The notes beneath the pieces were generated by a model. The model did no database searches and was not told the DNA's origin. It worked only from the letters and a program-made list of their open reading frames with translations. A stretch of 64,000 nucleotides of DNA from Pukyongia sp. (GTDB lineage: Bacteria > Bacteroidota > Bacteroidia > Flavobacteriales > Flavobacteriaceae). Each line of letters begins with the position of its first letter. Position 1 is the first letter of the stretch. The position numbers and the translations under genes were made by a program. The stretch is taken from NCBI GenBank assembly GCA_030148705.1, contig JASBSY010000024.1, positions 21,212 to 85,211 on the forward strand, read 5' to 3'. Of the stretch, positions 1-64,000 are shown in pieces.

Positions 1-274
1 AGGCAAAATAAAGCATGAGGCCGAAAGCGAAAAAAGAAAAGATCTGAATAGCTTTGAGCCTGGAGGTAAGACTTCGGTGATGAAAGCGGGCTATCCCAAA
101 ATATTTCACAAAGTTATAACCGCTGATAGTAGCAAAGAAAATAAAACCGAGCAGGTTTGTTTCCACACTTAAATCGTATTCGAAGACTGTAACGTAAACC
201 AGTGAGCAGACCGCTACAGCCACATGTATACTGCTATCCAGATAAAACTCGAGAGCTGCTCTTAAGTGCTTCAT
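1..274 (-). CDS. Membrane protein, possibly UbiA/prenyltransferase-like (partial, runs off window)
   Basis: Hand translation from ATG at 274 gives MKHLRAALEFYLDSSIHVAVAVCSLV...GYNFVKY, which is hydrophobic and open to the window edge. Confidence 0.6.
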   Translation of the reverse strand, partial: MKHLRAALEFYLDSSIHVAVAVCSLVYVTVFEYDLSVETNLLGFIFFATISGYNFVKYFGIARFHHRSLTSRLKAIQIFSFFAFGLMLYFA

Positions 275-401
275 GTAGTAAAAATAGCCAAAGTGTTAGT
301 AAGTCCGCTTTTTAGTTGAAAAAATGTTGATTCACCCTGCGATATTAACGGCGAATTATTAGTGAATATCGTAATTTTGCGCCATATTTAAAAAGTAGCT
401 G

Positions 402-3251
402 ATGAATACCGATTCTTTTGCATTACGACATATAGGTCCCCGAAGAAGTGATCTTCCAAAAATGCTTGAAACCGTGGGAGTGGAAAGCATGGATCAATTA
501 ATAGAAGAAACCATTCCTGCCGAGATTCTCCTGAAGGATAAACTGATCCTGGACGATGCCATGACAGAGCAGGAATACCTGGAGCATATCATTGATCTGG
601 GAAACCGAAATAAGGTATTCGACACTTACATCGGGCTGGGATATCACGAGGCCTATACCCCGGCGGTTATCCAACGCAATATTCTGGAGAACCCGGGATG
701 GTATACGGCTTATACCCCCTATCAGGCTGAAATCGCCCAGGGAAGACTGGAGGCCCTTTTAAACTTTCAAACCATGGTAAGTGATCTCACAGGTATGGAA
801 CTGGCAAATGCTTCTTTACTAGACGAGGCTACAGCCGCTGCTGAGGCAATGGCTCTGCTATTTGCAATTCGAGACAGGGATCAGAAAAAAAATAACGTAA
901 GTAAGTTCTTCGTTTCAGAAGAAGTATTACCACAGACCATTTCGTTACTGAAGACCAGGTCTAATCCATTGGATATAGAACTTGTGATTGGCGATCATCG
1001 CAGTTTTGATTATTCGAACGAATTCTTTGGTGCCATACTGCAATATCCCGGAAGTTCAGGACAGGTTTACGACTATACTTCTTTTATCAGTCGTTCTCAG
1101 GAAGCAGGAATCAAGATCGCAGTTGCAGCAGATATCCTAAGCCTCGTAAAATTAGAAGCTCCGGGTAAGATTGGAGCCGATGTCGTGGTAGGAACCACCC
1201 AGAGATTTGGGATTCCACTCGGTTACGGTGGTCCGCACGCAGCATTCTTTGCTACCAAGGAAGAACACAAACGACATATTCCGGGGCGGATCATCGGGGT
1301 AACTAAGGATACCGATGGCAACATGGCGCTACGTATGGCCTTACAGACCCGGGAACAGCATATTAAACGCGATAAGGCTACTTCCAATATTTGTACTGCC
1401 CAGGTACTTTTGGCCGTAATGGCAGGTATGTATGCGGTCTATCACGGACCGGAAGGGTTAAAATATATTGCGAATAAGGTTCATAAGGCGGCAGTGACTA
1501 CTGCCCATGCACTGGAACAACTCGATATTGAACAGATAAACACACATTATTTCGATACCATCTGTTTAAAAGCTGATACAAGCCGGGTACGCCCTATCGC
1601 AGAAGCCAATAAGGCTAATTTCTACTATCCCGATCGGGAGACCGTTCAGATTTCCATGAACGAAACCACCTCGCTAAAAGATGTGAATACCATAATAAAG
1701 ATCTTTGCCGAGGCCCTTGGGAAGGAAGTCTTTACTGTTTCCGAAATGATAGAAACAACTACAATCCCTGAGGGAGTCGGGCGGAAGTCTGAATTCCTCA
1801 CCAACGAAGTATTCAACTCCTATCACAGCGAAACCGAATTAATGCGTTATATCAAGAAACTGGAGCGCAAGGACCTAGCCTTAAACCATTCCATGATCTC
1901 GCTGGGCAGTTGTACAATGAAACTGAATGCAGCTGCTGAAATGTTGCCTCTGAGTAACGCAGCCTGGGGAAATATACACCCCTTTGTTCCCCTGAACCAG
2001 GCTATGGGGTATCAGTTAATGCTGAAAAAGTTAGAAAATCAACTCACCGAGATCACCGGCTTCGCAGGAACATCCCTTCAACCGAATTCCGGAGCACAAG
2101 GGGAATACGCCGGCCTGATGGTTATTAAAGCCTATCATGAATCGCGCGGGGAGGCTCACAGAAATATTTGTCTTATTCCTTCATCGGCACACGGTACCAA
2201 TCCGGCGAGCGCGGTTATGGCCGGGATGCAGGTTGTGGTGACCAAGGCAACGGAAGAAGGAAATATAGACGTAGAAGATCTGCGCGCTAAAGCGGAACAG
2301 CATAAAGAGAACCTGGCGGCCCTGATGGTTACCTATCCGTCCACACATGGAGTGTACGAATCGGACATCAAGGAAATCACAGCCATTATTCATAAATACG
2401 GCGGACAGGTGTATATGGATGGTGCCAACATGAACGCACAGGTAGCCCTGACCAATCCCGGGGTTATTGGTGCAGATGTTTGCCACCTGAACCTACACAA
2501 GACATTTGCCATTCCTCACGGGGGTGGCGGGCCGGGGGTTGGACCCATTTGCGTTGCCGAGCAACTGGTACCCTTTCTACCTACCAATCCCGTAATTAAA
2601 ACCGGAGGGAACCAGGCTATCACGGCTATTTCGGCTGCGCCATGGGGAAGTGCGCTAGCCTGTATCATTTCGTACGGGTACATCTGTATGTTGGGTGAAA
2701 ATGGCTTGAGAAAATCGACAGAGTACGCTATTCTTAATGCGAACTATATCAAGAACAGGCTTATGGGCCAATTCGAAGTGCTCTACACCGGAGAACGCAG
2801 CAGGGCAGCGCATGAGATGATCATTGATTGCAGGCCTTTTAAGGCGAATGGAATCGAGGTTACGGACATTGCCAAACGACTAATGGACTATGGGTTCCAC
2901 GCCCCCACGGTTTCCTTTCCGGTAGCCGGCACTATTATGATCGAACCTACCGAAAGTGAAAGTAAGGAAGAGCTGGATCGCTTTTGCGACGCACTGCTGT
3001 CGATAAGAAAAGAAATCGATAAAGCATCCAAGGATGAGCCGAACAATGTACTGAAGAATGCCCCGCACACCTTAAAGATGCTAACGGCCGATAGCTGGGA
3101 TTTCCCCTACTCCAGGGAGGAAGCCGCTTATCCGCTCGCCTACGTAAGTGAGAATAAATTCTGGCCTGCAGTGAGACGCGTGGATGACGCCTATGGCGAC
3201 AGGAACTTAATCTGTACCTGCACTCCGTTGGAAGCCTATGCTGAGGTGTAA
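402..3251 (+). CDS. gcvP: Glycine dehydrogenase (decarboxylating), P protein
   Basis: Motifs [27 protein letters not shown] and [18 protein letters not shown] (PLP lysine). Confidence 0.98.
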
Positions 3252-3393
3252 TAAAGTTAAAGCGTATTACAATCTTCGAGGCGTACAATAAGTAGCCCTT
3301 GCAGGTTAAGGTAACGATTTGAGGACACGCTTTTGTGATTTCTTTACATGGTTAGATTAACTGTTTTAACTATTTTTATAAAAATTAAGAAGT

Positions 3394-4452
3394 ATGAATA
3401 CGAAGATCACCGGTGTTGGCAGTTATATTCCTACGGGAATCGCACCTAATGACCAATTCAGCGAACATAGTTTCTACAATGAGGACGGTTCTAAATTCGG
3501 GCATGAGAACGCTGTGATTATCGAAAAATTCAAAGCGATCACAGGTATATCCGAACGAAGATACATCCAGGAAGACCTTACCACTTCAGAAATCGCACAT
3601 TTCGCTGCTGAAAAAGCTATAGAAGACGCGGGGATCGACCGCGAACAACTTGATTATATCATCGTTGCCCATAATTACGGGGATGTAAAACACGGTACGC
3701 ATCAAAGTGACACCGTACCCAGCATTGGCTCACGGGTAAAACACCTGCTTAAAATAAAAAATCCCGGTTGTGTAGCGTACGACGTAATGTTTGGTTGTCC
3801 CGGATGGGTGGAAGGGGTTATTCAGTCGCACGCCTTTATAAAAAGCGGCATGGCACAAAAGTGCCTGGTGATTGGTGCAGAAACTTTGTCGCGCGTGATC
3901 GACCAGCACGACAGGGATTCTATGATCTACAGCGATGGTGCCGGAGCCTCTGTGCTTGAGGCGCGAGATGAAGAAGGCGGAATCCTCGCCCATCATACTG
4001 CGACCTATGCTTACGACGAAGCTCATTTTATCTACTTTGGTGAAAGCAATAACCAGGAACTCAATGACGCCCGTCGATATATCAAGATGTACGGCCGCAA
4101 GATCTATGAGTTTGCAATTACGAATGTTCCCGCCGCCATGCAAACCTGTCTTGATAAAAGCGGCTGTGATATTTCGAAAGTTAAGAAGATCTTTATCCAC
4201 CAGGCAAACGAAAAGATGGACGAGGCTATTATAGACCGGTTTTACAAATTATACGATATGAAGCCTCCTACCGATGTGATGCCCATGAGTATAGACAAAT
4301 TGGGGAACAGCAGTGTGGCAACGGTACCAACTCTTTATGATTTGGTATTGCGAAGGGAACTGGATGACCATGAGGTGAATCCGGGAGACGTGGTAATGTT
4401 TGCCAGTGTTGGGGCCGGGATGAACATTAATGCCGTTGTTTACAAAGTATAA
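3394..4452 (+). CDS. fabH: 3-oxoacyl-ACP synthase III (FabH-like)
   Basis: Catalytic motifs FGCPG, HQAN and GNSSVAT. Confidence 0.85.
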   Translation: MNTKITGVGSYIPTGIAPNDQFSEHSFYNEDGSKFGHENAVIIEKFKAITGISERRYIQEDLTTSEIAHFAAEKAIEDAGIDREQLDYIIVAHNYGDVKHGTHQSDTVPSIGSRVKHLLKIKNPGCVAYDVMFGCPGWVEGVIQSHAFIKSGMAQKCLVIGAETLSRVIDQHDRDSMIYSDGAGASVLEARDEEGGILAHHTATYAYDEAHFIYFGESNNQELNDARRYIKMYGRKIYEFAITNVPAAMQTCLDKSGCDISKVKKIFIHQANEKMDEAIIDRFYKLYDMKPPTDVMPMSIDKLGNSSVATVPTLYDLVLRRELDDHEVNPGDVVMFASVGAGMNINAVVYKV

Positions 4453-4976
4453 TGTACGAAGGTAAAATTCCAAAGAAACGTTACAAACACACCTTAAGAT
4501 TTCTGAAGCAATTCGTTTCCGAAGAGGATCGAATCCTCGACCTCGGTGTGGAAAACCCCTTTTCGGAAATTCTTAAACGAGAAGGTTTTAATGTTAGCAA
4601 TACCTCCGGGGAAGACCTCGACCTGGAAACAGCGGCGGTTAAATCGGATGCCTACGATGTGGTAACCGCATTCGAGATCTTTGAACATTTGGTATCTCCT
4701 TTTAATGTCCTTCAGGATATCAAAGCCCGAAAATTGGTTGCTTCCGTACCTCTAAAACTATGGTTTGCCTCTGCTTACCGAAGCAAAACAGACGAATTAG
4801 ACCGTCATTATCACGAGTTTGAAGACTGGCAATTCGACTGGCTTTTGGAAAAATCGGGTTGGAGGATAAAAAAGAGGGAGAAATTTACAAACCCGGTAAA
4901 GAAGGTGGGTATACGCCCCATACTGAGACGATTTACTCCAAGATATTATCTTGTGTATGCTGAACGTATTAAGTGA
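4452..4976 (+). CDS. Class I SAM-dependent methyltransferase
   Basis: ILDLG and YDVVTAFEIFEHL motifs. Confidence 0.75.
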   Translation: MYEGKIPKKRYKHTLRFLKQFVSEEDRILDLGVENPFSEILKREGFNVSNTSGEDLDLETAAVKSDAYDVVTAFEIFEHLVSPFNVLQDIKARKLVASVPLKLWFASAYRSKTDELDRHYHEFEDWQFDWLLEKSGWRIKKREKFTNPVKKVGIRPILRRFTPRYYLVYAERIK

Positions 4977-5812
4977 GATTCTACATTGTAATACCGGCTC
5001 ATAACGAAGAAATGTTTCTGCAGCAAACATTGACTTCCCTTGTTACACAGTCGCTCCCTCCAAAACAAATAATCGTTGTTAACGACAATTCTACAGACGG
5101 CACACAAGAAATTATAGATAACTTCACGGAAGAATATTCCTTTGTTTCCGGAATTAAAACAAACTCGTCGGGTCAACACCTGCCCGGCAGTAAGATTATT
5201 AATGCCTTCTACGCAGGTTTCGAACAATTAGATACCGAATACGACATTATTTGTAAGTTCGATGCCGATCTTATCTTCCCTGAAAATTATCTTGAATTTC
5301 TTTCTACTTTATTCACAAATAATCCCGAATGTGGTATTGCGGGTGGGTTCTGCGCAATACAACAGAGAAAGGCCTGGAAGCTTGAAAACCTGACTTCCAA
5401 AGACCATGTTCGCGGAGCTTTAAAGGCATATCGAAAGGCATGTTTTAACCAAATTGGCGGCTTAAGAAAAAGCATGGGTTGGGACACCGTAGACGAATTA
5501 CTCGCCCGGTATCACGGCTGGGAAGTATGTACAGATGAAAGCCTGCACGTAAAACATTTAAAACCTACAGCCGCCTCTTATCCAGAGCAAGCCGGTCTAA
5601 AACAGGGAGAAGCCTTTAAAAAAATGCGATACGGTTTTATACTAACTATAATTGCCTCGGCTAAACTGTCTTACAAAAAGAAAAACTTTTCGTATTTTCT
5701 GAAATGCATACAGGGGTATTTCCGTTCAGAAAATGCCTATATCGTGACCCCGGACGAAGGTAAGTTCATCAGAAGGTACCGCTGGAAAGGAATTTGGAGT
5801 AAATTCTTCTGA
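4973..5812 (+). CDS. Glycosyltransferase family 2
   Basis: IVIPAHNEE, VVNDNSTDGT and KFDAD motifs. Confidence 0.9.
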   Translation: MRFYIVIPAHNEEMFLQQTLTSLVTQSLPPKQIIVVNDNSTDGTQEIIDNFTEEYSFVSGIKTNSSGQHLPGSKIINAFYAGFEQLDTEYDIICKFDADLIFPENYLEFLSTLFTNNPECGIAGGFCAIQQRKAWKLENLTSKDHVRGALKAYRKACFNQIGGLRKSMGWDTVDELLARYHGWEVCTDESLHVKHLKPTAASYPEQAGLKQGEAFKKMRYGFILTIIASAKLSYKKKNFSYFLKCIQGYFRSENAYIVTPDEGKFIRRYRWKGIWSKFF

Positions 5813-5878
5813 ACTATAACCTCAACTTAACACTTATTGCTTGCATTCTTGCTAATTTTGAGGATAAATCAATCCCCA

Positions 5879-6958
5879 ATGAAATTTATACTAAATATAT
5901 TTTTAATGCTGCTTGCATCCTCCATAATCGGGCAGCAACCATTGGATTCGCCTGCGAACCCTTCAGAAAAACCAAAGAATATTATTCTAATGATTGGAGA
6001 CGGCATGGGTCTGAGCCAGATCTCCATTGCTAACTTTTACAAGGACGGACCTTCTAATTTTGAGCGCTTTCCGGTTGTAGGGCTAATCAACACCAACTCT
6101 ACTACCCACCGCATTACCGATTCCGGGGCGGCGGCCACGGCTTTTGCATCCGGAGTGAAAACCTTCCACCAGGCCGTAGGAGTGGCGAACGATTCTACTG
6201 CCGTTCCAACCATAATCGAACAGTTGGAAACCCGCAACTACGCTACAGGCATCGTGGTTACAAAAGTTATTGTCCATGCCACTCCCGCTGCTTTTTATGC
6301 ACATGTACCCTACCGCTACGACTATGACGATATTGCTCCCTGGTTGATAAAGGCCGATATCGATTTTATTGCCGGCGGGGGGTTGCAGTATTTCAACAAG
6401 CGACCGGATGGCCTGAACCTTTTGAACGAGTTCCGGGAAGCTGATTACGCCATAGATACCCTTGCGTTGCCAACTGCTCCCACAAACAAAAAGCAATTGA
6501 TCCTTCTGAATGACGATGACCTCCCATGGAAAACCAACGGAAGAGGGGACTTCCTTACAGATGCAACCGGGCTTGCGATTGAAAAATTAAAACGAAACGA
6601 GGACGGGTTCTTTTTAATGGTGGAAGGATCGCTTATCGATTCCGCGGCCCATGACGAAGAATTGGAATATTTGATAGATGAACAATTGGATTTCGACAAT
6701 ACTATAGGCAGTGTACTCGATTTTGCCGTAAAAGATAAAGAGACACTGGTGATCGTTACCTCCGATCACGAAACCGGTTCCTTTGCCTTATCGATGGAAG
6801 ACGGCAATTACGACAAGATAAAACCAACCATCTACTCCGACGATCATTCGGCGACTATGGTCCCGGTCTTTGCTTTTGGTCCCGGGGCAGAGAATTTCGG
6901 CGGGGTATACGATAACACCCGTATCTATCATAAAATCATGGCTTTACTGGAGGAATAA
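5879..6958 (+). CDS. Alkaline phosphatase
   Basis: NIILMIGDGMG, TDSGAAAT, HATPAAF, MVEGSLID and VTSDHETG motifs; ATG at 5879 follows a TAATTTTG promoter box. Confidence 0.92.
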   Translation: MKFILNIFLMLLASSIIGQQPLDSPANPSEKPKNIILMIGDGMGLSQISIANFYKDGPSNFERFPVVGLINTNSTTHRITDSGAAATAFASGVKTFHQAVGVANDSTAVPTIIEQLETRNYATGIVVTKVIVHATPAAFYAHVPYRYDYDDIAPWLIKADIDFIAGGGLQYFNKRPDGLNLLNEFREADYAIDTLALPTAPTNKKQLILLNDDDLPWKTNGRGDFLTDATGLAIEKLKRNEDGFFLMVEGSLIDSAAHDEELEYLIDEQLDFDNTIGSVLDFAVKDKETLVIVTSDHETGSFALSMEDGNYDKIKPTIYSDDHSATMVPVFAFGPGAENFGGVYDNTRIYHKIMALLEE

Positions 6959-7024
6959 TCCCGGAGAATCTATGTTTAGTTTTTACAAAAAACAGTCGGC
7001 TAATTTTGTTACTTTAGCAAGGAT

Positions 7025-7771
7025 ATGGTCATAACGAATCTAATTAAAGACATAGGCTCTTATTTTATCATGCTGAAACGTGTTTTCAGTGGATTTACAA
7101 AGGGCTCGGTCTTAAAGGAACTGATCTTCAAAGAGATCGACGACCTTATCATAGGTTCGCTAGGAATCGTTGCCTTTATCTCATTCTTTGTAGGCGGAGT
7201 AATTGCGATTCAAACAGCCCTAAACCTCGAAAACCCTTTAATTCCAAAAAGTCTCATCGGTTTTGCCACCAGGCAGTCCATGATCCTGGAATTCGCTCCC
7301 ACCTTTATTTCGATCATCATGGCCGGAAAAATGGGGTCATTTATCACCTCCAGCATTGGTTCGATGCGCGTAACCGAACAGATCGACGCCCTGGATGTTA
7401 TGGGTATAAATTCCCTGAATTACCTGGTATTTCCTAAAATAGTGGCTCTGATGCTGTTCCCCTTACTGATCGCCCTATCCATGTTCCTGGGAATCACCGG
7501 AGGATATCTGGCAGGGGTGTACGGTGGCTTTACGTCAACGGGTGAATTCGTCGCCGGGTTGCAGGATTCGTTCGAACCTTTTCATCTTACCTATGCGTTT
7601 ATAAAAACCTTCGTCTTTGCTTTTATTCTAGCTACAGTACCTTCATGGCAAGGCTATTTTATGAAAGGAGGGGCATTGGAAGTAGGTAAAGCGAGTACAA
7701 ACTCCTTTGTTTGGACGAGTGTACTCATTATACTTTCCAACTATATAATCACACAACTACTGTTAAGCTGA
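7025..7771 (+). CDS. mlaE: MlaE-family ABC permease
   Basis: GSMRVTEQIDALDVMG signature. Confidence 0.9.
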   Translation: MVITNLIKDIGSYFIMLKRVFSGFTKGSVLKELIFKEIDDLIIGSLGIVAFISFFVGGVIAIQTALNLENPLIPKSLIGFATRQSMILEFAPTFISIIMAGKMGSFITSSIGSMRVTEQIDALDVMGINSLNYLVFPKIVALMLFPLLIALSMFLGITGGYLAGVYGGFTSTGEFVAGLQDSFEPFHLTYAFIKTFVFAFILATVPSWQGYFMKGGALEVGKASTNSFVWTSVLIILSNYIITQLLLS

Positions 7772-8535
7772 TGATACGCGTAGAGAACATACATAAGAGT
7801 TTCGAGGAGAATCAGGTGCTAAAAGGCATAAGCACTGTTTTTGAAAAAGGAAAAACCAGTCTGATCATCGGAGCCAGCGGAAGTGGCAAAACAGTGTTAT
7901 TAAAATGCCTGCTCGGACTTTTTCAGCCGGATGAAGGAACTATTTACTACGAGGATAAGGCAATAGGTATCATGGATGATGAAGAACACCGGGAACTTCG
8001 CGAGGAGATCGGGATGCTATTCCAGGGTGGTGCTTTGTTCGATTCCATGACCATAGAGGAGAACGTCATGTTCCCTTTAAGAATGTTCACCAGGCAGAAA
8101 AAAAGTGAGATGCTGGACCGGGTAAACGAGGTACTGGCGCGGGTAAAACTGGAAAATGTAAACAAACGCTTTCCAGCCGAAATTTCCGGCGGGATGCAAA
8201 AAAGGGTGTCGATTGCCCGGGCAATCGTTAATAAACCGAAATATCTGTTTTGTGATGAACCGAACTCCGGGCTGGATCCCAGAACGGCCACTATTATCGA
8301 CAACCTGATCCAGGAGATTACTCACGAATACAACATGACCACAGTAGTGGTTTCCCACGATATGAATTCGGTTATGGAGATTGGAGAAAGCATAGTGTTG
8401 TTAAAAGACGGGGTTCTTGTTTGGGAAGGCACTAACCAGGACATCTTCTCTACCGACAATAAGGATGTAACCGAATTTGTGTATTCATCCGAATTGTTCA
8501 AAAAGATCCGGGAGGTTCAGCAAAAGGAAGGATAA
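7771..8535 (+). CDS. mlaF: MlaF-family ABC ATPase
   Basis: Walker A GASGSGKT, ISGGMQKRV and CDEPNSGLDP; ATG overlaps the mlaE stop. Confidence 0.9.
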   Translation: MIRVENIHKSFEENQVLKGISTVFEKGKTSLIIGASGSGKTVLLKCLLGLFQPDEGTIYYEDKAIGIMDDEEHRELREEIGMLFQGGALFDSMTIEENVMFPLRMFTRQKKSEMLDRVNEVLARVKLENVNKRFPAEISGGMQKRVSIARAIVNKPKYLFCDEPNSGLDPRTATIIDNLIQEITHEYNMTTVVVSHDMNSVMEIGESIVLLKDGVLVWEGTNQDIFSTDNKDVTEFVYSSELFKKIREVQQKEG

Positions 8536-8601
8536 ATTTGAGCCAATTTTCTGCAAATCATATTTTTTACCCTATTTTTAACGCTATTAAAAACCCGAAT
8601 T

Positions 8602-10215
8602 ATGATAAATAAATTACTTTTTTGCCTTGTTTGTTGCTTTAGTGCGATATCTATTGGGCAGGTGTCTTTCACCAACGAAGGGGATCTCTTAGGAAATTAT
8701 CCGGATCATTCTGAAGTAGCCGTTGATATGAATGGCGACTACCTGGACGACTATGTGAGAGTTTCTCAGAATGGTATCGGAATCGATTATTCCAACGGCG
8801 ACGGAACCTTCAATTCAGTTTTCTATACAGTTCCCATCGAAAATACGCCCAACTGGAGTATTGCAGCCGGCGATCTTGATGAAAATGGGTATAACGACCT
8901 TGTTCTTGGTAATGGAAGTCGTGTATCCTTCTTGTACGCTAACGCAAACGGAACTGCATATACCGAAACGCCATTTCCCCAATTCATCTTTTCACAACGG
9001 TCCACTATGGCCGATATAGATAATGATGGTGACTTGGACAGTTTTGTTTGTCACGATGTGGATCTTAGTCATCCCTACCGAAACGATGGAACAGGGACTA
9101 TGTCATTAGATCAGACTTTGATCGTTACTATAGACGCTCCGGGTAATTATGCATCCGTTTGGGTGGATTACGACAATGACGGGGATACGGATATGTATCT
9201 CACCAAATGCCGCCAGGGAGCTGCTCCCGGCGACCCATTTAGGGATAATGCCATGTATACCAACAACGGTGACGGAACCTTTACCGAAAACGCCCAGGAC
9301 ATTAATATGCGTGATAATGCGCAGTCGTGGTCCACGGTTTTCGAAGATTTCGACAATGACGGGGATTTCGATGCCTTTATAGTAAACCACGATTTCCAGA
9401 ACAGGTTTATGCTAAACGACGGTACCGGAATGTTTACCGATATTATCGGAGGTACAGGCATTAATGCAAACGACCTGGGAGCCTGGGAGAATCAGGCAGC
9501 CGATTTCAATAATGACGGCTTTGTCGATATCTTTTCAGAACTTTCGAAAGAATTATATATCAACAACGGAGACCTGACGTTTACCGGAATCGACCTTCCG
9601 TTCGACGAAGGCGCTATTGGCGACCTCAACAACGACGGTTTCCTGGATGTGGTTAATGATGGGATTTTCTGGAGAAACAACGGAAACTCCAACAATTGGG
9701 TGAAAATTGCACTTCAGGGCGTAGAAAGCAACTACAACGGCATCGGCGCGCGTGTGGAAATTTACGGAGACTGGGGAATGCAAATACGGGAGGTTCGTTC
9801 AGGTGAAGGATTCAGTCATATGAACTCGCTTGTGGCGCATTTCGGCCTCGGTACTGCCACAACCATAGACCAGATCGTAATTCACTGGCCCAGCGGCATT
9901 GTGGATGTTATTGAAGATCCCAATATCAACGAACAACACATTTACGTGGAAGGAGAGAATATCCTTGCCGTTACCGATTTCCAAAAGGACGGAATCAAAT
10001 TATTCCCGAACCCCACAGTGGACAACATCAATTTCTCACTCCCGGGATTGGAGAATACAGCTGTACGGGTAATGGATGTAAACGGACGTACGGTTTTGAA
10101 CACCGTAATATCTTCTGAAAATTCAATCGATGTTTCAGGACTGAGAAGTGGTGCGTATTTTGTTCAACTGGAAGTTGAGAAAAAACTCGTAAGCTATAAA
10201 TTCGTTAAGCGATAA
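8602..10215 (+). CDS. FG-GAP/CRTAC1-like (ASPIC/UnbV) protein with T9SS C-terminal domain
   Basis: Repeated DxDNDGDxD motifs, NYNGIGARV..HFGLG, C-terminal LFPNP...YKFVKR. Confidence 0.85.
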   Translation: MINKLLFCLVCCFSAISIGQVSFTNEGDLLGNYPDHSEVAVDMNGDYLDDYVRVSQNGIGIDYSNGDGTFNSVFYTVPIENTPNWSIAAGDLDENGYNDLVLGNGSRVSFLYANANGTAYTETPFPQFIFSQRSTMADIDNDGDLDSFVCHDVDLSHPYRNDGTGTMSLDQTLIVTIDAPGNYASVWVDYDNDGDTDMYLTKCRQGAAPGDPFRDNAMYTNNGDGTFTENAQDINMRDNAQSWSTVFEDFDNDGDFDAFIVNHDFQNRFMLNDGTGMFTDIIGGTGINANDLGAWENQAADFNNDGFVDIFSELSKELYINNGDLTFTGIDLPFDEGAIGDLNNDGFLDVVNDGIFWRNNGNSNNWVKIALQGVESNYNGIGARVEIYGDWGMQIREVRSGEGFSHMNSLVAHFGLGTATTIDQIVIHWPSGIVDVIEDPNINEQHIYVEGENILAVTDFQKDGIKLFPNPTVDNINFSLPGLENTAVRVMDVNGRTVLNTVISSENSIDVSGLRSGAYFVQLEVEKKLVSYKFVKR

Positions 10216-10233
10216 GCATAATTGAACAGATTG

Positions 10234-10263
10234 AAAAAGGCGCTCTAATGGGGTGCCTTTTTT
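10234..10263. terminator. Bidirectional intrinsic terminator
   Basis: AAAAAGGCGCTC-TAAT-GGGGTGCCTTTTTT between convergent genes. Confidence 0.75.
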
Positions 10264-11695
10264 AGTTCATTCTACGCACCAACAGGGTATCGAGGTTCAG
10301 TTTGAACTTCAGCCATTCGGCCAGTTTCTTTTCATTTGATGTCCTTGTCCTGTTACCTATTCGATTGCTCCAGTCCACCTCAAAAACCGATATGGTGTCC
10401 ACCTTGTCGAAGTTGGTTATCAACTTTCGGCTGTAGCCGAAGGAATTCAGATCAGAATAATTAATCTTAACTTCTTTGCTAAGCTCCTGGAAAGGAACTT
10501 CCGAAATTTTCAACTTGGTGATCTCGTCTTCGAGAAACCGGATACGGGTTTCTTTATCGCGTAGTTTTTGTTCATTATTCACATAGAGGTCTTCCAGGAT
10601 TCCGGCTTTTAGCTCGCCCGAGATCTTTTCGGCAAGTTCCCCGGACTGATCAGTCCCCTGATAGATCTTTAACTGAGTATCGGAGAGCTTATCGGTTTCC
10701 TTTATCGTCTCCATCCATTGGGCAATTTGCGACTGAGGAACCTGTCTGCCTATAAGATAGATCTCAATTTCCTTTGTTTTGTAGTCCTGCGTGAATTTAA
10801 CCACTTCGGCACCGTCATAATTAATCACATCCTTTACGAATTCTTTGGTGGAATTCTCAAAAACCTGCTGATCCAAAAGCTTTACGAACAGTATCACACT
10901 TGGCACCATTACAATTAGGGCAATAAGCGATGCAACCCTGGCAATAAACCGGCGACGTTTCGAGTTTACATATCTCACCATAGGAAAACGCAGCAATTTA
11001 GCTACGATAAATGTGGACAGTGCGATAAAGGTAGCATTGATGGAAAACAGGTATATCGCACCCCCGGCATAGTTCAGGTTTCCAATTGCCAGGCCGTAAC
11101 CCACGGTACACAGGGGCGGCATAAGAGCGGTAGCAATAGCGACCCCGAAAATCACACTGGCGATAGTTCCGCTCTTGGTCTTGGCGACAATGAGGGCAAG
11201 GCCGCCAAAAATGGCTACCAGTACATCCAGAATGGTGGGATACGTCCTGGCCAGCAACTCAGGAGTTTCTTCTGTGAGGGGTGATACCTTAAAATAAAAG
11301 AAGGCCGTTAGGACACTAAGACCTATCATTACCCCCAGATTGATCATAGATCTTCGCAGGGTTTCAACATCGTTTATTGCTACAGACATACCTACCCCAA
11401 CGATCGGACCCATCAGTGGTGAGATAAGCATGGCACCAATTACCACGGCTGCGCTACTTACATTCAGTCCAATTGAAGCCACAAAGATCGAGAAAATGAG
11501 GATCCAGGCATTATGTCCTTTAAACGATATATCTTTCTTAACCGCCAGTATGGTAGCATCGTGATCGGTGTCCGCACGTATATCCAGTAGCTCCTTAACG
11601 AACTTCTTTACGCTTTCCCAGGCGGTAAGTCTTATCTTCTCGAATTGCTGTTCCTCCTGTGCCTGTTCTGCAGCACTTTTTTCTTCTTTGTTCAT
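10262..11695 (-). CDS. DUF389-like membrane protein
   Basis: AAVVIGAMLISPLMGPI and GVAIATALMPPL motifs. Confidence 0.8.
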   Translation of the reverse strand: MNKEEKSAAEQAQEEQQFEKIRLTAWESVKKFVKELLDIRADTDHDATILAVKKDISFKGHNAWILIFSIFVASIGLNVSSAAVVIGAMLISPLMGPIVGVGMSVAINDVETLRRSMINLGVMIGLSVLTAFFYFKVSPLTEETPELLARTYPTILDVLVAIFGGLALIVAKTKSGTIASVIFGVAIATALMPPLCTVGYGLAIGNLNYAGGAIYLFSINATFIALSTFIVAKLLRFPMVRYVNSKRRRFIARVASLIALIVMVPSVILFVKLLDQQVFENSTKEFVKDVINYDGAEVVKFTQDYKTKEIEIYLIGRQVPQSQIAQWMETIKETDKLSDTQLKIYQGTDQSGELAEKISGELKAGILEDLYVNNEQKLRDKETRIRFLEDEITKLKISEVPFQELSKEVKINYSDLNSFGYSRKLITNFDKVDTISVFEVDWSNRIGNRTRTSNEKKLAEWLKFKLNLDTLLVRRMN

Positions 11696-11701
11696 TTAAG
11701 A

Positions 11702-12775
11702 CTATTTAGCTCCAAAAGTTTGCGATATGTTCCTGGACAATTCCTTTATCGTCTGCTCCTTTGATTTTGGAAAGATAAGCAAGACCTCGTCATTTTCTAC
11801 TATGATATAATTGGAAACGTCTTGCAGAACGACTAATTTATCTGTGTTGGTAAAGATCATATTACCTTCTGAATTTTCCAGATGAAGCTTTGCATTTACC
11901 ACGGCATTATCCCGGTCGTCCTTCGAAAGCTTGTCGTGCAAAGCCCCCCAGGTCCCCAGGTCGTTCCAATCGAAAGTAGATTTCTTTACGTACACATTAT
12001 CGGCTTTTTCCAGTATGCCGTAATCGATGGAAATATTCTCGGCATCCGGGTAATTACTTAATACAAACCCAGCTTCATCTGAAGTGTTATAAGCATCCAT
12101 ACCCGATGCAAACAGCTTGTACATTTTTGGGAGATGGGCTTCGAAAGCCTCAATTATAGCTTTTACACTCCAGATAAATATCCCGGAGTTCCACATAAAA
12201 TTACCCCTTTCGATAAATTTCTTTGCTGTTTTATAATCGGGTTTTTCGGTAAATCGTTTTACTTTCCTAATCTCCGATGCCTCTGAAGGATCTGCCTCAA
12301 TATAACCATAGCCGGTATTGGGGAAGGTGGGTTGAATTCCCAGCGTAAGTAAGCCGCGACTTTCGTAACAAGCCTTTATACACGCTTGGAGATCGTCGTG
12401 AAAGGCTCTTTCATCCTCAATCCAGTGATCACTGGGTGCGACTATCATTACGGCCTCGGGATTTTCCTTATAGATCTTTAAAGCCGACAATAAAATACAA
12501 GGGGCCGTATTCCTCATTGCGGGTTCGGGAACGATCTGCGATTCGGTAATGGAAGGTAATTGCTCCATCACAAGGGAGTTATAGCGTGCGTTGGTAAGTA
12601 TCCAAATATTCTTTTCCGGAATGTTGGTGTTTAATCGCGAAAAGGTCTTCTGAAGTAAACTTTGCCCACTTCCAAGCATATCGTGAAATTGCTTGGGGTA
12701 TTCTGAAGTGCTCACAGGCCAGAATCGTGAACCGATTCCCCCAGCCATTATAACCGCGTAAACATTACTTTGCAT
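11702..12775 (-). CDS. manC: Mannose-1-phosphate guanylyltransferase
   Basis: MAGGIGSRFWPVS, EPAMRNTAP, FTEKPD and WNDLGTW motifs. Confidence 0.92.
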   Translation of the reverse strand: MQSNVYAVIMAGGIGSRFWPVSTSEYPKQFHDMLGSGQSLLQKTFSRLNTNIPEKNIWILTNARYNSLVMEQLPSITESQIVPEPAMRNTAPCILLSALKIYKENPEAVMIVAPSDHWIEDERAFHDDLQACIKACYESRGLLTLGIQPTFPNTGYGYIEADPSEASEIRKVKRFTEKPDYKTAKKFIERGNFMWNSGIFIWSVKAIIEAFEAHLPKMYKLFASGMDAYNTSDEAGFVLSNYPDAENISIDYGILEKADNVYVKKSTFDWNDLGTWGALHDKLSKDDRDNAVVNAKLHLENSEGNMIFTNTDKLVVLQDVSNYIIVENDEVLLIFPKSKEQTIKELSRNISQTFGAK

Positions 12776-12778
12776 AAA

Positions 12779-13375
12779 CTAATCTATTAATTCAACTTCG
12801 GCATTCGGATTAAAAAGATAGATTCTCCCACTTGCTACTTCCAGACATTCGAATCGTTTAACGCGTTGCTTACCTCTCTTAAAAATCTTGCCGTTATACA
12901 GCTTGAATGTACCCCCGTAGGGTATCTCAAAGATATAGTTTTTATCGTTGGGTGGATCGTAATGCTTTAATGCGAGGGATAATTTGCTGTCGGTGTCGCT
13001 GGACGCCTTTGGGTTCTTAAAATGCAACGCAAGCAAAGGCAATAGGTCACGGGGAAAGATCTCCGGCCTTAAGAAGGGTAACATGAGGAGTTGAAAAGTA
13101 CGCTTCCACTCTTTGCCATGTGGTTTTATGTGACGGCCATAATTTTCGAAAGCAACCAAATGGGCGATTTCATGAACAAGAGTGATAAGGAATCGGTATG
13201 TGTTCAGGTTTGCATTGACAGTAATCTGATGGCCTCCGCCCGGTAGTTTTCTGTAATCACCGTGCCTTGTTACCCGCTCATTAACGATCTTAAGATGAAC
13301 ATTGTGTGTTTTTATCAGTTCGAATATATCCGGAATTGAAGCAGCTGGGATATAATTGTCTAATACGTCCTTCAT
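12779..13375 (-). CDS. SprT-like metallopeptidase domain protein
   Basis: TLVHEIAHL and HGKEWK motifs. Confidence 0.8.
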   Translation of the reverse strand: MKDVLDNYIPAASIPDIFELIKTHNVHLKIVNERVTRHGDYRKLPGGGHQITVNANLNTYRFLITLVHEIAHLVAFENYGRHIKPHGKEWKRTFQLLMLPFLRPEIFPRDLLPLLALHFKNPKASSDTDSKLSLALKHYDPPNDKNYIFEIPYGGTFKLYNGKIFKRGKQRVKRFECLEVASGRIYLFNPNAEVELID

Positions 13376-13378
13376 CGA

Positions 13379-14062
13379 TCAGGGAGTGGAGCTGGAAACT
13401 TCCAGGGTTTTACCGTTATAGAACAGATTTCCACTTAGTGCGAACTCGGCAATATAATCGGCCATAGCTCTAGCCGAAATAGGCGCTTTGTAACCGGGGA
13501 ATGCTTCTTCCAGCATTTCAGTCTGCACAGATCCCAGTGCCAACACATTAAAACTCGGTCCGGTTTCTTTGTACTCTTCTGCAAGGACCTCGGTAAGCGT
13601 AATCAACGCACCTTTACTGCTGCTGTAAGCACTAAGTCCGGGAAATTTAACACTACCTCTTACCCCGCCCATGCTGCTGATGTTTACTACATGTCCGTCC
13701 TTTTTCATAAACGGAAGTACTTCCTGGGTTAATGCGGCTGCTCCAAATACGTTTACTTCATAAGCATCTCTGAAATCTTCCTTTGAAAGCTTTGCGAAGG
13801 GTTTGCTTATCAGATAACCGGAATTGTTAATCAGGATGTCTACCCTCTTCCAGTTCTTTTTGATGAATTCGCCAACCTTTGAAATGTCCTTGCTGTTGGT
13901 GATATCACAGGGAAAACAATGGCAATTGGAGAGTTCCATACCTGAAACCGGCACATCGTTGCGTGATAAAGCCAACACATTATGTCCCGCATCTGTGAAC
14001 AAAGCAACCAATTCATAGCCTATACCCCTGCTGGTTCCTGTTATTACTATGTTCTTTTTCAT
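13379..14062 (-). CDS. Short-chain dehydrogenase/reductase
   Basis: TGTSRGIG, LINNSG and YSSSK motifs. Confidence 0.9.
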   Translation of the reverse strand: MKKNIVITGTSRGIGYELVALFTDAGHNVLALSRNDVPVSGMELSNCHCFPCDITNSKDISKVGEFIKKNWKRVDILINNSGYLISKPFAKLSKEDFRDAYEVNVFGAAALTQEVLPFMKKDGHVVNISSMGGVRGSVKFPGLSAYSSSKGALITLTEVLAEEYKETGPSFNVLALGSVQTEMLEEAFPGYKAPISARAMADYIAEFALSGNLFYNGKTLEVSSSTP

Positions 14063-14158
14063 ATTTAAAAACTACTAAATCCTTAAAATAAAAACGCGCT
14101 AACCTTTAATTCATTCAAGGCCAACGCGAATTGTTTAAATGCGAAACGACCCGAATTC

Positions 14159-15811
14159 TCAAACAAACATGGTAACCGGGTTCTCGATATACAGTCGTAA
14201 GGTCTGCAGGAATTTCGCTCCCGTAGCCCCGTCTACCGTACGGTGATCGCATGCCAGGGTTATCGTCATTGTATTACCAACGGCAATGGCACCATTCTTC
14301 ACAACCGGTTTTTGCACTATGGTTCCTACCGAAAGTATGGCCGAATTCGGTTGATTGATAATCGAAGTAAATTCCTTAATCCCGAACATCCCAAGGTTTG
14401 ACACTGTAAATGTACTGCCCTGCATTTCGTCGGGAGTAAGTTTCTTGTTCCTGGCTTTGGTGGCCAGCTCCTTCACCTCGGCTCCTATTTGGGAAAAGGT
14501 CATATTATCGGTAAATTTCAGTACCGGTACCACCAAGCCTTCATCTACGGCCACGGCCACACCTATATGGATGTGTTTTGCTATCCTTGTTACCTTATCG
14601 TCCCACTGGGAATTAACCTGAGGGTGTTTCCTCAACGCCATGGCGCAGGCTTTCACTATCATATCATTAAAGGAGATCTTTACGTCCGGATCGCTGTTTA
14701 TCGCCTCACGAGACGCGATTGCATTATCCATATCCAATTCAACAGTTAGATAGTAATGAGGCGCTGTGAATTTCGATTCGCCAAGTCGCTTTGCGATTGT
14801 CTTACGCATTTGCGAATTGGTTACCTCCTCGAATGATTCGGTTCCAACCGGCACATAGGCAGCGGCTCCTGCTCCCGGCTGGTAATTTTCTATATCCCGT
14901 TTTACGATACGGCCGTTTTCTCCACTTCCGTGCACCGACGAAAGGGAAATACCTTTCTCTTCTGCCAGTTTTTTGGCTAGTGGCGAAGCAAATATGCGAG
15001 CGTCGGAAGGCCTGGAGGATGCCTCCTGGGTCTTCGTAGTTTCTTTAATCTCTTCCTTCTTAGAAGTTTCTTCTTTCTTTTCTTCCGCTTTGGGTTCGGC
15101 AGGTTTCTCTTGCTTTTCCTTCTTAGGGGCCGCGAGGCTTAGGTTCGACACATCGGTGCCTTCCGGACCGATAATTGCCAAAAGTGCATCTACCTTGGCT
15201 GTTTCTCCTTCGGCAATTCCTATTTTCAACAAGGTTCCCGAATAGAAGGATTCGAACTCCATGGTGGCCTTATCGGTTTCGATCTCGGCCAGAATATCCC
15301 CTTCAGAGACCTTGTCGCCTTCCTTCTTAAGCCAGGAGGCCACCGTTCCTTCTTCCATGGTATCACTTAGTCGGGGCATGGTAATAATCTCAACGCCTTC
15401 GGGCATTGATTCAGACTCTTCTTCATCGGTGTTGTCCTTATCTCCTGACTTATTCTCTTCGGAATCGTTTTCAGTTTTCTTTTCAGCAGCTTCTTCCTTA
15501 GCTTTTTTGGTAGAATCACTGCTTTTTTCTTCCTTAGGCTCTCCTTCCTGTAACAATTCGGAAATATCTTCACCTTCTTCTCCTATAATCGCCAATAGTT
15601 TGTCTACCGCAGCCGTTTCACCTTCTTCTATTCCGATATGCAGGAGCGTACCTTCATAAAAAGATTCGAACTCCATGGTGGCTTTATCAGTTTCGATCTC
15701 GGCCAGAATATCTCCTTCGGAAACCTTATCTCCAACTTTTTTAAGCCAGCTGGCTACCGTTCCCTCTTCCATGGTATCGCTGAGGCGTGGCATTGTTATA
15801 ATTTCAGCCAT
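14159..15811 (-). CDS. pdhC: Pyruvate dehydrogenase E2 with two lipoyl domains
   Basis: Two EIETDKATME lipoyl motifs, ASPLAKKLA, DHRTVDG. Confidence 0.96.
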   Translation of the reverse strand: MAEIITMPRLSDTMEEGTVASWLKKVGDKVSEGDILAEIETDKATMEFESFYEGTLLHIGIEEGETAAVDKLLAIIGEEGEDISELLQEGEPKEEKSSDSTKKAKEEAAEKKTENDSEENKSGDKDNTDEEESESMPEGVEIITMPRLSDTMEEGTVASWLKKEGDKVSEGDILAEIETDKATMEFESFYSGTLLKIGIAEGETAKVDALLAIIGPEGTDVSNLSLAAPKKEKQEKPAEPKAEEKKEETSKKEEIKETTKTQEASSRPSDARIFASPLAKKLAEEKGISLSSVHGSGENGRIVKRDIENYQPGAGAAAYVPVGTESFEEVTNSQMRKTIAKRLGESKFTAPHYYLTVELDMDNAIASREAINSDPDVKISFNDMIVKACAMALRKHPQVNSQWDDKVTRIAKHIHIGVAVAVDEGLVVPVLKFTDNMTFSQIGAEVKELATKARNKKLTPDEMQGSTFTVSNLGMFGIKEFTSIINQPNSAILSVGTIVQKPVVKNGAIAVGNTMTITLACDHRTVDGATGAKFLQTLRLYIENPVTMFV

Positions 15812-15814
15812 AAC

Positions 15815-16813
15815 TTATAGTTTATGAGGTAAAAATGGATAATCATCCTGTTCGTAAACTGTATCGTACATCACGTTCTTATCCGGATAGGGAGATTCTT
15901 CGGCGTATTGTTCGCACTCACTTACTCGCTCCTTCACCCGCTTATCGATCTTTTTTATATCTTCTTCCGTCGCCCATTTATTGGTATAGATATGATTCAG
16001 CACATAATCGATCGGATCTTCTTCCTGTTTCTTTGCTACCTCTTCCTTGGTTCTGTAATGTTGTGCATCACTCATTGAATGCCCCCGATATCTGTAGGTT
16101 CTCAGTTCGAGGAAGGTAGGGCCCTCTCCTTTTCTCGCCCGGGCAATCGCTTCATCCATTTCTCTGGCTACCACCTCGGGTTTCATTCCGTCCACCGCCT
16201 TGCTCGGCATTTCATAGCCGAGACCCAATTTGTAGATATCGGTATGGTTTGCGGTTCGTTCTACGGAAGTACCCATGGCATAGCCGTTATTCTCCACGCA
16301 GAAAACAACCGGCAGCTTCCACAGCATGGCCAGGTTGAAGGTTTCGTGCAGGGAACCCTGCCGGGTAGCTCCGTCTCCCATATAGGTCAACGTTACGGCG
16401 TCCCGTTCGAAATATTTGTCGGCAAACGCCAATCCTGCTCCAAGTGGGATCTGCCCGCCAACTATTCCATGTCCGCCGTAAAAGCGGTGCTCCTTGGAAA
16501 AGATATGCATGGAACCACCGAGGCCCTGAGATGTCCCTGTTCCCTTGCCGTATAATTCTGCCATCACCCGTTTTGGATCGACGCCCATCCCAATGGGTTG
16601 AACATGATTCCGGTAGGCGGTGATCATCCGGTCCTTCGACAGGTCCATGGCGTGCAGGGCACCGGCCAAAACAGCCTCCTGTCCGTTATACAGATGCAGG
16701 AAGCCCCGAACTTTTTGTTTTATATATACCTGGGCAAGTTTGTCTTCAAACTTTCGCCAGAATAGCATTTCCTCGTACCAGTTCAGGTACGTTTGTTTCG
16801 TAATTTTTTTCAT
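15815..16813 (-). CDS. pdhA: Pyruvate dehydrogenase E1 alpha
   Basis: GDGATRQG..ENN and TYRYRGHSMSD motifs. Confidence 0.96.
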   Translation of the reverse strand: MKKITKQTYLNWYEEMLFWRKFEDKLAQVYIKQKVRGFLHLYNGQEAVLAGALHAMDLSKDRMITAYRNHVQPIGMGVDPKRVMAELYGKGTGTSQGLGGSMHIFSKEHRFYGGHGIVGGQIPLGAGLAFADKYFERDAVTLTYMGDGATRQGSLHETFNLAMLWKLPVVFCVENNGYAMGTSVERTANHTDIYKLGLGYEMPSKAVDGMKPEVVAREMDEAIARARKGEGPTFLELRTYRYRGHSMSDAQHYRTKEEVAKKQEEDPIDYVLNHIYTNKWATEEDIKKIDKRVKERVSECEQYAEESPYPDKNVMYDTVYEQDDYPFLPHKL

Positions 16814-16951
16814 GCAATGAGGTGTGTCCAATACCGCTACTTGTAGTACGGTATAAATTTCACGAATAACAAAAATACTATATTCTTAAGTACTACGAAA
16901 AGTCAATTTGAAAAAAGAAATTAATATACGGCCACCTCGCTTAGGATAGGA

Positions 16952-17437
16952 TCAACGAAGGAAGGAACTGTCGAAAATCAAGGGTAGCAGGTCACTAACC
17001 GATGCGGCTTTTACCACTTTACCTATTTCTCCCATAAAGTACACTGAAATTGGACTCTGCTGTTTTATTTCGTATTCCGCCAGCACCTGCCTGCAGGCAC
17101 CACAGGGCGGGGTAGGTTTGTCGATTTCCTTCTGAAGGGACCGAACCGTAAGGGCTATAGCAGAAACTGCAACATCGGGATAGGTTGCGCCGGCATGAAA
17201 GACAGCTACCCGTTCGGCGCATAGGCCTGAAGGAAAAGCAGCATTCTCCTGGTTGCTTCCGCTAACCACTTCCCCGTTTTCCAGCAGGAGGGCAGCTCCT
17301 ACCTTAAAATGCGAATAAGGCGCATAAGCTTTTTCTCTTGCTTGCTGCGCCTTATTGATTAATTGTTGAATAGAATCGGGTAATTCTGTTACAGAATCGT
17401 AAACTTCCAGATATGATTCTATTTTGTGTTTCTTCAA
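16952..17437 (-). CDS. cdd: Cytidine deaminase
   Basis: AYAPYSHFKVGAA, CAER and PCGACRQ motifs; TTG start inferred. Confidence 0.9.
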   Translation of the reverse strand: MKKHKIESYLEVYDSVTELPDSIQQLINKAQQAREKAYAPYSHFKVGAALLLENGEVVSGSNQENAAFPSGLCAERVAVFHAGATYPDVAVSAIALTVRSLQKEIDKPTPPCGACRQVLAEYEIKQQSPISVYFMGEIGKVVKAASVSDLLPLIFDSSFLR

Positions 17438-17441
17438 GTTC

Positions 17442-18602
17442 CTAGTATTCGTCGTACTCGTCTCCAAAATTAAAGGTAAGTCCGAAACGCAGAGTGCCTT
17501 CAAGCGGGCTTCTTACCTTAGATGTAGAGAAGAGGTATGAAATATCTATGTTGATTGCCGTGTATTTGAAGCCGGCACCCAGGGAAAGGAATTTTCTGGA
17601 TCCTTTTTCTTCGCTTTCGTTGAAATAACCTGTACGGAAGGCGAATACGTCCTGGTACCAGTATTCTGCTCCCAGGGCCCAGGTAAATTCCTTAAGTTCC
17701 TCACTGAAACCATCCGGGGCATCACCGAAGGATTTAAACATTCCCGAGAAAAAACTGATAGACTCGTATTCTTCGTCGTCTTCAGCATCAATATCGCCAT
17801 CCCCGTCGAAATCCTGTGGGGTTGGAACGAGCAACTTATTAATTTCGGCGTTTACACCTATTTTATTGTATTCATCCAAGATAAAGTCGAAACCACCTCC
17901 CAAGGCGAGGTTGGTTGGCAGGTTGTTTTCCTGTCCCACTTCATCGTATTTAATCTTAGGACCAATATTCGAAATATTGAAACCCATTCTCCAGCGCCCG
18001 TCGAAATCGTTGTACGCGATCTCTTCAGACTGATAGAAACCGGCAATATCAACGGCAAACGAACTGGCTGCGGAAGCATCCTCGTTAGATGCCTGTATTT
18101 TAAGGTCGGATCTTAAATAACGCCCGGCTACTGCCATGGAAAATCGTTCGCCCAGTCTAAGTGCATAGGATACGTCGAAAGTAAACTCATTCGGACTCTG
18201 AATAAGTGGATCCTGATCGATGGTTTCCCGCAATTCGATGTCACCAAGGCTGAAATATCGCAAACTGGCACCAATGGCGCTACGTTCGTTCAAGCGATTG
18301 TAATACGTAAGGTTTCCTAGGAAGATGTCGTTTACCAACTGACTTAAATAAGGAGTATAGGTAACACCCAACCCTTGTTTGGAAATAGCAAAGGCATATT
18401 TAGCGGGGTTCCACTGCTGCGAAAATGCATCAGCAGAAGACGACACTCCAATGTCTCCCATACCAGCTGCGCGAGCATCTGCAGCGATCAATACGAACGG
18501 AACCGCAGTTGTAATAACTCGCTGATTTGCAGTTGGATCGTCTTGTGCATTTGCCTTAACAACAAACAAACAAATAAGGATTGGAATAATTATTTTCTTC
18601 AT
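17442..18602 (-). CDS. porV: T9SS outer membrane shuttle PorV
   Basis: TTAVPF..DARAAGMGD..WNPAK; adjacent to porU. Confidence 0.9.
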   Translation of the reverse strand: MKKIIIPILICLFVVKANAQDDPTANQRVITTAVPFVLIAADARAAGMGDIGVSSSADAFSQQWNPAKYAFAISKQGLGVTYTPYLSQLVNDIFLGNLTYYNRLNERSAIGASLRYFSLGDIELRETIDQDPLIQSPNEFTFDVSYALRLGERFSMAVAGRYLRSDLKIQASNEDASAASSFAVDIAGFYQSEEIAYNDFDGRWRMGFNISNIGPKIKYDEVGQENNLPTNLALGGGFDFILDEYNKIGVNAEINKLLVPTPQDFDGDGDIDAEDDEEYESISFFSGMFKSFGDAPDGFSEELKEFTWALGAEYWYQDVFAFRTGYFNESEEKGSRKFLSLGAGFKYTAINIDISYLFSTSKVRSPLEGTLRFGLTFNFGDEYDEY

Positions 18603-18635
18603 GAGGTTCAAATTTTGGACAAATATAGTTTTTTT

Positions 18636-21600
18636 TTAAAGTATTACCAGTTTTTCAAATTTTTCAATTTGCTGGTCAGTTAACGTAGATTTCACGGTTA
18701 TCTTGTACACATACACGCCTTTTCCTATTTTATCCCCGAAATCATCCTTGCCGTCCCAGACGATATCCCTGGACAGAAATCCATCGGTATTGATTATCTG
18801 GTTTTTAGTCCAAACGATCTTACCGGTAACGGTAAAAACCTGCACCTGTACTTCGAGTGGCTCGAACGGACGGTTGTGATTGAACCAGAATTCGGTGTAG
18901 TTCACAAAGGGATTTGGATAGTTCAGCACTCTGGTAATCTCGAGCTTGTCGTTCCCTGCCACGACAAACTGTATGTCCATGGTTGAAGAGTTATTATAAA
19001 CGTCCCAGGCCTTTAGTGTTAAGGTATGCAGGCCTTCTTCGAGGTCGCGCAAACGGTAGGTTGTCTTTCCACGGGTGTAGTCGTCCACCTCAGCCTGGTA
19101 GTACTCGTTCAGCACTATGGGGTTGGCCTCATCTCCGTCGAGGATAGCAATTATATCATGGCCGATTCCACTGGCGGTATTGATTCCGTTCTCATCTTCG
19201 AGTTTGGCGATAAGAATGGGCGAATCGTTAGTAACACCTCCATTTACGAAGCTCTCGTCGTTCATAAACAGGGAGATCTGAGGGCCGGTATTGTCCTCGG
19301 GGGCATCTTCATTCAACCCACCTATCATCAGGCTTAGGTTAACCCCGGTCTGATCTATTAGTTCTCCGTTCTTCTGGGCATATAAACTGGCGCGCCCTGT
19401 TCCTACCGGGATTTGTATATCTCTGGGAACCACGAATTCGAATTCGAATTTACCATTGGTAACGCTGGCTTGCCCGTTAAAGAGGATTTCCCCAAGGGTT
19501 TTAAAGGTCATTATTAATAAAGGGCCGTTGGGGCCATCAGTAACGCCGTCATTTCCCAGAGTCTGTCGTTGTACATTTTTATCGTATATCTTGCCCTCGA
19601 AAATACCGTTGTAATTGGAAAGTATATTTCCCGACTCATCTACGATCTCCCCTCCTATTTTCACTCTGCTGAGTGCCTTTAAGGTGTCCGTTGCCTGGGC
19701 GATAGGTACATCGTTTAATGTTGTAAGCCTAACACGTTGTTTTGGAAACGCCAGGTGCATGGACGGATCGCCAATAAAGAATACGACATATTTATCACTA
19801 CCGGCTATCCTGTTCCGCGCCAGGCGAAGGGCTTCGGCCGGAGGATTTATATTATTGGTTCCAAACCCGAAGAGTTCAGGAGCGAGTTCTTCGTTATAAT
19901 CCACCCCGGTACTAACCGTTATGGACCGGGTAGTGGTAATCAATGCAATGGCCCCTCCTTGCCTGTTCCAGTATGTAAGCTCTCCTGCCGTGATTCGCTG
20001 AGGGTTGTCGAATTTGGTAAACTCGCAAGTTACTGTGACTATACATGGATATTTGATGTTGCGGAGATCCTGGGCCTGTTCTTTGGTGAAAATAAACTCA
20101 TTGGCCAGTCCGTCTTCCCCACCGTGTCCAAAATAATTTATCACCAGGGCGCCAACTTCTATGGCATTGCTAATAGCCTCATTCACCTCGGGATATCGGT
20201 TGCCTCCTGCTGAAGTTTCCTGCTGATATGCATCACTGTGTATCTTCTTCACATTTACAAAGGGTTTCTGAAAAGTGATCTGATCTCCCAGCTGATCCAG
20301 GTTTACCTGAAGCGAATAATCCCCTCGTGTATCGGCATCATCTGAAATCAATACGAAATAATTTCGCCAGTTACCGTAAGAAGCCTTAGAAGAATAATCG
20401 ATGATCTTATCGACCAGGGAATTCGCCAACCCTACTTCATCGGCGAGTATCCTGCCCATGGCCAGATCGCTCATGTCGCTCAGGTTCATAAGACCATCGC
20501 TGGGATCCATCATCGCATAGAATTCATCCGACATATAAGAAGAAAACGTACTCTGGCTGTCATAGCGGTGATATACCGGTACTATATTATTGTTGTCCGG
20601 GATCCTGTCCTTATAGTCGATAGAAGCATCACCGAACATACATACATATTTAATACGCTTCGAGGGCGAGGAGGCATTATCATATATATACTTAATTAAA
20701 TTCCTGATGGCTGAAATATCCTGCCTGCCGGAACTGAATTCTTCATAGATCTTATCGGTTGTAACCACTTTTACATTCAATCCGCTAACTTCTTCGCGAT
20801 GCCGTGCGAGTTTCAGGGCAGGCTGTATAAGAAAAGGTGCGGTAACGATCAACATATCGATATCCTCGAAATTTCCGGACTGATCGTTAAAAATTGTGCC
20901 TTTGAGGTTTTGATTAGTCACCCGGGCCTGTGCCACTTCTATCGGGGAATAAAAATCGGAAGGATTTAAGGCCACATACTCACGTATTTCCCCCATAAAC
21001 GTTTTAAAGCTAATGGTGTTGGCACTCCCCTCGTTCAGTTTGGATGTAATATTCTGTGGATTTGTAACGTCCCACACCTCAGAGAACTGGGCGCCGTTTG
21101 AAATTCTGAACTCCCCTATTCCCAGTTGTGAGGCGGCATCGTTATACCTAAATGGCAGTTGTAATCCGGCACCGCTTAATTGCCTGAGAGCCCCAATTCG
21201 TATATAGTCGATATACCCTATACTGGACGGATTACCGTTGTTATTATAGGTAAGATCGACGGTAACCGTTTCGCCCCCGGCCGGGATTTCCCCAATATAT
21301 TCTTTGGTATCTAGTAATTTGGGATCGTTGATTGGATCGAATACCACGGGATCCAGGCTGGTACCGTTTACGGAAATCGCCATAGAGGTGGTCACTTCGG
21401 AAGCTGAAGCCAGCCGAATATCGACTTCCATTTGGGATCCACCAATAATATTAGAGAAAGTGAATTCGTAGGATTGTTCACTTTCAATGTCGAAACGGTT
21501 CCCGAACCAACGTCTCCCTACTTTGGCAGGTGAGGTTTCATCTACTTCATGAAATTCGTAATGATTAAATCTATCTATTGTAATGGAAGGCGATCCGCCG

Positions 21601-22481
21601 GGTTCTGTCATTGGCTGGACACGGCGGCCACTGTTGCCGCCTGCGGTAATATAATAATAGGAATCGTCTGAATAAGGGTTAAAATGAGTTAGGTTCTCTT
21701 CATCATAACCTACCGTGCTAATCCCGTAAAAAAGGATAAAATCCTGACTATTGAACACCCCGTCTTCCTCGCCTACAACTTTTATAGCTGTTTCGGGTAT
21801 ATCGTAAAAAACATTACTCTCATTTAAATACGGCAAGGCCTTTCCGCCGTGGCCGTAGATCTTAATAGTTCTGGGGTCTATGCCATCGGTGTTTAATCCT
21901 ATATCGTTCAGAAATTCCTTGTCGAGACGGTATATTCCGGTTTTATCTACTTTGAATTTAAACCAGTCTCCACTAGCCAGTACCGAGTTGCTAATGGGCA
22001 TTCGGCTGTTGTTCCTTGTCCGGGCGCTGTAATCATATGAAATACTGAAGGAAAGTACTTTTTTAAAGATGCCGTTGTCGTTTACGACAGGCGTAATACT
22101 GAGCACACTATAGAGAAGATCCCGCGCTATTGTGCTTCTTAAGGTAAGCACGGGCAACTTTGGAACCGCTTTTTTATCGATCTTGTTCAATTCCTCAGCA
22201 CTCAGATTGCCGTAACTGATACCACTTAATTGCACGCTGCCCTCGTTCACATAACGGCTGTCGAGCCACTGATAGGTGAACATGGTACGATCTCTGGATA
22301 ATTCCAAGTTAAACGAAACATCCTTTTCTTTGGAATCATTCCGGGATATCTCGGTATTCCCGGTGAAGGCGGGTGTGCTGTTCTTTTTACTGTCCCAATC
22401 TATAATAATAGTTCTGCTTTGCGCATTCATCAACAACGGAAAGGCAAATAGAACGATACACAGTACTACTTTTCTCATCAT
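18636..22481 (-). CDS. porU: T9SS sortase PorU (peptidase C25 family)
   Basis: NYFGHGGEDG, TCEF and LNYPNPF CTD; 1281 aa. Confidence 0.92.
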   Translation of the reverse strand: MMRKVVLCIVLFAFPLLMNAQSRTIIIDWDSKKNSTPAFTGNTEISRNDSKEKDVSFNLELSRDRTMFTYQWLDSRYVNEGSVQLSGISYGNLSAEELNKIDKKAVPKLPVLTLRSTIARDLLYSVLSITPVVNDNGIFKKVLSFSISYDYSARTRNNSRMPISNSVLASGDWFKFKVDKTGIYRLDKEFLNDIGLNTDGIDPRTIKIYGHGGKALPYLNESNVFYDIPETAIKVVGEEDGVFNSQDFILFYGISTVGYDEENLTHFNPYSDDSYYYITAGGNSGRRVQPMTEPGGSPSITIDRFNHYEFHEVDETSPAKVGRRWFGNRFDIESEQSYEFTFSNIIGGSQMEVDIRLASASEVTTSMAISVNGTSLDPVVFDPINDPKLLDTKEYIGEIPAGGETVTVDLTYNNNGNPSSIGYIDYIRIGALRQLSGAGLQLPFRYNDAASQLGIGEFRISNGAQFSEVWDVTNPQNITSKLNEGSANTISFKTFMGEIREYVALNPSDFYSPIEVAQARVTNQNLKGTIFNDQSGNFEDIDMLIVTAPFLIQPALKLARHREEVSGLNVKVVTTDKIYEEFSSGRQDISAIRNLIKYIYDNASSPSKRIKYVCMFGDASIDYKDRIPDNNNIVPVYHRYDSQSTFSSYMSDEFYAMMDPSDGLMNLSDMSDLAMGRILADEVGLANSLVDKIIDYSSKASYGNWRNYFVLISDDADTRGDYSLQVNLDQLGDQITFQKPFVNVKKIHSDAYQQETSAGGNRYPEVNEAISNAIEVGALVINYFGHGGEDGLANEFIFTKEQAQDLRNIKYPCIVTVTCEFTKFDNPQRITAGELTYWNRQGGAIALITTTRSITVSTGVDYNEELAPELFGFGTNNINPPAEALRLARNRIAGSDKYVVFFIGDPSMHLAFPKQRVRLTTLNDVPIAQATDTLKALSRVKIGGEIVDESGNILSNYNGIFEGKIYDKNVQRQTLGNDGVTDGPNGPLLIMTFKTLGEILFNGQASVTNGKFEFEFVVPRDIQIPVGTGRASLYAQKNGELIDQTGVNLSLMIGGLNEDAPEDNTGPQISLFMNDESFVNGGVTNDSPILIAKLEDENGINTASGIGHDIIAILDGDEANPIVLNEYYQAEVDDYTRGKTTYRLRDLEEGLHTLTLKAWDVYNNSSTMDIQFVVAGNDKLEITRVLNYPNPFVNYTEFWFNHNRPFEPLEVQVQVFTVTGKIVWTKNQIINTDGFLSRDIVWDGKDDFGDKIGKGVYVYKITVKSTLTDQQIEKFEKLVIL

Positions 22482-22691
22482 AACAATTAACGCTTTAAAT
22501 ATACGCTTAGTATGGCTGAAGAATCAAAGTTTTCGGTTGAAAAAAATAGATATAATAAATATGGAACAATTACGTTACTTTTGGGGTCGGTTAATCGAAC
22601 CGGTCCTCAGGTGCAGGATTAATATAAAATAATATTGCACTTTTATCGTTAATTACTATATTGCGAACCCAATTTTTTCATATTTGAAACT

Positions 22692-24371
22692 ATGAACTTG
22701 AGAAAAACCTTAGCATTACAGCTATTACTTGCGGTAGTTGCAACTTCCCTTTTTGTGAGTTGTAACAAATCACGAGACTACAAAAACAGTTCCAGAGCCA
22801 CCGGTTGGAAAATGAACGCCAAAGAAGGTGGTTTCCAATACAATCCGAAGGCAAAAGAGCAGGAAACAGGCCCCGGTCTGGTATTCATCGAAGGAGGAAC
22901 CTTTACCATGGGTAGAGTTCAGGATGACCCTATGCACGACTGGAATAACGCTCCAAACCAACAGCACGTGCAGTCCTTTTATATGGACGAAACTGAAGTT
23001 ACCAACCTGATGTACCTTGAATACCTGGATTGGATCAAGGAAGTTTTCCCTCCATCGGATGAAAATTACAGAAGAATTTACGACGGCGCAGTACCTGATA
23101 CCCTGGTATGGAGAAATCGCCTTGGATATAACGAAGTAATGACCAATAATTACCTGCGTCATCCCGCCTATGCCGACTACCCTGTTGTGGGAGTTAGCTG
23201 GATACAGGCCGTGGAATTCAGTAACTGGAGAACCGACCGAGTAAATGAACTTATTTTAGAAGAAGAAGGTATTACATCTCGTGGCGCCCGCTACGATGTA
23301 GAAGCCGGACAAACCTTCAGCACAGATACGTATTTAAATGCGCCTACCCAGACTTACGGCGGCAGTGATTCAATTACCCGTGGTGGTAAACGATCTGAAG
23401 CCCTGCTAAAGAGAAACGAGGACAGTACGAACCTTTACATTCAACGTAAAGACGGACTTCTATTACCCGATTACAGACTTCCTACTGAAGCAGAATGGGA
23501 ATATGCCGCCCTTGGTTTAGTTGGACTTAGAAGCTATAACGTATACCGCGGTAAGAAAAAATATCCATGGGAAGGACAATATACACGCTCCGGAAAACGC
23601 AGAAGCCGTGGAGACCAGTTAGCCAACTTTAAGCAAGGCGATGGTGATTACGGGGGAATTGCAGGATGGAGTGATGACGGTGCCGATATTACAGCCGAAG
23701 TAAAATCGTACGAGCCGAATGATTACGGACTTTACGATATGGCAGGAAATGTGGCCGAATGGGTTGCCGATGTTTACAGACCTATCGTAGATGACGAGTT
23801 TAACGATTTCAACTACTATCGTGGAAACGTTTATACCAAAAATGCTATCGGAGAAGACGGAAAAGTGAAAGTTGTAACTGCAGATTCGATAGTATACGAC
23901 ACCCTGGCCAATGGAAAGATCATTGCCAGAAACTTACCCGGTGAAATCCTTCAGGTACCGGTTGACGAGAATGAAACTTACCTGAGAACCCAGTTCTCTG
24001 AAAGTGATAACAGGGATTTTCGAGATGGAGACAGACGCTCTACGAGATATTACCAATCGTTCAGCGATTATAATGAAGGTGAAACAGACGAACAAAAACG
24101 TATGTATAATTCACCTAAACACCAGGTTTACGCAGACAGCACAGGAAGTCTTGAAAGACAATACGACAAGGCCACCAACCGTACGACTCTTATCAATAAT
24201 GAGGTGCGAGTGTACAAGGGTGGATCCTGGAGAGACCGCGATTACTGGCTAGATCCGGCACAACGCCGATATTTCCCTCAGGATATGGCAACCGATTATA
24301 TCGGGTTCCGATGTGCGATGTCGCGAGTAGGTTCTAAATCCAAAAAAGGAAAGACACCAAGACATAAATAA
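22692..24371 (+). CDS. gldJ: Gliding motility lipoprotein GldJ
   Basis: Lipobox FVSC, FGE-like motifs RLPTEAEWEYAA and YDMAGNVAEW; porU-gldJ-murF synteny. Confidence 0.92.
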   Translation: MNLRKTLALQLLLAVVATSLFVSCNKSRDYKNSSRATGWKMNAKEGGFQYNPKAKEQETGPGLVFIEGGTFTMGRVQDDPMHDWNNAPNQQHVQSFYMDETEVTNLMYLEYLDWIKEVFPPSDENYRRIYDGAVPDTLVWRNRLGYNEVMTNNYLRHPAYADYPVVGVSWIQAVEFSNWRTDRVNELILEEEGITSRGARYDVEAGQTFSTDTYLNAPTQTYGGSDSITRGGKRSEALLKRNEDSTNLYIQRKDGLLLPDYRLPTEAEWEYAALGLVGLRSYNVYRGKKKYPWEGQYTRSGKRRSRGDQLANFKQGDGDYGGIAGWSDDGADITAEVKSYEPNDYGLYDMAGNVAEWVADVYRPIVDDEFNDFNYYRGNVYTKNAIGEDGKVKVVTADSIVYDTLANGKIIARNLPGEILQVPVDENETYLRTQFSESDNRDFRDGDRRSTRYYQSFSDYNEGETDEQKRMYNSPKHQVYADSTGSLERQYDKATNRTTLINNEVRVYKGGSWRDRDYWLDPAQRRYFPQDMATDYIGFRCAMSRVGSKSKKGKTPRHK

Positions 24372-24390
24372 TAAATAGTTTCAAATAGAG

Positions 24391-24431
24391 AAACCCTCCA
24401 GTTTAGCCCAGGCAAATTCGGAGGGTTTTTT
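24391..24431 (+). terminator. Intrinsic terminator after gldJ
   Basis: AAACCCTCC...GGAGGGTTTTTT. Confidence 0.7.
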
Positions 24432-24462
24432 ATATCTTTAATTCTCTGAAAAACGATTTTCG

Positions 24463-25743
24463 TTGAAAATAGAAACTCTCCATACGCATTTTCTGAACAG
24501 CAGTGGAATTTGCACCGATACCAGAAAAATAACCCCGAATTGCCTGTTCTTTGCTCTGAAAGGCGACAATTTCAACGGAAACGAATTTGCCCAGGAAGCA
24601 TTGGATAAAGGCGCATACAAGGTTGTGATCGACGAGATCGCCTACCACAAGAATACCGGCGAAACCATTTTGCACGGCAATTCCCTTCAACTGCTGCAAA
24701 AACTGGCCAACTATCACCGAAAGTCTCTGGATATACCGCTTATCGCCTTAACCGGCAGCAATGGGAAAACCACTTCCAAGGAATTGATCAATGCCGTGCT
24801 GTCTCAACAGTTTAGCACCACTGCCACCACGGGCAATCTCAATAACCATATTGGGGTTCCGCTTACCTTATTGTCACTGACAGAACGGACAGAGATAGCG
24901 ATAGTTGAAATGGGGGCAAATCACCTGGGTGAGATCGAACAACTATGTGAGATCGCGGCGCCTGATTACGGGTATATCACAAATTTTGGAAAGGCCCATC
25001 TGGAGGGGTTTGGAAGTTTGGAGGGCGTGATTCAGGGAAAATCCGAATTGTATAAACACCTGAAGGAGCATGAAGGCAGGGTGTTTGTAAACGGCAATGA
25101 CAAGAAACAACTGGAGCTAACCAAATCCCTGGATCGTTTCACTTTCGGCCCTGAGGGCAGCGACTGTGAGGTTCGCCTGCTGGACGCAAGTGAGACGTTA
25201 TTGATAGGTTATAAGGATTACAGTATCCAGAGCAACCTCATCGGACTTTATAATTTCCACAATATAGCCGCGGCCATTGCAATAGGAGAGTATTTCAAGG
25301 TTGGGATTGATAAAATCAAGGCGGGAATCGAAGGGTATATACCACGGAATAATCGCTCCCAACTTCTGGAAAAGGCGGGACATAAGATAATCCTTGATGC
25401 ATACAACGCCAACCCTACCAGTATGATGGCTGCACTGGAGAATTTTCAGCAATCGGAAGGACAGCATAAGGTGATGATACTGGGCGATATGTTCGAATTG
25501 GGAAAGGAAGCAGCCAGTGAACATCAAAATATCGTTTCTCATCTTCAGAAAAACCCCTTCGGCTCGGTTTTCCTGGTTGGTAAGAATTTTTACAATACCG
25601 AATTCGCTTCAGACAATATACTGAAGTTTGAAAATTTCACTCAATTAGAATCTCATTTGAAGCAACATCCATTACCTCCTTCTATTATTCTAGTTAAAGG
25701 TTCCCGGGGTATGGCCCTGGAACGTATTTTGGAGATACTCTAA
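24463..25743 (+). CDS. murF: UDP-N-acetylmuramoyl-tripeptide--D-Ala-D-Ala ligase
   Basis: TGSNGKTTSKE, GNLNNHIGVP, EMGANH and DAYNANP motifs. Confidence 0.95.
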   Translation: MKIETLHTHFLNSSGICTDTRKITPNCLFFALKGDNFNGNEFAQEALDKGAYKVVIDEIAYHKNTGETILHGNSLQLLQKLANYHRKSLDIPLIALTGSNGKTTSKELINAVLSQQFSTTATTGNLNNHIGVPLTLLSLTERTEIAIVEMGANHLGEIEQLCEIAAPDYGYITNFGKAHLEGFGSLEGVIQGKSELYKHLKEHEGRVFVNGNDKKQLELTKSLDRFTFGPEGSDCEVRLLDASETLLIGYKDYSIQSNLIGLYNFHNIAAAIAIGEYFKVGIDKIKAGIEGYIPRNNRSQLLEKAGHKIILDAYNANPTSMMAALENFQQSEGQHKVMILGDMFELGKEAASEHQNIVSHLQKNPFGSVFLVGKNFYNTEFASDNILKFENFTQLESHLKQHPLPPSIILVKGSRGMALERILEIL

Positions 25744-25932
25744 TTTTCTGAGAGTTATTCGCTTACCCTTCTGCGAACCCAAGATTACCTACTGATTTCT
25801 AAATTTTTTAACAAGCCGATTTTTCAATTAACATAGTTTTTTGTTAAAACTCAATTCGCTTGGTTAAACACTGTTAATTCTGATTATAAGTACGATTCCG
25901 GTAGTATCTTAGTGTAAACCAACAACGCCTAC

Positions 25933-26838
25933 GTGATGAACCAACAGATCCAGGAATCCTTTAATGACATTTCCGATAAGTTATTGAATTGGGTTTCTAT
26001 TTTTATAGAAAACCTTCCCAATCTTGGAATAGCAGTATTAGTCCTGGTAATTGCGTACTTCCTCGCACGATATACAAGTTCGGTTGTTTATAAATTAGCC
26101 GCTCGGTATTTCGAACAAAAATCAATGTCTAAGCTCATAAGTCGTATTGCAGCTGTAATAGTTGTATTGGGTGGACTTTTTCTGGCCCTGGGGGTTATGG
26201 ATCTCAGTAAAACCCTCAACACCTTATTGGCAGGAGCCGGAATTTCCGGACTGGTTATCGGTTTGGCCTTACAAGGCACGCTGTCGAACCTGGTATCGGG
26301 AGTGGCGCTCTCACTTAGAAAGAACATCCGAATAGGTCATTGGGTAGAGACCAATGGTTTTGCAGGTGAGGTAATGGATATAAAGCTATACTATTTTATC
26401 TTAAAGGAAGCCGACAATAATATAGTGGTCATCCCAAACAAGATGATCAATGAAAATCCAATTAAAAATTACACCCTGACCACTAAAATGAGGATTAGCA
26501 TTGAGTGTGGCGTCGGCTACGAAAGCGATCTGGACCTGGTTCAGCAGCTCACTAAGGAGACTATTGCCAATTCCTTCGACCAGATAGGTAGTCCGGAAGA
26601 CGTGGAATTCTTTTATACCGAGTTCGGTGGAAGTTCAATTAACTTCTTGTGTCGTTACTGGGTAGAATCGGAGAATAGTATTGAAAAACTAAGAGCCAAA
26701 AGCAAGGGTTTAATTGAGATTAAAAAAGCATTCGACAGGGAGGATATCAACATTCCGTTTCCTATCCGGACGTTGCAGTTCGACAATGAATTAAGCCTGG
26801 AGAATACGTTGAAAAAAGAAAACATATCATCAAATTAA
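25933..26838 (+). CDS. mscS: Small-conductance mechanosensitive channel
   Basis: GLALQGTLSNLVSG, VIPN and INIPFP motifs. Confidence 0.85.
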   Translation: MMNQQIQESFNDISDKLLNWVSIFIENLPNLGIAVLVLVIAYFLARYTSSVVYKLAARYFEQKSMSKLISRIAAVIVVLGGLFLALGVMDLSKTLNTLLAGAGISGLVIGLALQGTLSNLVSGVALSLRKNIRIGHWVETNGFAGEVMDIKLYYFILKEADNNIVVIPNKMINENPIKNYTLTTKMRISIECGVGYESDLDLVQQLTKETIANSFDQIGSPEDVEFFYTEFGGSSINFLCRYWVESENSIEKLRAKSKGLIEIKKAFDREDINIPFPIRTLQFDNELSLENTLKKENISSN

Positions 26839-26913
26839 TATACGACCTCAGCCGTCCTGCCGCAAACTGTAGGATACGGAAAGAAAATTAACAACTAATT
26901 AAAACAAAAAACT

Positions 26914-27075
26914 ATGTTACGTTGGACAATAATATTTATCGTTATCGCACTAATCGCCGCAATCCTCGGATTCGGTGGAATTGCAGGAGCAGCGGCCGGA
27001 GTGGCTAAGATCTTATTTTACATCTTTATCGTATTGTTTGTAATTTCTCTGTTGTTCCGTTTGGCACGCAAGTAA
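26914..27075 (+). CDS. DUF1328/UPF0391 small membrane protein (not in ORF track)
   Basis: [35 protein letters not shown], 53 aa. Confidence 0.85.
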
Positions 27076-27127
27076 TTACAGCAAATTGAAAATTGACATT
27101 TATTAATCTATTTAAAAAAAAATCATT

Positions 27128-27487
27128 ATGGGAAATAATCAAAATTTAATCGCAGGACTGCTTAGCGGAGCCGCTATAGGCTTGGCAATTGGGGTGTTAT
27201 ATGCACCTGAAAAAGGTTCTGAAACAAGAAAGAGAATACGTGAGAAGGCGGCAGACGCCAAGGATTCTGTAATCAACCAGGCCAACGAGGTGAAAGGAAG
27301 AGTAATCTCAAAGACGCATGAGATTCAGAATCAATTGGCACATCGTCTGAAGACCGGTTCGACTGTGGAAGAAGAACTTGATCATATCGTAACCAGTGTT
27401 GGTTTGAAAACTGATGAAGTAATTACCGCCATGGAAAAGAAACTGGCTGATTTAAAAAAAAAGAATCGTAAAGCAACATTAAACTAA
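27128..27487 (+). CDS. YtxH-domain protein
   Basis: GAAIGLAIGVLYAPEKGSETR motif. Confidence 0.85.
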   Translation: MGNNQNLIAGLLSGAAIGLAIGVLYAPEKGSETRKRIREKAADAKDSVINQANEVKGRVISKTHEIQNQLAHRLKTGSTVEEELDHIVTSVGLKTDEVITAMEKKLADLKKKNRKATLN

Positions 27488-27488
27488 A

Positions 27489-27839
27489 ATGAAACTATTG
27501 AAATCTTTGAATGGCGCTATAGATGACGGAGCCGATAAGACCAGGGAGTATGCGGAAAAAGAATACGAACACCTGAAACTCAGGGTATTCTACCACCTTG
27601 CTAATATAGCGGTGCAGTCTGCAAACAAGCTACTTCTTATCCTCTGTGTATCCTTGTTCTGTTTCTTCGGTCTAATTGCGCTCGCCTTTTACCTGGGAGC
27701 CCTGACCGGCAGCATTGCACTTGGATTTTTGCTAACTTCTGTTGTATTTATACTATTGGCAGTAGTGGCGTATTTATTGCGTGATAAGATTGAAAAGTAT
27801 ATAGTTAATAGTTTATCGGCAAATTATTTCAAATTATGA
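27489..27839 (+). CDS. Two-TM membrane protein
   Basis: Two hydrophobic helices; in an operon with YtxH. Confidence 0.6.
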   Translation: MKLLKSLNGAIDDGADKTREYAEKEYEHLKLRVFYHLANIAVQSANKLLLILCVSLFCFFGLIALAFYLGALTGSIALGFLLTSVVFILLAVVAYLLRDKIEKYIVNSLSANYFKL

Positions 27840-28033
27840 GAGAGTACAATTCACTGGAAGAAATAGCGTACGACCTTAAAAAAGCAGATTTGGAACGAAA
27901 GATCGCCCAGGAGGAATTAATCCTGAAGTACAACGACTTTGGTTCTAAGGTTGCAAAAGGTTTTATGATCAGTACAGCAGCTCAGTTTGGAATAAGCTTA
28001 CTTCTAAAGGTGATAGCCAAACGATTCAAATAG
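27836..28033 (+). CDS. Small hypothetical protein
   Basis: Coupled ATGA overlap; followed by a hairpin terminator at 28101-28130. Confidence 0.55.
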   Translation: MREYNSLEEIAYDLKKADLERKIAQEELILKYNDFGSKVAKGFMISTAAQFGISLLLKVIAKRFK

Positions 28034-28200
28034 GTTGCAACCATCACATATTACAACAAGGTTGGTTTGCAGAATTACATTCGTGTAATTCTGTGGTTGA
28101 AGTCCCTCTCCACTTCGGAGAGGGATTTTTGCTTTCACAATTGTTATCCCGTTGAATCGATAAAATAATGCGCAAGCCGATTCAATTTTTATCTTTTTAA

Positions 28201-28231
28201 TTTGTGATAAATAAAAACTAGCTTATATTTG
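28201..28231 (+). promoter_or_regulatory. Bacteroidetes sigma-ABfr promoter of tRNA-Val
   Basis: TTTG at 28201 and TATATTTG (TAnnTTTG) at 28224-28231. Confidence 0.7.
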
Positions 28232-28247
28232 CATCCGCTAACTGCAA

Positions 28248-28322
28248 GGGCGCTTAGCTCAGTTGGTTCAGAGCACTTGGTTTACACCCAAGGGGTCGGG
28301 GGTTCGAATCCCTCAGCGCCCA
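28248..28322 (+). tRNA. tRNA-Val(TAC), prophage integration target
   Basis: Full cloverleaf; anticodon arm CTTGG-TTTACAC-CCAAG. Confidence 0.97.
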
Positions 28323-28324
28323 CA
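28280..28324 (+). repeat. attL core (3' half of tRNA-Val)
   Basis: GTTTACACCCAAGGGGTCGGGGGTTCGAATCCCTCAGCGCCCACA, identical to 62209-62253. Confidence 0.96.
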
Positions 28325-28416
28325 CCCTTAAAACCCCTATAAATATAGGGGTTTCTTATTTTTAGACGAATTTTAATTCCTTTGATTTCTTGTTTTAAGT
28401 GGGAAAAAGTACTAAA

Positions 28417-28450
28417 ATTGTACGTACTATTGTACGTAAATTGTACGATT
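28417..28450 (+). repeat. Three ATTGTACG repeats, putative integrase arm sites
   Basis: Copies at 28417, 28429 and 28440; the same motif recurs at 62128-62149 near attR. Confidence 0.7.
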
Positions 28451-29654
28451 GAAAGCTTCAGTTAAATTATTTACTTCAGATGGGGAAACCTCGCAGGGCT
28501 TTCCGGTGAAATTGGTGGTGTCTCATAAAGGGAAAACGCTGCGGCGGACCCTTGGGTATAGTCCGCTGGTTTATTGGGACTCGCTTCGGGGTAAACCTAC
28601 CCCTTCGCACCCGGATTATGAATCGCTTTATGGCCAGATGCTGGATATTGAAAAGAAAGCGTTAACCGCTCAGTTTCGCAATTCTACCGATGTGAACCTG
28701 GCTTTAAATGATCTGCTCGATGTGCCTGAAGCCAGGGATATTCCCCTGGAGTCGTATTTTAAAAAACAGATTTCCCTTATGCGTTCGCAGGGACGGCCGG
28801 GAAATGCCGATGCGTATGTCGCGGTGATGAATCAAATGGAATATTATTCACCGGGGTTGCTTTTAAGTGATATTGATGGGGTTTTATTGGAGCGGTTTAA
28901 ACGATATAAATTGAAAAGCTGTAGCGATAAGACGGTTAAAAATTACCTGGGTGTGCTCCGGGCACTCTATAATAAAGCGCTGGTGGATCCGGATGTGAAT
29001 CTAATGGATAAAGAGCCGTTTAAAGGTGTTATGACCGGGCTTATGGTAAAGCGAAGGCGGAAGAAAAACCGTTATTTGCTGCTAAAAGATATACAGCGAT
29101 TGGATGCGTTGTTCCACTCCAATAATCTTACACGAACTGAAAAGCGGGTGGTTGGATTGAGCTTGCTTCAGTTTTATTTGGGCGGCCTTAATCTGGTGGA
29201 TCTGTATTATTTAAAACGCTCTGCCTTTTATAAAGACAGGATCCTGCTATCCCGGAAAAAACTTGGTCGGTATGCGGAAGAATACGATGTGAGAGTGTTT
29301 CCTGTGGCGCGCGCGATTTTTGATTTTTTTGAAAAGGACCCTACTTATATCTTCCCATGGCGAAAAGATGAGCTGGGTTATAAAACCTTCAGAAGAAACC
29401 ATTACAGATCACTTTTAGCACTTCAGCAAAGACATCAAATTGAGTTACACCCAGTGGATGTAAGGCTTAATATTAATGCCTTTAGGCATACATTTGCCAC
29501 CCTGGGGAAGTTTGCCGGGGTGGACCCGGACATCATTAGGGAATTAATGGGCCACGAACGAAATGATATCGATACCGTTTATAAGGACCGGTATCCCGAA
29601 TCAGTAAGGGATGCAGCTCATGGTAAAATTATTGGAATTGGAACAGAGAAGTGA
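28449..29654 (+). CDS. int: Tyrosine integrase
   Basis: N-terminal arm-binding region, SAM-like core, NAFRHTFAT..ELMGH..TVY; adjacent to attL; TTG start. Confidence 0.92.
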   Translation: MKASVKLFTSDGETSQGFPVKLVVSHKGKTLRRTLGYSPLVYWDSLRGKPTPSHPDYESLYGQMLDIEKKALTAQFRNSTDVNLALNDLLDVPEARDIPLESYFKKQISLMRSQGRPGNADAYVAVMNQMEYYSPGLLLSDIDGVLLERFKRYKLKSCSDKTVKNYLGVLRALYNKALVDPDVNLMDKEPFKGVMTGLMVKRRRKKNRYLLLKDIQRLDALFHSNNLTRTEKRVVGLSLLQFYLGGLNLVDLYYLKRSAFYKDRILLSRKKLGRYAEEYDVRVFPVARAIFDFFEKDPTYIFPWRKDELGYKTFRRNHYRSLLALQQRHQIELHPVDVRLNINAFRHTFATLGKFAGVDPDIIRELMGHERNDIDTVYKDRYPESVRDAAHGKIIGIGTEK

Positions 29655-30117
29655 GCGTTTGATCGATACATTCCAGGTCTTTTTTAGCTTGTTTGTTGCT
29701 TCTCAGGGTTTTATCGCTTTTACGTAAAAGATACTGTTCAATCTTAGTATCCTGGTCTGAAGTTTCCACCGCTCCTAGATCTACAATTAAATTTGTTTGG
29801 AAAGAAATATCGTCTATTTTTACGGCGTAAGAATTTAGACTAATCGAAATGGTTACATAACCGTGAAAGTTGTTTCGTAAAAAAATTGCGGTGCCTTTGG
29901 TGTCGCAATTTTTTGTGATCAATCCGCTTCGGCCGCTTAATTTACCCGCGAGGTTTCGCAGTGCCGGATGATTCTGTAAATGTGTATAAATCTCTTCTTC
30001 AGAGAGTAAGGAAGGGAATTCTTTTTCCCATGTAATGTAATTATTTTTTACGCTGAAATTCTCCTGAGAAATTACTGATGACGTTGTGAAAAACAAAGCG
30101 ATAATTATCCATTTCAT
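29629..30117 (-). CDS. Secreted/periplasmic hypothetical protein, convergent with int
   Basis: Signal peptide MKWIIIALFFTTSSVISQ. Confidence 0.7.
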   Translation of the reverse strand: MKWIIIALFFTTSSVISQENFSVKNNYITWEKEFPSLLSEEEIYTHLQNHPALRNLAGKLSGRSGLITKNCDTKGTAIFLRNNFHGYVTISISLNSYAVKIDDISFQTNLIVDLGAVETSDQDTKIEQYLLRKSDKTLRSNKQAKKDLECIDQTLTSLFQFQ

Positions 30118-30274
30118 TGTCTAAAATTTTGTTAATACTAAATATTTTTTTTGGTCGTTCTAAGATAGTCACCCCCAATTAAATTATCATCAATCAATGC
30201 ACGAAAATCATCTTGTAGGGGTCTTATTATACAAGCAAAATAGAAACGAATACCGACAGGAAGAGCGTAAAAAA

Positions 30275-30757
30275 CTACGAATTCTGCTTCGCTCTTCTAT
30301 TTCTCCGGTCCTCGATGATGTTAGACAGACGCTCTAGTACTTCATTGTGCTTTTGCTGAAGGTCTAATATCTCATCGGTATCGAGAAGCAGTTCAGATAT
30401 TCCAGTCGACAGAAGTGTGTTACCGTTGGTAATGATCATTTCCAGTCGCTGTAACCCATGCTTTAAATCGTAGGCTTCCCGCGGCTCTCTAAGGACATTT
30501 ATTGCGTCGCCATTCTTTTTATGTCCAGGAACTTCGGTGGCGACGATTCTGGACTCTATATAGTTCAAAATAATATTTACCGTTTTAAGTCTTGGATTCG
30601 ACTTATCGGTTAAAATATTGTGTACTGTTACGTCTGAAATGTTCGTATTCTCCCCTATTTCATAGGCTGTAATCCCGTGTTTTCGCGTTAAATTCTTAAT
30701 TAACTCGATCTTCTCTTCAATCCCTAAATCCTTCATACTTAACTGGTTATAACTCAA
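30275..30757 (-). CDS. XRE/CI-like repressor
   Basis: HTH HGITAYEIGENTNISDVTVHNIL; divergent from the early operon. Confidence 0.8.
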   Translation of the reverse strand: MSYNQLSMKDLGIEEKIELIKNLTRKHGITAYEIGENTNISDVTVHNILTDKSNPRLKTVNIILNYIESRIVATEVPGHKKNGDAINVLREPREAYDLKHGLQRLEMIITNGNTLLSTGISELLLDTDEILDLQQKHNEVLERLSNIIEDRRNRRAKQNS

Positions 30758-30801
30758 TAAAAAAATTAATTCATTTATTTTAATTAAAATTAATTAAATT
30801 T

Positions 30802-30820
30802 CACTAAGTTTGTGTTAGTG
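30802..30820. promoter_or_regulatory. Putative operator overlapping the early promoter
   Basis: Inverted repeat CACTAA-N7-TTAGTG overlapping TAAGTTTG (30805-30812). Confidence 0.5.
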
Positions 30821-30875
30821 CATTGATATAAACAAATGACGTGCCAAATGTTAACGAAAAACAAAGATACGAAAA

Positions 30876-31136
30876 ATGGGGTATAAAGATGTTCTTATAA
30901 AACCATTTGATTACAAGGGTCACGTACTCGCAAATGCGCATCGGGTCCTTCAGGATTTTAAGCATAGGGGCTTTGCTTCTCGCAAGGCATTTATAGAGGT
31001 GGTTACCTCTAATAGCGATAAGTTCACTACCTACGATGAGTTAAAGCAGCTTGAAGGGTTTTGGCACTACCGCTGTACTGATTATCGTATAATCCAGGAA
31101 CTTGAAAATGTTCTCGAATCTTTAAAGGCTGAATGA
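30876..31136 (+). CDS. Early gene, Cro-position hypothetical
   Basis: First gene divergent from the repressor. Confidence 0.6.
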   Translation: MGYKDVLIKPFDYKGHVLANAHRVLQDFKHRGFASRKAFIEVVTSNSDKFTTYDELKQLEGFWHYRCTDYRIIQELENVLESLKAE

Positions 31137-31468
31137 TGGAAGGGGTAATTAAGGCATCGGAATTTATGGAAGAACTAAGACGGCAAAAGCTTGTGATAGT
31201 TCCGCAGACGGTGGCTGAAAGTATGACTGTTCGCGGCATCCCTATTGAGGCCTTTCAGAAAAGAATATTAACGAAAAAACTGCTCTCCAGTAAAGAGATA
31301 AGCGATGCCCGGTTGTGGGGCCCTATTGGAAAGCGAGCAGTACGAAAGATAATTTCCCAATTAGTTCCGGTTCATGACCAGGTAGCGTGTGATCCGTTAG
31401 GGACGATTAAAATCCCCCTGAGTATAGTCAAATCTATTGCGTCCAGTAGAGGCTATTCTTGGGGGTGA
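31133..31468 (+). CDS. Hypothetical, possible DNA-binding/excisionase-like protein
   Basis: ATGA-coupled; basic, with an HTH-like C-terminal half. Confidence 0.5.
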   Translation: MMEGVIKASEFMEELRRQKLVIVPQTVAESMTVRGIPIEAFQKRILTKKLLSSKEISDARLWGPIGKRAVRKIISQLVPVHDQVACDPLGTIKIPLSIVKSIASSRGYSWG

Positions 31469-31578
31469 TTTTTTTATACAATATACCATCGTGGTAGTGG
31501 TGTAGATGGTTTTTTTTCATAGTTGAATTTGTTTAAAGTTGATTAATTGTTAATCGCCACTACCAATTTTTAAGTGAG

Positions 31579-31728
31579 ATGAATTTTAATACTAACATAC
31601 AGGTATCTGAGCAGGGATGTAGGGTGAACAGGCGGTATTGCGTTGGCGGCTATGAGAGCGGCAAATGCGGAAATTACCAAAGCTGTTCTTTTATGGATCT
31701 GTGCCCTACCTGTAATAAAGCTGTGTAA
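31579..31728 (+). CDS. 49-aa Cys-rich peptide (not in ORF track)
   Basis: MNFNTNIQVSEQGCRVNRRYCVGGYESGKCGNYQSCSFMDLCPTCNKAV. Confidence 0.5.
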   Translation: MNFNTNIQVSEQGCRVNRRYCVGGYESGKCGNYQSCSFMDLCPTCNKAV

Positions 31729-31730
31729 TT

Positions 31731-31892
31731 ATGCATTTAGGTAAACTTGTAATATTTGGATTATGTATAACGGTCTTAATATGGATGTTGATGATAATTT
31801 TATACGCATTTGGAGTTAGGCAACTTTCCTTCTTGGAGGCGTGTGTGGTTCTTCTAATCCCTGTGATCACGTTAATCCTTGCATTGTTTTGA
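31731..31892 (+). CDS. 53-aa two-TM membrane peptide (not in ORF track)
   Basis: MHLGKLVIFGLCITVLIWMLMIILYAFGVRQLSFLEACVVLLIPVITLILALF. Confidence 0.55.
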   Translation: MHLGKLVIFGLCITVLIWMLMIILYAFGVRQLSFLEACVVLLIPVITLILALF

Positions 31893-31924
31893 GGGTATAA
31901 AGAATTAACTAAAGATATATAATT

Positions 31925-32086
31925 ATGGAACTGGCATTCTACACTATTTGCGCTATTGGATTTATAATCGGGATAGCAACTTTTATCGGGGTTTCCTTTG
32001 CAATCATTTTTGACAGCTGGGAGATGCGAAAGAAGGAAGAGAAACGCAATCTGCACAATATCGATGTGGATTACGAGGAAGTATAA
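31925..32086 (+). CDS. 53-aa single-TM peptide (not in ORF track)
   Basis: MELAFYTICAIGFIIGIATFIGVSFAIIFDSWEMRKKEEKR. Confidence 0.55.
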   Translation: MELAFYTICAIGFIIGIATFIGVSFAIIFDSWEMRKKEEKRNLHNIDVDYEEV

Positions 32087-32105
32087 CCTTTAACACCTTT
32101 CAATT

Positions 32106-32420
32106 ATGGATGTGATTAAACAAAAAATTAACAAGATGAACCGCCTTACTTCTTTGGTCGCGGCGGTTATGGACCTTAACTATTCCAGTATCCGAGGGTT
32201 CGATACCGAAGGAAAGGTGTTGGCCGCTTACATGGTTAAAAAGATACTGGGTTATGATAACGGAAACATCAGTGCTTTCTTCCGGATCCCGGTGGAGTTT
32301 ATGAAGAATAAATGGGAGGACCTGGAGATTAAACTTCAATTCGACGAGAACCTGGATATACAGATGGCCAGTGTGGTGAAGATATGGGAATCATTAACGG
32401 TAAGTGAGAAGGCGGCATGA
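32106..32420 (+). CDS. Hypothetical phage protein
   Basis: ORF coupled to the replication gene by ATGA. Confidence 0.6.
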   Translation: MDVIKQKINKMNRLTSLVAAVMDLNYSSIRGFDTEGKVLAAYMVKKILGYDNGNISAFFRIPVEFMKNKWEDLEIKLQFDENLDIQMASVVKIWESLTVSEKAA

Positions 32421-33052
32421 AGCAGATAAGGAAGTTTAAAGGGATATGGATGCCGGCCGCTTTGTGGGAATATCCGGGAATGAATATAACTGAGCGGTGC
32501 TTTTTTGCTGAAATAGACAGCCTCGATCATGGTGATGGTTGCTGGGCAAAGAACAACCACTTTTCGAAACTGTTTAAACTCAGTAAAAATCGATGCAGTG
32601 AGATTATAAATAAGATGGCTGAGAAAGGATTTATTCGAATAGAAATTGCTGAAAATGGGGATCGCAGAATGTTCCAAAATATAGGGTTCGGAATATCGAA
32701 CCCCCCTTCGGAATCTCGACTGACCCCTTCGGAATCTCGACAACCTATATATAAGGATAGAGATATACAATTAGAGAAACAAGAGAACGATGCGCGCGCG
32801 ATTGATTTTTTAAAAACTAATTATCCTATTCGCTTTCAAGCGTGGGAGATGTTGCACAAAAGAGCCATCGACGATTACCCGGAATTTCTTAAGCTGTTCG
32901 ATAACAAGGTTGATGTGGAAGGATTGGAATACACCGCCCGGATATTGTTTGCCCGGCTCGATAGTTTTTACACGAACTGGGTAAGGAATACCCGCAACAG
33001 GCAGAGCACTCGACATGACTTGCCTTTATCTCCTTTAAAACGAATCTCTTAA
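32417..33052 (+). CDS. Replication initiator (lambda O/DnaD-like, N-terminal HTH)
   Basis: CWAKNNHFSKLFKLSKNRCSEIINKM HTH; internal iterons; upstream of dnaB. Confidence 0.75.
   Translation: MKQIRKFKGIWMPAALWEYPGMNITERCFFAEIDSLDHGDGCWAKNNHFSKLFKLSKNRCSEIINKMAEKGFIRIEIAENGDRRMFQNIGFGISNPPSESRLTPSESRQPIYKDRDIQLEKQENDARAIDFLKTNYPIRFQAWEMLHKRAIDDYPEFLKLFDNKVDVEGLEYTARILFARLDSFYTNWVRNTRNRQSTRHDLPLSPLKRIS
32687..32741 (+). repeat. Iterons, putative phage origin
   Basis: TTCGGAAT(A/C)TCGA three times; the 18-bp CCCCTTCGGAATCTCGAC is exact at 32703 and 32724. Confidence 0.7.
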
Positions 33053-34467
33053 TGAGCGATAAGATAACAAAAGGAAAGTTGCCGCCGCAGGCTGTGGATC
33101 TTGAAGAAGCAGTACTGGGGGCAATGCTTATTGATACCAGGGGAATGGATACCGTTTTCGAGGTTATTAATAGCCCGGATGTTTTCTATAAGTCGGGCCA
33201 TCAGTGGATATTTAAAGCTGCTCAGTCATTGTATAAAAGATCGGAGGCGATTGATATGCTTACAGTAAGTGAGGAACTAAAGTCCTTCAATAAACTTGCT
33301 GATGCAGGTGGCCAGCGGCATTTAGTGGAACTTACTGAGCGTATCGCTTCATCGGCTCATACGGAGTACCATTGTAGAATTCTACTTCAGAAGTATTTGC
33401 AGCGACAGGTTATTAAGATAGCGAGCGAGGCGATTGAGGATGCATATAGTGATAAGTGTGATGCATTACAGCTGCTGGATGATACATCGGCTAAGTTCGA
33501 CCTGCTGCAAGGTGTGGTGAGTAGTGGTTATACTTCACAGGATTGGTCGGGCGCTGTACTGTCTATTCCTGCAAGGGTTGAGTTCTTAACTAATAATGAA
33601 GGGGAGATTACCGGGGTTCCTTCGGGATTGAAGAATGTGGATCAGTTTACAAACGGATGGCAGCCGGGAGAGTTTATTGTTATAGGCGCTGATAGTGGAA
33701 TGGGTAAGACTGCTCTTGTTATGGGAATGATATTGGCCAGTGCTAAGAATGGAAATCCGGCAGGTATGTTTAGTATGGAAATGCCGGTGGTACAGTTGGC
33801 AGCTCGTGGGGTTGCTGTTGAGAGTAATTTCCATATGAAACAACTCACTCACTATGGTTTTGAAAAGCAGGAATACTTTCAGTCACTCAATCGTGTGGTG
33901 GACCGCCTTAGTAAGTTGCCTATTCATATTGATGATAAACCGGCACTTACCATTCAGGAGATGAAACGTAAGGCTCGAACGATGTACAGGAAACATGGGA
34001 TTGAGTTTATTGTTATTGATTTCATTCAGATGTTTAGTGGGGATAGTAATGACATCCGGATTAATGTTGGTGATGCTGCCAGGGAATGTAAGAACCTGGC
34101 TAAAGAATTAAATATCCCTGTTATTGCTTTAAGTCAGTTAAGCCGTGAGGTTAAGAAGATCCAGTATTGTATCCCGCAGAAACACCACCTGAAAGAGAGT
34201 AGCGCGATTGAAGAGGCTGCGGATCTGATTGCATTACTGTATCGCCCATCTTATTACGGATATTCAGAAGCGACTCATCCTGCTTTGTTCGATCAGCTGG
34301 AGATGAAGCATAATGAGAATGCGTGTTTGATTATAGCGAAGAACAGATCCGGTGCGATGGGAACAATCGGCCTACACTTCATTGAGAATAAAACAAAGTA
34401 TGTGAATCCGGAAGATGTGCAGGGCCAACTAGTGGAAGCACAGGACGATGATGGGTTAGCGTTTTAA
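33052..34467 (+). CDS. dnaB: Replicative helicase DnaB-like
   Basis: LPPQAVDLEEAVLGA, GADSGMGKT, IDFIQ, ALSQLSR and IIAKNRSG motifs. Confidence 0.95.
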   Translation: MSDKITKGKLPPQAVDLEEAVLGAMLIDTRGMDTVFEVINSPDVFYKSGHQWIFKAAQSLYKRSEAIDMLTVSEELKSFNKLADAGGQRHLVELTERIASSAHTEYHCRILLQKYLQRQVIKIASEAIEDAYSDKCDALQLLDDTSAKFDLLQGVVSSGYTSQDWSGAVLSIPARVEFLTNNEGEITGVPSGLKNVDQFTNGWQPGEFIVIGADSGMGKTALVMGMILASAKNGNPAGMFSMEMPVVQLAARGVAVESNFHMKQLTHYGFEKQEYFQSLNRVVDRLSKLPIHIDDKPALTIQEMKRKARTMYRKHGIEFIVIDFIQMFSGDSNDIRINVGDAARECKNLAKELNIPVIALSQLSREVKKIQYCIPQKHHLKESSAIEEAADLIALLYRPSYYGYSEATHPALFDQLEMKHNENACLIIAKNRSGAMGTIGLHFIENKTKYVNPEDVQGQLVEAQDDDGLAF

Positions 34468-34468
34468 T

Positions 34469-34783
34469 ATGCCGAAGCGAAGTGATAAAATACAGCCGCA
34501 TTGGGTTCCTAAACGGAAGAAGCATGAAAGGCTTGTGGATAACTCAGCCTTCTATAACTCCAGCAAATGGAGAAAGTTTTCAAGAGCATACAAAGATAAG
34601 AATCCGTTGTGTGTCGAATGTGACAGATTAGGACTGGTGGGCCCGGCAGATGTAGCGGATCACATTGAAAGAATTGAAGATGGCGGGGCGAAGTTTGATG
34701 AAAAAAATATACAAAGCTTATGTAATAAGCACCACGCTCAGAAAAGTGGTCGAGAAGGTAGTATAAACAGGGGAACCCCTTAA
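34469..34783 (+). CDS. Packaging-associated HNH endonuclease
   Basis: PLCVEC..ADHI..NIQSLCNKHH. Confidence 0.9.
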   Translation: MPKRSDKIQPHWVPKRKKHERLVDNSAFYNSSKWRKFSRAYKDKNPLCVECDRLGLVGPADVADHIERIEDGGAKFDEKNIQSLCNKHHAQKSGREGSINRGTP

Positions 34784-34876
34784 AAAAGTTTGATCTTATG
34801 ATAAGCGAAACATCGCCTGTAAATCAAAATTTTTGTGTGTCATTATTTTTTAAGGGGGGGTATCAATAGTAATGTT

Positions 34877-35326
34877 ATGAAAGTAGTAGGAAAAGGAAAT
34901 GGAAATCTAGTTAAGTCGGACCTGGTTAAGAAGGTCCCTGGTGCACCGCGGTTTTTTACTCCGCGAGCAAAGACGACGTATAAAAGATTGGGTAATATTT
35001 TAATCGAGGCCGGTGTGCTAAAATCCCGCCACTTACCTACTCTTGAAATTCTAGCACAGAATTATGATCAGTGGCAAAGTGCGATCATGGCAATAAATAA
35101 AGCCAACCGGAAAAAGGCTATGAGTGGTTACATCCAAAAGTTTACCACCGGTGCCACGAACATCTCCCCGGAGGTGACTCTAAAAGAAAAAGCTGAGAAA
35201 CAAATTTTTATTTGCCTGAAGCGCTTCGGCTTGGATCCGAAGAGCGAGAAAGAACTCGATGCCGGAAATCAACTCCAGCTCCCGTTTACACTGGATGATA
35301 TTCTAAGCAACAAGCGAGCAGTATAG
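34877..35326 (+). CDS. terS: Terminase small subunit (P27-like)
   Basis: Follows HNH; C-terminal RFGLDPKSEKEL motif. Confidence 0.8.
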   Translation: MKVVGKGNGNLVKSDLVKKVPGAPRFFTPRAKTTYKRLGNILIEAGVLKSRHLPTLEILAQNYDQWQSAIMAINKANRKKAMSGYIQKFTTGATNISPEVTLKEKAEKQIFICLKRFGLDPKSEKELDAGNQLQLPFTLDDILSNKRAV

Positions 35327-35386
35327 TAAACACAGAGGGCGGCCGCCGTAGGAAGCAATACCACCCTCTTCAATCAATAATTAATT

Positions 35387-35899
35387 ATGAAATCAAAGGT
35401 AACACTAATTTTATTCCTATTCTCTTTAGGGGTATCAGCACAATTCAATAACGACGAAGATCTTACCGCGTCAGTATTTATCGATCCCACCTTCACAGAT
35501 GCCGGCTTTCAGTTTGGTGTCCAGCTTCGAAAAGAACTACTTTGGGGATGGACCGGAATTGAGGCATCTCATTACGGATCCTTAAATCCATCTTACACAG
35601 ACCTGGTAGGAAGCGGCGGAATGGCATTTGAGTTTAAACCAGTAACAATTCTCTTAGGTCCCAGGGCTGGAGTTTTATTCAGAGAACGATCACCTTATCC
35701 GCTTGTAGGATTGATTACAAATATCGAATTACAGATCAGTCAAAAAATCCGAGTGGGCTTTCGTTTATGGGTGGACCATCGCGAAGATCAGAAAGATCAG
35801 TTTTATGGTGACAGCGATGGATATGAACCGGGGATAATTTTCACTGGTCCGCTCGCTCAGGAAAATGGCGCGGCAGTATTAACCTGGATAATTCAATAA
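35387..35899 (+). CDS. Exported, beta-strand-rich (outer-membrane-like) moron protein
   Basis: Signal peptide MKSKVTLILFLFSLGVSA; alternating amphipathic strands. Confidence 0.6.
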   Translation: MKSKVTLILFLFSLGVSAQFNNDEDLTASVFIDPTFTDAGFQFGVQLRKELLWGWTGIEASHYGSLNPSYTDLVGSGGMAFEFKPVTILLGPRAGVLFRERSPYPLVGLITNIELQISQKIRVGFRLWVDHREDQKDQFYGDSDGYEPGIIFTGPLAQENGAAVLTWIIQ

Positions 35900-35926
35900 A
35901 ACACTCCTGAAAAAGAAATACAAAAA

Positions 35927-36547
35927 ATGGTTTTTGGATACGCGCGAGTAAGTACATCAGCACAAAAATTACAAATGCAAATAGACGCTTTGGAAGCATA
36001 CGGAATCGATACAAAAAACATCTTCACTGATGTAGCATCGGGAGCAAAATCCGACCGGCCCGGCCTTTCAGAATTGCTTATGAAACTACGTGAAGGAGAT
36101 ACGGTTGTGGTATGGAAGAGCTGCCGATTGGCCCGAAGCTTAAAACACATGATCACATTAATGGAGAATTTCAATTCCTTAAAGATCGAATTCAAGAGCA
36201 TCCAGGAACCATTCCTGGATACGAAGTCTGCTAATGGCCGCTTTATCTTCAATCTGTTTTCGGCACTCAACGAAATGGACCGGGAGATTAACCGCGAGCG
36301 AGTGATCACCGGATTAGAGGCCGCGCGTAAACGCGGTAAAGTAGGTGGCCGTCCAAAGGGACTGAGTAAAAGACTGCGGGATATATCTCCAGGTGTAGCT
36401 AGTATGTGGAAGGACCCTAACGCGTCTATCAATGATATAAAACGAATATTCGGCATCGCTCAGGCTTCGGTTTACAAGTGTGTGAGGTACCAGGGAATTA
36501 ATATCCATTCTATGGATCATAAGAATAAAGTCAAACGATCAAAGTGA
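35927..36547 (+). CDS. Small serine recombinase (resolvase/invertase)
   Basis: FGYARVST catalytic Ser, DRPGL, RLARSL, C-terminal HTH. Confidence 0.95.
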   Translation: MVFGYARVSTSAQKLQMQIDALEAYGIDTKNIFTDVASGAKSDRPGLSELLMKLREGDTVVVWKSCRLARSLKHMITLMENFNSLKIEFKSIQEPFLDTKSANGRFIFNLFSALNEMDREINRERVITGLEAARKRGKVGGRPKGLSKRLRDISPGVASMWKDPNASINDIKRIFGIAQASVYKCVRYQGINIHSMDHKNKVKRSK

Positions 36548-36550
36548 ATT

Positions 36551-38647
36551 ATGAATTTACAAGTAAATGAAATACCGGAAAACTGGAATCCAGGATGTGT
36601 AAAGTCATTTAATCGATGGGTCTCACGCATCCACAATCACGAAAAACGGCGATATGGTATTCCTATTCGAATCAGTAAAAACAAACAGTAATTAACGGCT
36701 ACGGCCATAAATCATAAAACAATGGAAGAATTAAAAGCGATTGAAAAAGAGCAACCCCAACATTTAGAAATGGCTAAAGAGGTGGCTGAGACATTAATTA
36801 ACACTTGTTCAAGCGAGCAGCAAGCAGAATTTTTAACGTTTGTTCAGAAAGTTATTGATGAAGATTATTGCAACAGGATTGCACGCTGTGAAAAAGAACT
36901 TGCTGTCATAAAAATGGAACACAACAGGTTTTTAGGGAATCCGAATAAACCACAAGAACCTTATTCAAACTAATTGTAGGATATGAGTGATCCACAGATA
37001 AGAGGTAGGTGTATTTCTACTGGGAAAATAATTATTAATTCTCAGGTGACTCAGATCGGAAACAGGATAAACAATGCCGACTGGATTTCCGAAAGAACAG
37101 GATGGTATAAAACAAAACAGTAATTAAGATGAAACCATATCCAAACCACAAATCATTGACATTCGACAAGGAAGCTCAGAATAACCTTCCACAAGAAATC
37201 AAAGACAAAATGAGAAACGACATGCAAGAAGCAAGATTATTCGACTATCTCTCGAAAGAAATTTCGGAAGGAAAAACAGAATTTAGAATCGCCATGCAAT
37301 CTAAAGATGAAGGCATTATACACCCATTAGGGAAGGATGGCAATACATACGATTTTAAAATTATTGACAAAGGAACTTTCCTTTCGTCATCTAAATAAAT
37401 AGTAGCTATTGAGGCTACGTAAAATCAAACGATATGAAACAACTTACAGAACAACAGGCAATTAATTTCGCTAATAGCGAAGAATGGAAGGAATGGACAG
37501 ACGAACAAATTGTAAGGCTACAATTATTCCAAAAAAGACTTTGCGTTCCATTTTCAAGATTTCAAGAAGCTATGACGAAAGTTTTAGGGCGATCCATTTG
37601 GACACACGAATTTACGACGTCGAACCATGATAATTTAGTTCAAGAATATTTAGGAACAAAGCCAGCTCCTTCATTTGAAGAAATTGTAAATCTAATACCC
37701 GAAGAAAAGAGGGTGATATTAAACCTGTAGTATGAGTTGGTATATAATCATGGAAAAGCATCCTGGGGGTAAATGGGAAGATCGTACAGATCCAGACAAT
37801 CATTGGCCGTCTATGAAAATTAAAATGCAGAAAATGAAAAAGGATAGACCAGAAAGTGAATTTAGAATAGTAAAAACGAACTATTAATACTGTAGGTAAT
37901 GGCAATGACACTATTAGGAGATATGAAGCTATCGCATAACATTCTCGATTTTTTAGGATTTGAGTTTGAAAAAGGTGGGTGTAAGTATTTTAAAGTCGAA
38001 TTAGATGCGAAAGGTTGGGCTTTAGTTTGGTGTGAAAGCCTGAAAGATTACTTCATTGAACCTAAATTTCAACCAACATCAAGAATAAGAGTAAGCACGG
38101 TCGATAAATTACACGCTGCTTACATTTTAATAACTGACAAAAATTTTAATCTGTAGAAATCATGGAAAATCAAAAATACAGACTAACGAAGCTAAGCGAT
38201 GATAGGTTTGATGGCCTTCATCCAAACGGAATCAATAAAGGGTATACAAAGAATGGAAACCGTATTCACCCTGAAAAGCCAACCAAAGGAAAAATCTTTT
38301 GGCTCGACAACATGAACACTTCAGTTGTTACCGAGGAAATGAACGATGATGGAATTTTTAAAACTCGAAATTCAACATACAAACTGGAAATACTGTAGAA
38401 TATGGCGCACCATTGTTATATATGTAATTCCGAATGCTATTGCAACGGCAGTATTGATGATGTAATAGTAGATAAGACACCTTCAAATTGTGAAGGATGC
38501 GGATGTGAAGATATGTTTTATGATGAAGATGAACATTTTGATCGATGCGAAGATTGTGACGGACACGATGCGTGTTTAGATTTTGGATGTGCATTTGAAA
38601 ACGGCTGCGGTCATTTAGTAGTAACAGATCCGGCTAAGAGTTGGTAA
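36551..38647 (+). other. Nine small co-oriented ORFs (36551-36691, 36722-36973, 36983-37123, 37129-37398, 37434-37730, 37732-37887, 37899-38156, 38162-38398, 38402-38647)
   Basis: ORF track plus hand translation; each ends at a CWGTAR-type motif. Confidence 0.75.
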
Positions 38648-38663
38648 TTAATAACTGTAGTTA

Positions 38664-39557
38664 GTGAACCACGGATCATTATTTAGCGGAATTGGAGGTT
38701 TTGACCTGGCGGCAGAATGGATGGGGTGGGAGAATGTATTTCACTGTGAATGGAATGAGTTTGGCCAACGAGTTCTTAAATATTACTGGCCTAATGCAAT
38801 AAGTTATGACGACATTACAAAAACAGATTTCACTATTCACCGAGGATCAATCGACATCCTTACGGGAGGATTCCCCTGCCAACCATACAGCACCGCAGGA
38901 AAACGAAAAGGAAAAGAAGATGATCGCCACCTCTGGCCGGAAATGCTTAGAGCGATTCGAGAGATTGCCCCAAAGTACGTTGTGGGCGAAAACGTTTCTG
39001 GGCTACTTAGTTGGAACGGGGGGCTGGTATTCGAAGAGGTGCAAGCTGACCTGGAAGCTGAAGGGTACGAAGTACAACCGGTCCTACTTCCAGCTTGCGG
39101 CATCGGTGCGCCCCACAAAAGAGAAAGAGTATGGTTTGTTGCCTACTCCCCAAGCAATAGATGGAAAAGGGAAGGGAAGAAAATTGAGAATGAAAACCGG
39201 AAATCGGGATCCTCAGAAATTGGGAAATTGGAGGGGGGATTTAAAAGATTGGGCGAATCAAGGATTATTGCCAACTCCGAGCGCAAGCGACAATCGGGAT
39301 CGGGGCGGGCCGACGAACCCCTGCGTACAAAAACGGATTCAGAATGGAAAGCAAGTTGGGCTTACGATGATGATAGATGGCCAACTCAATCCCCGGTTTG
39401 TAGCAGAGATGATGGGATTTCCAGAGAATTGGACGGAATTACCTTTTCTAAATGGTTACAAGGATCAATTTCAGGATATGGAAACGCAATAGTACCGGAA
39501 TTGGCATTTGAATTATTTAAAGCAATAGAACAAACAAAATATTCATTAAACCTGTGA
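38664..39557 (+). CDS. C5-cytosine DNA methyltransferase, main polypeptide
   Basis: Motifs I SLFSGIGGFD, IV GGFPCQ, VI ENV, VIII HKRERVW and X GNAIVP; motif IX is absent. Confidence 0.9.
   Translation: MNHGSLFSGIGGFDLAAEWMGWENVFHCEWNEFGQRVLKYYWPNAISYDDITKTDFTIHRGSIDILTGGFPCQPYSTAGKRKGKEDDRHLWPEMLRAIREIAPKYVVGENVSGLLSWNGGLVFEEVQADLEAEGYEVQPVLLPACGIGAPHKRERVWFVAYSPSNRWKREGKKIENENRKSGSSEIGKLEGGFKRLGESRIIANSERKRQSGSGRADEPLRTKTDSEWKASWAYDDDRWPTQSPVCSRDDGISRELDGITFSKWLQGSISGYGNAIVPELAFELFKAIEQTKYSLNL
38806..39492 (+). CDS. Overlapping +1-frame polypeptide carrying methyltransferase motif IX
   Basis: 228-aa nested ORF with LLPTP repeats and QLNPRFVAEMMGFPENWT. Confidence 0.75.
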   Translation: MTTLQKQISLFTEDQSTSLREDSPANHTAPQENEKEKKMIATSGRKCLERFERLPQSTLWAKTFLGYLVGTGGWYSKRCKLTWKLKGTKYNRSYFQLAASVRPTKEKEYGLLPTPQAIDGKGKGRKLRMKTGNRDPQKLGNWRGDLKDWANQGLLPTPSASDNRDRGGPTNPCVQKRIQNGKQVGLTMMIDGQLNPRFVAEMMGFPENWTELPFLNGYKDQFQDMETQ

Positions 39558-39559
39558 TT

Positions 39560-39870
39560 ATGTATAATGTATCATTTACAACAAAGCTAAAAGGGGAGCT
39601 GGTTGAAGAAGGATTTACAACTTCTCTATCTCCTAATATTGAAGATGCACTTCATCATTTTTCAGACGAAACTGATTTTGCTGATATAGATGAAATTGAA
39701 CTAAGGATCAATCCTTTAAATCTGTAATTAACGTACAATCAAACGATATGAAAAAATGTGAAAATTGTAATAAAGAAAAAGTGGGTGTGAGGTTTTTAGG
39801 TAAAGACATTTGTATGGCTTGCTACAACAGAATTACTGGAGCGATTAAACCACTAACTCAAAAACAGTAG
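39560..39870 (+). other. Two small ORFs (39560-39727, 55 aa; 39748-39870, 40 aa with CxxC..CxxC)
   Basis: Hand translation; both end in the CWGTAR motif. Confidence 0.6.
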
Positions 39871-39873
39871 GAT

Positions 39874-40314
39874 ATGAAAAAATCGGGATATTATGGAATT
39901 GGAGCATTGAATATGAAAACAAGCCAAAATTATGGTACGTTGTTCCGTACGGCCCAAATTCTTAATGCTGATTTTATTTTTCTGATTGGATGTCGATTTA
40001 AAAAGCAGGCAACGGACACTATGAAATCGTGGCGACATATTCCCCTTTTTGAATATGTGGACTTTGAAGATTTTAATAAGCACCGCCCACATGATTGTAA
40101 ACTTGTCGGCATCGAAATGACAGAGACTGCGATCCCAATTAAGGAATTTAAACATCCAAAACAAGCATGCTATTTGCTTGGTGCGGAGGATAGTGGGCTA
40201 ACTAAAGAGGCTGTCAAAAATTGCCAGGAGATAATATTTCTTCCTGGAGAACGAAGTATGAATGTGTCAGTAGCAGGAAGTATTGTGCTATTCGACCGCA
40301 TAAACAAACAGTAG
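39874..40314 (+). CDS. SpoU/TrmH-family (SPOUT) RNA methyltransferase
   Basis: NYGTLFRTA, LLGAEDSGL and SMNVSVAGSIVLF motifs. Confidence 0.88.
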   Translation: MKKSGYYGIGALNMKTSQNYGTLFRTAQILNADFIFLIGCRFKKQATDTMKSWRHIPLFEYVDFEDFNKHRPHDCKLVGIEMTETAIPIKEFKHPKQACYLLGAEDSGLTKEAVKNCQEIIFLPGERSMNVSVAGSIVLFDRINKQ

Positions 40315-40317
40315 GTA

Positions 40318-41309
40318 ATGTACTATAAGGCTGTAAAATGTGATTGTTGCAATGCAATTGAAATTGTTAGTCCGGCAAAACCGATTAACCTTTCAAGAGA
40401 TACAACTTTAAAAACCCTGGGCTGGATAACCCGGATGAATGGTAGGGCTGTTCTCGACTTTTGCAGTAAGAAGTGCGAAGAAATTTATAATCAAAAACAG
40501 TAGGTTAAATAGCGGATCCTGCTAATTAAGAAATCCGCTGAAAACTTAAATAAATCAAACACAATGAGAACTGCTATTTATACACAGGTTGGGCTAACTA
40601 TTGGATTGGTTATTAATGTGTTCTTTAAAGTAACTGAAATAAATGAAGCTGTTTTCATTTATATACTTTTAACGATGGGCTACTTTCTTGCCTTTTTTCA
40701 ATTTCGAAAAAAGATAAAAAATAAATTAACCAAAAACCACCCACCAATGACCGAAGAACAGATCCGCCAGCTGGGCTTTCAACTTGAAAAGCACTATACC
40801 CACGATGAATGGGAAACCTTCCGCTATAAAAAAGGAGTAATTCAGATTGAATTCACCTATGAAATTAAAAGCGGAAAGATTGATACAGTCGATGTAACCA
40901 TCGACGAAGTGATCGGAAAAGAAATGGGTTTTACGAACTTGCTTAAACTAGATCGAATTCTAAATTAATAAACAAATGCGACATCTATCCCAACGCGAAA
41001 AGCATGAAATAACCAGACATCAAAAAGAAGCCTACGAAGCGTATCTTTTAATGTGCGCGTCTCTTAATGAAGTGCCCAGGCCCGACATCGTAATTCTGAT
41101 AAGCGGATGTACAGTACGGAATCGACTTATAGAATCCACCGAAATATTTAAATCGAAAACTAACATTAACCCGGAAACATAAAATGAAATCAACCCGAAC
41201 CTGCAAACACAAGCGAACCATCCCTAGTAAACTGAATACCGGATATGTAATGTGCCTAAACTGCCTTAAAGTAGTACATCGGGAAACCGGAAAATTACTC
41301 CCGCGATGA
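40318..41309 (+). other. Four small ORFs (40318-40503, 40564-40968, 40976-41182, 41184-41309)
   Basis: ORF track plus hand translation. Confidence 0.6.
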
Positions 41310-41329
41310 CAATGCCTGTTTTTTAAAGA

Positions 41330-43111
41330 ATGAAGCCTACTAAAGAAATGACATCCTCAACCCCATGGACCTACGCTAACAATGTGCGAAGCGGAAAGAT
41401 CGCGTGCGGAAATTTCATAAAATTAGCAATAGAACGCTTTTACCGATGGGTGGATAATGCCGAGGCAGATGGATATTACATCGATCACGATGCCGGGATG
41501 CGCATAATAGAATTCTTTCCTAAACTCATTAATCACACAAAAGGAAGCATGGCCGGGAAGCCCTTTCACCTGGCACCCTTTCAGCAATTCACTTTATACA
41601 ATCTTTTCGCCTGGAAAAATAAAGAAACCGGCCTGCGGCGAATTAAAAAAGTGTACGATAAACGTGCAAAGAAGAACGGAAAATCGGCAGAGATGGCTGG
41701 GCTTAGTTTGTACGTAATGGCGGCCGATAACGAATATGAAGCCGAAGTATATGTGGGTGCCACTAAAGAGGACCAGGCGAAGATCTGTCACAACCAGGCA
41801 AAACAATTTATAGAATCCCCGGTGGCCAACCCGCTTCTTAAAGCGATAGGATTCAGTACCCGGCTCCGGGAAATCCGCTTCGAAGGAACCGCCAGTAAGA
41901 TGATGCCGCTGGGTGGAGATAGTAAAACCCAGGATGGAATCAATTCGCACGTATCCATTATAGACGAATACCACGCGCATAAGGACGATACGGTAAAAGA
42001 AAACCTGGAGAGTAGTAGTATTCAGCGCCGGCAACCCATCACCTATCACATCACCACTGCCGGGTTCAATACCCAGAGCGTGTGTTATAACTATGAGCAG
42101 GTGTGTAAGGATGTATTGCTGGGCACCAAAGAAGAGAACGACAGCTTGTGGATAATGATCCATGAACTCGATGAGGGTGATGATTGGCAGGATCCCGATA
42201 ATTGGATAAAAGCCAACCCCTTACTTCATAACGGATTGAGCCTGAAACGGCTAATGGAAGAGTATAACGATGCTATCCTTCAGCCCAGTAAACAGAATAA
42301 TTTTAAAACAAAGCACCTCAATATGTGGGTGGACGCTCCCGATGTGTTTATCTCGGATGAAGACTGGATGCGTAATTCTGAAAAGGTCCGTATCGAGAAC
42401 TTTATAAAATACGGATGCGAAGGAGCCATCGACCTGAGTACAACCACCGACCTTACCTCGCTGGGGTTTATTTCGTATCCGGACGATGAAGGGGTGCAGG
42501 ATTTGTTGGTGTTTAACTTTTGTCCTAAAGAAACAATCGACCAGCGGTCTAAAGCCGACAGGGTGCCGTACCGCTTTTGGAGCGAACAGAAGTATGCAGA
42601 CTTTATTACAGTTCCTAAAGAACTGGAAGATGAATTCGCGCACCTGCTTAACGATGTACCGCTTTTGGTGGCCACTCCGGGAAATGTGGTGGACTATAAT
42701 GTATTCGAAGATTATGCGGTATCCTATGCAAAACAACTTACAGCAAAGACGGTGAATTACGACCGGCACAACAGCACGCAGCTTATCACTAATATCGAAG
42801 AGGCCGGGGTAAAATGTATGCAGTTTGCGCAAACGATAATCTATTACAGCTATCCTACAAAGGAATTCGAAAAGCTGGCATTAAGCGGGAAATTGAGGCA
42901 TGGCGGAAATCCGGTATTGCGATGGTGCTTATCCGGCTGTGGGATCTACCGGGATCCAAATGAGAATATCCGGCTCAGTAAAAAGCACAGCTCAAAACGC
43001 ATCGATCCGTTAATTGCATCGGTGATGGCGTTGGCCGGGGTGCTCAATGTGGAGGAGCCCGAAAGAAAACAGAGTGTATATAACGACCCAAATAAAGAAT
43101 TCTATGCCTGA
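41330..43111 (+). CDS. terL: Terminase large subunit
   Basis: Walker A KKNGKS, IIDEYHAH, ITTAG, GAIDLS and RIDP motifs. Confidence 0.95.
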   Translation: MKPTKEMTSSTPWTYANNVRSGKIACGNFIKLAIERFYRWVDNAEADGYYIDHDAGMRIIEFFPKLINHTKGSMAGKPFHLAPFQQFTLYNLFAWKNKETGLRRIKKVYDKRAKKNGKSAEMAGLSLYVMAADNEYEAEVYVGATKEDQAKICHNQAKQFIESPVANPLLKAIGFSTRLREIRFEGTASKMMPLGGDSKTQDGINSHVSIIDEYHAHKDDTVKENLESSSIQRRQPITYHITTAGFNTQSVCYNYEQVCKDVLLGTKEENDSLWIMIHELDEGDDWQDPDNWIKANPLLHNGLSLKRLMEEYNDAILQPSKQNNFKTKHLNMWVDAPDVFISDEDWMRNSEKVRIENFIKYGCEGAIDLSTTTDLTSLGFISYPDDEGVQDLLVFNFCPKETIDQRSKADRVPYRFWSEQKYADFITVPKELEDEFAHLLNDVPLLVATPGNVVDYNVFEDYAVSYAKQLTAKTVNYDRHNSTQLITNIEEAGVKCMQFAQTIIYYSYPTKEFEKLALSGKLRHGGNPVLRWCLSGCGIYRDPNENIRLSKKHSSKRIDPLIASVMALAGVLNVEEPERKQSVYNDPNKEFYA

Positions 43112-43352
43112 ATTTAAACCGCTCGATCAGCTTTCGCACACCGAAAAAGTAACCATTGCAATAAAGTTAAAGGACACCAATAGTTTTTTTACGGCCTATT
43201 TTAATTACCTGCCGTATTTTGGCACCTATAGAGAGTGCTTCGAATATCTTAACGAAATTCACCTGGACATCTTCGGCTCGGAAAAGTACTCCAGCTTCGA
43301 CAGTTTCCGGGTATGTATGTATCGCGATCACCAAAATAAACGAACCCTATGA
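43104..43352 (+). CDS. Hypothetical phage protein
   Basis: ATG overlaps the terL stop. Confidence 0.6.
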   Translation: MPEFKPLDQLSHTEKVTIAIKLKDTNSFFTAYFNYLPYFGTYRECFEYLNEIHLDIFGSEKYSSFDSFRVCMYRDHQNKRTL

Positions 43353-43534
43353 AACCAATATTTATAATACTACGCTTTTTTCTTACCCTGGCCGTTTGCT
43401 TTGCCGGGTCCTTCCTGCTCGATGTAGAGATCATCCGGGATAACTGGCTGCGCTATACAGTGGTAGTGGTAGCCATCGCACTATTTTTTACCTTTATGCT
43501 GAAACTAACTATTAATGATATTAAGAAACTATGA
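43349..43534 (+). CDS. Small two-TM protein
   Basis: Hydrophobic, ATGA-coupled. Confidence 0.55.
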   Translation: MKPIFIILRFFLTLAVCFAGSFLLDVEIIRDNWLRYTVVVVAIALFFTFMLKLTINDIKKL

Positions 43535-44034
43535 AACCAACAGAATTAAGAGTAGGGAACTGGGTCCAGCTGTACAGAAGCCCCGAAGAAAACGAAATGT
43601 ATCCACAACAAATAATTTCTATTGAGTTTGATGCTGTTGGGTATATTACTGGTGAGGGGTATATGTTGCGTTTAGATGACGGCTTTTTTATAAACTGTGA
43701 CACAGGTGTGCTGCCCATCCCTTTAACCGAGGACTGGTTATTAAAGTTTGGCTTTACAAAGGGTGAGCAGACAAAAACTAAAGGCAACGGCGGGGATTAT
43801 CAACCCGAAGATGTTTACACTTTATCAACAATTTACAGTCTATACACGGATGATGATCCTGACGGAAATATAAAATATGAACTATCTACATGGCATTGGA
43901 GGGGAGGTGAACCAGAGAACCAGGACGCTTTTTGGTTTTACCATGATAGTTTAATTAGATGTGAATACGTCCACCAATTACAAAACTTATACCACGCTCT
44001 TACAGGAAAGGAACTTATACCTGTTGCTTTATGA
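43531..44034 (+). CDS. Hypothetical phage protein (ELRVGNWV...HQLQNLY type)
   Basis: ORF track; ATGA-coupled. Confidence 0.65.
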   Translation: MKPTELRVGNWVQLYRSPEENEMYPQQIISIEFDAVGYITGEGYMLRLDDGFFINCDTGVLPIPLTEDWLLKFGFTKGEQTKTKGNGGDYQPEDVYTLSTIYSLYTDDDPDGNIKYELSTWHWRGGEPENQDAFWFYHDSLIRCEYVHQLQNLYHALTGKELIPVAL

Positions 44035-44063
44035 TAAAAGCAATTTATTAAACCAGACAAATT

Positions 44064-45710
44064 ATGAAATCAACGTCCGAACAATCGCAATCAGAAACTA
44101 AGCTATGCCCTATGTGCGGTGTTAGTGGGGGTGCTTTTTTAGCCTTTATTAGAATTGATTACGAAGGTATATATGAAGGCAGTATAAAGTTATTTAAAAG
44201 CAAAACAGCAGCAGATAAATATATCAGTGAGTTAAAGAAAGAAAATGGTGGTGATTCGGTGACTTATGATATTGTAGAGTTGCATTTTCACTAACGGACG
44301 AGTGTATGAATAGTTTTATTATTAAAAACCAAAATTTAATAGATATGATTAAAATAACATTTGAGAACCAAACCGTAGCAATTTCTAAAGACTTGCTAAA
44401 TGACGAAATTATTGATATAGACTTTAACGGTGATATGATGGTGCAATTTAAAAAAGAGAACAATAACACATATACTGCTGTAAATGGTATGAATGGTTGG
44501 GGTCAAAATATAGCTTCTGAAATTGCGGGCAAAAAAGCCACAATCTCCGAATAATAAAATTATTTATACACATTGTTACCTGACGAAGTGAACAGTTTAA
44601 AATACTATTTATTATGAAAAAATGGACTAAAGAAGAAGAGCAAGAATTAGTGAGGCTTACTGAAAATGCGTGGGATTGGAATTTCCCAGGTTATGACTGG
44701 GTAAGAACTCTTTTAGAAGTTGATTACCCGAACGGTCGAACCGTTAACGCAATTAGGAAGAAGTACTATAGTATTTTAAATTGCAGGTAACGTGCCCCGT
44801 GTATGCGGACGTAGCCGATTTAAAAACTAATGTTTAACCTATAAAATACAACTTGATATGAAAACTGAAACTTTAAATACTGCCGAAACTAAGGCTATGT
44901 CGTATGACACGGTGTTAGCAACTGGCTTTGGCGAAGATGATTATGTAGAGGGAGTGTTTCTTATTAAAGCAAAAGCAAAGGAAACTTTCTTTAACCGAAA
45001 AAGAAGGCTTGAAGAAATCACTGGCTTTTCAGATGGTTTTTTTGATTCCTACGAAGAGGATGAAGAAGGTGGAGTTTGGAAAGTGATAACAACAGCTTGG
45101 TTTGAAAATGTTGACGAAATCAAAAAAGCTCTGAAAAAGATGGAAAAGTATAACTGGTTATTTCAGTACGATTCATCTATACTTTTTGAGGGCAAAGAAA
45201 TTTACTGTGATGGCAGGTGGCTTGTTTAAGCTTGTTGCTAACGGTTTGGTTATGCTTCCGTTGTGAGTAAAATCCGCAGGATTTTCCGAGTAGGAAGCTA
45301 CCAAACCAAGAATAGAATTAGATTGAATTATTAACAAAAAAGCAATGGAGTATAACCGTTGTTGTAAAACGTTTTTTAGCAATGCCCAAAACAAACACAA
45401 AATTACGATTAAAAGCTATTTTAAAATGGAATAAAGAAACTGTTTATGTTGAACCAATTTTATTTAGTTGGCACGTTGGTATACAATATAAAGTATTAAC
45501 TGGTAATAGTTCTGGTTCTTTATTTTGCAGGAAAAGAAGTGATTTTATTTTTCCTTTACAAACTAAAATAGCAATGCTTATTGTAAAAGCCTATTATTGG
45601 ATTTATGAAGGTGGTTATTGGCAAGGTAGAAGGAAAATAAAAACACGTATAAAAAGGTATAAATTAAGACATAATGAAGGTGATTTACCTTTCTAAATGT
45701 TTTACAACGT
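44064..45710 (+). mobile_element. Integron-like cassette array (attC cluster without integron integrase)
   Basis: attC-like hairpins at 44289-44581, 44784-44920 and 45234-45367; cassette-end complementarity; genes 44064-44294, 44345-44554, 44614-44790, 44858-45229 and 45382-45696. Confidence 0.85.
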
Positions 45711-45803
45711 CGTATATCACTAATAAACGAAACATTGTTTACATAAATAGATTTTAACCCTACCTACATTTACCTCATTCATAGTTGATTGGTTTTAGGT
45801 TAA

Positions 45804-47018
45804 ATGGAAAGTAGTATTACAAGAACGTTAAAGTCTATGGTATCGCTTTCACCGGGCGGAGAGAGCCGAAGCGCGGGGAATGTTTCGCTCTCTTCGCTTT
45901 TTGGTTTTGGTGCATCCGGAACTTCCGTTGTTAATCACGAAACCGCTCTTACCATCCCCGCACTCTTTAACGGGGTTGATCAAATTTCCAACGACATTGC
46001 AAAGCTTCCTAAAGGCGTTTATAGGAAAATAGATAACGGCCGCGAGGAAGTAAAGCACCGCATTAAATACCTTATCAATAAGGAGCCCAACAGGCAGATG
46101 GATGCCTTTACCTTCCATAAGATAATGACTCAGGCCGCAATTCTACGCGGCAACGGCCTGGCCGTGATCCTTCGCCATCCTAATACCGCAGCACTGGAAT
46201 CCCTGGTGTTTATCCACCCGGACGATATTCGGGACATACGGATGATTAAAGGCGATGTGTACTACATCACTAAATACGGTACGTTCACTTCAGACGAAGT
46301 AATTCACATTATGGGTTATACCGATAATGGCTGGCTCGGTAAAAGCGTTATCCGCTATGCAGCCGAAACACTGGGAATCGCTAAATCTGCTCAATCCTTT
46401 GCCGCTTGTAATTTCGATAATAGAGGTATTGGATATGGAGTAGTTCATACCGATAACGAAGTATCTCCTGAAGGTAAACAAAAGATCGAGGCCGGCATCA
46501 ATGCAAAGATGTCTATAAAAGATCGTTTCCGTACAGCTGTCATTGATGAAGGGATGAAGTATGAAGCTATTTCGGTTAGTGCTCAGGACGCGCAGTTAAT
46601 TGAGCAATCAAAGTTTTCTGTGATCGACATTTGCCGCTTCCTTAATATCTCCCCCAGGAAGGTGAAGGATTATACCATTAACAATTATGCTTCGGCCTAC
46701 CAGGATGCCACAGATCATGTAACAGACAGCATTCAGCCCTGGTCTAAAAAATTCGAAAACGAATACGACCGGAAGCTTTTCACCGCCACCGAAAAGGAAG
46801 ATCACTACGTAAAGTTTAATGATAATTACCTGCTTCGCGGGGACCTTACTGCAAAGTCTAATTACTATTTCAGGGCGACAGCCGGCGGATGGATGACAAT
46901 CAATGAGGTACGGGCTATGGAAGAACTCAATCCCATCGATGGAGGGGATGAGCCGCTTATCCCTATGAATATGCAGCAGGTAAAACAACTTGAAAATTCT
47001 ATGCAAGATGAAAAATAA
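45804..47018 (+). CDS. Portal protein, HK97 family
   Basis: PNRQMDAFTF, GNGLAVI, EVIHI, VIDEGMKY and TINEVRAMEELNP motifs. Confidence 0.95.
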   Translation: MESSITRTLKSMVSLSPGGESRSAGNVSLSSLFGFGASGTSVVNHETALTIPALFNGVDQISNDIAKLPKGVYRKIDNGREEVKHRIKYLINKEPNRQMDAFTFHKIMTQAAILRGNGLAVILRHPNTAALESLVFIHPDDIRDIRMIKGDVYYITKYGTFTSDEVIHIMGYTDNGWLGKSVIRYAAETLGIAKSAQSFAACNFDNRGIGYGVVHTDNEVSPEGKQKIEAGINAKMSIKDRFRTAVIDEGMKYEAISVSAQDAQLIEQSKFSVIDICRFLNISPRKVKDYTINNYASAYQDATDHVTDSIQPWSKKFENEYDRKLFTATEKEDHYVKFNDNYLLRGDLTAKSNYYFRATAGGWMTINEVRAMEELNPIDGGDEPLIPMNMQQVKQLENSMQDEK

Positions 47019-47634
47019 AGATTACCTACAAAACATAGACGGCGCCGAACGTCGGCACTTTGGGCCTGAAGTTCGCTATGAACTACGAGACGAAAAGGAT
47101 GTGGCCGGAGGCTATGCAGCTTTGTATAATGTCCGCGCAGATCTAGGATGGTTCGAAGAGGAGATCGCGCCCGGTGCGTTCGATGATGTTATAAATGATG
47201 ATGTTCGCGCACTCTTTAACCACGACCCTAACCATATCCTGGCACGATCCAAAGCAGGATCCGGAACGCTTCGCCTTTCAGTAGATGAGAAAGGCCTGGT
47301 GTACGATTTTGATATCCCGGACACTACTGCCGGCCGAGACCTTCGGGTTAATATGGAATTAGGCAATGTAACGCAATCTTCATTCGGGTTTTCCATCGAG
47401 GAAGAAGAGTGGGTGCGTCGAGACGGGAAGGAAAAAGACCTTCGCATTATAAAGAAATTCGGGCGGCTGTTCGATGTAAGCCCGGTAACCTTCCCGGCCT
47501 ATACCGATACGACAGTGGCAAAGCGGTCCTTTGAGGCCGTTCAAAAAGAAGAACAAGAAACCAGGGAACAGGATAAAAAAACGATGAGTGTATTCGAAGC
47601 TCGTCATAAGTTGAACGTAAATAAAAGTTTGTAA
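46990..47634 (+). CDS. Prohead protease, HK97 family
   Basis: GYAALYN, LFNHD, SSFGF and DVSPVTFPAY motifs; real start probably a few codons downstream. Confidence 0.93.
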   Translation: MKILCKMKNKDYLQNIDGAERRHFGPEVRYELRDEKDVAGGYAALYNVRADLGWFEEEIAPGAFDDVINDDVRALFNHDPNHILARSKAGSGTLRLSVDEKGLVYDFDIPDTTAGRDLRVNMELGNVTQSSFGFSIEEEEWVRRDGKEKDLRIIKKFGRLFDVSPVTFPAYTDTTVAKRSFEAVQKEEQETREQDKKTMSVFEARHKLNVNKSL

Positions 47635-47638
47635 ACAG

Positions 47639-48943
47639 ATGAAAACATCAGATCAGTTGAAACAAGAGCGAGCTTCAGAAATTAAAAAACAGGAAGCATT
47701 GCTAAAAAAAGCCGAAGCCGATAATAATCGAGACTTCACCGAAGATGAGCAAACGGAATTCAGGACCCTGAACACGTCCATCGAATCCTTCACTCAAAAG
47801 ATTAAGGATGCCGAAGAGCGCGAGGCTGCGCAAAAGCGCAATGCCGAAATGGCGGCCGCTTCGGGGGTTCCTAATTTGGACGCAGAGGAAAGAGAAAAAG
47901 GCAAGATCCAGAAGCGTGCATCCATCCTAACTGCCATCCGCAGAGGAATTGTAAATAAGCCGCTGGAAGGAGCCGAAAAAGAAATGGATGCCATCGGCCG
48001 ACAGGAAGATAGGGATGCCGATGTAAAGACTCCTGAGAACGCTCAGGTTGTTATCCCGATGAGTTTCCTGCGGGCCACTGCTCAAACAGTTTCGGAAGAC
48101 TCCGGAAACTACGGTGGATCGTTGGTGGTTGATCAGGCTCCGCGTGTGCAGATGGGCTTTAGTCCTCAAAGTGTGATCGAAGAACTTGGTGCGACAATAT
48201 GGACCGGCCTTTCCGGTGGGGATATTCCTCTTCCGGTAGCGAACGATTATACGTTTGCATGGTATGCGGAAACCGGCGCGATCACTCAGCAGAAGAACAC
48301 GATTACCGGTCCTACCCTTTCTCCTAAAAGGTTAGGTGCTGCCGTAGAAATCTCCAATCGTTTATTGGCTCAGGCATCTATGGATGTGGAGGCAATTATC
48401 CGCGCGAAGATCCTTAAAGGATATAACAACACTATTAACGTGGCGGCGATCAACGGTTCCGGTTCTTCCAACCAACCTGAAGGTGTCTTAAATAAGACCG
48501 GTATTGGGGCAGGATCTTCTGTGGATGCCGATGTACCTACAAAGGCGTTGGTAGCTGAATTAATTCAGTTGGTAATGGAGGCAGACAGCACTCAGGATAA
48601 GCTTGCTTTCCTTGGTTCTCCTGCCACTCAGTACCTGTTGGAAACTACCCTTCTGGATTCCGGAAGCGGGAAGTACATCAAAGAATTGAAGGACCAACTT
48701 TTAGGACATAAGTTTGTTGCCAGTACTCATGTGCCACAGCTTTCCGGTAATGAGGTGCTGATCTTCGGAAATTGGAGCGAACTGTTTATCGGACAGTGGG
48801 GATCACTTTCAGTATTGAGCGATCCTTTCGGCGCGGCACTTTCCAACAGTGTAAGACTTGTGCTTAACGGACACGCCGATGTTGCAATCGCACAGCCCGG
48901 CGCGTTCGCTGCGAACACATACTTCAATGAAACAGGAGTATAG
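47639..48943 (+). CDS. Major capsid protein, HK97 fold
   Basis: Coiled-coil delta domain; WYAETG, LSPKRLGA and IFGNWS motifs. Confidence 0.92.
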   Translation: MKTSDQLKQERASEIKKQEALLKKAEADNNRDFTEDEQTEFRTLNTSIESFTQKIKDAEEREAAQKRNAEMAAASGVPNLDAEEREKGKIQKRASILTAIRRGIVNKPLEGAEKEMDAIGRQEDRDADVKTPENAQVVIPMSFLRATAQTVSEDSGNYGGSLVVDQAPRVQMGFSPQSVIEELGATIWTGLSGGDIPLPVANDYTFAWYAETGAITQQKNTITGPTLSPKRLGAAVEISNRLLAQASMDVEAIIRAKILKGYNNTINVAAINGSGSSNQPEGVLNKTGIGAGSSVDADVPTKALVAELIQLVMEADSTQDKLAFLGSPATQYLLETTLLDSGSGKYIKELKDQLLGHKFVASTHVPQLSGNEVLIFGNWSELFIGQWGSLSVLSDPFGAALSNSVRLVLNGHADVAIAQPGAFAANTYFNETGV

Positions 48944-48975
48944 TAGTTAGTTTTTTCATAATTATTGGTTTAGCT

Positions 48976-49009
48976 AAAAAGGCCCTGTTTAGAGGCGGGG
49001 CCTTTTTTT
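48976..49009 (+). terminator. Terminator after capsid
   Basis: AAAAAGGCCC...GGGCCTTTTTT. Confidence 0.75.
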
Positions 49010-49021
49010 AAAAAGAGAACA

Positions 49022-49255
49022 ATGGCAAAGAAAAAAACAGCAACAGCAAAGCATCCTAAAAAGGAAACGGCCGAAGCGAACGACTCGCGTAAACCGGCTA
49101 AAGCTAAAAAGGCAGCATCCGGAATCAAGTTAAAGATAACCGGAGGTGTGGCCTGGCTTGGATGGCCTTACAGGGTTGGCCAGGTTGTGGAAGTTAATGA
49201 TACGAAACAAGCGGAAGAGGCAGTGAACGCCGGCCGCGCAAGATACGTCGATTAA
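49022..49255 (+). CDS. Small head-associated protein
   Basis: Position; Lys/Ala-rich N-terminus. Confidence 0.55.
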   Translation: MAKKKTATAKHPKKETAEANDSRKPAKAKKAASGIKLKITGGVAWLGWPYRVGQVVEVNDTKQAEEAVNAGRARYVD

Positions 49256-49821
49256 TGTCTGTAACCTATAACATACCAGCATATTCAGGGGGCGACGAAG
49301 TGATCACGCTTATCGAAGCAAAAGCACACCTTCGTATTACCCACGATGATGAAGATACAGAGATCCAGGCGTTTATAGATTCAGCTGTTTCGGAAGCAGA
49401 GTCTTATATGGGCGGGCCTATACTACAGCGTACCGGTGTGGTATTTGGTATTTCCGGGTGGCGACTTCATACAAAGTTTCCTACCGGCCCGGTAACGGCA
49501 ATTACAGAGGTTTCATACCTGGTTGCCGATGCTGATGATTATGTGGAACTTGATGCGGAGTATTACAAGTTGTACAACTTCGGTACTACCAGCCAGCAAA
49601 TTACCATTCGGGAGGTGGCTCATACGCCATCACTGGAGGAAGATACCCTGGATGCCGTTCGTATTACGGCAACCATTGGGTGGACTGCGGCAACGCTCCC
49701 GGATGCTATAAAAAAGGCGGTGCTCTTAATGATAGATGATGCATATACTTTCCGCGGAGAAAAAGAATTGAAAATGAACCGGAGCAGTCGTAACCTGCTT
49801 CGTCCTTATAAACAGTTTTAA
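49255..49821 (+). CDS. Head-tail connector (gp6-like)
   Basis: ITLIEAKAHLRI..ED and LPDAIKKAVL motifs. Confidence 0.88.
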   Translation: MSVTYNIPAYSGGDEVITLIEAKAHLRITHDDEDTEIQAFIDSAVSEAESYMGGPILQRTGVVFGISGWRLHTKFPTGPVTAITEVSYLVADADDYVELDAEYYKLYNFGTTSQQITIREVAHTPSLEEDTLDAVRITATIGWTAATLPDAIKKAVLLMIDDAYTFRGEKELKMNRSSRNLLRPYKQF

Positions 49822-49822
49822 G

Positions 49823-50158
49823 ATGGCCAACGACCAGGTATTTACAGGCCAGCGCGATAGAAAGATCGAGATCGTGAAGTTCACCAAAACGAAGAACGCA
49901 ATTAATGAGGTGGCTACAGCCGAGGTGAGTGTTGGTTTTTTCTGGGCGGCCATGAAGGATATATCGGGAAATGAGAATGAGGAAGGAAAGGTAATCCACC
50001 TAATTAACAGGACTTACACCATTCCGTATGTAGCGGAAGTGAAGACCGGTGGCGATCATATGGTGGTGAAGGATGAAGGAAGTCTATTCCAGGTGTATCA
50101 TGTACAGGAGTTGGGAAGAAAAGCCCAGCTGCTGTTAAAGGTAAAAGTACGTGAGTAA
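49823..50158 (+). CDS. Head closure protein
   Basis: GQRDRKIEI..WAA pattern; position. Confidence 0.8.
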   Translation: MANDQVFTGQRDRKIEIVKFTKTKNAINEVATAEVSVGFFWAAMKDISGNENEEGKVIHLINRTYTIPYVAEVKTGGDHMVVKDEGSLFQVYHVQELGRKAQLLLKVKVRE

Positions 50159-50633
50159 GACGTTATTTGAAATAGAGGGGTTTCCACAGCTTCAGCAGAA
50201 GATAAAGCAACTTCCGGATAAGGTAAAGAAGCGCGAAATGCTGAAGGTACTCCGCCAGGTGGCAAAGCCTACCGTTGCCGCTGCAAGGGCGCAGGCTCCT
50301 GTAGGGAATAAAACCCATAAGCGATACAGCCGAAAGGATGGCACCGTGTTGGCTACCTATCAGCCCGGCAACCTTAAAAAATCCATCGGAAACATTACAG
50401 GTAAGCGGGGACTGGGAAAGGTAAATGCAGTGCTTTATGTGGGGCCCAGAAGTAAGGGCAGGAAGTACGATGGGTATTACGGTGGTATGGTCCATGGAGG
50501 AACGAAGTTTCAACGGCCTAATCCGTTTATGGACCGGGCGTATAACCAGACAAAGGCGATGGTTACTAAAGATGCGGAAGTTAAGGTGGCGGCGGCTATT
50601 CAGAAACAAATAAACAGGTTGAGCAATGTATAA
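50151..50633 (+). CDS. HK97 gp10-like neck protein
   Basis: EIEGFPQL..GTKFQRPNPFM. Confidence 0.8.
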   Translation: MSKTLFEIEGFPQLQQKIKQLPDKVKKREMLKVLRQVAKPTVAAARAQAPVGNKTHKRYSRKDGTVLATYQPGNLKKSIGNITGKRGLGKVNAVLYVGPRSKGRKYDGYYGGMVHGGTKFQRPNPFMDRAYNQTKAMVTKDAEVKVAAAIQKQINRLSNV

Positions 50634-50994
50634 TGCGTTTGTGTTTATATCAGATCTGCTAACAGGGAACACCACAATCACCGATGAGTTTCCTACATCG
50701 ACCAATGTGGAAGGCCCTAACATCTTTGCGGGGATTGCAGACAGCGAGACCGAAGGGGATTTTATGGTGTACCTGGTGCGACGAAACAGCACCTTCACTA
50801 AGAATGGATTGCAGGAGTATGAGGCCGAAATAAGTGTTTTTGCAGACAGCATAATGGAGGCGGCACAGAAAGCCGACATCGTACAGACCGAGTTAACCAA
50901 CCACCCCAGAATCTATGGAAGCAGTGCCGACGTACAACTTACAGAAGACAGGACGCGTGCCTATATAAATTTAATATTCACTTTTAAAATATAA
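50626..50994 (+). CDS. Tail terminator-like protein
   Basis: Position and size. Confidence 0.6.
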   Translation: MYNAFVFISDLLTGNTTITDEFPTSTNVEGPNIFAGIADSETEGDFMVYLVRRNSTFTKNGLQEYEAEISVFADSIMEAAQKADIVQTELTNHPRIYGSSADVQLTEDRTRAYINLIFTFKI

Positions 50995-50998
50995 GATC

Positions 50999-51406
50999 AT
51001 GCCAAATACAATTAGCGGAGTAGCGCGAATTAAGGTAGATAGTGAGAATATCTATCACGAAATCGATTGCGAATTATCCATGGACCTTGAAACAAAGGAA
51101 CGTGAAACAAAAGACACCGACGGAACCGAATACCGGGCAGGAAAGAAATCCTGGACCATGAGCGGCAACGGCCTTCAGGTAGAAGATACTACCGGCAGTG
51201 AGCACACCTTTAGTGCATTATTTGCGAAATACGATGCCGCCACAGAGGTAGCAGTTGAGTTTACAACCGATAGTACCGGAGATAAGTACTACTCAGGAAA
51301 CGGGCTCATCACGAACCTTACTATAAATGCAACGGTTAATGAGGATCCTTCAGCTTCCTGGAGCATCCAGGGAACAGGAGCGCTAACCGAAGCTACTGTA
51401 GTTTAA
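50999..51406 (+). CDS. Major tail tube protein (TP901-1-like)
   Basis: ETKDTDG..KKSWTMSGNG..IQGTGAL. Confidence 0.85.
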   Translation: MPNTISGVARIKVDSENIYHEIDCELSMDLETKERETKDTDGTEYRAGKKSWTMSGNGLQVEDTTGSEHTFSALFAKYDAATEVAVEFTTDSTGDKYYSGNGLITNLTINATVNEDPSASWSIQGTGALTEATVV

Positions 51407-51416
51407 AAGCATCGTT

Positions 51417-51863
51417 ATGGACCAGGTACTAATTAACGGTGTTAACTACCCTATCAATTTAGGGTATAAATGCCTTCGGCCGCTTAGTGAGCGTTTGGGC
51501 CACAAAAGCCCTATTACTACCATCAGAACAGTGGGTGAGATTTTTCAGCCGCTGTTCGATGCGTATGCAGATATCGACGAATCGGAGTTCGACCAGGTAG
51601 ATTCAGAGAATATTACCTACGAACAGATTGAACTTTTCCGCCACCTTACCATCTGTGCAATACAGGCAGCCACACCGGGTATCGATTTTGATATCCCGGA
51701 GGAAGATAGTTTTACTTTCTTCACAAATAATGCTGCTGCTCTTGGCGTGATCATGGTAGGATTTGTAAAGGCAACCGTACCGCAAGACACCGCGATAGAG
51801 CCGGGAAAGCCGAAGCGGGCGAAGAGGGGTCCGAAGAAGAATATGAAAAAGCAAAAGGCATAA
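51417..51863 (+). CDS. Tail assembly chaperone G
   Basis: Between tail tube and tape measure; contains GGGAAAG. Confidence 0.8.
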   Translation: MDQVLINGVNYPINLGYKCLRPLSERLGHKSPITTIRTVGEIFQPLFDAYADIDESEFDQVDSENITYEQIELFRHLTICAIQAATPGIDFDIPEEDSFTFFTNNAAALGVIMVGFVKATVPQDTAIEPGKPKRAKRGPKKNMKKQKA

Positions 51864-52216
51864 ATGAAGTTACCTGGGATGAATTGGAGCAGTTGGCGTG
51901 CGGGGAGATAGGACTTGGTTATACCGAATTCTACTCTCTCACGCCGCGCCAATTCTATAACATCCAAAAGGGGTATTTCAATAAGTTGGAGCGGGTTGAA
52001 AATCAGAAGTGGTTACACACAAAAGTGATGAGTTATATGATATATCTCAACATTCCAACCAAAAAAGCAAAAAAGAAAAGCCTTGCAGAGTTTGATGAGG
52101 CTTTCTTTAAAACTAAAAAGAAGTACCAGGTAAAGGAAAAGCAATCCGGGCTATCAGTGGAAGAGCGTAAAAAACTGGCGATGGAGTTATGGTCCCGGAT
52201 CGATGCGAAGAATTAA
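51803..52216 (+). CDS. Tail chaperone T moiety, expressed as a GT fusion by -1 frameshift
   Basis: Slippery G GGA AAG at 51803-51809; the -1 frame is open through to 52216. Confidence 0.85.
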   Translation, partial: GKAEAGEEGSEEEYEKAKGINEVTWDELEQLACGEIGLGYTEFYSLTPRQFYNIQKGYFNKLERVENQKWLHTKVMSYMIYLNIPTKKAKKKSLAEFDEAFFKTKKKYQVKEKQSGLSVEERKKLAMELWSRIDAKN

Positions 52217-52289
52217 CGCGGCATGGAGCAGTTGGCAGCTCGCCTGCTTGCTTTGCAGGAGGTCACAGGTTCGAATCCTGTTGCCGCTA
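52217..52289 (+). tRNA. Atypical tRNA-like element: fMet-type body, GCT anticodon, short variable loop
   Basis: Perfect cloverleaf CGCGGCA/TG/GAGC-AGTTGGCA-GCTC/G/CCTGC-TTGCTTT-GCAGG/AGGTC/ACAGG-TTCGAAT-CCTGT/TGCCGCT/A. Confidence 0.9.
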
Positions 52290-52320
52290 CTAGAAGTATA
52301 ATTTAAAAGGGAATTGCCGA

Positions 52321-54606
52321 AGCGCGAGTTTAAGTAAAATAAACATTAAGTTTCATGCAGATCTGAAAGAATTCTCTTCTCAGATGCAGAATGCGGAGCG
52401 CTCCATGCAGAAGTTCGGGAAGAAACTGCGGGGTGCGGGCGCGGCACTTTCGGTAGGACTTACAGCACCTATTGTGGCTCTTGGCGCAAAAGGTGTTTTT
52501 GCTTTCGACCAGCAGGCAAAAGCCATCGCCCAAGTGGAAGCCGGTATAAAAAGTACCGGTGGCGCTGCCGGAAAAACGGCAACCGAACTAACAAAAATGG
52601 CCGCTTCCTTACAGGGAAGTACGCTCTTTGGCGACGAAGAGATATTAAAAGACGTTACAGCACAGCTTCTTACATTCACAAACATTGCAGGGACTCAGTT
52701 CGACAGGACCCAAAAGGCTGTACTAGATCTGGCCACCCGCCTCGATGGTGACTTGAAAAGCGCCTCCATACAATTAGGAAAAGCCCTTAACGATCCTGTG
52801 GCTAATTTAAGCGCCTTGTCCCGGTCCGGGATTCAATTCTCCACAGACCAGAAAAAGGTAATAAAATCCCTGGTAGAAACCGGGCGAATTGCCGAGGCGC
52901 AAACAGTTATACTCGATGAACTTGAAAAGCAATATGGCGGAGCTGCCGAAGCAGCCGCAAAGGCAGGATTAGGTCCGTTTAAACAGCTGGGTAATGCCCT
53001 GGGGGATCTTACCGAAGATTTTGGAAAGATCATCGTGGAAGCCCTGCTTCCGTTCGTGGAAAAACTAAAGTCGGTTGTATCGTCGCTTCAAAACCTCGAT
53101 GACGGTACAAAGAAAACCATTGCGATAGTCGCGGGATTTGCCGCTGCTTTAGGCCCGATATTGTTTACAATAGGATACCTGGCCACCAATGTTATTCCCG
53201 GATTGATCGTTGCTTTAAAAGCGCTTCAGCTGGCTATTATGACCAATCCGATAGGTGCTTTAGCCACTACGGTAACTGTATTTGCCGGAGCGGTATTGCT
53301 CGCAAATACCCGCCTTACATCACTTACCGATGCAAATAAAGAGTTTGCAAACCTGAGCGCACAGGCCGGGCGAAGTATTGCGGCCGAAAAGGTGGCGCTG
53401 GATAACCTTATCCGCACAGCTAACAATGAGCGTATAAGTAAAGAAAAGCGCCTCGATGCTATAAAAGAACTTAATCGAGTTGTTCCACAATATAACGGTG
53501 AGCTCACTCTTGAAACATTAAATACAGATAAGGCGCGTGAGGCCACTGATAAGTATGTTCAGAGTTTATTGTTAAAGGCTAAAGTACAGGCCGCTCAGGA
53601 AAAATTGGTTGAAGTAGAAAGACAGCTGCTCGATCTTATGCTTGGACAATCGGAAGCGGCAGATCCTTCCTTCTGGCAAAACCTGGGTAACGCGGTTACC
53701 TCCTTCGGAAGCCAGTCGGCTTATATGGGTAAAACCCTGGAGACGGTTGTGGATAATATGCAGGAGGAAGAAAAACAACTTACCTCGCTTCAGAAAAAAT
53801 TACTCGGCTTCCTTCAGTCCAATCAGGATGTGGTAGATGGTCTTAAAGGACAGGAAACTACCCTGGCCGATGTGGGGGCTCAGGGGGATCAAACAAGGAA
53901 ATCGCTCACAAAGCTTACCGGGGTGATGAATACCATGTTCGTGGATAACGAACCAACTGAGTTATATACCTGGGTGGATGCAATGAACCAGGTGGGGGCT
54001 GCGGCTAATAAGCTTATCCCCACACTAACAAAGGCACAACAGACAGCCGGGGCGGTAGCGGCATCCATCAACGAACAGGTGGGTCCTGCTATACAGGATG
54101 CGGCGGCCACCATCGCTTCGGGATTTGGTAAGATATTGGCGGGGTTCGCAACCGGGACCAGCGGCCTTCGGGATATTGCGAACCTTATTATTGGCACCCT
54201 GGGAGATCTTATGATCCGCCTGGGTGAGATTGCTATTCAGGCGGGAATTGGTATCCAGGCAATTAAGGCTGCCTTCGAAAGCTTAAACCCTGCTGTGGCT
54301 ATTGCCGCCGGTATTGCCCTTATTGCGTTTGGTTCGCTTATTAAATCGGCAATACAATCTGCACCGCCGGATGTTGCCCTGGCTCAGGGTGGATTGGTAC
54401 GCGGGGAAACCCTTGCTTTAATTGGGGATAACCGTAATGCTGCCTTCGATCCGGAAGTGGTTGCACCCCTGAGTAAGCTACGAGACTTTATAAATCCTAA
54501 CCAGGGCGCCGGCGGGGTCGATGTGCATATAAGCGGAAAGCTTGAAGGAAACGACCTGAAGCTTGTTATCGACAGGCAAATAGAAAGAAAGATTCGGTTA
54601 AAATGA
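52321..54606 (+). CDS. Tail tape measure protein (ORF track start 52384; open extension from AGC at 52321)
   Basis: Ala/Gly-rich helical protein, QLGKALNDP motif; in-frame extension ASLSKINIKFHADLKEFSSQ has no ATG/GTG/TTG. Confidence 0.9.
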   Translation, partial: SASLSKINIKFHADLKEFSSQMQNAERSMQKFGKKLRGAGAALSVGLTAPIVALGAKGVFAFDQQAKAIAQVEAGIKSTGGAAGKTATELTKMAASLQGSTLFGDEEILKDVTAQLLTFTNIAGTQFDRTQKAVLDLATRLDGDLKSASIQLGKALNDPVANLSALSRSGIQFSTDQKKVIKSLVETGRIAEAQTVILDELEKQYGGAAEAAAKAGLGPFKQLGNALGDLTEDFGKIIVEALLPFVEKLKSVVSSLQNLDDGTKKTIAIVAGFAAALGPILFTIGYLATNVIPGLIVALKALQLAIMTNPIGALATTVTVFAGAVLLANTRLTSLTDANKEFANLSAQAGRSIAAEKVALDNLIRTANNERISKEKRLDAIKELNRVVPQYNGELTLETLNTDKAREATDKYVQSLLLKAKVQAAQEKLVEVERQLLDLMLGQSEAADPSFWQNLGNAVTSFGSQSAYMGKTLETVVDNMQEEEKQLTSLQKKLLGFLQSNQDVVDGLKGQETTLADVGAQGDQTRKSLTKLTGVMNTMFVDNEPTELYTWVDAMNQVGAAANKLIPTLTKAQQTAGAVAASINEQVGPAIQDAAATIASGFGKILAGFATGTSGLRDIANLIIGTLGDLMIRLGEIAIQAGIGIQAIKAAFESLNPAVAIAAGIALIAFGSLIKSAIQSAPPDVALAQGGLVRGETLALIGDNRNAAFDPEVVAPLSKLRDFINPNQGAGGVDVHISGKLEGNDLKLVIDRQIERKIRLK

Positions 54607-56768
54607 TCTATTGTATCTCCATATCGGTTTATGATACAACGCTTCCTGCGGGGTCTGTGGAGCATATCCAGGACTATGCCGAAAAGGGATCTGTTAAGAT
54701 CGTGTACGATGGTGAAGATAATAAACTACCATCCATCCTTTCGTCCAGGGTAGAATTCTCCCTGGAGGTGCCGCACAATGTAACAGATACGGACCTGTTC
54801 TACGAAACCCTGTTTACCGGAAATGAAGTGCGCTATAGTGTTGTGGTGCGCGACCAGGACAATAATACGCTATGGACCGGCTTTGTGCTTGCCGATGAAT
54901 ATAATGAGCCTTATACCACCGGCACTTTCTATGTACGGTTTACGGCCACCGATGGCCTGGCGCGATTGAAAGGACAGGTGTTGCCCGATTCGTTCTATAC
55001 AGCCCGGCAAAGCATAAGCAAGGTAGTAACCGACTGCCTGAATAAAACAGGCCTTTCTTTAGACCTGTGGGTTAATGAGGCTATAAAGAACAACGGTGCC
55101 GGTTCGCGCTGGGATACCTTGTATGTGGATGGTGCTGCCTGGCTTTCAAATGGTACAAAGACCGATTGCTATGATATTTTAGAAGGAATCATCCATGAGC
55201 TGGGTTGTGTATTGTTTCAGCAGGATGGAAAGTGGTATGCAATAGGAATTAACAAGCGCGGAGTTACGGTGCCTATATATAACCGGTATGATACTTCCGG
55301 GGTGTATGTTGAAACACATCAGCCTCCTGCGTTAAAACCTAAATTTCTGCGGTGGGATGCCACCCCTTCCATCTCTATTAGTCCACCTTTCAGGGAGGTG
55401 GAGATCACTACCGGGGTGGAGATTACCAATACCCTTCTTCCGGAAGATATTGTACGACAGCCCTGGACTAAGACGGCCGAACCCCAGGACCCACCGCTTC
55501 CTAAATACTGGACGGGCACAGGCTTAACTCCTGTATTAAAACATAATAATAATGGTGCGTTTCCAACATATTTAGGAGAAGCGATAGAGGTTACCGGCTC
55601 TGCGGTAGGGGCAGAGCATATATATGCAGATCCGACTCCCACCCAGGTGTTAAATAATTACATTTCTTTAATTACAAAGCCTTATGTGCGCGGTGGTTCA
55701 GGAGAAACCATAGATGTTTCATTTACTTATACTTCTTTTTGGCCTTCTCCATTTGTAAATCCCGCAGAGTTTATGGATAATGATGTGGTAGTATATGACA
55801 TCTTGCTAGATGGAAGTACTATTATTAGTAATCGTTCCGGGTTTTCCTCTTCTGGGGCTTATGGCTTAGATTTCGATACGGTAAGTATAGGGGCGGGATT
55901 GTATAAAGTAGATGCACGCTTGAATATCACGGATTTTGAACTTCCTAATTCAGGATCTCTAGATATACGCTTTCACCACCTGGGCGATGTGGATGGTGTA
56001 TCGTACACTTCCGGGTATTTTGTAATATCTGATCTGTCTATAAACTATATTGCAGATACGACCAACGTATTTAAAAAGCGTCGCACTTTAGAGCACACAA
56101 AGACCCATGAGGTGAGCACCTTCCATGGTGATACGGTGCTGGATTTGGTTCCTAATTCGTTTATCTATCAGCCGTATATGGCTGCCGGGCAATTTACGTC
56201 CGTTACCTTTTCCGCTGCTTATATCTACGACAGCGGCGGGGATCCTATTGGATGGTGTTTAGGGGTTTCTTCGGCAAACTATTCTTCCCTGCAAAGCAAC
56301 AGCGACCGTATTTATGTAAAGCGAAACAACAGCGATTTCTACGAGTATATAACCGATATAACCTTTGTCACCGATGCCGGGAATTACTACGTGCTTATTC
56401 GTCATCAAGACGGTTATTTAACCCAGGTGGGCGATAGCCTGCTTATCCGTTCGGCCACAGGTGGAAACCCGCAGACCACCGTAGTAAGAGGCTACAGGGA
56501 GCAATGGAAGAAAACTACACAGAATACCGGCACCCAGCGATTTGCACAGGTGCTGGCCGAAACGATTCACGACATCTATCACCGGGCGGTGATCTCTTTT
56601 GAAGGGACCGTTACCGGACTGATATTCCCCTTAACAGTATTGCGGATGCAATTTAAGAACAAGGACCGGTTTTGGGTGGCCACCCGCATTACGATGGAGC
56701 CGGGTGAGAATACCAGCGATATAAAGATCATGGAATATGTGGACGAAAAAGTAACAGATTATGAGTAG
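54603..56768 (+). CDS. Tail tip/baseplate-region protein
   Basis: Follows the tape measure gene; 721 aa, beta-rich; ATDGLARLK motif. Confidence 0.7.
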   Translation: MIYCISISVYDTTLPAGSVEHIQDYAEKGSVKIVYDGEDNKLPSILSSRVEFSLEVPHNVTDTDLFYETLFTGNEVRYSVVVRDQDNNTLWTGFVLADEYNEPYTTGTFYVRFTATDGLARLKGQVLPDSFYTARQSISKVVTDCLNKTGLSLDLWVNEAIKNNGAGSRWDTLYVDGAAWLSNGTKTDCYDILEGIIHELGCVLFQQDGKWYAIGINKRGVTVPIYNRYDTSGVYVETHQPPALKPKFLRWDATPSISISPPFREVEITTGVEITNTLLPEDIVRQPWTKTAEPQDPPLPKYWTGTGLTPVLKHNNNGAFPTYLGEAIEVTGSAVGAEHIYADPTPTQVLNNYISLITKPYVRGGSGETIDVSFTYTSFWPSPFVNPAEFMDNDVVVYDILLDGSTIISNRSGFSSSGAYGLDFDTVSIGAGLYKVDARLNITDFELPNSGSLDIRFHHLGDVDGVSYTSGYFVISDLSINYIADTTNVFKKRRTLEHTKTHEVSTFHGDTVLDLVPNSFIYQPYMAAGQFTSVTFSAAYIYDSGGDPIGWCLGVSSANYSSLQSNSDRIYVKRNNSDFYEYITDITFVTDAGNYYVLIRHQDGYLTQVGDSLLIRSATGGNPQTTVVRGYREQWKKTTQNTGTQRFAQVLAETIHDIYHRAVISFEGTVTGLIFPLTVLRMQFKNKDRFWVATRITMEPGENTSDIKIMEYVDEKVTDYE

Positions 56769-56895
56769 GCTGAAATACAGAATTTTTATAGGTGTTGAAC
56801 CGGAGCCTACCGCACCCGAAGAAACGATAAACCTGGTGGTGCAGAGCGGGGATAATGCCGTAACACAAAGTGGAGATAATATAATAATTAAGTAG
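56761..56895 (+). CDS. 44-aa small virion-region protein (not in ORF track)
   Basis: MSRLKYRIFIGVEPEPTAPEETINLVVQSGDNAVTQSGDNIIIK. Confidence 0.55.
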   Translation: MSRLKYRIFIGVEPEPTAPEETINLVVQSGDNAVTQSGDNIIIK

Positions 56896-56897
56896 TT

Positions 56898-58199
56898 ATG
56901 CCAGATAAGAAATTTTCGGATTTTCCGTATTTGGATCCTTCAGAGGTTGCAGCCGATGATGAAATACTGATCCTGGATAAGAGCAATACCAGCCATGAGT
57001 TGGGAGATGCCGCAGGAACCATGTCGCGAACTCTGCCCGAAGCAGTGAAAAACACCGGCAACGTGGCTTCCCGGTTTATCTATACCCCTATAGATTTCGC
57101 CACTCCCGGCACCGATATCGATAAAGTGAAGGATGCTATTAACGCCATGGGCACCCTTGCTATGGAGCGGAAGGTATATAATTTCTATACCATCCGTTAT
57201 GTGGAAGGCGATGGCAGTACCACCATTAGCAGTGATGGCGGTCCCGGCTTCGACAGTATTATAGATTTCTACCAGCTGCTGCGCAATTATAGTTCCCTGG
57301 GTTCCGGTGGAACGCAGTTGCAGGGAAGCGGATATGCTAATTTACGACTGGCCAGCAGGATAAGTACCCGCGATACATCCGTGGCCGATAACGATTTGGG
57401 CGAGCAGGGTGTAACTGATATTGAAGATGTTGTGAACGCCAATGGACCGTATGTAACCAATCCGGGTGGGTTTAACCTGTTTACGGTAGATCGTTCCGGG
57501 GTGCCGCATCGCTATTTATATGTGGGTGAGGCAGTGAATATTGGTGATGGTGAAGTACAAACCACTTCGTCCGACTGGCTGGCCTGGCCTACCACTTCGG
57601 GGGAAGATGACGGTGAGCCGGACACTACCCCACAGGGCTATGAGAATTACATCTTTGTACAAAAAGCCTATGCAACCATGGCGGCTTTATACGCAGCCCA
57701 GGCGGACCAAATAAAAGGCGCTGTAATGTATGTGGCCGATGCGAGTGCGCACGCTAAGTTGATTTATGGATATGCCTATTTAGAGTATTTAGGAACCACA
57801 TCCGGGGATGAATCGGATTACACTATAATCTCTAGCCAGAAAGTGGAATCTGCGGAACTTATGTGTAGTGATATGAGTACTGATTTAAGCACCGGAACAG
57901 ATTTAGCCTATTGGTATCCTGAGAAGGATGGGACGATAGTAGCGGTATCGAGCGGGTGTTTTGTTGCCCCTACAGGAGCGGTTGTAACCAATGATATAAA
58001 TAAAAACGGAACAACAATTCTCAGTACAAAATTAACAATTGATGCAGGAGAAAAAACAAGTATAACCGCCGCCACTCCAGCGGTTATAAGCGTGTCTTCC
58101 TTTTCGACGGGTGATATATTTTCAGTGGATCGGGATACGGTTGGAAGCACTGTAAAAGGCAAAGGAAATATTGTGAAACTATTCTATATATATACGTGA
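56898..58199 (+). CDS. Putative tail fibre/receptor-binding protein
   Basis: N-terminal DKKFSDF; C-terminal TILSTKLTIDAGEKTSITAATPAVI beta-sandwich-like segment. Confidence 0.6.
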   Translation: MPDKKFSDFPYLDPSEVAADDEILILDKSNTSHELGDAAGTMSRTLPEAVKNTGNVASRFIYTPIDFATPGTDIDKVKDAINAMGTLAMERKVYNFYTIRYVEGDGSTTISSDGGPGFDSIIDFYQLLRNYSSLGSGGTQLQGSGYANLRLASRISTRDTSVADNDLGEQGVTDIEDVVNANGPYVTNPGGFNLFTVDRSGVPHRYLYVGEAVNIGDGEVQTTSSDWLAWPTTSGEDDGEPDTTPQGYENYIFVQKAYATMAALYAAQADQIKGAVMYVADASAHAKLIYGYAYLEYLGTTSGDESDYTIISSQKVESAELMCSDMSTDLSTGTDLAYWYPEKDGTIVAVSSGCFVAPTGAVVTNDINKNGTTILSTKLTIDAGEKTSITAATPAVISVSSFSTGDIFSVDRDTVGSTVKGKGNIVKLFYIYT

Positions 58200-58202
58200 T
58201 TC

Positions 58203-58958
58203 ATGGGGGTAATTCTAAATCCATATACATCTGATAATCTTATTCCTCTTGGAAACCTTGTGGCTTATTTAAGGTTTAATAATTCCGTGGCGGACCAGTC
58301 AGGAAATCATTCACCAACGAGCAACGGAGTAACGTATGTAAATGGTTTATTCTCCCTTGGATCATTGGAGGCTGTGTACTTAAATGATAACTCAGATTAT
58401 ATTCAAATTTCAGACGATGGTAGTTTAAGTTTTACAAATGGTAGTGCCGATCAACCTTTTAGTATTACGACTCTTATGGAGCCATTAAATCTGGGGGTGG
58501 TTGAAGGCAGTATCTATCAAAAGTTTTTGTTTTCGAAAAGAGGATCCGGATCGAATGGTGATCTTGAAAAAGAATACCAGTTTACTACCACCAATGCTTC
58601 AACAAATCATAAGCTATTTTGGTCGCAATGGGATCAAAGCTCTGGCGGTAGAAAAAATTGGCAAGGAAGTACCAATTTGGTAAACTCGACGAAGTACCAT
58701 ATTGGAGTAAGTACAGACGGTACAAATATGCAATTTTATGTGGACGCGGTTGCGGAAACTATGACACCATCCTCTTCCGGAACCTATACTTGCATGGAAA
58801 ACCTGGGGGCACCGTTTAAAATTGGTTCTACTCTTTGGGGTGATCAATATGGGCTACAAGCTTATTATGATGGTTTTGCTATTTGGGATATAGGGTTATC
58901 ACAGGAGCAAATGACAGCAATAAAGGAAAAGCAATATAGCGGACAGGAATTATTATAA
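58203..58958 (+). CDS. LamG/ConA-like lectin-domain protein
   Basis: VAYLRFN, YHIGVS, FYVDA and YDGFAIWDIGLS motifs. Confidence 0.75.
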   Translation: MGVILNPYTSDNLIPLGNLVAYLRFNNSVADQSGNHSPTSNGVTYVNGLFSLGSLEAVYLNDNSDYIQISDDGSLSFTNGSADQPFSITTLMEPLNLGVVEGSIYQKFLFSKRGSGSNGDLEKEYQFTTTNASTNHKLFWSQWDQSSGGRKNWQGSTNLVNSTKYHIGVSTDGTNMQFYVDAVAETMTPSSSGTYTCMENLGAPFKIGSTLWGDQYGLQAYYDGFAIWDIGLSQEQMTAIKEKQYSGQELL

Positions 58959-58978
58959 ATCAAAACAATTAAAAGATT

Positions 58979-59374
58979 ATGGCACTTACAGCAATCGAAC
59001 AATTAAGAATATTGGCGGGTGAAGCTCGGCCAGATGCAACAGACTTTAAAAGCTTAATACTTCAGTCCGCTGCGATAAACGGAACCGCGTTTATAAATAA
59101 CGCAAAAGATACTTCGTCTGATCCAACGGCTGAAAGCTACTATAACAAATACACAAGTATAGTACGCTCAATTTTTAGTAAGAATATGAGTATGGTCGAT
59201 GCGCTAGAGCGTGTTTTGGTGGTTCTATTAGGTCAAAATGCAGTAACGTTTTCTCAAGTGCAAAGTGCTACCGATGCGCAGTGGGAAGCATTTGTTACAG
59301 ATAAGATTGACGATGCCATCGAACTAGTTGCAATGACAACCAGTGCTGAGAAATTAGCATACGAAAATCTTTAA
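58979..59374 (+). CDS. Hypothetical phage protein
   Basis: ORF track. Confidence 0.65.
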   Translation: MALTAIEQLRILAGEARPDATDFKSLILQSAAINGTAFINNAKDTSSDPTAESYYNKYTSIVRSIFSKNMSMVDALERVLVVLLGQNAVTFSQVQSATDAQWEAFVTDKIDDAIELVAMTTSAEKLAYENL

Positions 59375-59386
59375 TAATTAAATGTC

Positions 59387-59737
59387 TTGGTAAAGGCTAT
59401 GGAAACAGACGTAAACATTTGGGCGTGTATAGGCCTGGGGCTTTTAGGGATTGTGTTCTTCACGTTCTTTAAGTCCAGGAAACACTTTATTGAGTGGAAC
59501 CCCTTTAAGCCGAGAACGGTTAAGGTAAATGATACATGGAGTTTTAGCGTACTGCTGCAAGAGAATTTCGGGGCGTGGCTATGGTCGTTTGTAATGATCG
59601 TACTGGTGGCCGTTGTGGTTGGATACATCCCGGATGTGGCAGAGGCTATTTCAGAGAATTTAGGGTTAACGGTAGGAACGACATCGAAGTCGTTCTTCAC
59701 TTTAGGCATTGCCCTGTCAGCACTTGTAAAAAAATAA
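59387..59737 (+). CDS. Multi-TM membrane protein, holin candidate
   Basis: Three hydrophobic segments, basic C-terminus. Confidence 0.55.
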   Translation: MVKAMETDVNIWACIGLGLLGIVFFTFFKSRKHFIEWNPFKPRTVKVNDTWSFSVLLQENFGAWLWSFVMIVLVAVVVGYIPDVAEAISENLGLTVGTTSKSFFTLGIALSALVKK

Positions 59738-59754
59738 CCTAACACGTATATGCG

Positions 59755-59910
59755 ATGAAAAATCCGAGTAAAGAAGAATTAAGATGGGTGGTTGCCTACT
59801 CCAGATGGCATTATAAGGTCGTTACGCAAGGGCTGTCAACACTGGATGATGACGATACGGTAAACCCTACCCCGCCACCACCACCGCCTCCACCACCAAC
59901 AGACGATTAA
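59755..59910 (+). CDS. 51-aa peptide with a run of 9 prolines (not in ORF track)
   Basis: MKNPSKEELRWVVAYSRWHYKVVTQGLSTLDDDDTVNPTPPPPPPPPPTDD. Confidence 0.6.
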   Translation: MKNPSKEELRWVVAYSRWHYKVVTQGLSTLDDDDTVNPTPPPPPPPPPTDD

Positions 59911-59911
59911 T

Positions 59912-60265
59912 ATGAAAGCGATCCTGGTTATATTGTTTATAATCCTTTTTATAGGGAACAGCTATATATGTACGTGGCTATACCCCTACGACCCGGCCAA
60001 TGCCGAAACGTATCATTATTTCAATGACTGGTATTATATGCGGGACCGGATCTATGAACTTATGTTCCTTATAGCAATTTGCTTTCCATTCACAAAAGGA
60101 ACGCGCCTAAGCCGGGCGGTTGTTTTTGGGGGATTTATAATTGTGCTTAGTAGTGTTTCAGATAAATTATTAATAGGGCAATACACCACCATGTTACGCG
60201 ATTGGTTAGTAATCGTGCCGGCCGCTGTGGCGATGTCCACCTTTGTATATATGCGATCAAAATGA
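59912..60265 (+). CDS. Four-TM membrane protein
   Basis: Hydrophobicity pattern. Confidence 0.6.
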   Translation: MKAILVILFIILFIGNSYICTWLYPYDPANAETYHYFNDWYYMRDRIYELMFLIAICFPFTKGTRLSRAVVFGGFIIVLSSVSDKLLIGQYTTMLRDWLVIVPAAVAMSTFVYMRSK

Positions 60266-60537
60266 GAAAAGAACTTTTCGATATTCAGTTACTGTTTAGA
60301 TTATTGCGTCACTTTGTAGTAGTGTACCTGGGCGCGTATGCCGCGCTTTTTTTCTACTCAGATTGGGATTGGGGAAACTTTTTATCGAACGGATTTAAGA
60401 TCGTCTGCATAAGCATAGCAACGATGATCTATTGTTACGGCGCGATCGCAATAATACGCGACATAAAAGCCGGGGCGTTGGCCGTCTTGGTAGGGCGAAT
60501 TAAAACATGGTTTAAAGTTTTAATACATGGAAGGTAA
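60262..60537 (+). CDS. Two-TM membrane protein
   Basis: ATGA-coupled; hydrophobic. Confidence 0.55.
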   Translation: MRKELFDIQLLFRLLRHFVVVYLGAYAALFFYSDWDWGNFLSNGFKIVCISIATMIYCYGAIAIIRDIKAGALAVLVGRIKTWFKVLIHGR

Positions 60538-60961
60538 GGGGTATATGATATTTTCGGCACCGGCATTTGTAAGCGTATATGAAAATCTGGTATATGGCAC
60601 ACAGATCGATTTTACCATCGTGATTGTTGCTATTGTTACCTCGCTTATAGGTTCCACCATGCAGATAACTCATAAAAACCTGGACCAGAAAAGAAGGCAG
60701 TTGCCGGTAATCTCCAAACTGGAGATATACGCCATCTATGTTACCGGGGTTGTTTTTGGCATCCTGGCTTATTACGTAGGCCAGGAAAAATCGAATTTAC
60801 TGTACACCATGCTTATAGGCATCTTTGGCAGTTACATGAGCCTGGACCTGTTTAAATACGGAAAGGCCGCTGTGATCTCCCTGCTGCAAAAACTCCCCGA
60901 TGCATTATTGCAGTATTGGTTCAATCAGAAAAGCAATTCAACCGATAAAGATAATAAGTAA
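60527..60961 (+). CDS. Multi-TM membrane protein, holin candidate
   Basis: Three to four TM segments, immediately upstream of the endolysin. Confidence 0.6.
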   Translation: MEGKGYMIFSAPAFVSVYENLVYGTQIDFTIVIVAIVTSLIGSTMQITHKNLDQKRRQLPVISKLEIYAIYVTGVVFGILAYYVGQEKSNLLYTMLIGIFGSYMSLDLFKYGKAAVISLLQKLPDALLQYWFNQKSNSTDKDNK

Positions 60962-60964
60962 GAT

Positions 60965-61561
60965 ATGATACCAATATTTGATAGTGGACACGCGGGGTTA
61001 ATAAACGGATTCTACGAAACTCCGGGAAAGCGATCTCCTAATTGGGAGTGCGGAATATTTTATGAAGGGATGGGAAATCGCTGGGCGGTTAACCGATTGA
61101 TAGAGCTGTGCGATCGTGCTGGAATTCCTTATTATCATGTATCTCCGGAACTATATGATGTGAGCCTTCAGGAGCGAGTAAAACGGGCAAATGATATTTA
61201 CGCCGTAAACAAGAACGTTTATTTCTTATCCATTCATCACAATGCAGGAGGCGGCCATGGAATTGAGGGGTTTACGTCTATAGGAGAAACGACATCTGAT
61301 AAGATAGCTGAAGTGTTCCTGCAAAATTTTAAAGCTGATTTTGCCCACGATACAACATTAAGAACCGATGTGTCTGATGGGGATCTCGATAAAGAATCGA
61401 ACTTCTTTGTGCTTCGAAATACGCTCTGCCCATCCGTACTACTGGAACTTGAATTTATGGATAGTAAGTCCGGGTATTTGAACTGCTGGAGTGAGACGGT
61501 CATGGCTCTAAAAGTTGAATCTATGTTTAAAAGCATAGTTAAAGTATATAACGAATTGTAA
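60965..61561 (+). CDS. Endolysin, N-acetylmuramoyl-L-alanine amidase (Amidase_3)
   Basis: DSGH, YEG, SIHHNA and SVLLELEFM motifs. Confidence 0.9.
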   Translation: MIPIFDSGHAGLINGFYETPGKRSPNWECGIFYEGMGNRWAVNRLIELCDRAGIPYYHVSPELYDVSLQERVKRANDIYAVNKNVYFLSIHHNAGGGHGIEGFTSIGETTSDKIAEVFLQNFKADFAHDTTLRTDVSDGDLDKESNFFVLRNTLCPSVLLELEFMDSKSGYLNCWSETVMALKVESMFKSIVKVYNEL

Positions 61562-61566
61562 CTAAT

Positions 61567-62127
61567 ATGAAAAATCTGTTATTGATCTTCCTGGTGCTGC
61601 TGTCTATGACCAGCTGTAGAAGTAAAAAGAAACTTGTGGAGCGTGAGCGAACAAAGACCGAACTCTCTGAAGTTGTGAAACTCGATAGTGTGGTGAAGAA
61701 AGATACCAGTATCGATTCATCGGCTGTTAAGAAATCGGAAACGATAACCGTATCGAAAGATGCCGAAATAGAGATATCCGGAAACGATACAGACACTATT
61801 ACGGTAAATGAATCGATTACCCCTACCGGTAGGAAGATAACCGTTACAGGGGCTAAAAAAGTGGTTATTCGTGATAAACAACAATCTACCAGGATAAAAG
61901 ATAGCGCAGCTGTAGATGTTAAGAAAACAGATCGCTCTGAAATTGTGCGATCGGAGACCAGGGAAAAGGAGGAATCTGCTGAGTCGAATTCCCGAAAAAC
62001 AGATACAAAGACAAAAGGCACCAATACTTTTGTATCCATTGCAATAGGTGTTGGTATAGTTGGCGGGATATTGGCATTAATAATTATATGGTATATTAGG
62101 CGTAAACGGCGGATGCTGAGCGGGTAA
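61567..62127 (+). CDS. u-spanin-like lipoprotein
   Basis: Lipobox MTS-C17, hydrophilic linker, C-terminal TM followed by RRKRR. Confidence 0.7.
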   Translation: MKNLLLIFLVLLSMTSCRSKKKLVERERTKTELSEVVKLDSVVKKDTSIDSSAVKKSETITVSKDAEIEISGNDTDTITVNESITPTGRKITVTGAKKVVIRDKQQSTRIKDSAAVDVKKTDRSEIVRSETREKEESAESNSRKTDTKTKGTNTFVSIAIGVGIVGGILALIIIWYIRRKRRMLSG

Positions 62128-62208
62128 AATGTACGATTATTGTACGATTGGAATATTTACAGATTGTAATGTATTGAAAATACGCATGTTACAAAATAAT
62201 ACCTCTTA

Positions 62209-62253
62209 GTTTACACCCAAGGGGTCGGGGGTTCGAATCCCTCAGCGCCCACA
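62209..62253 (+). repeat. attR core (displaced 3' half of tRNA-Val)
   Basis: Identical to 28280-28324; followed by the host hairpin AATCCCGGTT...AACCGGGATT. Confidence 0.96.
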
Positions 62254-62529
62254 TCAAGCAGAATCCCGGTTCATTTTCGAACCGGGATTTTTATTTTCAA
62301 AATACCTGAGTTTTGGTCTTGGGATTCTTGAAAATAAAAATACCATGAGCAGTGAAACTGCCTGGGATTCTACTTGCAGTAGCGGGTTCGCAAAGGGAGC
62401 ACACCATTAATCAAAGATAATGGCGCTTACAGAAATAATACCGCAAGTAGTAAAACAGGCAGAACAGAAATTGAAACAGGTGTAAATTCACTTTTCTTTA
62501 TCGAATTTTGTAATTTTGGAACCCATATC

Positions 62530-62604
62530 GGGTCATTAACTCAGTTGGTTCAGAGTGTTACCTTGACAGGGTAGAAGTCACTGGTTCGAATCCAGTATGA
62601 CCCA
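62530..62604 (+). tRNA. tRNA-Val(GAC)
   Basis: Cloverleaf with anticodon arm TTACC-TTGACAG-GGTAG; TAATTTTG promoter box at 62511-62518. Confidence 0.96.
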
Positions 62605-62631
62605 CATCAAATAGAATTCCGGTGCGACAGC

Positions 62632-62914
62632 ACTGGAATTTTTCGTTTTAAGCGTTAAAAGCTCCGCTTTTATGAGCGATAAAACGGAGAATTACATACT
62701 CACGCAGTGAGAGGAATTCTATTTGCAGGAGTGGATCTACTCTGGATCATGAAAATAATCCAGAACTGGAATTTTTCGTTTTAAGCGTTAAAAGCTCCGC
62801 TTTTATGAGCGATAAAACGGAGAATTACATACTCACGCAGTGAGAGGAATTCTATTTGCAGGAGTGGATCTACTCCGGATCATGAGACTAATCCGGCACC
62901 GGAATTTATCGTTT
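62632..62914 (+). repeat. 133-bp tandem intergenic repeat (2 copies plus a partial)
   Basis: Near-identical units start at 62632 and 62765; a partial unit starts at 62898. Confidence 0.9.
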
Positions 62915-64000
62915 AATACGTAAGCAGTGCATCAGCCACCGTAAAGGTACTACCGCCTATAAAAACCACATCATTCTTTTCGGCACTATTCAGTGCTACC
63001 GAGAGGGCCTCTCCCACCTGTTGGTACGCTTTACCCTTCAGCCCGAATTGGGCAGCTGTATCTCTAAGGATTTCTGCCTGAAGGCCCCGGGGTATATCGG
63101 GCCTGCTAAAATAATAGATCGCATCTTTTGGAAAAAGCGGCAAGATCTTAGTCAGATCCTTGTCATTCACGGTCCCCAGAACTATATGGAGCTTTTCGTA
63201 GTTCTGAGCGAGGAGTTGGCGCAAAACGATCTCCAAACCTTCCTTATTGTGTGCAGTATCGCAAATTACCTTGGGGTTCTCTTGCAATAGCTGCCATCTC
63301 CCCATAAGGCCGGTGTTCTTTTCCACTTTATTCAACCCATGAACGACTGCTTCCTCCGAAATATTCCAACCGGCATCTCTCATAACCCCGATAGTTGCAA
63401 GTACAGTACGAATATTCCGAGTCTGGTAGGCTCCTTTCAGATCGGAGGTATAACCATCAAAGTTCATTTCTTCGGCAAAACTAATGGGAGCCAATTGCTG
63501 TTCGGCCACCTGTTCGAAGACGAAGCGGGAGTCCGGTACGGTTTCTCCTATGACCACCGGAATACCCTGCTTGATAATACCAGCCTTTTCTGCAGCGATT
63601 TCGGATATGGTATCACCCAGCATCTGGGTATGGTCGAACCCTATATTGGTAATAACGGATACTTCAGGGGTAATGATGTTGGTGCTGTCCAACCTACCTC
63701 CTAGCCCTACTTCGATTACCGCAATATCGACTTTTTCATTTCTGAAATAATGAAATGCCAGGCCGACGGTCATTTCGAAAAAGGACAGGGAATTCTCCTC
63801 AAAAAACTCCTTGTACTCATCGACGAAACGTATCACCTCCTCCTCTCCTATCATAATCCCGTTCACCCGGATGCGTTCCCGGAAATCCTTAAGATGAGGG
63901 GAAGTGTAAAGCCCTACCTTATAGCCTGACTGTTGTAGGACCGACGCTAACATATGACTGGTAGAACCTTTCCCGTTGGTCCCCGCCACATGAATGCTTT
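62913..64000 (-). CDS. folC: Folylpolyglutamate synthase/dihydrofolate synthase (5' end outside window)
   Basis: AGTNGKGST, YTSPHL, EVGLGGRLDSTN and DTAHN motifs. Confidence 0.95.
   Translation of the reverse strand, partial: SIHVAGTNGKGSTSHMLASVLQQSGYKVGLYTSPHLKDFRERIRVNGIMIGEEEVIRFVDEYKEFFEENSLSFFEMTVGLAFHYFRNEKVDIAVIEVGLGGRLDSTNIITPEVSVITNIGFDHTQMLGDTISEIAAEKAGIIKQGIPVVIGETVPDSRFVFEQVAEQQLAPISFAEEMNFDGYTSDLKGAYQTRNIRTVLATIGVMRDAGWNISEEAVVHGLNKVEKNTGLMGRWQLLQENPKVICDTAHNKEGLEIVLRQLLAQNYEKLHIVLGTVNDKDLTKILPLFPKDAIYYFSRPDIPRGLQAEILRDTAAQFGLKGKAYQQVGEALSVALNSAEKNDVVFIGGSTFTVADALLTY

Follow-up and report, generated by a model that had tools for sequence, protein, structure and literature searches.

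A serine recombinase followed by unrelated genes that end at a shared motif: a candidate cassette array in temperate phages of Flavobacteriaceae

This work reports that 14 consecutive plus-strand genes in a prophage of Pukyongia sp. (36551-40503 of the window, that is, the whole 64-kb stretch of DNA analysed) all carry the motif AAnCWGTAR in, at or within 5 nt of the stop codon (14/14), and this shared gene-end motif in a 14-gene run is a real observation; the host is a marine member of the Flavobacteriaceae. The run is headed by the gene of a small serine recombinase, and comparison with related loci shows that the motif marks where units are gained, lost or replaced, and that the recombinase and the site stay constant. 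We propose, at about even probability, that the module is a phage-borne platform exchanging one-gene cassettes at the motif, probably by means of the linked recombinase. Of the cassette-array reading put forward in the initial annotation, the motif enrichment, the breakpoints and the co-occurrence with the recombinase in eight lineages stood, whereas the action of the recombinase at the motif and the circular cassettes are what we infer.

The array lies on the plus strand in an accessory block (35387..41309) between terS (34835-35326) and terL (41330-43111), both assigned by PHROG matches, and the block comprises the gene of a 170-aa signal-peptide protein, the recombinase gene, the 14-gene array, a hairpin and three further small genes. 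This insertion of ~6 kb is absent from related phages: where TerL is 70-72% identical, Terminase_4 adjoins TerL (L010, L013-L015) or is separated from it by one gene (L008). The module position varies among related phage backbones, being between terS and terL in the window, between terL and the portal gene in L111, after a methyltransferase gene in L109 and near the integrase end in L124. The search for TerL relatives gave one distant match in IMG/VR and none in GTDB genomes, and an Rfam scan of the window returned tRNAs only.

The coordinates and sequences of the 14 nine-mers described in the initial annotation were all confirmed, and the gene ends match the ORF list. The pattern offered for them, (A/T)AHCWGTAR, holds strictly for nine of the 14 sites and leaves five outside; on the plus strand of the 64 kb, WAHCWGTAR has 15 matches, ten of which fall in this 4-kb array, namely nine of the listed sites and an internal one at 36670. 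The last sense codon is CAG (five) or CTG (five) in ten of the 14 array ORFs, codons that account for 1.5% of the 1244 internal ones in the block (P = 6.5e-16 for at least 10 of 14), while none of the 65 other window ORFs of at least 60 aa ends in CWG or shows even the relaxed motif near its stop. In ten genes the motif had been named as the source of the stop codon, which is correct, its TAR or TGA being used. The cases in which a gene had been said to have already stopped where the motif persists do exist (36971, 37397, 37887 and 38652), but a TAA stop overlaps the 5′ edge of the motif at the first three and lies 5 nt upstream at 38652, so that they are weaker proof of a nucleic-acid site than was claimed. 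The array indeed starts directly after the resolvase gene, 4 nt past its stop, is AT-rich (GC 38-40% vs 43.4% for the whole window), and encodes 14 products without detectable mutual similarity. Chance, codon or stop-context bias, or paralogous gene ends from tandem duplication would be favoured by the AT-richness of the block and by the A-rich gene ends common in Bacteroidota; however, these explanations are already refuted by the terminal CWG codons (P about 7e-16), the absence of the motif from the 65 other genes, the unrelatedness of the 14 products, and the recurrence of the motif with unrelated genes in eight lineages, and we give them next to no weight.

Along the array, cassettes 1 (36551..36691, 46 aa) and 3 (36983..37123, 46 aa) take their stops from copies of AAACAGTAA, at 36683-36691 and 37115-37123, and the 20-nt junction repeat at the end of cassette 3 is 90% identical to a copy at 36676; cassette 2 (36722..36973, 83 aa) stops with TAA at the 5′ edge of TAATTGTAG (36971-36979). 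The weak motif of cassette 4 (37129..37398, 89 aa), AAATAGTAG at 37397-37405, contributes GTAGC, which pairs with GCTAC in a small hairpin (37402-37418), and GTAGC...GCTAC also follows the motif in L111 and L112. Cassette 5 (37434..37730, 98 aa; DUF7736, Pfam PF24875) is terminated by AACCTGTAG (37722-37730); its homologue in L106, 68% identical, ends in AATCTGTAAttaATG, and those in L103-L105 end without the motif. The TAA stop of cassette 6 (37732..37887, 51 aa) overlaps the first base of ATACTGTAG (37887-37895), with a junction repeat; cassette 7 (37899..38156, 85 aa) is stopped by AATCTGTAG (38148-38156), and cassette 8 (38162..38398, 78 aa) by a further ATACTGTAG (38390-38398). For cassettes 4, 7 and 8, IMG/VR held no relatives. 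The Cys-rich cassette 9 (38402..38647, 81 aa) is followed by TAACTGTAG (38652-38660), 5 nt past its stop and 3 nt before the next start.

Cassette 10 (38664..39557, 297 aa) encodes a C-5 cytosine DNA methyltransferase (PF00145, E = 1e-46; TIGR00675) whose stop comes from AACCTGTGA (39549-39557), and cassette 11 (39560..39727, 55 aa from the ATG at 39560) is stopped by AATCTGTAA (39719-39727), followed by TTAACG; the latter junction is related to the L111 junction AACCTGTAATTAACG, and CTGTAATTAACG is common to both. The stops of the last three genes all derive from AAACAGTAG: cassette 12 (39748..39870, 40 aa, with CxxC...CxxC; motif at 39862-39870), cassette 13 (39874..40314, 146 aa, a SpoU-type RNA 2′-O-methyltransferase, PF00588; motif at 40306-40314), and cassette 14 (40318..40503, 61 aa; motif at 40495-40503), from which the next gene is at least 60 nt away. 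Homologues of the SpoU gene, 60-81% identical, occur in six unrelated viral contigs; in the DNA comparison (L002-L004) similarity does not reach beyond the gene and the sequence directly flanking it, and the homologues extend further at the C-terminus. A hairpin, AGCGGAT...ATCCGCT (40511..40539, plus strand, no T-run), lies at the array end and may act as a terminator. Spacers of 20-30 nt follow the motif at 36683, 37397 and 39719, and a second repeat, ACGTAAAATCAAACGATATG (37417..37442, plus strand), forms a leader in long spacers, with a 92% identical copy at 39731-39756 and weaker ones at about 36700 and 40548.

The link between the motif arrays and the adjacent serine recombinase is supported by their co-occurrence in eight lineages, which are the window with L108; L111; L109; L112; L113; L114 (= L120); L115/L118; and L124. 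All these contigs have the same layout, a Gin/resolvase-type serine recombinase gene and then co-directional genes joined by the motif; their recombinases are 55-72% identical to that of the window, and 51-86% identical between separate lineages. The recombinase ORF, too, ends in the motif or stops at its 5′ edge in L111, L109, L113, L114 and L124. The initial annotation had called for two computational tests, and both came out in favour of its reading. In the first, against other gene ends, the motif proved enriched in the arrays: in all fetched loci it occurs at 27 of the 82 gene ends downstream of clade recombinases vs 19 of 2229 elsewhere (Fisher p = 1.7e-29), the latter rate, 0.85%, being close to a rough chance expectation. 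In related loci the motif can lie 1-17 nt downstream of a stop, and it also follows the last array gene in the window (40495, with the next ATG 60 nt off, past the hairpin), in L109 and in L112.

The second test, comparison of the related elements for gain or loss at the motif, found the recombinase and the motif kept and the cargo genes almost wholly different between loci, with breakpoints and single-gene indels at the motif. The window and L108, its closest relative, are 84% identical over 1871 nt, and this similarity ends at 36693, the first motif. The near-identical copies L115 and L118 are told apart by two indels of one gene each (73 aa and 74 aa), both with motif copies at their boundaries, and at these junctions the upstream half goes with the upstream unit and the downstream half with the downstream unit. 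Between the four lineages L111, L109, L112 and L113 the nucleotide homology of the recombinase gene halts 10-30 nt before its stop codon. Phage mosaic breakpoints fall at gene boundaries anyway, and breakpoints at the junction motif are therefore partly expected. Downstream of the more distant L116 recombinase (55% identical) the junction is a different one, AATAACGGTnGA, a hint of co-variation between enzyme and site; the recombinase subclades may have different junction sites, as in L116.

The recombinase at the array head (35927..36547, plus strand, 206 aa) is of the small resolvase/invertase type, matching PF00239 (E = 9.5e-42) and the PHROG 'DNA invertase', and among solved structures it comes closest to Gin invertase (4m6f, 3uj3) and gamma-delta resolvase, with the match to the latter spanning query residues 2-187 and chain residues 3-180 of 183, including the C-terminal DNA-binding region. 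In the alignment, the catalytic residues S9 (the Ser nucleophile), R7, R67 and R70 are invariant across 16 members of the clade. The window gene ends without the motif, and its protein is without the Lys-rich tail of the relatives; the L108 recombinase is split into two ORFs. When IMG/VR and JGI metagenomes were scanned with a single recombinase sequence, the best matches, 68-69% identical, were L094, with the recombinase region read as two short ORFs, and L023, of only 1.4 kb; neither has an array, which at first counted against the recombinase link, and the link emerged only with a larger protein collection. Among INPHARED proteins the nearest to the clade recombinase is 40% identical, so we find no cultured phage with the module, and searching INPHARED DNA with the block matched the methyltransferase alone. 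Inverted repeats in the tail-fibre/lysis region (54-62.7 kb) were considered as a possible recombinase target, with nothing convincing found.

Conservation of the site extends beyond the nine-mer, and 31 sites from nine loci give the consensus WWAAAAC-W-GT-AG-WTAA, in which the core C, G and T are invariant (31/31). The conserved part measures about 16 bp, and its dyad symmetry, weak overall (inner-four score 2.0 of 4), is best when centred on the invariant GT (AACW-GT-AGTT), with only 3-4 symmetric positions per arm. The inner part (AAAAC-W-GT-AGTT) resembles AAACC-NN-GGTTT, the inner part of the hix and gix sites. Small serine recombinases are known to act on 24-30 bp sites composed of two 12-bp half-sites, usually to need accessory sites or an enhancer, and to favour intramolecular reactions; the ~16-bp, weakly symmetric site is short for such an enzyme. 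Two reading frames meet a stop codon within the site, TAA in the left part and TAG in the right, and the site therefore supplies the last codons and the stop of most units.

These properties of the site leave room for a serious rival explanation, which we regard as possible rather than probable, namely that the motif is an expression signal at the junctions (for stop, restart or mRNA handling) which doubles as short homology for general, relaxed homologous or microhomology-mediated recombination, and that the recombinase is just the conserved gene at the head of the array and does something else, for example resolving multimers, inverting DNA elsewhere or mobilizing the module as a whole. At 10 of the 14 junctions, 1-5 nt separate the stop from the next start; the stop codon lies inside or overlaps the motif in 13 of the 14 genes, which would also suit a translation-linked function; and the junction repeats, of 15-28 nt, take in the start codon and the first codons. 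Additionally, in SpoU and DUF7736 the residues encoded by the motif (KQ and NL) also end some homologues outside such arrays, so the motif can arise from native C-termini and not from recombination, and the shortness and weak symmetry of the site count on the same side, as does the precedent of shuffling mediated by promoter-early stem-loop (PeSL) motifs (PMC2839356; PMC4122927). However, sigma-70-type promoter and intrinsic terminator scans over 34.5-41.5 kb gave counts at or below shuffled controls, with none common to the junctions, and no common RNA fold was found there. A coupling signal is expected only near a restarting ORF, whereas the motif is kept after the last genes of arrays, apart from the stop, and with spacers of 20-30 nt; it is absent from other operons of the same phage and host, the recombinase is the only protein always travelling with it, and a repeat of 9-16 nt is a poor substrate for homologous recombination.

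The initial annotation had also allowed for a shared RNA-processing or coupling signal, an alternative that is weakened by the motif after the last array gene and by the lack of an RNase conserved with it. As a purely RNA-level element, the motif would be an endoribonuclease cleavage site after each ORF or a termination-reinitiation element, and the gene turnover ordinary phage mosaicism, which we consider improbable. Every copy reads in the sense direction and each ORF, the last included, has one at its 3′ end, with none upstream of the first ORF, and UAG and CAG are among the preferred A-site cleavage codons of RelE-type toxins, both of which would agree with it. But folds of ±45 nt around each junction had no common structure or accessibility pattern, with the motif not consistently unpaired; no nuclease is conserved with the arrays; a host enzyme predicts the motif in host operons, where it is absent; and the motif on unrelated incoming genes and the motif-bounded indels would be left unexplained. 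Two further candidates were rejected: a Kozak-like A-rich leader or anti-Shine-Dalgarno pairing, as the conserved bases are not placed as in those signals and the motif does not go with start codons, and TAG recoding or readthrough fusion, as the reading frame continues across only 6 of the 10 close junctions and a suppressor tRNA is lacking.

Based on the cassette-exchange reading, we propose that the block is an array of accessory-gene cassettes in temperate phages of Flavobacteriaceae. A conserved recombinase akin to Gin and gamma-delta resolvase heads co-directional, apparently promoter-less and mostly single-gene units, each ending in the consensus site with the next ORF usually 1-5 nt later, and a hairpin closes the array. 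The linked recombinase would act on the site by conservative site-specific recombination, with the invariant central GT as the most likely crossover point, and circular one-gene cassettes would thereby be inserted and excised in analogy to the integron; transcription would start upstream and cover the whole array as a single unit, and translational coupling could follow from the close spacing of stops and starts. Identified cargo products include DNA and RNA methyltransferases, SieB and a protein of the PAPS-reductase family, in keeping with accessory or (anti-)defence roles in phages. A more specific form of the proposal, an integron-like phage gene-capture platform built of a small serine recombinase and a linear ~16-bp site that also ends each captured ORF, has in our judgement somewhat less than an even chance.

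Integrons and clusters of attC sites (CALINs) have been reported in phage genomes too (PMC9892861). The array resembles them in having a recombinase gene beside co-directional, mostly single-ORF, seemingly promoter-less units, a conserved site at the 3′ end of each unit, rapid cargo turnover, and methyltransferases in the cargo. However, its enzyme is a small serine recombinase and not the tyrosine recombinase IntI, is encoded co-directionally with the array and not divergently, and apart from the integrase (28449-29654) no tyrosine recombinase was identified in the prophage; moreover, no attI or Pc was identified at the array, and the site is a linear ~16-bp motif that usually gives the stop codon. 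Consistent with the earlier remark that no attC hairpins are visible, no attC hairpin (R''-L''...L'-R', 57-141 nt) was found at the junctions, ten of 14 of which are 1-5 nt long and which have no common fold in ±45 nt, and no RYYYAAC/GTTRRRY pairs occur in 36551-40503.

The PeSL motifs of T4-like phages are composites of terminator and promoter that act through homologous recombination with no dedicated enzyme (PMC2839356; PMC4122927). As with these, copies of a short motif lie on either side of small, functionally unassigned ORFs in a hyperplastic phage region and mark indel or replacement boundaries between close relatives (window/L108 at 36693; the two L115/L118 indels), but most array junctions have no promoter or stem-loop, the motif overlaps the coding end, and a recombinase is always linked.

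The Hin, Gin and Cin invertases, the gamma-delta/Tn3 resolvases and Bacteroides Mpi belong to the same enzyme family (PF00239), and Mpi is a serine recombinase in Bacteroidota that acts on many short sites. These enzymes invert or resolve between two 24-30 bp sites (paired inverted ones for Mpi) and need enhancer or accessory sites, and we know of none that builds arrays of directly repeated sites separating unrelated genes; the window recombinase is not a member of the NCBIfam Mpi model (47 bits vs a cut-off of 272). The staphylococcal cassette chromosome is similar in that serine recombinases (CcrAB/CcrC) insert tandem cassettes at a short direct repeat; in contrast, CcrAB/CcrC are large serine recombinases, with elements of tens of kilobases at one chromosomal attB that are neither one-gene nor phage-borne, and the Ccr models score the window recombinase far below their cut-offs.

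In conclusion, the module suggests that phages have a means of collecting and exchanging accessory genes that has not been described before, and our literature search found no paper on serine-recombinase cassette arrays. To our knowledge, the way in which phages gather and exchange the many small accessory genes that govern defence and counter-defence is largely unexplained beyond 'mosaicism at gene boundaries'. If the proposal is true, this exchange would gain a mechanism in a dedicated cassette platform that has a recombinase of its own and a minimal site, and the compact recombinase-site pair would be a possible tool. Integron-like capture would then not be tied to tyrosine recombinases and folded attC sites, and the module would represent a second, independent invention of cassette capture, residing in viruses, with a sequence signature by which the accessory genes of Flavobacteriaceae phages could be found and delimited.

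Besides host DNA of a Flavobacteriaceae-like bacterium, the window contains a siphovirus-type prophage of 34 kb integrated at tRNA-Val(TAC), bounded at 28280-28324 and 62209-62253 by a 45-bp direct repeat that spans the 3′ part of this tRNA and delimits ~33.9 kb. The integrase (28449-29654) lies just inside the left end, followed by DnaB (33052), HNH (34469), terS (34835-35326) and terL (41330-43111), after which come the portal, protease, capsid and tail genes in that order. Within the tail module, a tRNA-Ser(GCT) gene (52217-52290) has a 110-aa ORF on one side and the probable tape-measure gene (52384-54606) on the other, and the comparison locus L010 has a nucleotide similarity of ~74% to this area (52226-52304). 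The gap between terS and terL, ~6 kb long, holds a 170-aa secreted protein (35387-35899), a recombinase gene (35927-36547), an array of 14 consecutive forward-strand genes (36551-40503) and three more small genes. Among relatives with 70-72% identical TerL, terS adjoins terL directly in L010 and L013-L015, and a single gene separates them in L008; judged by these relatives, the block is an insertion. The 170-aa protein, which matches no family and whose N-terminus resembles a signal peptide, has an 84% identical copy in L108, the closest relative considered below, and is missing at the other recombinase loci.

The 14 nine-mers that the initial annotation had placed at the ends of the array genes, AAnCWGTAR in the form used here, are all at the positions given. 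The motif supplies the stop in 10 of the 14 ORFs, whose last sense codon is CAG or CTG, codons that together account for 1.5% of the block's internal codons (P = 6.5e-16 for terminal CAG/CTG in 10 ORFs), while none of the 65 other window ORFs ends in CAG/CTG or shows a motif match close to its stop, even under a relaxed pattern, and in the fetched loci other gene ends carry it at background level. Chance as the source of the motif is excluded by these figures. Of the four genes said to have already stopped, three have a TAA stop overlapping the motif's 5′ edge. The extended core T-TAA-AAC-WG-TAG offers a stop in either of two frames, and the stops of 13 of the 14 ORFs fall within or overlap it; conservation at the junctions exceeds nine bases, the repeats there being 15-28 nt long. 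Since no copy precedes the first array gene and a perfect one stands after the last (stop 40503), ahead of a hairpin and a gap of 60 nt, the motif goes with the junction and not with gene starts alone. The 14 products have no detectable similarity to one another, and among them are a C5 DNA methyltransferase (38664-39557), a SpoU-type RNA methyltransferase (39874-40314) and a DUF7736 protein (37434-37730). A 228-aa ORF in another frame of the C5 methyltransferase gene (38806-39492) is probably not a real gene, given the conserved motifs at both ends of the methyltransferase frame.

In single-sequence scans the best recombinases, at most 69% identical (L094, L023), were without arrays, which at first argued against a link between enzyme and motif. 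A larger protein collection yielded recombinases 64-72% identical to that of the window, several ending in -KQ or -KL, and from the contigs of these matches, plus those found by scanning genomes and viral contigs with a profile, eight lineages emerged: the window with L108, 84% alike in nucleotides; L111, a related prophage where the module separates terL from portal; L109; L112 and L113, two separate Tenacibaculum lineages; the Kordia prophage L114 (= L120); L115 and L118 from one Tenacibaculum assembly; and L124. In all eight the recombinase heads a co-directional series of genes with the common motif at the joins, and the recombinase ORFs of L111, L109, L113, L114 and L124 also end in the motif or stop at its 5′ edge; that of the window has neither the terminal motif nor the tail of its relatives. 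Data sets containing these elements are Logan SRR12073787, ENA ERZ23491154 scaffold_17, the Tenacibaculum assemblies NZ_CANNBW010000020, NZ_CANMMT010000007 and CANMCD01, Kordia SMNH02000004 and JGI 3300044224. Over 31 sites, in which C, G and T never vary, the consensus is WWAAAAC-W-GT-AG-WTAA. Over all fetched loci, the strict 8-mer AHCWGTAR lies near the stop in 27/82 cases within arrays versus 19/2229 elsewhere (Fisher p = 1.7e-29), the latter rate of 0.85% being close to a rough estimate from base composition alone. Within this sample the motif association is exclusive to the recombinase clade, which has no member among the INPHARED cultured phages, and the comparison confirms a family of modules, not a single locus. 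At L116 7989-12100, a recombinase 55% identical to that of the window precedes genes joined by four copies of AATAACGGTnGA(n)ATG, and the array motif was not seen there; recombinase subclade and junction site may thus co-vary.

Related elements bear out the expectation that cassettes are gained and lost at the motif: cargo is replaced, breakpoints and single-gene indels fall at the motif, and the recombinase is kept. Between separate lineages the recombinases are 51-86% identical and nearly all downstream genes differ. Nucleotide homology between the window and L108 extends over 1871 nt and ends at 36693, the first motif, past which L108 has a different gene, ending AATCTGTAG; in L111, L109, L112 and L113 shared homology ends 10-30 nt short of the stop codon of the recombinase gene. 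L115 and L118, with 99% identical recombinases and a 205-aa gene in common, differ by two single genes of 73 and 74 aa that are extra in L118, each motif-bounded. Each half of their junctions, upstream or downstream, goes with the unit on its own side, which would put the exchange no more than a few bases from C-W-GT. The 73-aa unit (L118 8674-8895) also holds an internal tandem duplication of ~60 nt. A purely RNA-level role of the motif would leave these motif-bounded indels unexplained, and no conserved nuclease accompanies the arrays. Comparison thus supports the view that array units behave as cassettes. The SpoU gene, found in six other viral contigs, also travels as a unit: where DNA was aligned (L002-L004), similarity does not reach beyond the gene and the sequence directly beside it, and the window copy has a shortened C-terminus ending in the motif. 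Among the genes carried by the related arrays are those for SieB-like superinfection-exclusion proteins in two lineages (L112 10037-10399; L124) and a PAPS-reductase-family protein, the L124 coordinates for this set being 9398-10033 and 7654-8448, as well as a Dam methyltransferase in L111, which suggests that the arrays hold defence and counter-defence genes.

The SpoU homologues sit in arrays with a junction other than the array motif, which likewise spoke at first against the link with the recombinase. A second variable region, from terL to portal (window 44286-45310), has the junction (GC)TAACGG...GT(G)TATG, which also occurs at L002 2300-6100, L003 6480-11300, L004 1340-1970 and L010 2680-2750. 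In L002, L003, L010 and the window (45243-45307) it forms the 5′ arm of an imperfect hairpin of 60-130 nt, and in L002 and L003, where the 3′ arm ends GTTATGC or GTTAGGC, the hairpin looks like an attC site. L003 and L004 have the SpoU unit alone in common (92.6% over 525 nt), the break falling at the end of GCATAAC. The 16 kb fetched contain no serine recombinase; a Polaribacter phage is reported to carry CALINs (PMC9892861). In L005, another viral contig with SpoU, a run of small genes (9000-11700) has overlapping ATGA stop/starts in the context (A/C)AAAATGA, e.g. AATCAAAATGA; here the junction is of a third style, the A-rich leader of the next gene constraining the preceding C-terminus. The viral contig L003 also carries a permuted tmRNA (15550-15778; Rfam, 73 bits against a gathering score of 47).

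The array enzyme is a small serine recombinase; among solved structures, Gin invertase and gamma-delta resolvase come closest to it. The clade as a whole keeps the catalytic residues, and the best dyad centre of the aligned sites, whose symmetry is weak, is the invariant GT (AACW-GT-AGTT); the inner part of the motif resembles AAACC-NN-GGTTT of hix and gix sites. We therefore favour a mechanism in which the linked recombinase would carry out conservative site-specific exchange of one-gene cassettes at the motif, probably through circular intermediates, and the array genes would be co-transcribed by read-through and translationally coupled by their tight stop-start spacing. The main and still serious rival is that the junction is an expression signal doubling as short homology for general recombination, as in PeSL shuffling. 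Against the enzyme-driven model, the site is shorter than usual in this enzyme family, small serine recombinases as a rule require accessory sites, the recombinase of the window is without the motif and tail of its relatives, phage breakpoints at gene boundaries are partly expected anyway, and KQ and NL ends can derive from native sequence. However, no promoter, terminator or fold is common to the junctions, the motif is retained where no gene follows, and its sole constant partner across loci is the recombinase. In the proposal of recombinase-driven cassettes, comparison supports the link and the cassette reading, whereas the catalytic step is one that we infer.

The array works like an integron, but two defining integron features, IntI and attC, are absent; it is similar to PeSL shuffling, but differs in having an enzyme of its own and no promoter/stem-loop element. 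Hin/Gin and the resolvases belong to the same enzyme family as the array recombinase but are not known to assemble arrays of genes. In the searchable literature we found no description of a serine-recombinase cassette array of this type, and if recombinase-dependent exchange were shown, these modules would arguably represent a new kind of system.

Follow-up and report, generated by a model that had tools for sequence, protein, structure and literature searches.

The 64-kb stretch of DNA analyzed here (the window) contains a prophage of a marine Flavobacteriaceae genome in which three small-gene cassettes and their hairpin sites lie between the genes for the large terminase and the portal protein. 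This location, proposed in an earlier note on the sequence, is confirmed by Pfam matches to the large terminase gene on the left (terL; 41330–43111, + strand; TerL_ATPase and TerL_nuclease) and to the portal gene on the right (45804–47018, +; Phage_portal, E 4e-78). Two ORFs (43047–43352 and 43349–43534, together 43047–43534, +) belong to the conserved backbone of this phage group, with tblastn homologs between terL and portal in the relatives L028, L029, L030, and L032. They are followed by an accessory ORF of 167 aa (43531–44034, +; phrog_10066, unknown function) that adjoins the array, belongs to no recognizable cassette, and has distant homologs in two recombinase-seeded viral loci only. 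The GC content of the array region is 32.8%, compared with 40–46% in its flanks. A TerL scan of genome contigs retrieved no relative.

Cassette 0 (44035–44294, +) is truncated at its 5′ end and carries ORF2 (44064–44294, 76 aa), ending in CACTAA|C. Inside ORF2 lies an R′ remnant (GTTAGTG, 44121–44127, +), which is preceded by an L′-like sequence, CTATGTGCGGT, and is the 7-nt reverse complement of CACTAAC at 44289; the leader of the cassette, MKSTSEQSQSETKLCPMCGV, is similar to the leaders that long-class hairpins, described below, encode in their loops. The earlier note had reported half-sites at both ends of the array. Given that the stem finder detected no stem upstream that could serve as a 5′ hairpin arm, the left half-site at 44121 stands as a truncated remnant. 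The right one (45705–45745, +; CAAC-GTCGTATATCAC...CATT-GTTTAC, from a reading of the sequence) is a degenerate terminal remnant that is unable to fold as a site and differs from the conserved attI-like sequence found elsewhere.

Hairpin site 1 (44292–44578, +; TAAC-GGACGA-GTGTATG...TATACAC-ATT-GTTA; stem-finder score 36; inverted repeat I2), given as 44289–44581 in the earlier note, is 285 nt long, with arms at ~44296–44323 and 44550–44574, and its loop holds the whole of ORF3 (44306–44554, 82 aa). An 18-mer of this hairpin, CTAACGGACGAGTGTATG, occurs exactly in 26 viral contigs, mostly with the same partner arm 88–296 nt downstream. When cassettes are bounded at AA|C, cassette 1 (44295–44790, +) consists of hairpin 1, the R′ box GTTACCTG at 44575, ORF4 (44614–44790, 58 aa; phrog_37969, with a weak Myb/SANT-like match), and an R″ box ending in CAGGTAA|C, in which CAGGTAAC at 44784 is complementary to R′ over 8 nt, with a 16-nt extension. 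Cassette 2 (44791–45241, +) consists of hairpin 2 (44788–44917, +; long class, 130 nt, stem score 30), the R′ box GTTAGCAAC at 44914, ORF5 (44858–45229, 123 aa, an orphan), whose start codon at 44858 lies within the hairpin 2 loop, and an R″ box, GTTGCTAA|C, in which GTTGCTAAC at 45234 matches R′ exactly over 9 nt and at 87% over 15 nt. Cassette 3 (45242–45707, +) consists of hairpin 3 (45239–45364, +; long class), the R′ box GTTGTAAAAC at 45361, ORF6 (45382–45696, 104 aa, an orphan), and an R″ box, GTTTTACAA|C, in which GTTTTACAAC at 45699 is an exact 10-nt partner. All four reverse-complement core pairs listed in the earlier note are at the positions given there, as read directly from the window sequence, and the stop codons lie, as the note had also said, in the ...AAC core or 9–10 nt before it.

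Model R2, a covariance model of the long hairpin class trained solely on hairpins from independent, recombinase-seeded viral loci, has three hits in the whole window, both strands of which were scanned. All are on the + strand, precisely at the three hairpins that had been described as attC-like and nowhere else: 44788–44917 (61.1 bits, E 4.6e-10), 45239–45364 (38 bits, E 2.4e-5), and 44292–44426 (27.5 bits, E 3e-3), the last confined to the 5′ half of hairpin 1. The array is real. Model R1, of the short hairpin class, has no significant match in the window, the sites of which are long-class or ORF-enclosing. Hairpin 3 scores at background in the generic stem finder and folds mainly through a strong internal stem (~45243–45307). 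In hairpins 1 and 2, both arm mismatches are G(5′)·T(3′). The R2 matches, the R′/R″ boxes within cassettes, the sense-strand G·T mismatches, and the co-orientation of hairpins and genes place the window array in the hairpin family described in the next section.

Several other readings of the hairpins were rejected. For translational bypassing, the take-off and landing codons do not match. REP/REPIN-RAYT elements do not fit three copies in 64 kb that are not near-identical to one another, nor was an HUH gene noticed in passing near the arrays, and IS200/IS605-type ends were dropped, no transposase having been noticed in passing. An Rfam search of the window and five arrays returned no credible family. 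With respect to the genes, tblastn detected no homologs of ORFs 2, 3, 5, and 6 in any of the fetched loci. The earlier note had suggested that these genes may be defence or anti-defence cargo; PADLOC had no matches to the window ORFs, and their PHROG matches are weak or to families of unknown function.

Covarying hairpin arrays in Bacteroidota phages

Cultured phages of Polaribacter and Cellulophaga, as well as >100 viral contigs, carry arrays of this hairpin family; the array of locus L027 obeys the same rule as that of the window. Exact complementarity between adjacent R′ and R″ boxes reaches 7 nt or more in two sets of pairs (39 of 68 and 124 of 206; 57–60%), versus 5.5% of non-adjacent controls, and its length distribution peaks sharply at 10 nt. 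The complementary cassette ends that the earlier note regarded as the signature of insertion from circles are found in the window (8, 9, and 10 nt) and in the family. The stems are highly variable in sequence, and the three window hairpins share short cores only. In the covariation test, 93% of stem cells are paired, a percentage inflated because the hairpins came from a finder that requires pairing, and double changes are found in 180 cells, compared with 56 ± 6 in shuffles and 25–43 in slid controls. The window unit at 44558–44793 is 94.6% identical to a unit of Polaribacter phage P12002L, in which it is located in a replication/methylase module, and the identity stops at CAGGTAACGT, i.e., ...GGTAACGT.

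These data bear on the possibility that the inverted repeats of the window arose by chance in AT-rich intergenic sequence or are ordinary terminators that separate phage “moron” genes. Reverse-complement matches of 7–8 nt are frequent in 34% GC DNA, with 113 inverted 7–8-mer pairs in 2.5 kb, and the generic AAC...GTT stem finder, which has a sizeable background below a score of 28, gives many low-score matches across the window. However, an inverted-repeat search reveals that complementarity reaches 15–23 nt around each ORF (I2, 22 nt, 91%; I5, 16 nt, 94%; I11, 15 nt, 87%; I3, 23 nt, 78%), and we conclude from this extension, the R2 hits, and the family-wide R′/R″ complementarity that the pattern did not arise by chance. 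The calibrated model matches only three sites, the covariation is strong across hundreds of sites, P12002L, an unrelated phage, has one of the units at 94.6% identity, and intrinsic terminators are rejected given that no T run follows the stems. We give virtually no credence to this reading, which is refuted by the covariation, the model matches, and the P12002L unit.

Read on the gene-sense strand, nearly every stem mismatch is a G·T: G in the 5′ arm opposite T in the 3′ arm was counted about 136–141 times versus 10–15 for the reverse in a first set of hairpins and 380 times versus 24 in a second. The bottom-strand folding suggested by the earlier note is not supported by this bias, nor by the predicted DNA folds of hairpin 2 and cassette 2, in which the sense strand in its circle form (−18.6 kcal/mol, z −3.7) is ~3 kcal/mol better than the antisense strand (−15.4 kcal/mol); the value for the array form is −12.7 kcal/mol. 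Of 195 long-class hairpins, 109 enclose the start codon of the gene that follows.

A linked Xer/IntI-like recombinase and a putative attI-like site

Searches using phmmer identified a ~265-aa Xer/IntI-like tyrosine recombinase adjoining the arrays in loci L005, L007, and L022; in cultured phages, this protein is annotated plainly as “integrase”. Its NCBIfam scores are 175–198 bits to XerA_Arch (cut-off 220) and 140–161 bits to TIGR02249 (cut-off 265). Among PDB sequences, it matches XerA (2e-36) and, in two stretches, VchIntIA (1e-31), the latter alignment breaking where the IntI insertion lies. On these alignments, we assign the array-linked recombinase to the Xer/IntI clade and conclude that it lacks the IntI insertion. 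In loci seeded by the recombinase alone (n = 38), 209 hairpins are upstream of the gene versus 11 downstream, and 257 of the 278 hairpins share its orientation. In all fully flanked loci (38 of 38), the array is polar, co-oriented, and ends ~45 nt before the recombinase gene at a conserved, putative attI-like site, ...TAAC|TATTATATATA..., which is found in 40 loci as well as in genome contigs of Tenacibaculum, Fermentimonas, and others.

The window has three hairpin sites within 1.1 kb and, by Pfam, NCBIfam, and phmmer searches over its 64 kb, no Xer/IntI-type recombinase, in agreement with the absence of IntI reported in the earlier note; no attI-like motif was found near the array. Given that the recombinase gene and the attI-like site are both absent from the window, we regard the array as an orphan. 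The sole tyrosine recombinase of the window is a 401-aa phage integrase encoded beside tRNA-Val (28449–29654, +; Pfam Phage_int_SAM_5 and Phage_integrase), the only NCBIfam score of which is 25.8 bits to XerA_Arch and which, on this sequence evidence, we place outside the Xer/IntI-like family linked to arrays.

Breakpoints and cassette exchange

We compared ten isolates of Polaribacter phage Freya, the size range of which was listed without explanation by Bartlau et al. The isolates differ by 0–12 cassettes; among Freya_1, 2, 6, 8, and 10, the differences are whole cassettes, and all junctions are ...AAC|. The Freya array abuts ...AAC|ACCCCTATAAC ~45 nt ahead of the recombinase start codon. 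Between loci L049 and L064, a 960-nt cassette with TAAC on both sides has relocated to the attI-proximal position, and the stretches shared by L022/L023 and by L007/L069 end at CTAACG. Left ends of mosaic blocks concentrate at the AAC core (116 of 448). The earlier note had predicted that neighboring genes reassort at G|TT junctions; reassortment is borne out by the P12002L unit, but the breakpoint is not, given that the indels and permutations break at ...AAC. We therefore dropped the G|TT boundary, which conflicts with these breakpoints and would split genes that start in loops, such as ORF5. The AAC breakpoints and the gene starts in loops together assign each hairpin to the gene that follows it. 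Hairpin units also occur alone with different neighbors on both sides (at least 62 blocks; also the 284-nt unit of L022/L023), and B units have both flanking hairpins different in 27 cases, so exchange is not confined to AAC. For homologous B units, the pattern “upstream hairpin same, downstream different” was found twice and the reverse never, at relaxed thresholds and with few informative cases; strict thresholds returned collinear pairs only.

We consider it probable that 44035–45745 is an orphan array, with three complete cassettes and truncated ends, of a Bacteroidota-phage integron-like recombination system. A cassette consists of a hairpin site, an R′ box, a small gene, and a complementary R″ box, in that order. 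The hairpin site runs from ...TAAC across 5–6 nt of spacer into an imperfect stem with its loop, then back along the return stem and across 1–3 nt of spacer to GTTA...; the 10-nt R′ box is GTTA followed by six variable nucleotides, and the R″ box has six variable nucleotides followed by TAAC. In the mechanism that we propose, the R boxes of an excised circle would pair into a 10-bp stem beneath the hairpin and so yield a complete site, folded on the gene-sense strand. In complete systems, the array is upstream of the ~265-aa recombinase gene, shares its orientation, and ends at the attI-like site. Relative to the recombinase, the geometry is that of a classical integron read on the bottom strand, but the cassette genes point toward the recombinase, each with its hairpin at the 5′ end. 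Exchange in the AAC core or directly after it accounts, in this model, for the gain, loss, and re-ordering of cassettes. We infer that this exchange is catalyzed by the Xer/IntI-like recombinase; it presumably takes place on folded single-stranded DNA, with circles as likely intermediates. The left end of the window array falls within a hairpin loop, which makes it probable that the array arrived by recombination with a phage of this kind; it would now be mobile only if the recombinase were supplied in trans.

Some observations are at odds with this mechanism or fit others equally well. The absence of the recombinase and the attI-like site from the window, the lack of a significant R1 match, and the exchange of hairpin units and B units away from AAC count against it. 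A single crossover point leaves unexplained the identical R-box frames that hold unrelated ORFs or none, the G·T bias equally fits selection on RNA structure, and the recombinase could serve lysogeny. Given that R″ sites share [AC]TTG...AAC, short-homology recombination could also give the Freya and L049/L064 breakpoints. In a second reading, the units are regulatory hairpin cassettes, similar to PeSLs, that are shuffled by homologous recombination: the hairpins would act in mRNA, for example with an A-rich loop presenting the start codon or in processing or stability, their conserved arms would do no more than supply homology to phage recombination, and the recombinase, a lysogeny integrase or dimer resolvase, would be unrelated to the shuffling. 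The G·U-compatible mismatches on the transcribed strand, the start codons and conserved leaders in loops, the varied partners of hairpin units and B units alike, the breakpoints in sequence common to all sites, and the annotation of the recombinase as an integrase in temperate-type flavophages are all in accord with it. However, it does not account for six variable nucleotides that are complementary, with a sharp 10-bp optimum, across 30–1400 nt, for polar, co-oriented arrays that end at a conserved site 45 nt before the recombinase in every fully flanked locus, or for a cassette that relocates exactly to the attI-like site, and the stems are too diverse for long homology. We regard it as unlikely, although it deserves to be kept in mind. 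The hairpins may have an additional role at the RNA level, possibly as RNase III-type processing stalks.

PeSLs are said to have been presented by Arbiol and colleagues in 2010 as mobile regulatory cassettes of T4-type phages. They are stem–loop repeats found on either side of small ORFs without known function in hyperplastic regions of phage genomes, with proposed shuffling and possibly circles; they are reportedly near-identical repeats of a promoter and a stem–loop and thought to use homologous recombination, whereas the phage arrays described here have covarying stems, complementary ends, and a linked tyrosine recombinase and terminal site. The window has no near-identical repeats of the T4 type, and the stems of the family vary and covary.

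Relation to integrons and origin of cassettes

Integrons are regarded as bacterial devices. To our knowledge, only scattered attC predictions have been reported from phages. The phage arrays resemble integrons in being arrays of promoter-poor small-gene cassettes with imperfect hairpins, AAC/GTT cores, and two stems with an unpaired spacer, in which sequence varies and structure is conserved. The variable cassette ends are complementary, so that the site would be complete in a circle. The array adjoins a conserved site beside a gene of the Xer/IntI clade, the sense strand of which corresponds to the predicted folding strand, and a cassette can relocate to the recombinase-proximal position. The phage arrays differ in their recombinase (~265 aa, lacking the IntI-specific insertion, below the NCBIfam integron-integrase cut-offs), in their predicted preference for the gene-sense strand in folding, in breakpoints at AAC, in a hairpin that lies 5′ of its gene and may hold the start or a whole ORF, in a 10-bp R box, in near-invariant G·T mismatches instead of extrahelical bases, and in their residence in Bacteroidota phage genomes, where the system is known here from sequence.

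The closest precedent is a study of P12002L, the phage that also carries the ORF4 unit of the window, in which HattCI/IntegronFinder called a CALIN (Qi, Rajabal, Ghaly, Tetu, Gillings 2023, Front Microbiol 14:1091391). One of its sites, P12002L_attC1, predicted by HattCI only, has the architecture of the window family (TGCTAAC-GGCTAC-GGCTAAACGG...CCGTTTTAGCC-ATT-GTTAGGCG). Qi et al. 2023 treated their two sites, which point in divergent directions, as classical attCs and assayed them using IntI1; their account includes no dedicated recombinase, attI-like site, strand bias, or AAC boundary. This partial call alone anticipates the system: our literature search found no description of an Xer-like recombinase with hairpin arrays in phages, and the arrays, although widespread in Bacteroidota phages, were not found described as a system.

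The same study is relevant to whether the window sites are ordinary attC sites, with folding of the bottom strand, recombination at G|TT through a bacterial IntI, and cassettes that each comprise a gene followed by its attC. The R″-L″...L′-R′ layout, the AAC/GTT cores, and the complementary cassette ends are all as expected of such sites, and one P12002L site was recombined by IntI1 at G|TTAGGC (PMC9892861). However, P12002L_attC1, the sole site of the family architecture assayed with IntI1, gave no verified product (Qi et al. 2023, PMC9892861). In addition, natural breakpoints are at AAC and not GTT, genes start within the loop of the preceding hairpin, mismatches favor the sense strand, the array-linked recombinase scores under the integron-integrase cut-off and lacks the IntI insertion, and, in the B-unit comparison, the hairpin kept was the upstream one in two cases and the downstream one in none. 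We consider this reading quite improbable. Of the proposal in the earlier note, an integron-like cassette array without a recombinase is upheld; a classical IntI/attC integron is not, on account of the AAC breakpoints, the sense-strand bias, and the different enzyme. Among described enzymes, the Xer-like integron integrases of archaea and others belong to the same Xer/IntI clade as the phage recombinase, the best NCBIfam and PDB matches of which are of the XerA type; the phage proteins differ in score (175–198 bits versus the cut-off of 220), and host range, sites, and polarity differ as well (Ghaly et al. 2022, Sci Adv; NCBIfam NF040815).

Returning to the recombination system that we favor, we lean toward the broader hypothesis that Bacteroidota phages own an integron analogue, built from a compact recombinase of Xer/IntI-like type together with an attI-like site and with sense-strand, 5′ folded sites that sometimes encode an N-terminal leader or enclose an ORF. 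By this means, phages would gather small early or counter-defence genes and rearrange them; orphan DNA methyltransferases, several of which are cargo of arrays elsewhere, would be an example, and the window would hold a stranded copy between terL and portal. If the recombinase acts on these sites, phages of a major marine and gut phylum have an independent cassette platform of mirror polarity, and the hypervariable small-gene regions of these phages gain a mechanistic explanation. The Freya isolates provide a culturable test system. The arrays would offer a second, divergent example of strand choice by structure-specific tyrosine recombinases, and annotation tools tuned to classical attC and IntI would miss such arrays or misplace their bounds.

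They would likewise offer a second, divergent example for the origin of cassettes, to which “empty” cassettes and shared frames may contribute: identical R-box frames that hold unrelated ORFs (L022) or none (L027) may reveal how cassettes are born. A pair identical to the 12-nt R′ and R″ of cassette 2 frames an unrelated ORF in L022, and the frame of cassette 3 recurs in L027 (688–716) as a 29-nt version with no ORF.

Hairpin sites between terL and portal

The core pairs that an earlier note listed when it read the small genes between the prophage terL and portal genes as integron attC cassettes were all found where it placed them. 7- and 8-mers like these cores are frequent by chance in the window DNA, and complementarity around each array ORF reaches 15–23 nt, beyond the short cores. 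A generic stem finder applied to the 64 kb returned only two non-artefactual scores of at least 30, at 44289–44581 and 44785–44920; its top score was a near-perfect palindrome at 4999–5048 (aatgtttctgcagcaaacatt plus complement, the two arms overlapping), which lies in host DNA and is unrelated to the array. The decisive test of the array's reality was R2, a covariance model of the long hairpin class built from 50 hairpins whose source loci were found via a protein and not via the window hairpin sequences. R2 supports the hairpins, matching the window at three sites only, all on the + strand: hairpin 2 (44788–44917, E = 4.6e-10), hairpin 3 (45239–45364, E = 2.4e-5) and the 5' half of hairpin 1 (E = 3e-3).

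The anatomy of the sites is constant across 99, then 278, unique examples: x6-TAAC and a 5' spacer of 5–6 nt lead into an imperfect stem-loop, whose returning arm is followed by a 3' spacer of 1–3 nt and GTTA-x6. The stems covary strongly, with 93% of cells paired and 180 double-change cells versus 56 ± 6 in shuffles and 25–43 in slid controls, values that apply to sites chosen by a finder that demands pairing. No Rfam family matches the hairpins. The loops of the long class have conserved motifs in common (GATTTGAA..., ...ATAGAAGCACAAA...; alignment A4) and encode hydrophilic N-terminal leaders, about 20 aa in length, of the downstream proteins.

The unit carrying ORF4 (44558–44793) is 94.6% identical to a copy in Polaribacter phage P12002L, located in a replication/methylase module; identity ends at CAGGTAACGT. 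This phage also has the hairpin 1 arms, enclosing a different ORF. The 18-mer CTAACGGACGAGTGTATG is present exactly in 26 IMG/VR contigs, in most of which its partner TATACACATTGTT follows 88–296 nt downstream, and many of the loci carrying the 18-mer contain arrays. A CALIN in P12002L has been reported, with attC1 as the one site without a verified IntI1 product (Qi et al. 2023, PMC9892861); this attC1 has the same architecture as the window hairpin family. Our literature search, which was not exhaustive, found no account of the recombinase, attI-like site, strand bias, or AAC boundary described below.

Cassette ends and boundaries

The integron-type signature of the cassette ends is real. 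When the sequence from the GTT of one site (R') was compared with the sequence up to the AAC of the next (R''), exact reverse complements of at least 7 nt were found in 39/68 and 124/206 adjacent pairs, versus 5.5% of non-adjacent controls. The match length peaks sharply at exactly 10 nt (8, 9, and 10 nt for the window pairs), consistent with a protein-sized duplex box completed only in the circular cassette. The predicted fold of window cassette 2 is −18.6 kcal/mol in the circle form versus −12.7 in the array form. The 12-nt R' and R'' at 44914–45242 are identical to those of a compared locus, L022 (reverse strand, 10201–10418), as is the hairpin-encoded leader end ..DTVLATG, and the ORF bodies are unrelated; the frame of the ORF6 cassette (45361–45708) recurs without an ORF as a 29-nt unit in L027 (688–716). 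Identical frames of this kind, with unrelated ORFs or with none, may hold a clue to the origin of cassettes.

These arrays differ from the classical integron in four respects: strand bias, genes that start in the loop, breakpoints at AAC, and the enzyme. On the gene-sense strand, nearly every stem mismatch sets a 5'-arm G against a 3'-arm T (136 versus 10 and 380 versus 24), and 28/33 aligned short-class hairpins have G·T at one particular stem position (alignment A3, columns 24/81). Folding therefore favors the sense strand, whether in single-stranded DNA or in RNA, and the bias could reflect a role at the RNA level. In 109/195 hairpins of the 101–140-nt class, a reading frame opens at an internal ATG and crosses the 3' arm and R' to enter the next gene, as for window ORF5; some loops, including that of ORF3, enclose an entire ORF, with the ATG of GTGTATG as its start codon. 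The classical G|TT boundary that the earlier note assumed would split genes that start in hairpins, and natural breakpoints fall instead at AAC. They do so in the AAC cores of L022/L023 and L007/L069, and the left ends of mosaic blocks accumulate at AAC. Hairpin units and gene units are each found with varying partners. Under the model of a boundary at AA|C, the window array opens with a 5'-truncated cassette (ORF2, up to 44294) and continues with three further ones: cassette 1 at 44295–44790, in which ORF3 occupies the hairpin loop and ORF4 follows, cassette 2 at 44791–45241 (ORF5), and cassette 3 at 45242–45707 (ORF6). A degenerate remnant closes the right end (45705–45745).

An array-linked recombinase and natural cassette gains

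A tyrosine recombinase of 265–277 aa adjoins the arrays in L005, L007, and L022. It scores 175–198 bits against NCBIfam XerA_Arch (cut-off 220) and 140–161 bits against the integron-integrase family TIGR02249 (cut-off 265), and it matches the PDB structures of XerA (2e-36) and VchIntIA (1e-31), the latter in two stretches with a gap at the IntI insertion; judged by these matches, it is a member of the Xer/IntI clade. Searching IMG/VR with the recombinase protein alone gave 80 loci, 38 of them with 6 kb on both sides, in which 209 hairpins lie upstream versus 11 downstream of the recombinase gene; 257/278 hairpins are co-oriented with it. In 40 loci the x6-TAAC of the last cassette lies about 45–55 nt before the recombinase start codon and is followed, in place of a hairpin, by a conserved TATTATATATA-type sequence that we term attI-like. 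Contigs of Bacteroidota genomes show the same arrangement, among them those of the cultured Tenacibaculum soleae and Lacinutrix iliipiscaria. Its geometry relative to the recombinase is that of a classical integron read on the bottom strand, except for the orientation of the cassette genes, which face the recombinase. From this association we infer that the recombinase catalyses cassette exchange. In a Tenacibaculum sp. MAG (L118), which may represent a variant architecture, the hairpins (8149–8273 and 10689–10815) lie downstream of a more distant recombinase gene (44% identity) and on the opposite strand.

Cultured flavophages carry recombinase homologues. The Freya isolates (Polaribacter phages; L131–L140, MT732463–MT732472) range from 43,978 to 48,920 bp, a size range given without explanation in the paper describing them. 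Freya_1 has the sequence ...TTGTTTACAAC|ACCCCTATAAC... some 45 nt ahead of its recombinase gene, and at exactly this point Freya_2, Freya_6, Freya_8, and Freya_10 carry inserts of 863, 2237, 4061, and 4963 nt. The size differences among these five consist only of 0 to about 12 small-gene cassettes placed directly upstream of the gene annotated 'integrase'. The isolates differ from one another by whole hairpin-bounded units, with all junctions at ...AAC|. In an independent case, a 960-nt cassette with TAAC at both ends lies mid-array in L049 and beside the attI-like site in L064. Since all R'' sites have [AC]TTG...AAC in common, these differences may also be due to recombination through short homology.

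Host, insertion interval, and cargo

The host is a marine member of the Flavobacteriaceae, with a PorU sortase gene (18636–22481) about 70% identical to Aureitalea and Constantimarinum genes. The prophage begins near a tRNA-Val (28248–28323) adjoining a 401-aa integrase gene (28449–29654); a second tRNA-Val (62530–62605) lies near its likely right end, and a tRNA-Ser(gct) (52217–52290) lies within its structural module. Between terL (41330–43111) and portal (45804–47018), two backbone ORFs (43047–43352 and 43349–43534) are shared with relatives of about 70% TerL identity, among which the sets of small ORFs in this interval differ. GC content of the array region is 32.8%, versus 40–46% in its surroundings. 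In one TerL relative (L030, 2444–4840) the interval holds seven small ORFs, one of which encodes an HNH_3 endonuclease, and both backbone ORFs adjoin portal, where in the window they adjoin terL; the terL–portal interval is therefore a general hotspot. In another (L032, 72% TerL identity), a gene for a 277-aa Xer/IntI-like recombinase (698–1531) abuts the terL start in the place expected for the small terminase gene, and no hairpin sites were detected in the locus.

Neither a Xer/IntI-like gene in the window nor an attI-like site for its array was found, and the array is therefore an orphan. Because its left end falls within a hairpin loop, the sequence suggests that ordinary recombination with a phage bearing cassettes brought it in. 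Of the array ORFs, ORF4 has a weak Myb/SANT-like match and the rest are orphans; PADLOC gave no matches to any of them. Arrays of L033–L112 carry orphan DNA methyltransferases of four classes (D12, N6_N4, C5, and MT-A70), a calcineurin-like phosphoesterase, a dual-specificity phosphatase, and DUF5662. The methyltransferase and phosphatase cargo would fit a counter-defence role, and cargo of this type was also remarked by Qi et al. (2023, PMC9892861).

Follow-up and report, generated by a model that had tools for sequence, protein, structure and literature searches.

How can a complete gene lie between the arms of a hairpin-type recombination site, and what does such a site move? The question is raised by the window, i.e. 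the whole stretch of 64,000 nucleotides analysed here, from contig JASBSY010000024.1 of Pukyongia sp. (Flavobacteriaceae). The window is a prophage. In its low-GC small-gene array, with the terminase on one side and the portal on the other, an earlier note described an oversized attC site with a gene in its loop and proposed that the cassette moves two genes. The features concerned, in window coordinates, are the following.

28449-29654: prophage integrase, the sole recombinase gene found in the window
44064-44294, + strand: 76-aa open reading frame upstream of site A; its final bases make up the 5' box of the site
44289-44581, + strand: site A as a whole, 293 bp with a loop of 226 nt
44289-44295, + strand: 5' R box of site A, CACTAAC, with the conserved triplet AAC at 44293-44295
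44296-44301, + strand: left spacer GGACGA, 6 nt unpaired, identical in phage P12002L and many viral contigs
44302-44323, + strand: left arm, with the family core GTGTATGAATAGT at 44302-44314 and a variable extension at 44315-44323
44324-44549, + strand: loop, holding the 69-aa gene
44345-44554, + strand: 69-aa gene, under purifying selection and with a confident beta-rich model
44550-44571, + strand: right arm, with a variable extension at 44550-44558 and the conserved core ATTATTTATACAC at 44559-44571
44572-44582, + strand: 3-nt spacer ATT, then the 3' R box GTTACCTG at 44575-44582
44614-44790, + strand: 58-aa Myb/SANT-like gene (phrog_37969), the cassette gene travelling with site A

An inverted-repeat search recovered the arms as the earlier note had drawn them, pairing over 22 bp with two G-T pairs. 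The arms of 22 nt are 91% complementary and lie 226 nt apart; the stem consists of 20 Watson-Crick and 2 G:T pairs, with G opposite T on the + strand. The size reported for the site, about 293 bp against about 135 bp for its neighbours, was likewise found (138 bp and about 135 bp in the neighbours). When the + strand is folded as single-stranded DNA, the 22-bp stem of site A appears in both the minimum-energy and the centroid structures; the − strand folds without it. The arms are preserved in a Winogradskyella forsetii locus (L001) and in a metagenome contig (L002), with compensatory double changes at position 3 (G-C to A-T) and position 9 (A-T to G-C).

In AT-rich DNA such arms could pair by chance, or they could be the halves of two decayed sites flanking an ordinary gene. 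The GC content around site A (34%) and the occurrence of isolated half-sites (near 9763 and 10870 of L002, and ahead of the 58-aa gene in L012) agree with this. It is nevertheless extremely improbable. None of 200 shuffles of 43001-46000 that kept the local composition produced an inverted repeat matching at 20/22 or better within 400 nt, and the arms pair for 9 bp more outside the cores. Together with the shuffles, the two compensatory changes and the recurrence of the same architecture with different extensions and open reading frames contradict the idea, considered in the earlier note, of remnants of two separate decayed sites.

The enclosed reading frame is open from 44306 to 44554, with an ATG at 44306 in the left arm and the stop TAA (44552-44554) in the right arm, in agreement with the first description. 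In all homologues of the protein (68-70 aa) translation starts at the ATG that corresponds to 44345. A longer reading of 82 aa is absent from all records and was rejected; the start of the 69-aa form is the real one. The gene has a dN/dS of 0.12-0.20, and its product is modelled as beta-rich with a pLDDT of 93; despite this model, Pfam, PHROGs and Foldseek (PDB and BFVD) returned no relatives. By these sequence-based measures the 69-aa loop gene is real and conserved. The earlier note raised the question of whether its homologues are flanked by arms as well, which is so in L001 and L002; in L004 the gene is present without any surrounding site. A transposon or MITE reading of the arms was dropped, since the arms are conserved site cores, target duplications are absent and the gene is arm-free in L004.

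The extent of the mobile unit is indicated by other genomes. Similarity to them begins at the AAC of the 5' box, which is therefore the presumed crossover point, and metagenome matches have loose ends at 44291/44292, in this box, and at 44791, the downstream edge of the unit. The unit 44293-44791 comprises site A, the 69-aa gene and the 58-aa gene and is intact in three other flanking contexts; in the window, L001 and L002 it runs from TAAC to AGGTAAC(G), and the flanks differ in each. Because it recurs intact in other flanks, and because the loop of site A holds the 69-aa gene beside the 58-aa gene, the cassette carries two genes and appears to move them together. This part of the earlier proposal stands, with the downstream 58-aa gene as the partner instead of the upstream 76-aa gene. 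Pfam and PHROG searches gave no match for the 76-aa frame; within it, GTTAGTG at 44119-44125 is complementary to CACTAAC and may be a decayed 3' box. In the phage site family, the hairpin moves 5' of its gene, and the gene strand is equivalent to the attC bottom strand. The first 7 nt of the 3' box of site A are GTTACCT (44575-44581), and GTTACCTG is complementary to CAGGTAAC at 44784-44791.

No short-loop form directly upstream of the 58-aa gene was found in the metagenome scan. A looser scan recovered a site with a 4-nt loop, whose 3' box and leader are as for the 58-aa gene and whose gene is different. A joint of 44314 to 44559 with 46 other letters was first taken as an empty allele of site A. 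This reading was rejected because a common short hairpin, GTGTATGAGTAGT-GGCAC...GTGCC-ATTACTTATACAC, with 47 nt between identical cores, would give the same signal; the joint is evidence for no more than the existence of short-loop relatives that share these cores. Of the 23 sequencing runs listed, only two are flagged as RNA, both wastewater metagenomes with about 1/10 of the sequence words.

Site A is followed by further sites and cassettes up to the portal gene.

44784-44921, + strand: site B, 138 bp; on the left CAGGTAAC, spacer GTGCCCC and left arm 44799-44810; on the right, right arm 44899-44910, spacer GGT and GTTAGCAA at 44914-44921; stem with two bulges
44858-45229, + strand: 123-aa cassette gene, starting inside the loop of site B; its N-terminal 21 codons lie in the loop, right arm and 3' box
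45235-45370, + strand: site C, about 135 bp; TTGCTAAC, spacer, left arm GTTATGCTTCC, loop of ~90 nt with an inner hairpin, right arm GGAGTATAAC and GTTGTAAAAC at 45361-45370
45382-45696, + strand: 104-aa cassette gene
45699-45708, + strand: terminal 5' box GTTTTACAAC, 10/10 complementary to 45361-45370, followed by the degenerate left half GTCGTATATCAC
45804: portal gene, 3' of the terminal box and degenerate left half

Sites A, B and C and the terminal box thus occupy 44289-45708, all on the + strand. All 8 nt of the 3' box of site B are complementary to TTGCTAAC at 45235-45242, and contigs from other metagenomes match 44788-45243 exactly. Both half-sites of site C are found at high depth in many metagenome contexts, and a form without the 104-aa gene occurs in another metagenome (joint 45376 to 45690). 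When sites of the phage family are counted, the array has at least two sites on one strand and no integron integrase nearby; it is thus a CALIN, defined by at least two attC sites on the same strand, less than 4 kb apart, without an integron integrase nearby.

The sites belong to a family of which 45 distinct versions were collected from Polaribacter phage P12002L, Flavobacteriaceae prophages and ~30 viral contigs. On the gene strand the family reads RYYYAAC, ~6 unpaired nt, an arm beginning GTRTATGARTAGT, the loop, an arm ending ATTAYTTATAYAC, 3 nt and GTTRRRY. The inverted AAC/GTT boxes are present in all 45 sites, a left spacer of 6 nt occurs in 30/45 and a right spacer of 3 nt in 43/45. 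G:T occupies arm position 7 in 41/45 sites and position 12 in 35/45, and non-Watson-Crick pairs are G:T on the + strand. Stem cells are paired in 92.7% of cases against 70.1% after shuffling (0/500), and the covariation score is 0.571 against 0.150 (0/500), with slid partners at no more than 0.17; the sites had first passed a stem filter requiring 11 pairs or more, so that pairing at the inner positions is inflated.

Scored over the 6 variable positions next to AAC/GTT, a site's own pair of boxes matches no better than random (2.17/6 vs 2.03/6). Between neighbouring sites, the match of a 3' box to the following 5' box reaches 4.25/6, and is 5/6 or more in 35 of 48 consecutive pairs. Since the 3' box and the next 5' box of a unit are complementary, a circularised unit would rebuild a complete site. 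L001 contains a 320-bp duplication from AAC to AAC with 100% identity, and one common short hairpin with 14 copies has 8 different upstream boxes and only 3 downstream. Hairpins and genes are also sometimes re-assorted: L033, L035 and L038 share arms and differ in their 3' boxes, and L051 differs again. A single crossover point therefore cannot account for everything.

The loop gene of site A is not a unique case. At least 12 distinct sites (~1/4) have loops of 138-335 nt that hold whole, mutually unrelated open reading frames of 44-101 aa, and nested genes are thus recurrent in the family; across it, long loops (135-355 nt) often contain whole genes or gene starts. The short members have 62-130 bp. 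P12002L has site cores and a cassette gene as in the window and a different loop frame (50 aa). Pfam gave no match for seven other loop frames, nor for a reverse-oriented gene in L024. Mean stem length is 19.2 bp for long loops against 15.5 bp for short ones (p = 0.002). Large inserts in the loops may be tolerated since nothing but the boxes and the stem would matter, with longer stems proposed to offset longer loops.

Recombinase homologues of 263-271 aa lie on the same strand directly downstream of the arrays in L001, L024, L033, L054, L055 and L056. For L035, tblastn gave no more than a partial match, located downstream of the sites. Prophages of W. forsetii (CP053350) and P. haliotis (CP061813) encode such a recombinase. 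In L056 the array and recombinase occupy the terminase-to-portal slot, as does the array of the window. An attI-like block, AAC followed by TAYTATATAYCAAC, 40-50 nt before the recombinase ATG, is common to the six full-length loci, L056 being more divergent. The recombinase of the relatives scores 108 bits against TIGR02249 (cutoff 265), has 25 residues at the IntI-specific insertion versus 64 in IntI4 and aligns end to end with XerA (5hxy). Judged from its sequence, the enzyme beside the arrays in relatives is Xer-like and lacks the IntI-specific insertion. The L001 enzyme might simply be the integrase of that prophage; the fixed position behind arrays and the conserved AAC-TAYTATATA block speak otherwise. 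The window has no Xer-like recombinase homologue and, after its last box, no convincing candidate for the attI-like block. As an array without a recombinase, it would depend on one supplied in trans.

An Xer-like enzyme without the IntI insertion is also what would be expected of double-stranded Xer-type modules like those of Acinetobacter pdif. Each half-site (box, spacer and arm core) would then be a duplex core site, with sites alternating in orientation; the loop and cassette genes would be modules between inverted sites, and short hairpins two adjacent inverted sites. The left half indeed has a 6-nt spacer between two conserved blocks, as in an Xer core, genes flank every half-site on both sides, and Xer-site-flanked gene modules are already known (PMC7399989). 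This explanation is considered quite unlikely, however, because the arm extensions past the 13-nt core differ in sequence while their complementarity is kept, and stem length rises with loop size. Furthermore, the halves differ systematically, with G versus A at positions 7 and 12 and spacers of 6 versus 3 nt, and are thus not equivalent inverted duplex core sites with a 6-nt central region. Spacer sequences vary among sites, which duplex exchange across a central region would not tolerate, and the box and arm core of a half-site are not mutual inverted copies.

Since the strand that folds and the mRNA strand are one and the same, these data do not separate a role of the RNA from a role of the DNA. 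The stems could act in early polycistronic mRNA (processing, stability, translation) as regulatory cassettes shuffled by homologous recombination, like T4-type promoter-early stem-loops, the conserved 20-nt halves being recombination patches. The structure is on the sense strand with G:U-compatible pairs, start codons are frequently inside loops, hairpins and genes are re-assorted at conserved cores in some cases, and sites abound in the lytic phage P12002L, in which no Xer-like recombinase homologue was found. This reading is nevertheless unlikely. It leaves unexplained the perfect 8-10-nt complementarity of variable boxes around each gene, the confinement of unit edges to the AAC triplet with just 4-5 nt in common, and the tight association with a recombinase gene and a conserved attI-like block. 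In one L024 cassette a 216-aa gene lies on the opposite strand, and the flanking sites retain the array orientation. Rfam at gathering thresholds returned three tRNAs only for the window and left site A unmatched.

In L055, three hairpins have a group II intron at their 3' side, inserted on the + strand between GT and T (Rfam RF02001/RF00029). IIC-attC introns target the attC bottom strand (PMC3001079), so the + strand behaves as its equivalent; terminator hairpins are targets of group IIC introns as well (PMC3001079), in keeping with an RNA-level role.

Site A is thus probably an attC-like recombination site of the hairpin type, within an integron-like cassette system borne by phages; its anatomy is seen directly, and from it we infer recombination. 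The mobile unit spans AAC to the next AAC and includes the hairpin, the 3' box, the gene and the next 5' box. The + strand would fold as single-stranded DNA, a small Xer-like tyrosine recombinase would cut at the 5' AAC, and cassettes would be excised and inserted in the integron manner. The excised cassette would have the circular junction CAGGTAA joined to CGGACGA, i.e. ...TTGCAGGTAA joined to CGGACGAGTGTATG...; in the contig data no circular junction, excised form or recombination was observed. Against this explanation count the recombinase itself, which is without the insertion by which IntI acts on folded single strands, its absence from the window and from P12002L, the re-assortment of hairpins and genes, and the failure of a P12002L site of this layout with IntI1 (PMC9892861).

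The chances are about even that phages and prophages of Flavobacteriaceae, and broadly of Bacteroidota, possess their own integron class with a small Xer-like recombinase without the I2 insertion, an attI-like site, fixed-G:T hairpins, cargo on the folded strand and the loop as a second cargo slot (two genes per cassette), standard finders missing the long sites through a length cap. An integron-like gene-cassette system in marine Flavobacteriaceae phages is apparently undescribed. If true, this is a parallel, phage-run system with a simpler Xer-like enzyme, hairpin loops can house genes of up to ~100 codons, and cargo orientation is opposite to that of canonical integrons. The system would shape the hypervariable small-gene regions of these phages, including methyltransferases (cargo in P12002L and L002) and likely anti-defence genes, and would offer a testable mechanism of phage mosaicism at single-gene resolution. 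The I2 helix is considered the decisive novelty of IntI (PMC7790495), so the system bears on the origin of single-strand recombination by tyrosine recombinases.

Several known systems resemble the phage arrays. In T4-type phages, small ORFs of hyperplastic regions are reportedly accompanied by conserved stem-loop repeats (PeSLs, a description attributed to Arbiol and co-workers, 2010) that mediate modular shuffling; these are said to be promoter and terminator-like elements recombined by homology. Small phage ORFs, each flanked by stem-loop repeats, are common to both, whereas the AAC/GTT boxes, the complementarity of boxes across genes and the dedicated recombinase are absent from PeSLs. The pdif sites, reportedly described by Blackwell and Hall in 2017 as 28-bp duplexes with 6-nt spacers on both sides, used by host XerC/D and requiring no hairpin, share gene modules between inverted sites for Xer-type recombinases, with site orientation alternating along the array. 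Unlike them, the phage sites have halves that covary as a stem, with spacers of unequal length and differences at two fixed positions. The L055 introns, just 3' of a hairpin on the attC-bottom-equivalent strand, are placed as IIC-attC introns are; insertion beside plain terminator hairpins is typical of class IIC too.

Integrons are the textbook means of capturing single-gene cassettes, and their sites are regarded as short hairpins for a specialised integrase. The attC identity given to site A in the earlier note holds in part. Inverted boxes (CACTAAC and GTTACCT), an imperfect palindrome with unpaired spacers supported by covariation, and complementary boxes across the cassette are found in the site A unit; the last of these, seen family-wide, is the cassette signature. 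Conserved extrahelical bases are absent, with G:T pairs instead and bulges in site B only, and an adjacent intI with the additional domain is lacking in the window and its relatives. Site A, at 293 bp with a 226-nt loop, exceeds the attC length of 57-141 bp (PMC3458562) and the variable terminal structure of 20-100 nt (PMC4889954), which the short family members fit. Integrase-less cassette arrays (CALINs), including phage ones, are documented (Qi et al. 2023, PMC9892861; Cury et al. 2016, PMC4889954). For P12002L, an earlier study listed two attC sites, and one of them, P12002L_attC1, was the sole one of six phage sites without IntI1 recombinants (PMC9892861). Only this one has the box and spacer layout of the phage family, of which at least 11 sites were found here in P12002L; integron finders thus under-report the family.

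The likeness to integrons therefore comprises the inverted AAC/GTT boxes, unpaired spacers, imperfect palindromic stem and variable loop; strand-specific folding, box complementarity across the cassette gene and the presumed crossover at the AAC of the bottom-like strand; in relatives, an attI-like sequence after the array and then a tyrosine recombinase gene, in equal relative geometry; and group II introns on the bottom-like strand. The phage system differs from integrons in its Xer-like recombinase of 263-271 aa without the IntI-specific insertion and in cargo genes on the folded strand, the reverse of the usual orientation. From attC its sites differ in conserved G:T pairs in place of extrahelical bases, in arms strongly conserved in sequence over the first 13 nt, and in loops of 135-355 nt that often contain genes or gene starts.

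The stretch consists of bacterial chromosome and a prophage of ~34 kb, and its sequence comes from a ballast-water metagenome. Site A, the hairpin attC-like site at 44289-44581 (plus strand), is located in a run of small ORFs between the terminase and portal genes, where GC is 34% vs 44-46% on either side.

28276-28324 and 62205-62253: ends of the prophage, where 49 nt from the tRNA-Val(tac) 3' end (tRNA at 28248-28324) are repeated, 98% identity, 34 kb apart
28449-29654: integrase, 401 aa, adjoining tRNA-Val(tac)
41330-43111: large terminase
44289-44295: 5' box of site A, CACTAAC, followed by a 6-nt spacer and the left arm
44575-44581: 3' box of site A, GTTACCT, after the right arm and a 3-nt spacer
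45804-47018: portal

A second tRNA-Val(gac) is present just beyond the prophage end (62530-62605). The structural module of the prophage holds a tRNA-Ser(gct) (52217-52290), directly ahead of a 740-aa ORF (52384-54606).

The 22-nt arms with two G-T pairs described in the earlier note were found at 44302-44323 and 44550-44571, 226 nt apart, with 20 Watson-Crick and two G:T pairs. No repeat of this type arose in 200 composition-preserving shuffles of 43001-46000. When the plus strand was folded as single-stranded DNA, the 22-bp stem was present in both the minimum-energy and the centroid structures; it was not formed by the minus strand. In a Winogradskyella forsetii prophage (L001) and a metagenome contig (L002), a homologue of the 69-aa gene is enclosed by equivalent arms, which differ from those of the window by two double compensatory changes. 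The arms are a conserved matched pair, and these changes contradict their being remnants of two decayed sites.

The nested 69-aa ORF has also held up. Six relatives of 68-70 aa were found, one being a W. forsetii protein, and all six begin at the ATG that corresponds to 44345. The dN/dS is 0.12-0.20, and the AlphaFold model is beta-rich with pLDDT 93. The common start, low dN/dS and confident model show it to be a real gene; structure and family searches gave neither a structural nor a family match. Arms flank the gene in L001 and L002 but not in a further locus, L004, where similarity to the window is limited to 44316-44562 and the gene lies outside any site.

The cassette at 44293-44791 has two genes: the 69-aa gene lies within the hairpin loop, and the 3' box is followed by a Myb-like gene of 58 aa (phrog_37969). 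The segment common to the window, L001 and L002 extends from TAAC (44292) to AGGTAAC(G) (44792) with 90% identity, and its flanks are unrelated in each. The cassette appears to have moved intact, reaching at least three flanking contexts. The observation behind the earlier note is thus confirmed and its interpretation partly supported: two genes do share one unit, but the partner is the downstream 58-aa gene and not the upstream 76-aa ORF. In Polaribacter phage P12002L, the 58-aa cassette is 94.6% identical with identical site cores, while its 144-nt loop holds a different 50-aa ORF (gp41). Since the 69-aa gene exists outside sites in L004 and the P12002L loop contains another ORF, the loop is best read as an exchangeable slot. 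In two further contigs (L051 700-830; L052 190-320), the 3' box and 19-nt leader of the 58-aa cassette (GTTACCTGACGAAGTGAAC) come after a site whose loop measures 4 nt, and the gene behind the leader encodes a C5 DNA methyltransferase; this arrangement implies an exchange point within the cassette leader.

The family search covered P12002L, two prophages, IMG/VR contigs matching the left half, and further loci; a matching right arm was present in 25 of the 28 IMG/VR contigs. It yielded 45 distinct sites. On the gene strand, the consensus begins with RYYYAAC, a spacer (6 nt in 30/45), the arm GTRTATGARTAGT with a variable extension, and the loop; it continues with the extension and arm ATTAYTTATAYAC, a spacer (3 nt in 43/45) and GTTRRRY. 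A G:T pair occupies arm position 7 in 41/45 sites and position 12 in 35/45. In the arm alignment, 92.7% of cells are paired vs 70.1% after shuffling (0/500), and the covariation score is 0.571 vs 0.150 shuffled (0/500) and at most 0.17 with slid partners, for sites that needed 11 or more stem pairs to be chosen, a filter that favours inner-position pairing. The variety of pair types seen at positions 8-11 and 14-16 is not accounted for by this filter. The exact 21-nt left-half motif was also seen outside Bacteroidota, in a beta-proteobacterial MAG chromosome (OY968775, L044), a Thermoplasmatales MAG (L045) and a Gallionellaceae MAG (L048), which may reflect phage contigs binned wrongly or a truly wider host range. 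The window contains three TAAC-N-GTATATG matches vs 0.39 expected: sites A and B, and a lone match without a partner arm at an ORF end in the lysis/late region (59735-59752), probably due to chance.

Loop lengths are bimodal: 25 loops are short, at 7-90 nt, and 19 are long, at 135-355 nt. At least 12 distinct sites enclose a whole ORF of 44-101 aa, and these loop ORFs are mutually unrelated. The mean stem is 19.2 bp with long loops vs 15.5 bp with short ones (p = 0.002), as expected under selection for folding. In about 10 further sites the cassette gene starts in the loop, which means that translation runs through the right arm and 3' box and that the site sequence constrains the protein. Many cassettes have their first 20-45 codons within the loop (window 44858-44921; L001 7338-7486; L002 11060-11123), and in the 123-aa protein of the window the translated right arm and 3' box include ...SYDTVLA....

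Within arrays, a site's own two boxes match at 2.17/6 variable positions vs 2.03/6 for random pairs; the 3' box and the next site's 5' box, on either side of the gene, reach 4.25/6, and 35/48 consecutive pairs reach at least 5/6. In the window, GTTACCTG (44575) pairs with CAGGTAAC (44784), GTTAGCAA (44914) with TTGCTAAC (45235), and GTTGTAAAAC (45361) with GTTTTACAAC (45699). The arrays therefore have the integron cassette signature. Empty cassettes, with a 3' box and complementary 5' box 12-30 nt apart, also occur (L002 10490-10520; L040 689-717; L035 692-729), e.g. GTTGTAAAATCGTTTTAATGTTTTACAAC.

A 320-bp duplication in L001 is bounded AAC to AAC. Contigs from other metagenomes have exact match limits at 44788-45243 and loose ends at 44291/44292 and 44791, and one common short hairpin (14 copies) has eight different upstream boxes vs only three downstream. 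Because of these limits, and the ends of the shared segment, the unit can be described as hairpin, 3' box, gene and next 5' box, with exchange apparently limited to the AAC triplet. The 4-5 nt common at AAC are too few for homologous recombination. Hairpin and downstream gene are sometimes re-assorted at conserved cores, which points to extra homology-based exchange or a second crossover point. The 104-aa gene of the window is missing from one metagenome form (joint 45376 to 45690, run X3).

Folded strand and mRNA strand coincide, and the hairpins may have an RNA role (processing or stability) alongside or instead of a DNA role. A cassette in L024 (7489-8139, minus strand) carries a 216-aa ORF with a hydrophobic N-terminus between GTTGTGAGC and GCTCACAAC. 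Cargo can thus face either way, while the flanking sites retain the array orientation, which speaks for a role at the DNA level.

Six loci encode a tyrosine recombinase of 263-271 aa right behind the array and on its strand:

L001, W. forsetii prophage: 9047-9862
L024: 8588-9388
L033 (reverse complement): 10836-11639
L056, Polaribacter haliotis: 7001-7800
L054, Tenacibaculum, and L055, Changchengzhania lutea: also present

The tblastn match in L035, also downstream of the sites, was only partial. After the last AAC, 40-50 nt ahead of the recombinase start codon, a block AAC|TAYTATATAYCAAC is conserved, L056 being the most divergent of the six aligned. The block and the recombinase are candidates for the attI and integrase of the cassette system. 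The recombinase family has >2000 members at E < 1e-20, annotated solely as XerD or tyrosine recombinase, and aligns end to end with XerA (5hxy, 5e-25). It lacks ~39 residues that IntI4 has at the IntI-specific insertion and scores under the integron-integrase cutoff. As this Xer-like enzyme is without the single-strand adaptation of IntI, a pdif-like mechanism acting on duplex DNA is a serious rival to recombination of the folded strand; against the duplex mechanism stand the complementary variable arm extensions, the fixed G:T pairs and the unequal spacers. In L056, the array and recombinase lie between terminase and portal, and the terminase is 53% identical to that of the window. No homologue of the recombinase was found in the window, so its array is a recombinase-less cluster.

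In L055 (CP039456, 1-5830), three group II intron copies with a 426-aa RT (Rfam RF02001 and RF00029) sit directly behind the right arms of hairpins on the plus (array) strand, where they interrupt the 3' box at GT|T. IIC-attC introns target the attC bottom strand (PMC3001079), and by this analogy the placement offers an independent hint on the site system.

Clusters of attC in phages, including two sites in P12002L, were reported by Qi et al. 2023 (PMC9892861). P12002L attC1, which shares the box and spacer layout of the site A family, was the only one of six sites not recombined by IntI1 (PMC9892861). The phage has at least 11 family sites, nearly all on the early-gene strand. P12002L_attC2, recombined with IntI1 (PMC9892861), is contained in a 77-nt repeat (29172-29248 and 37198-37274, 97% identity) on the strand opposite to the family. 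For canonical attC, the published lengths are 57-141 bp for the site (PMC3458562) and 20-100 nt for the terminal structure (PMC4889954). No description of an Xer-like platform, fixed G:T pairs, reversed cargo orientation or gene-bearing loops was found in the literature, and the site A family probably represents a widespread integron-like system of Bacteroidota phages, apparently undescribed so far. Compared with canonical integrons, the gene strand here corresponds to the attC bottom strand, and the cargo orientation is reversed relative to theirs.
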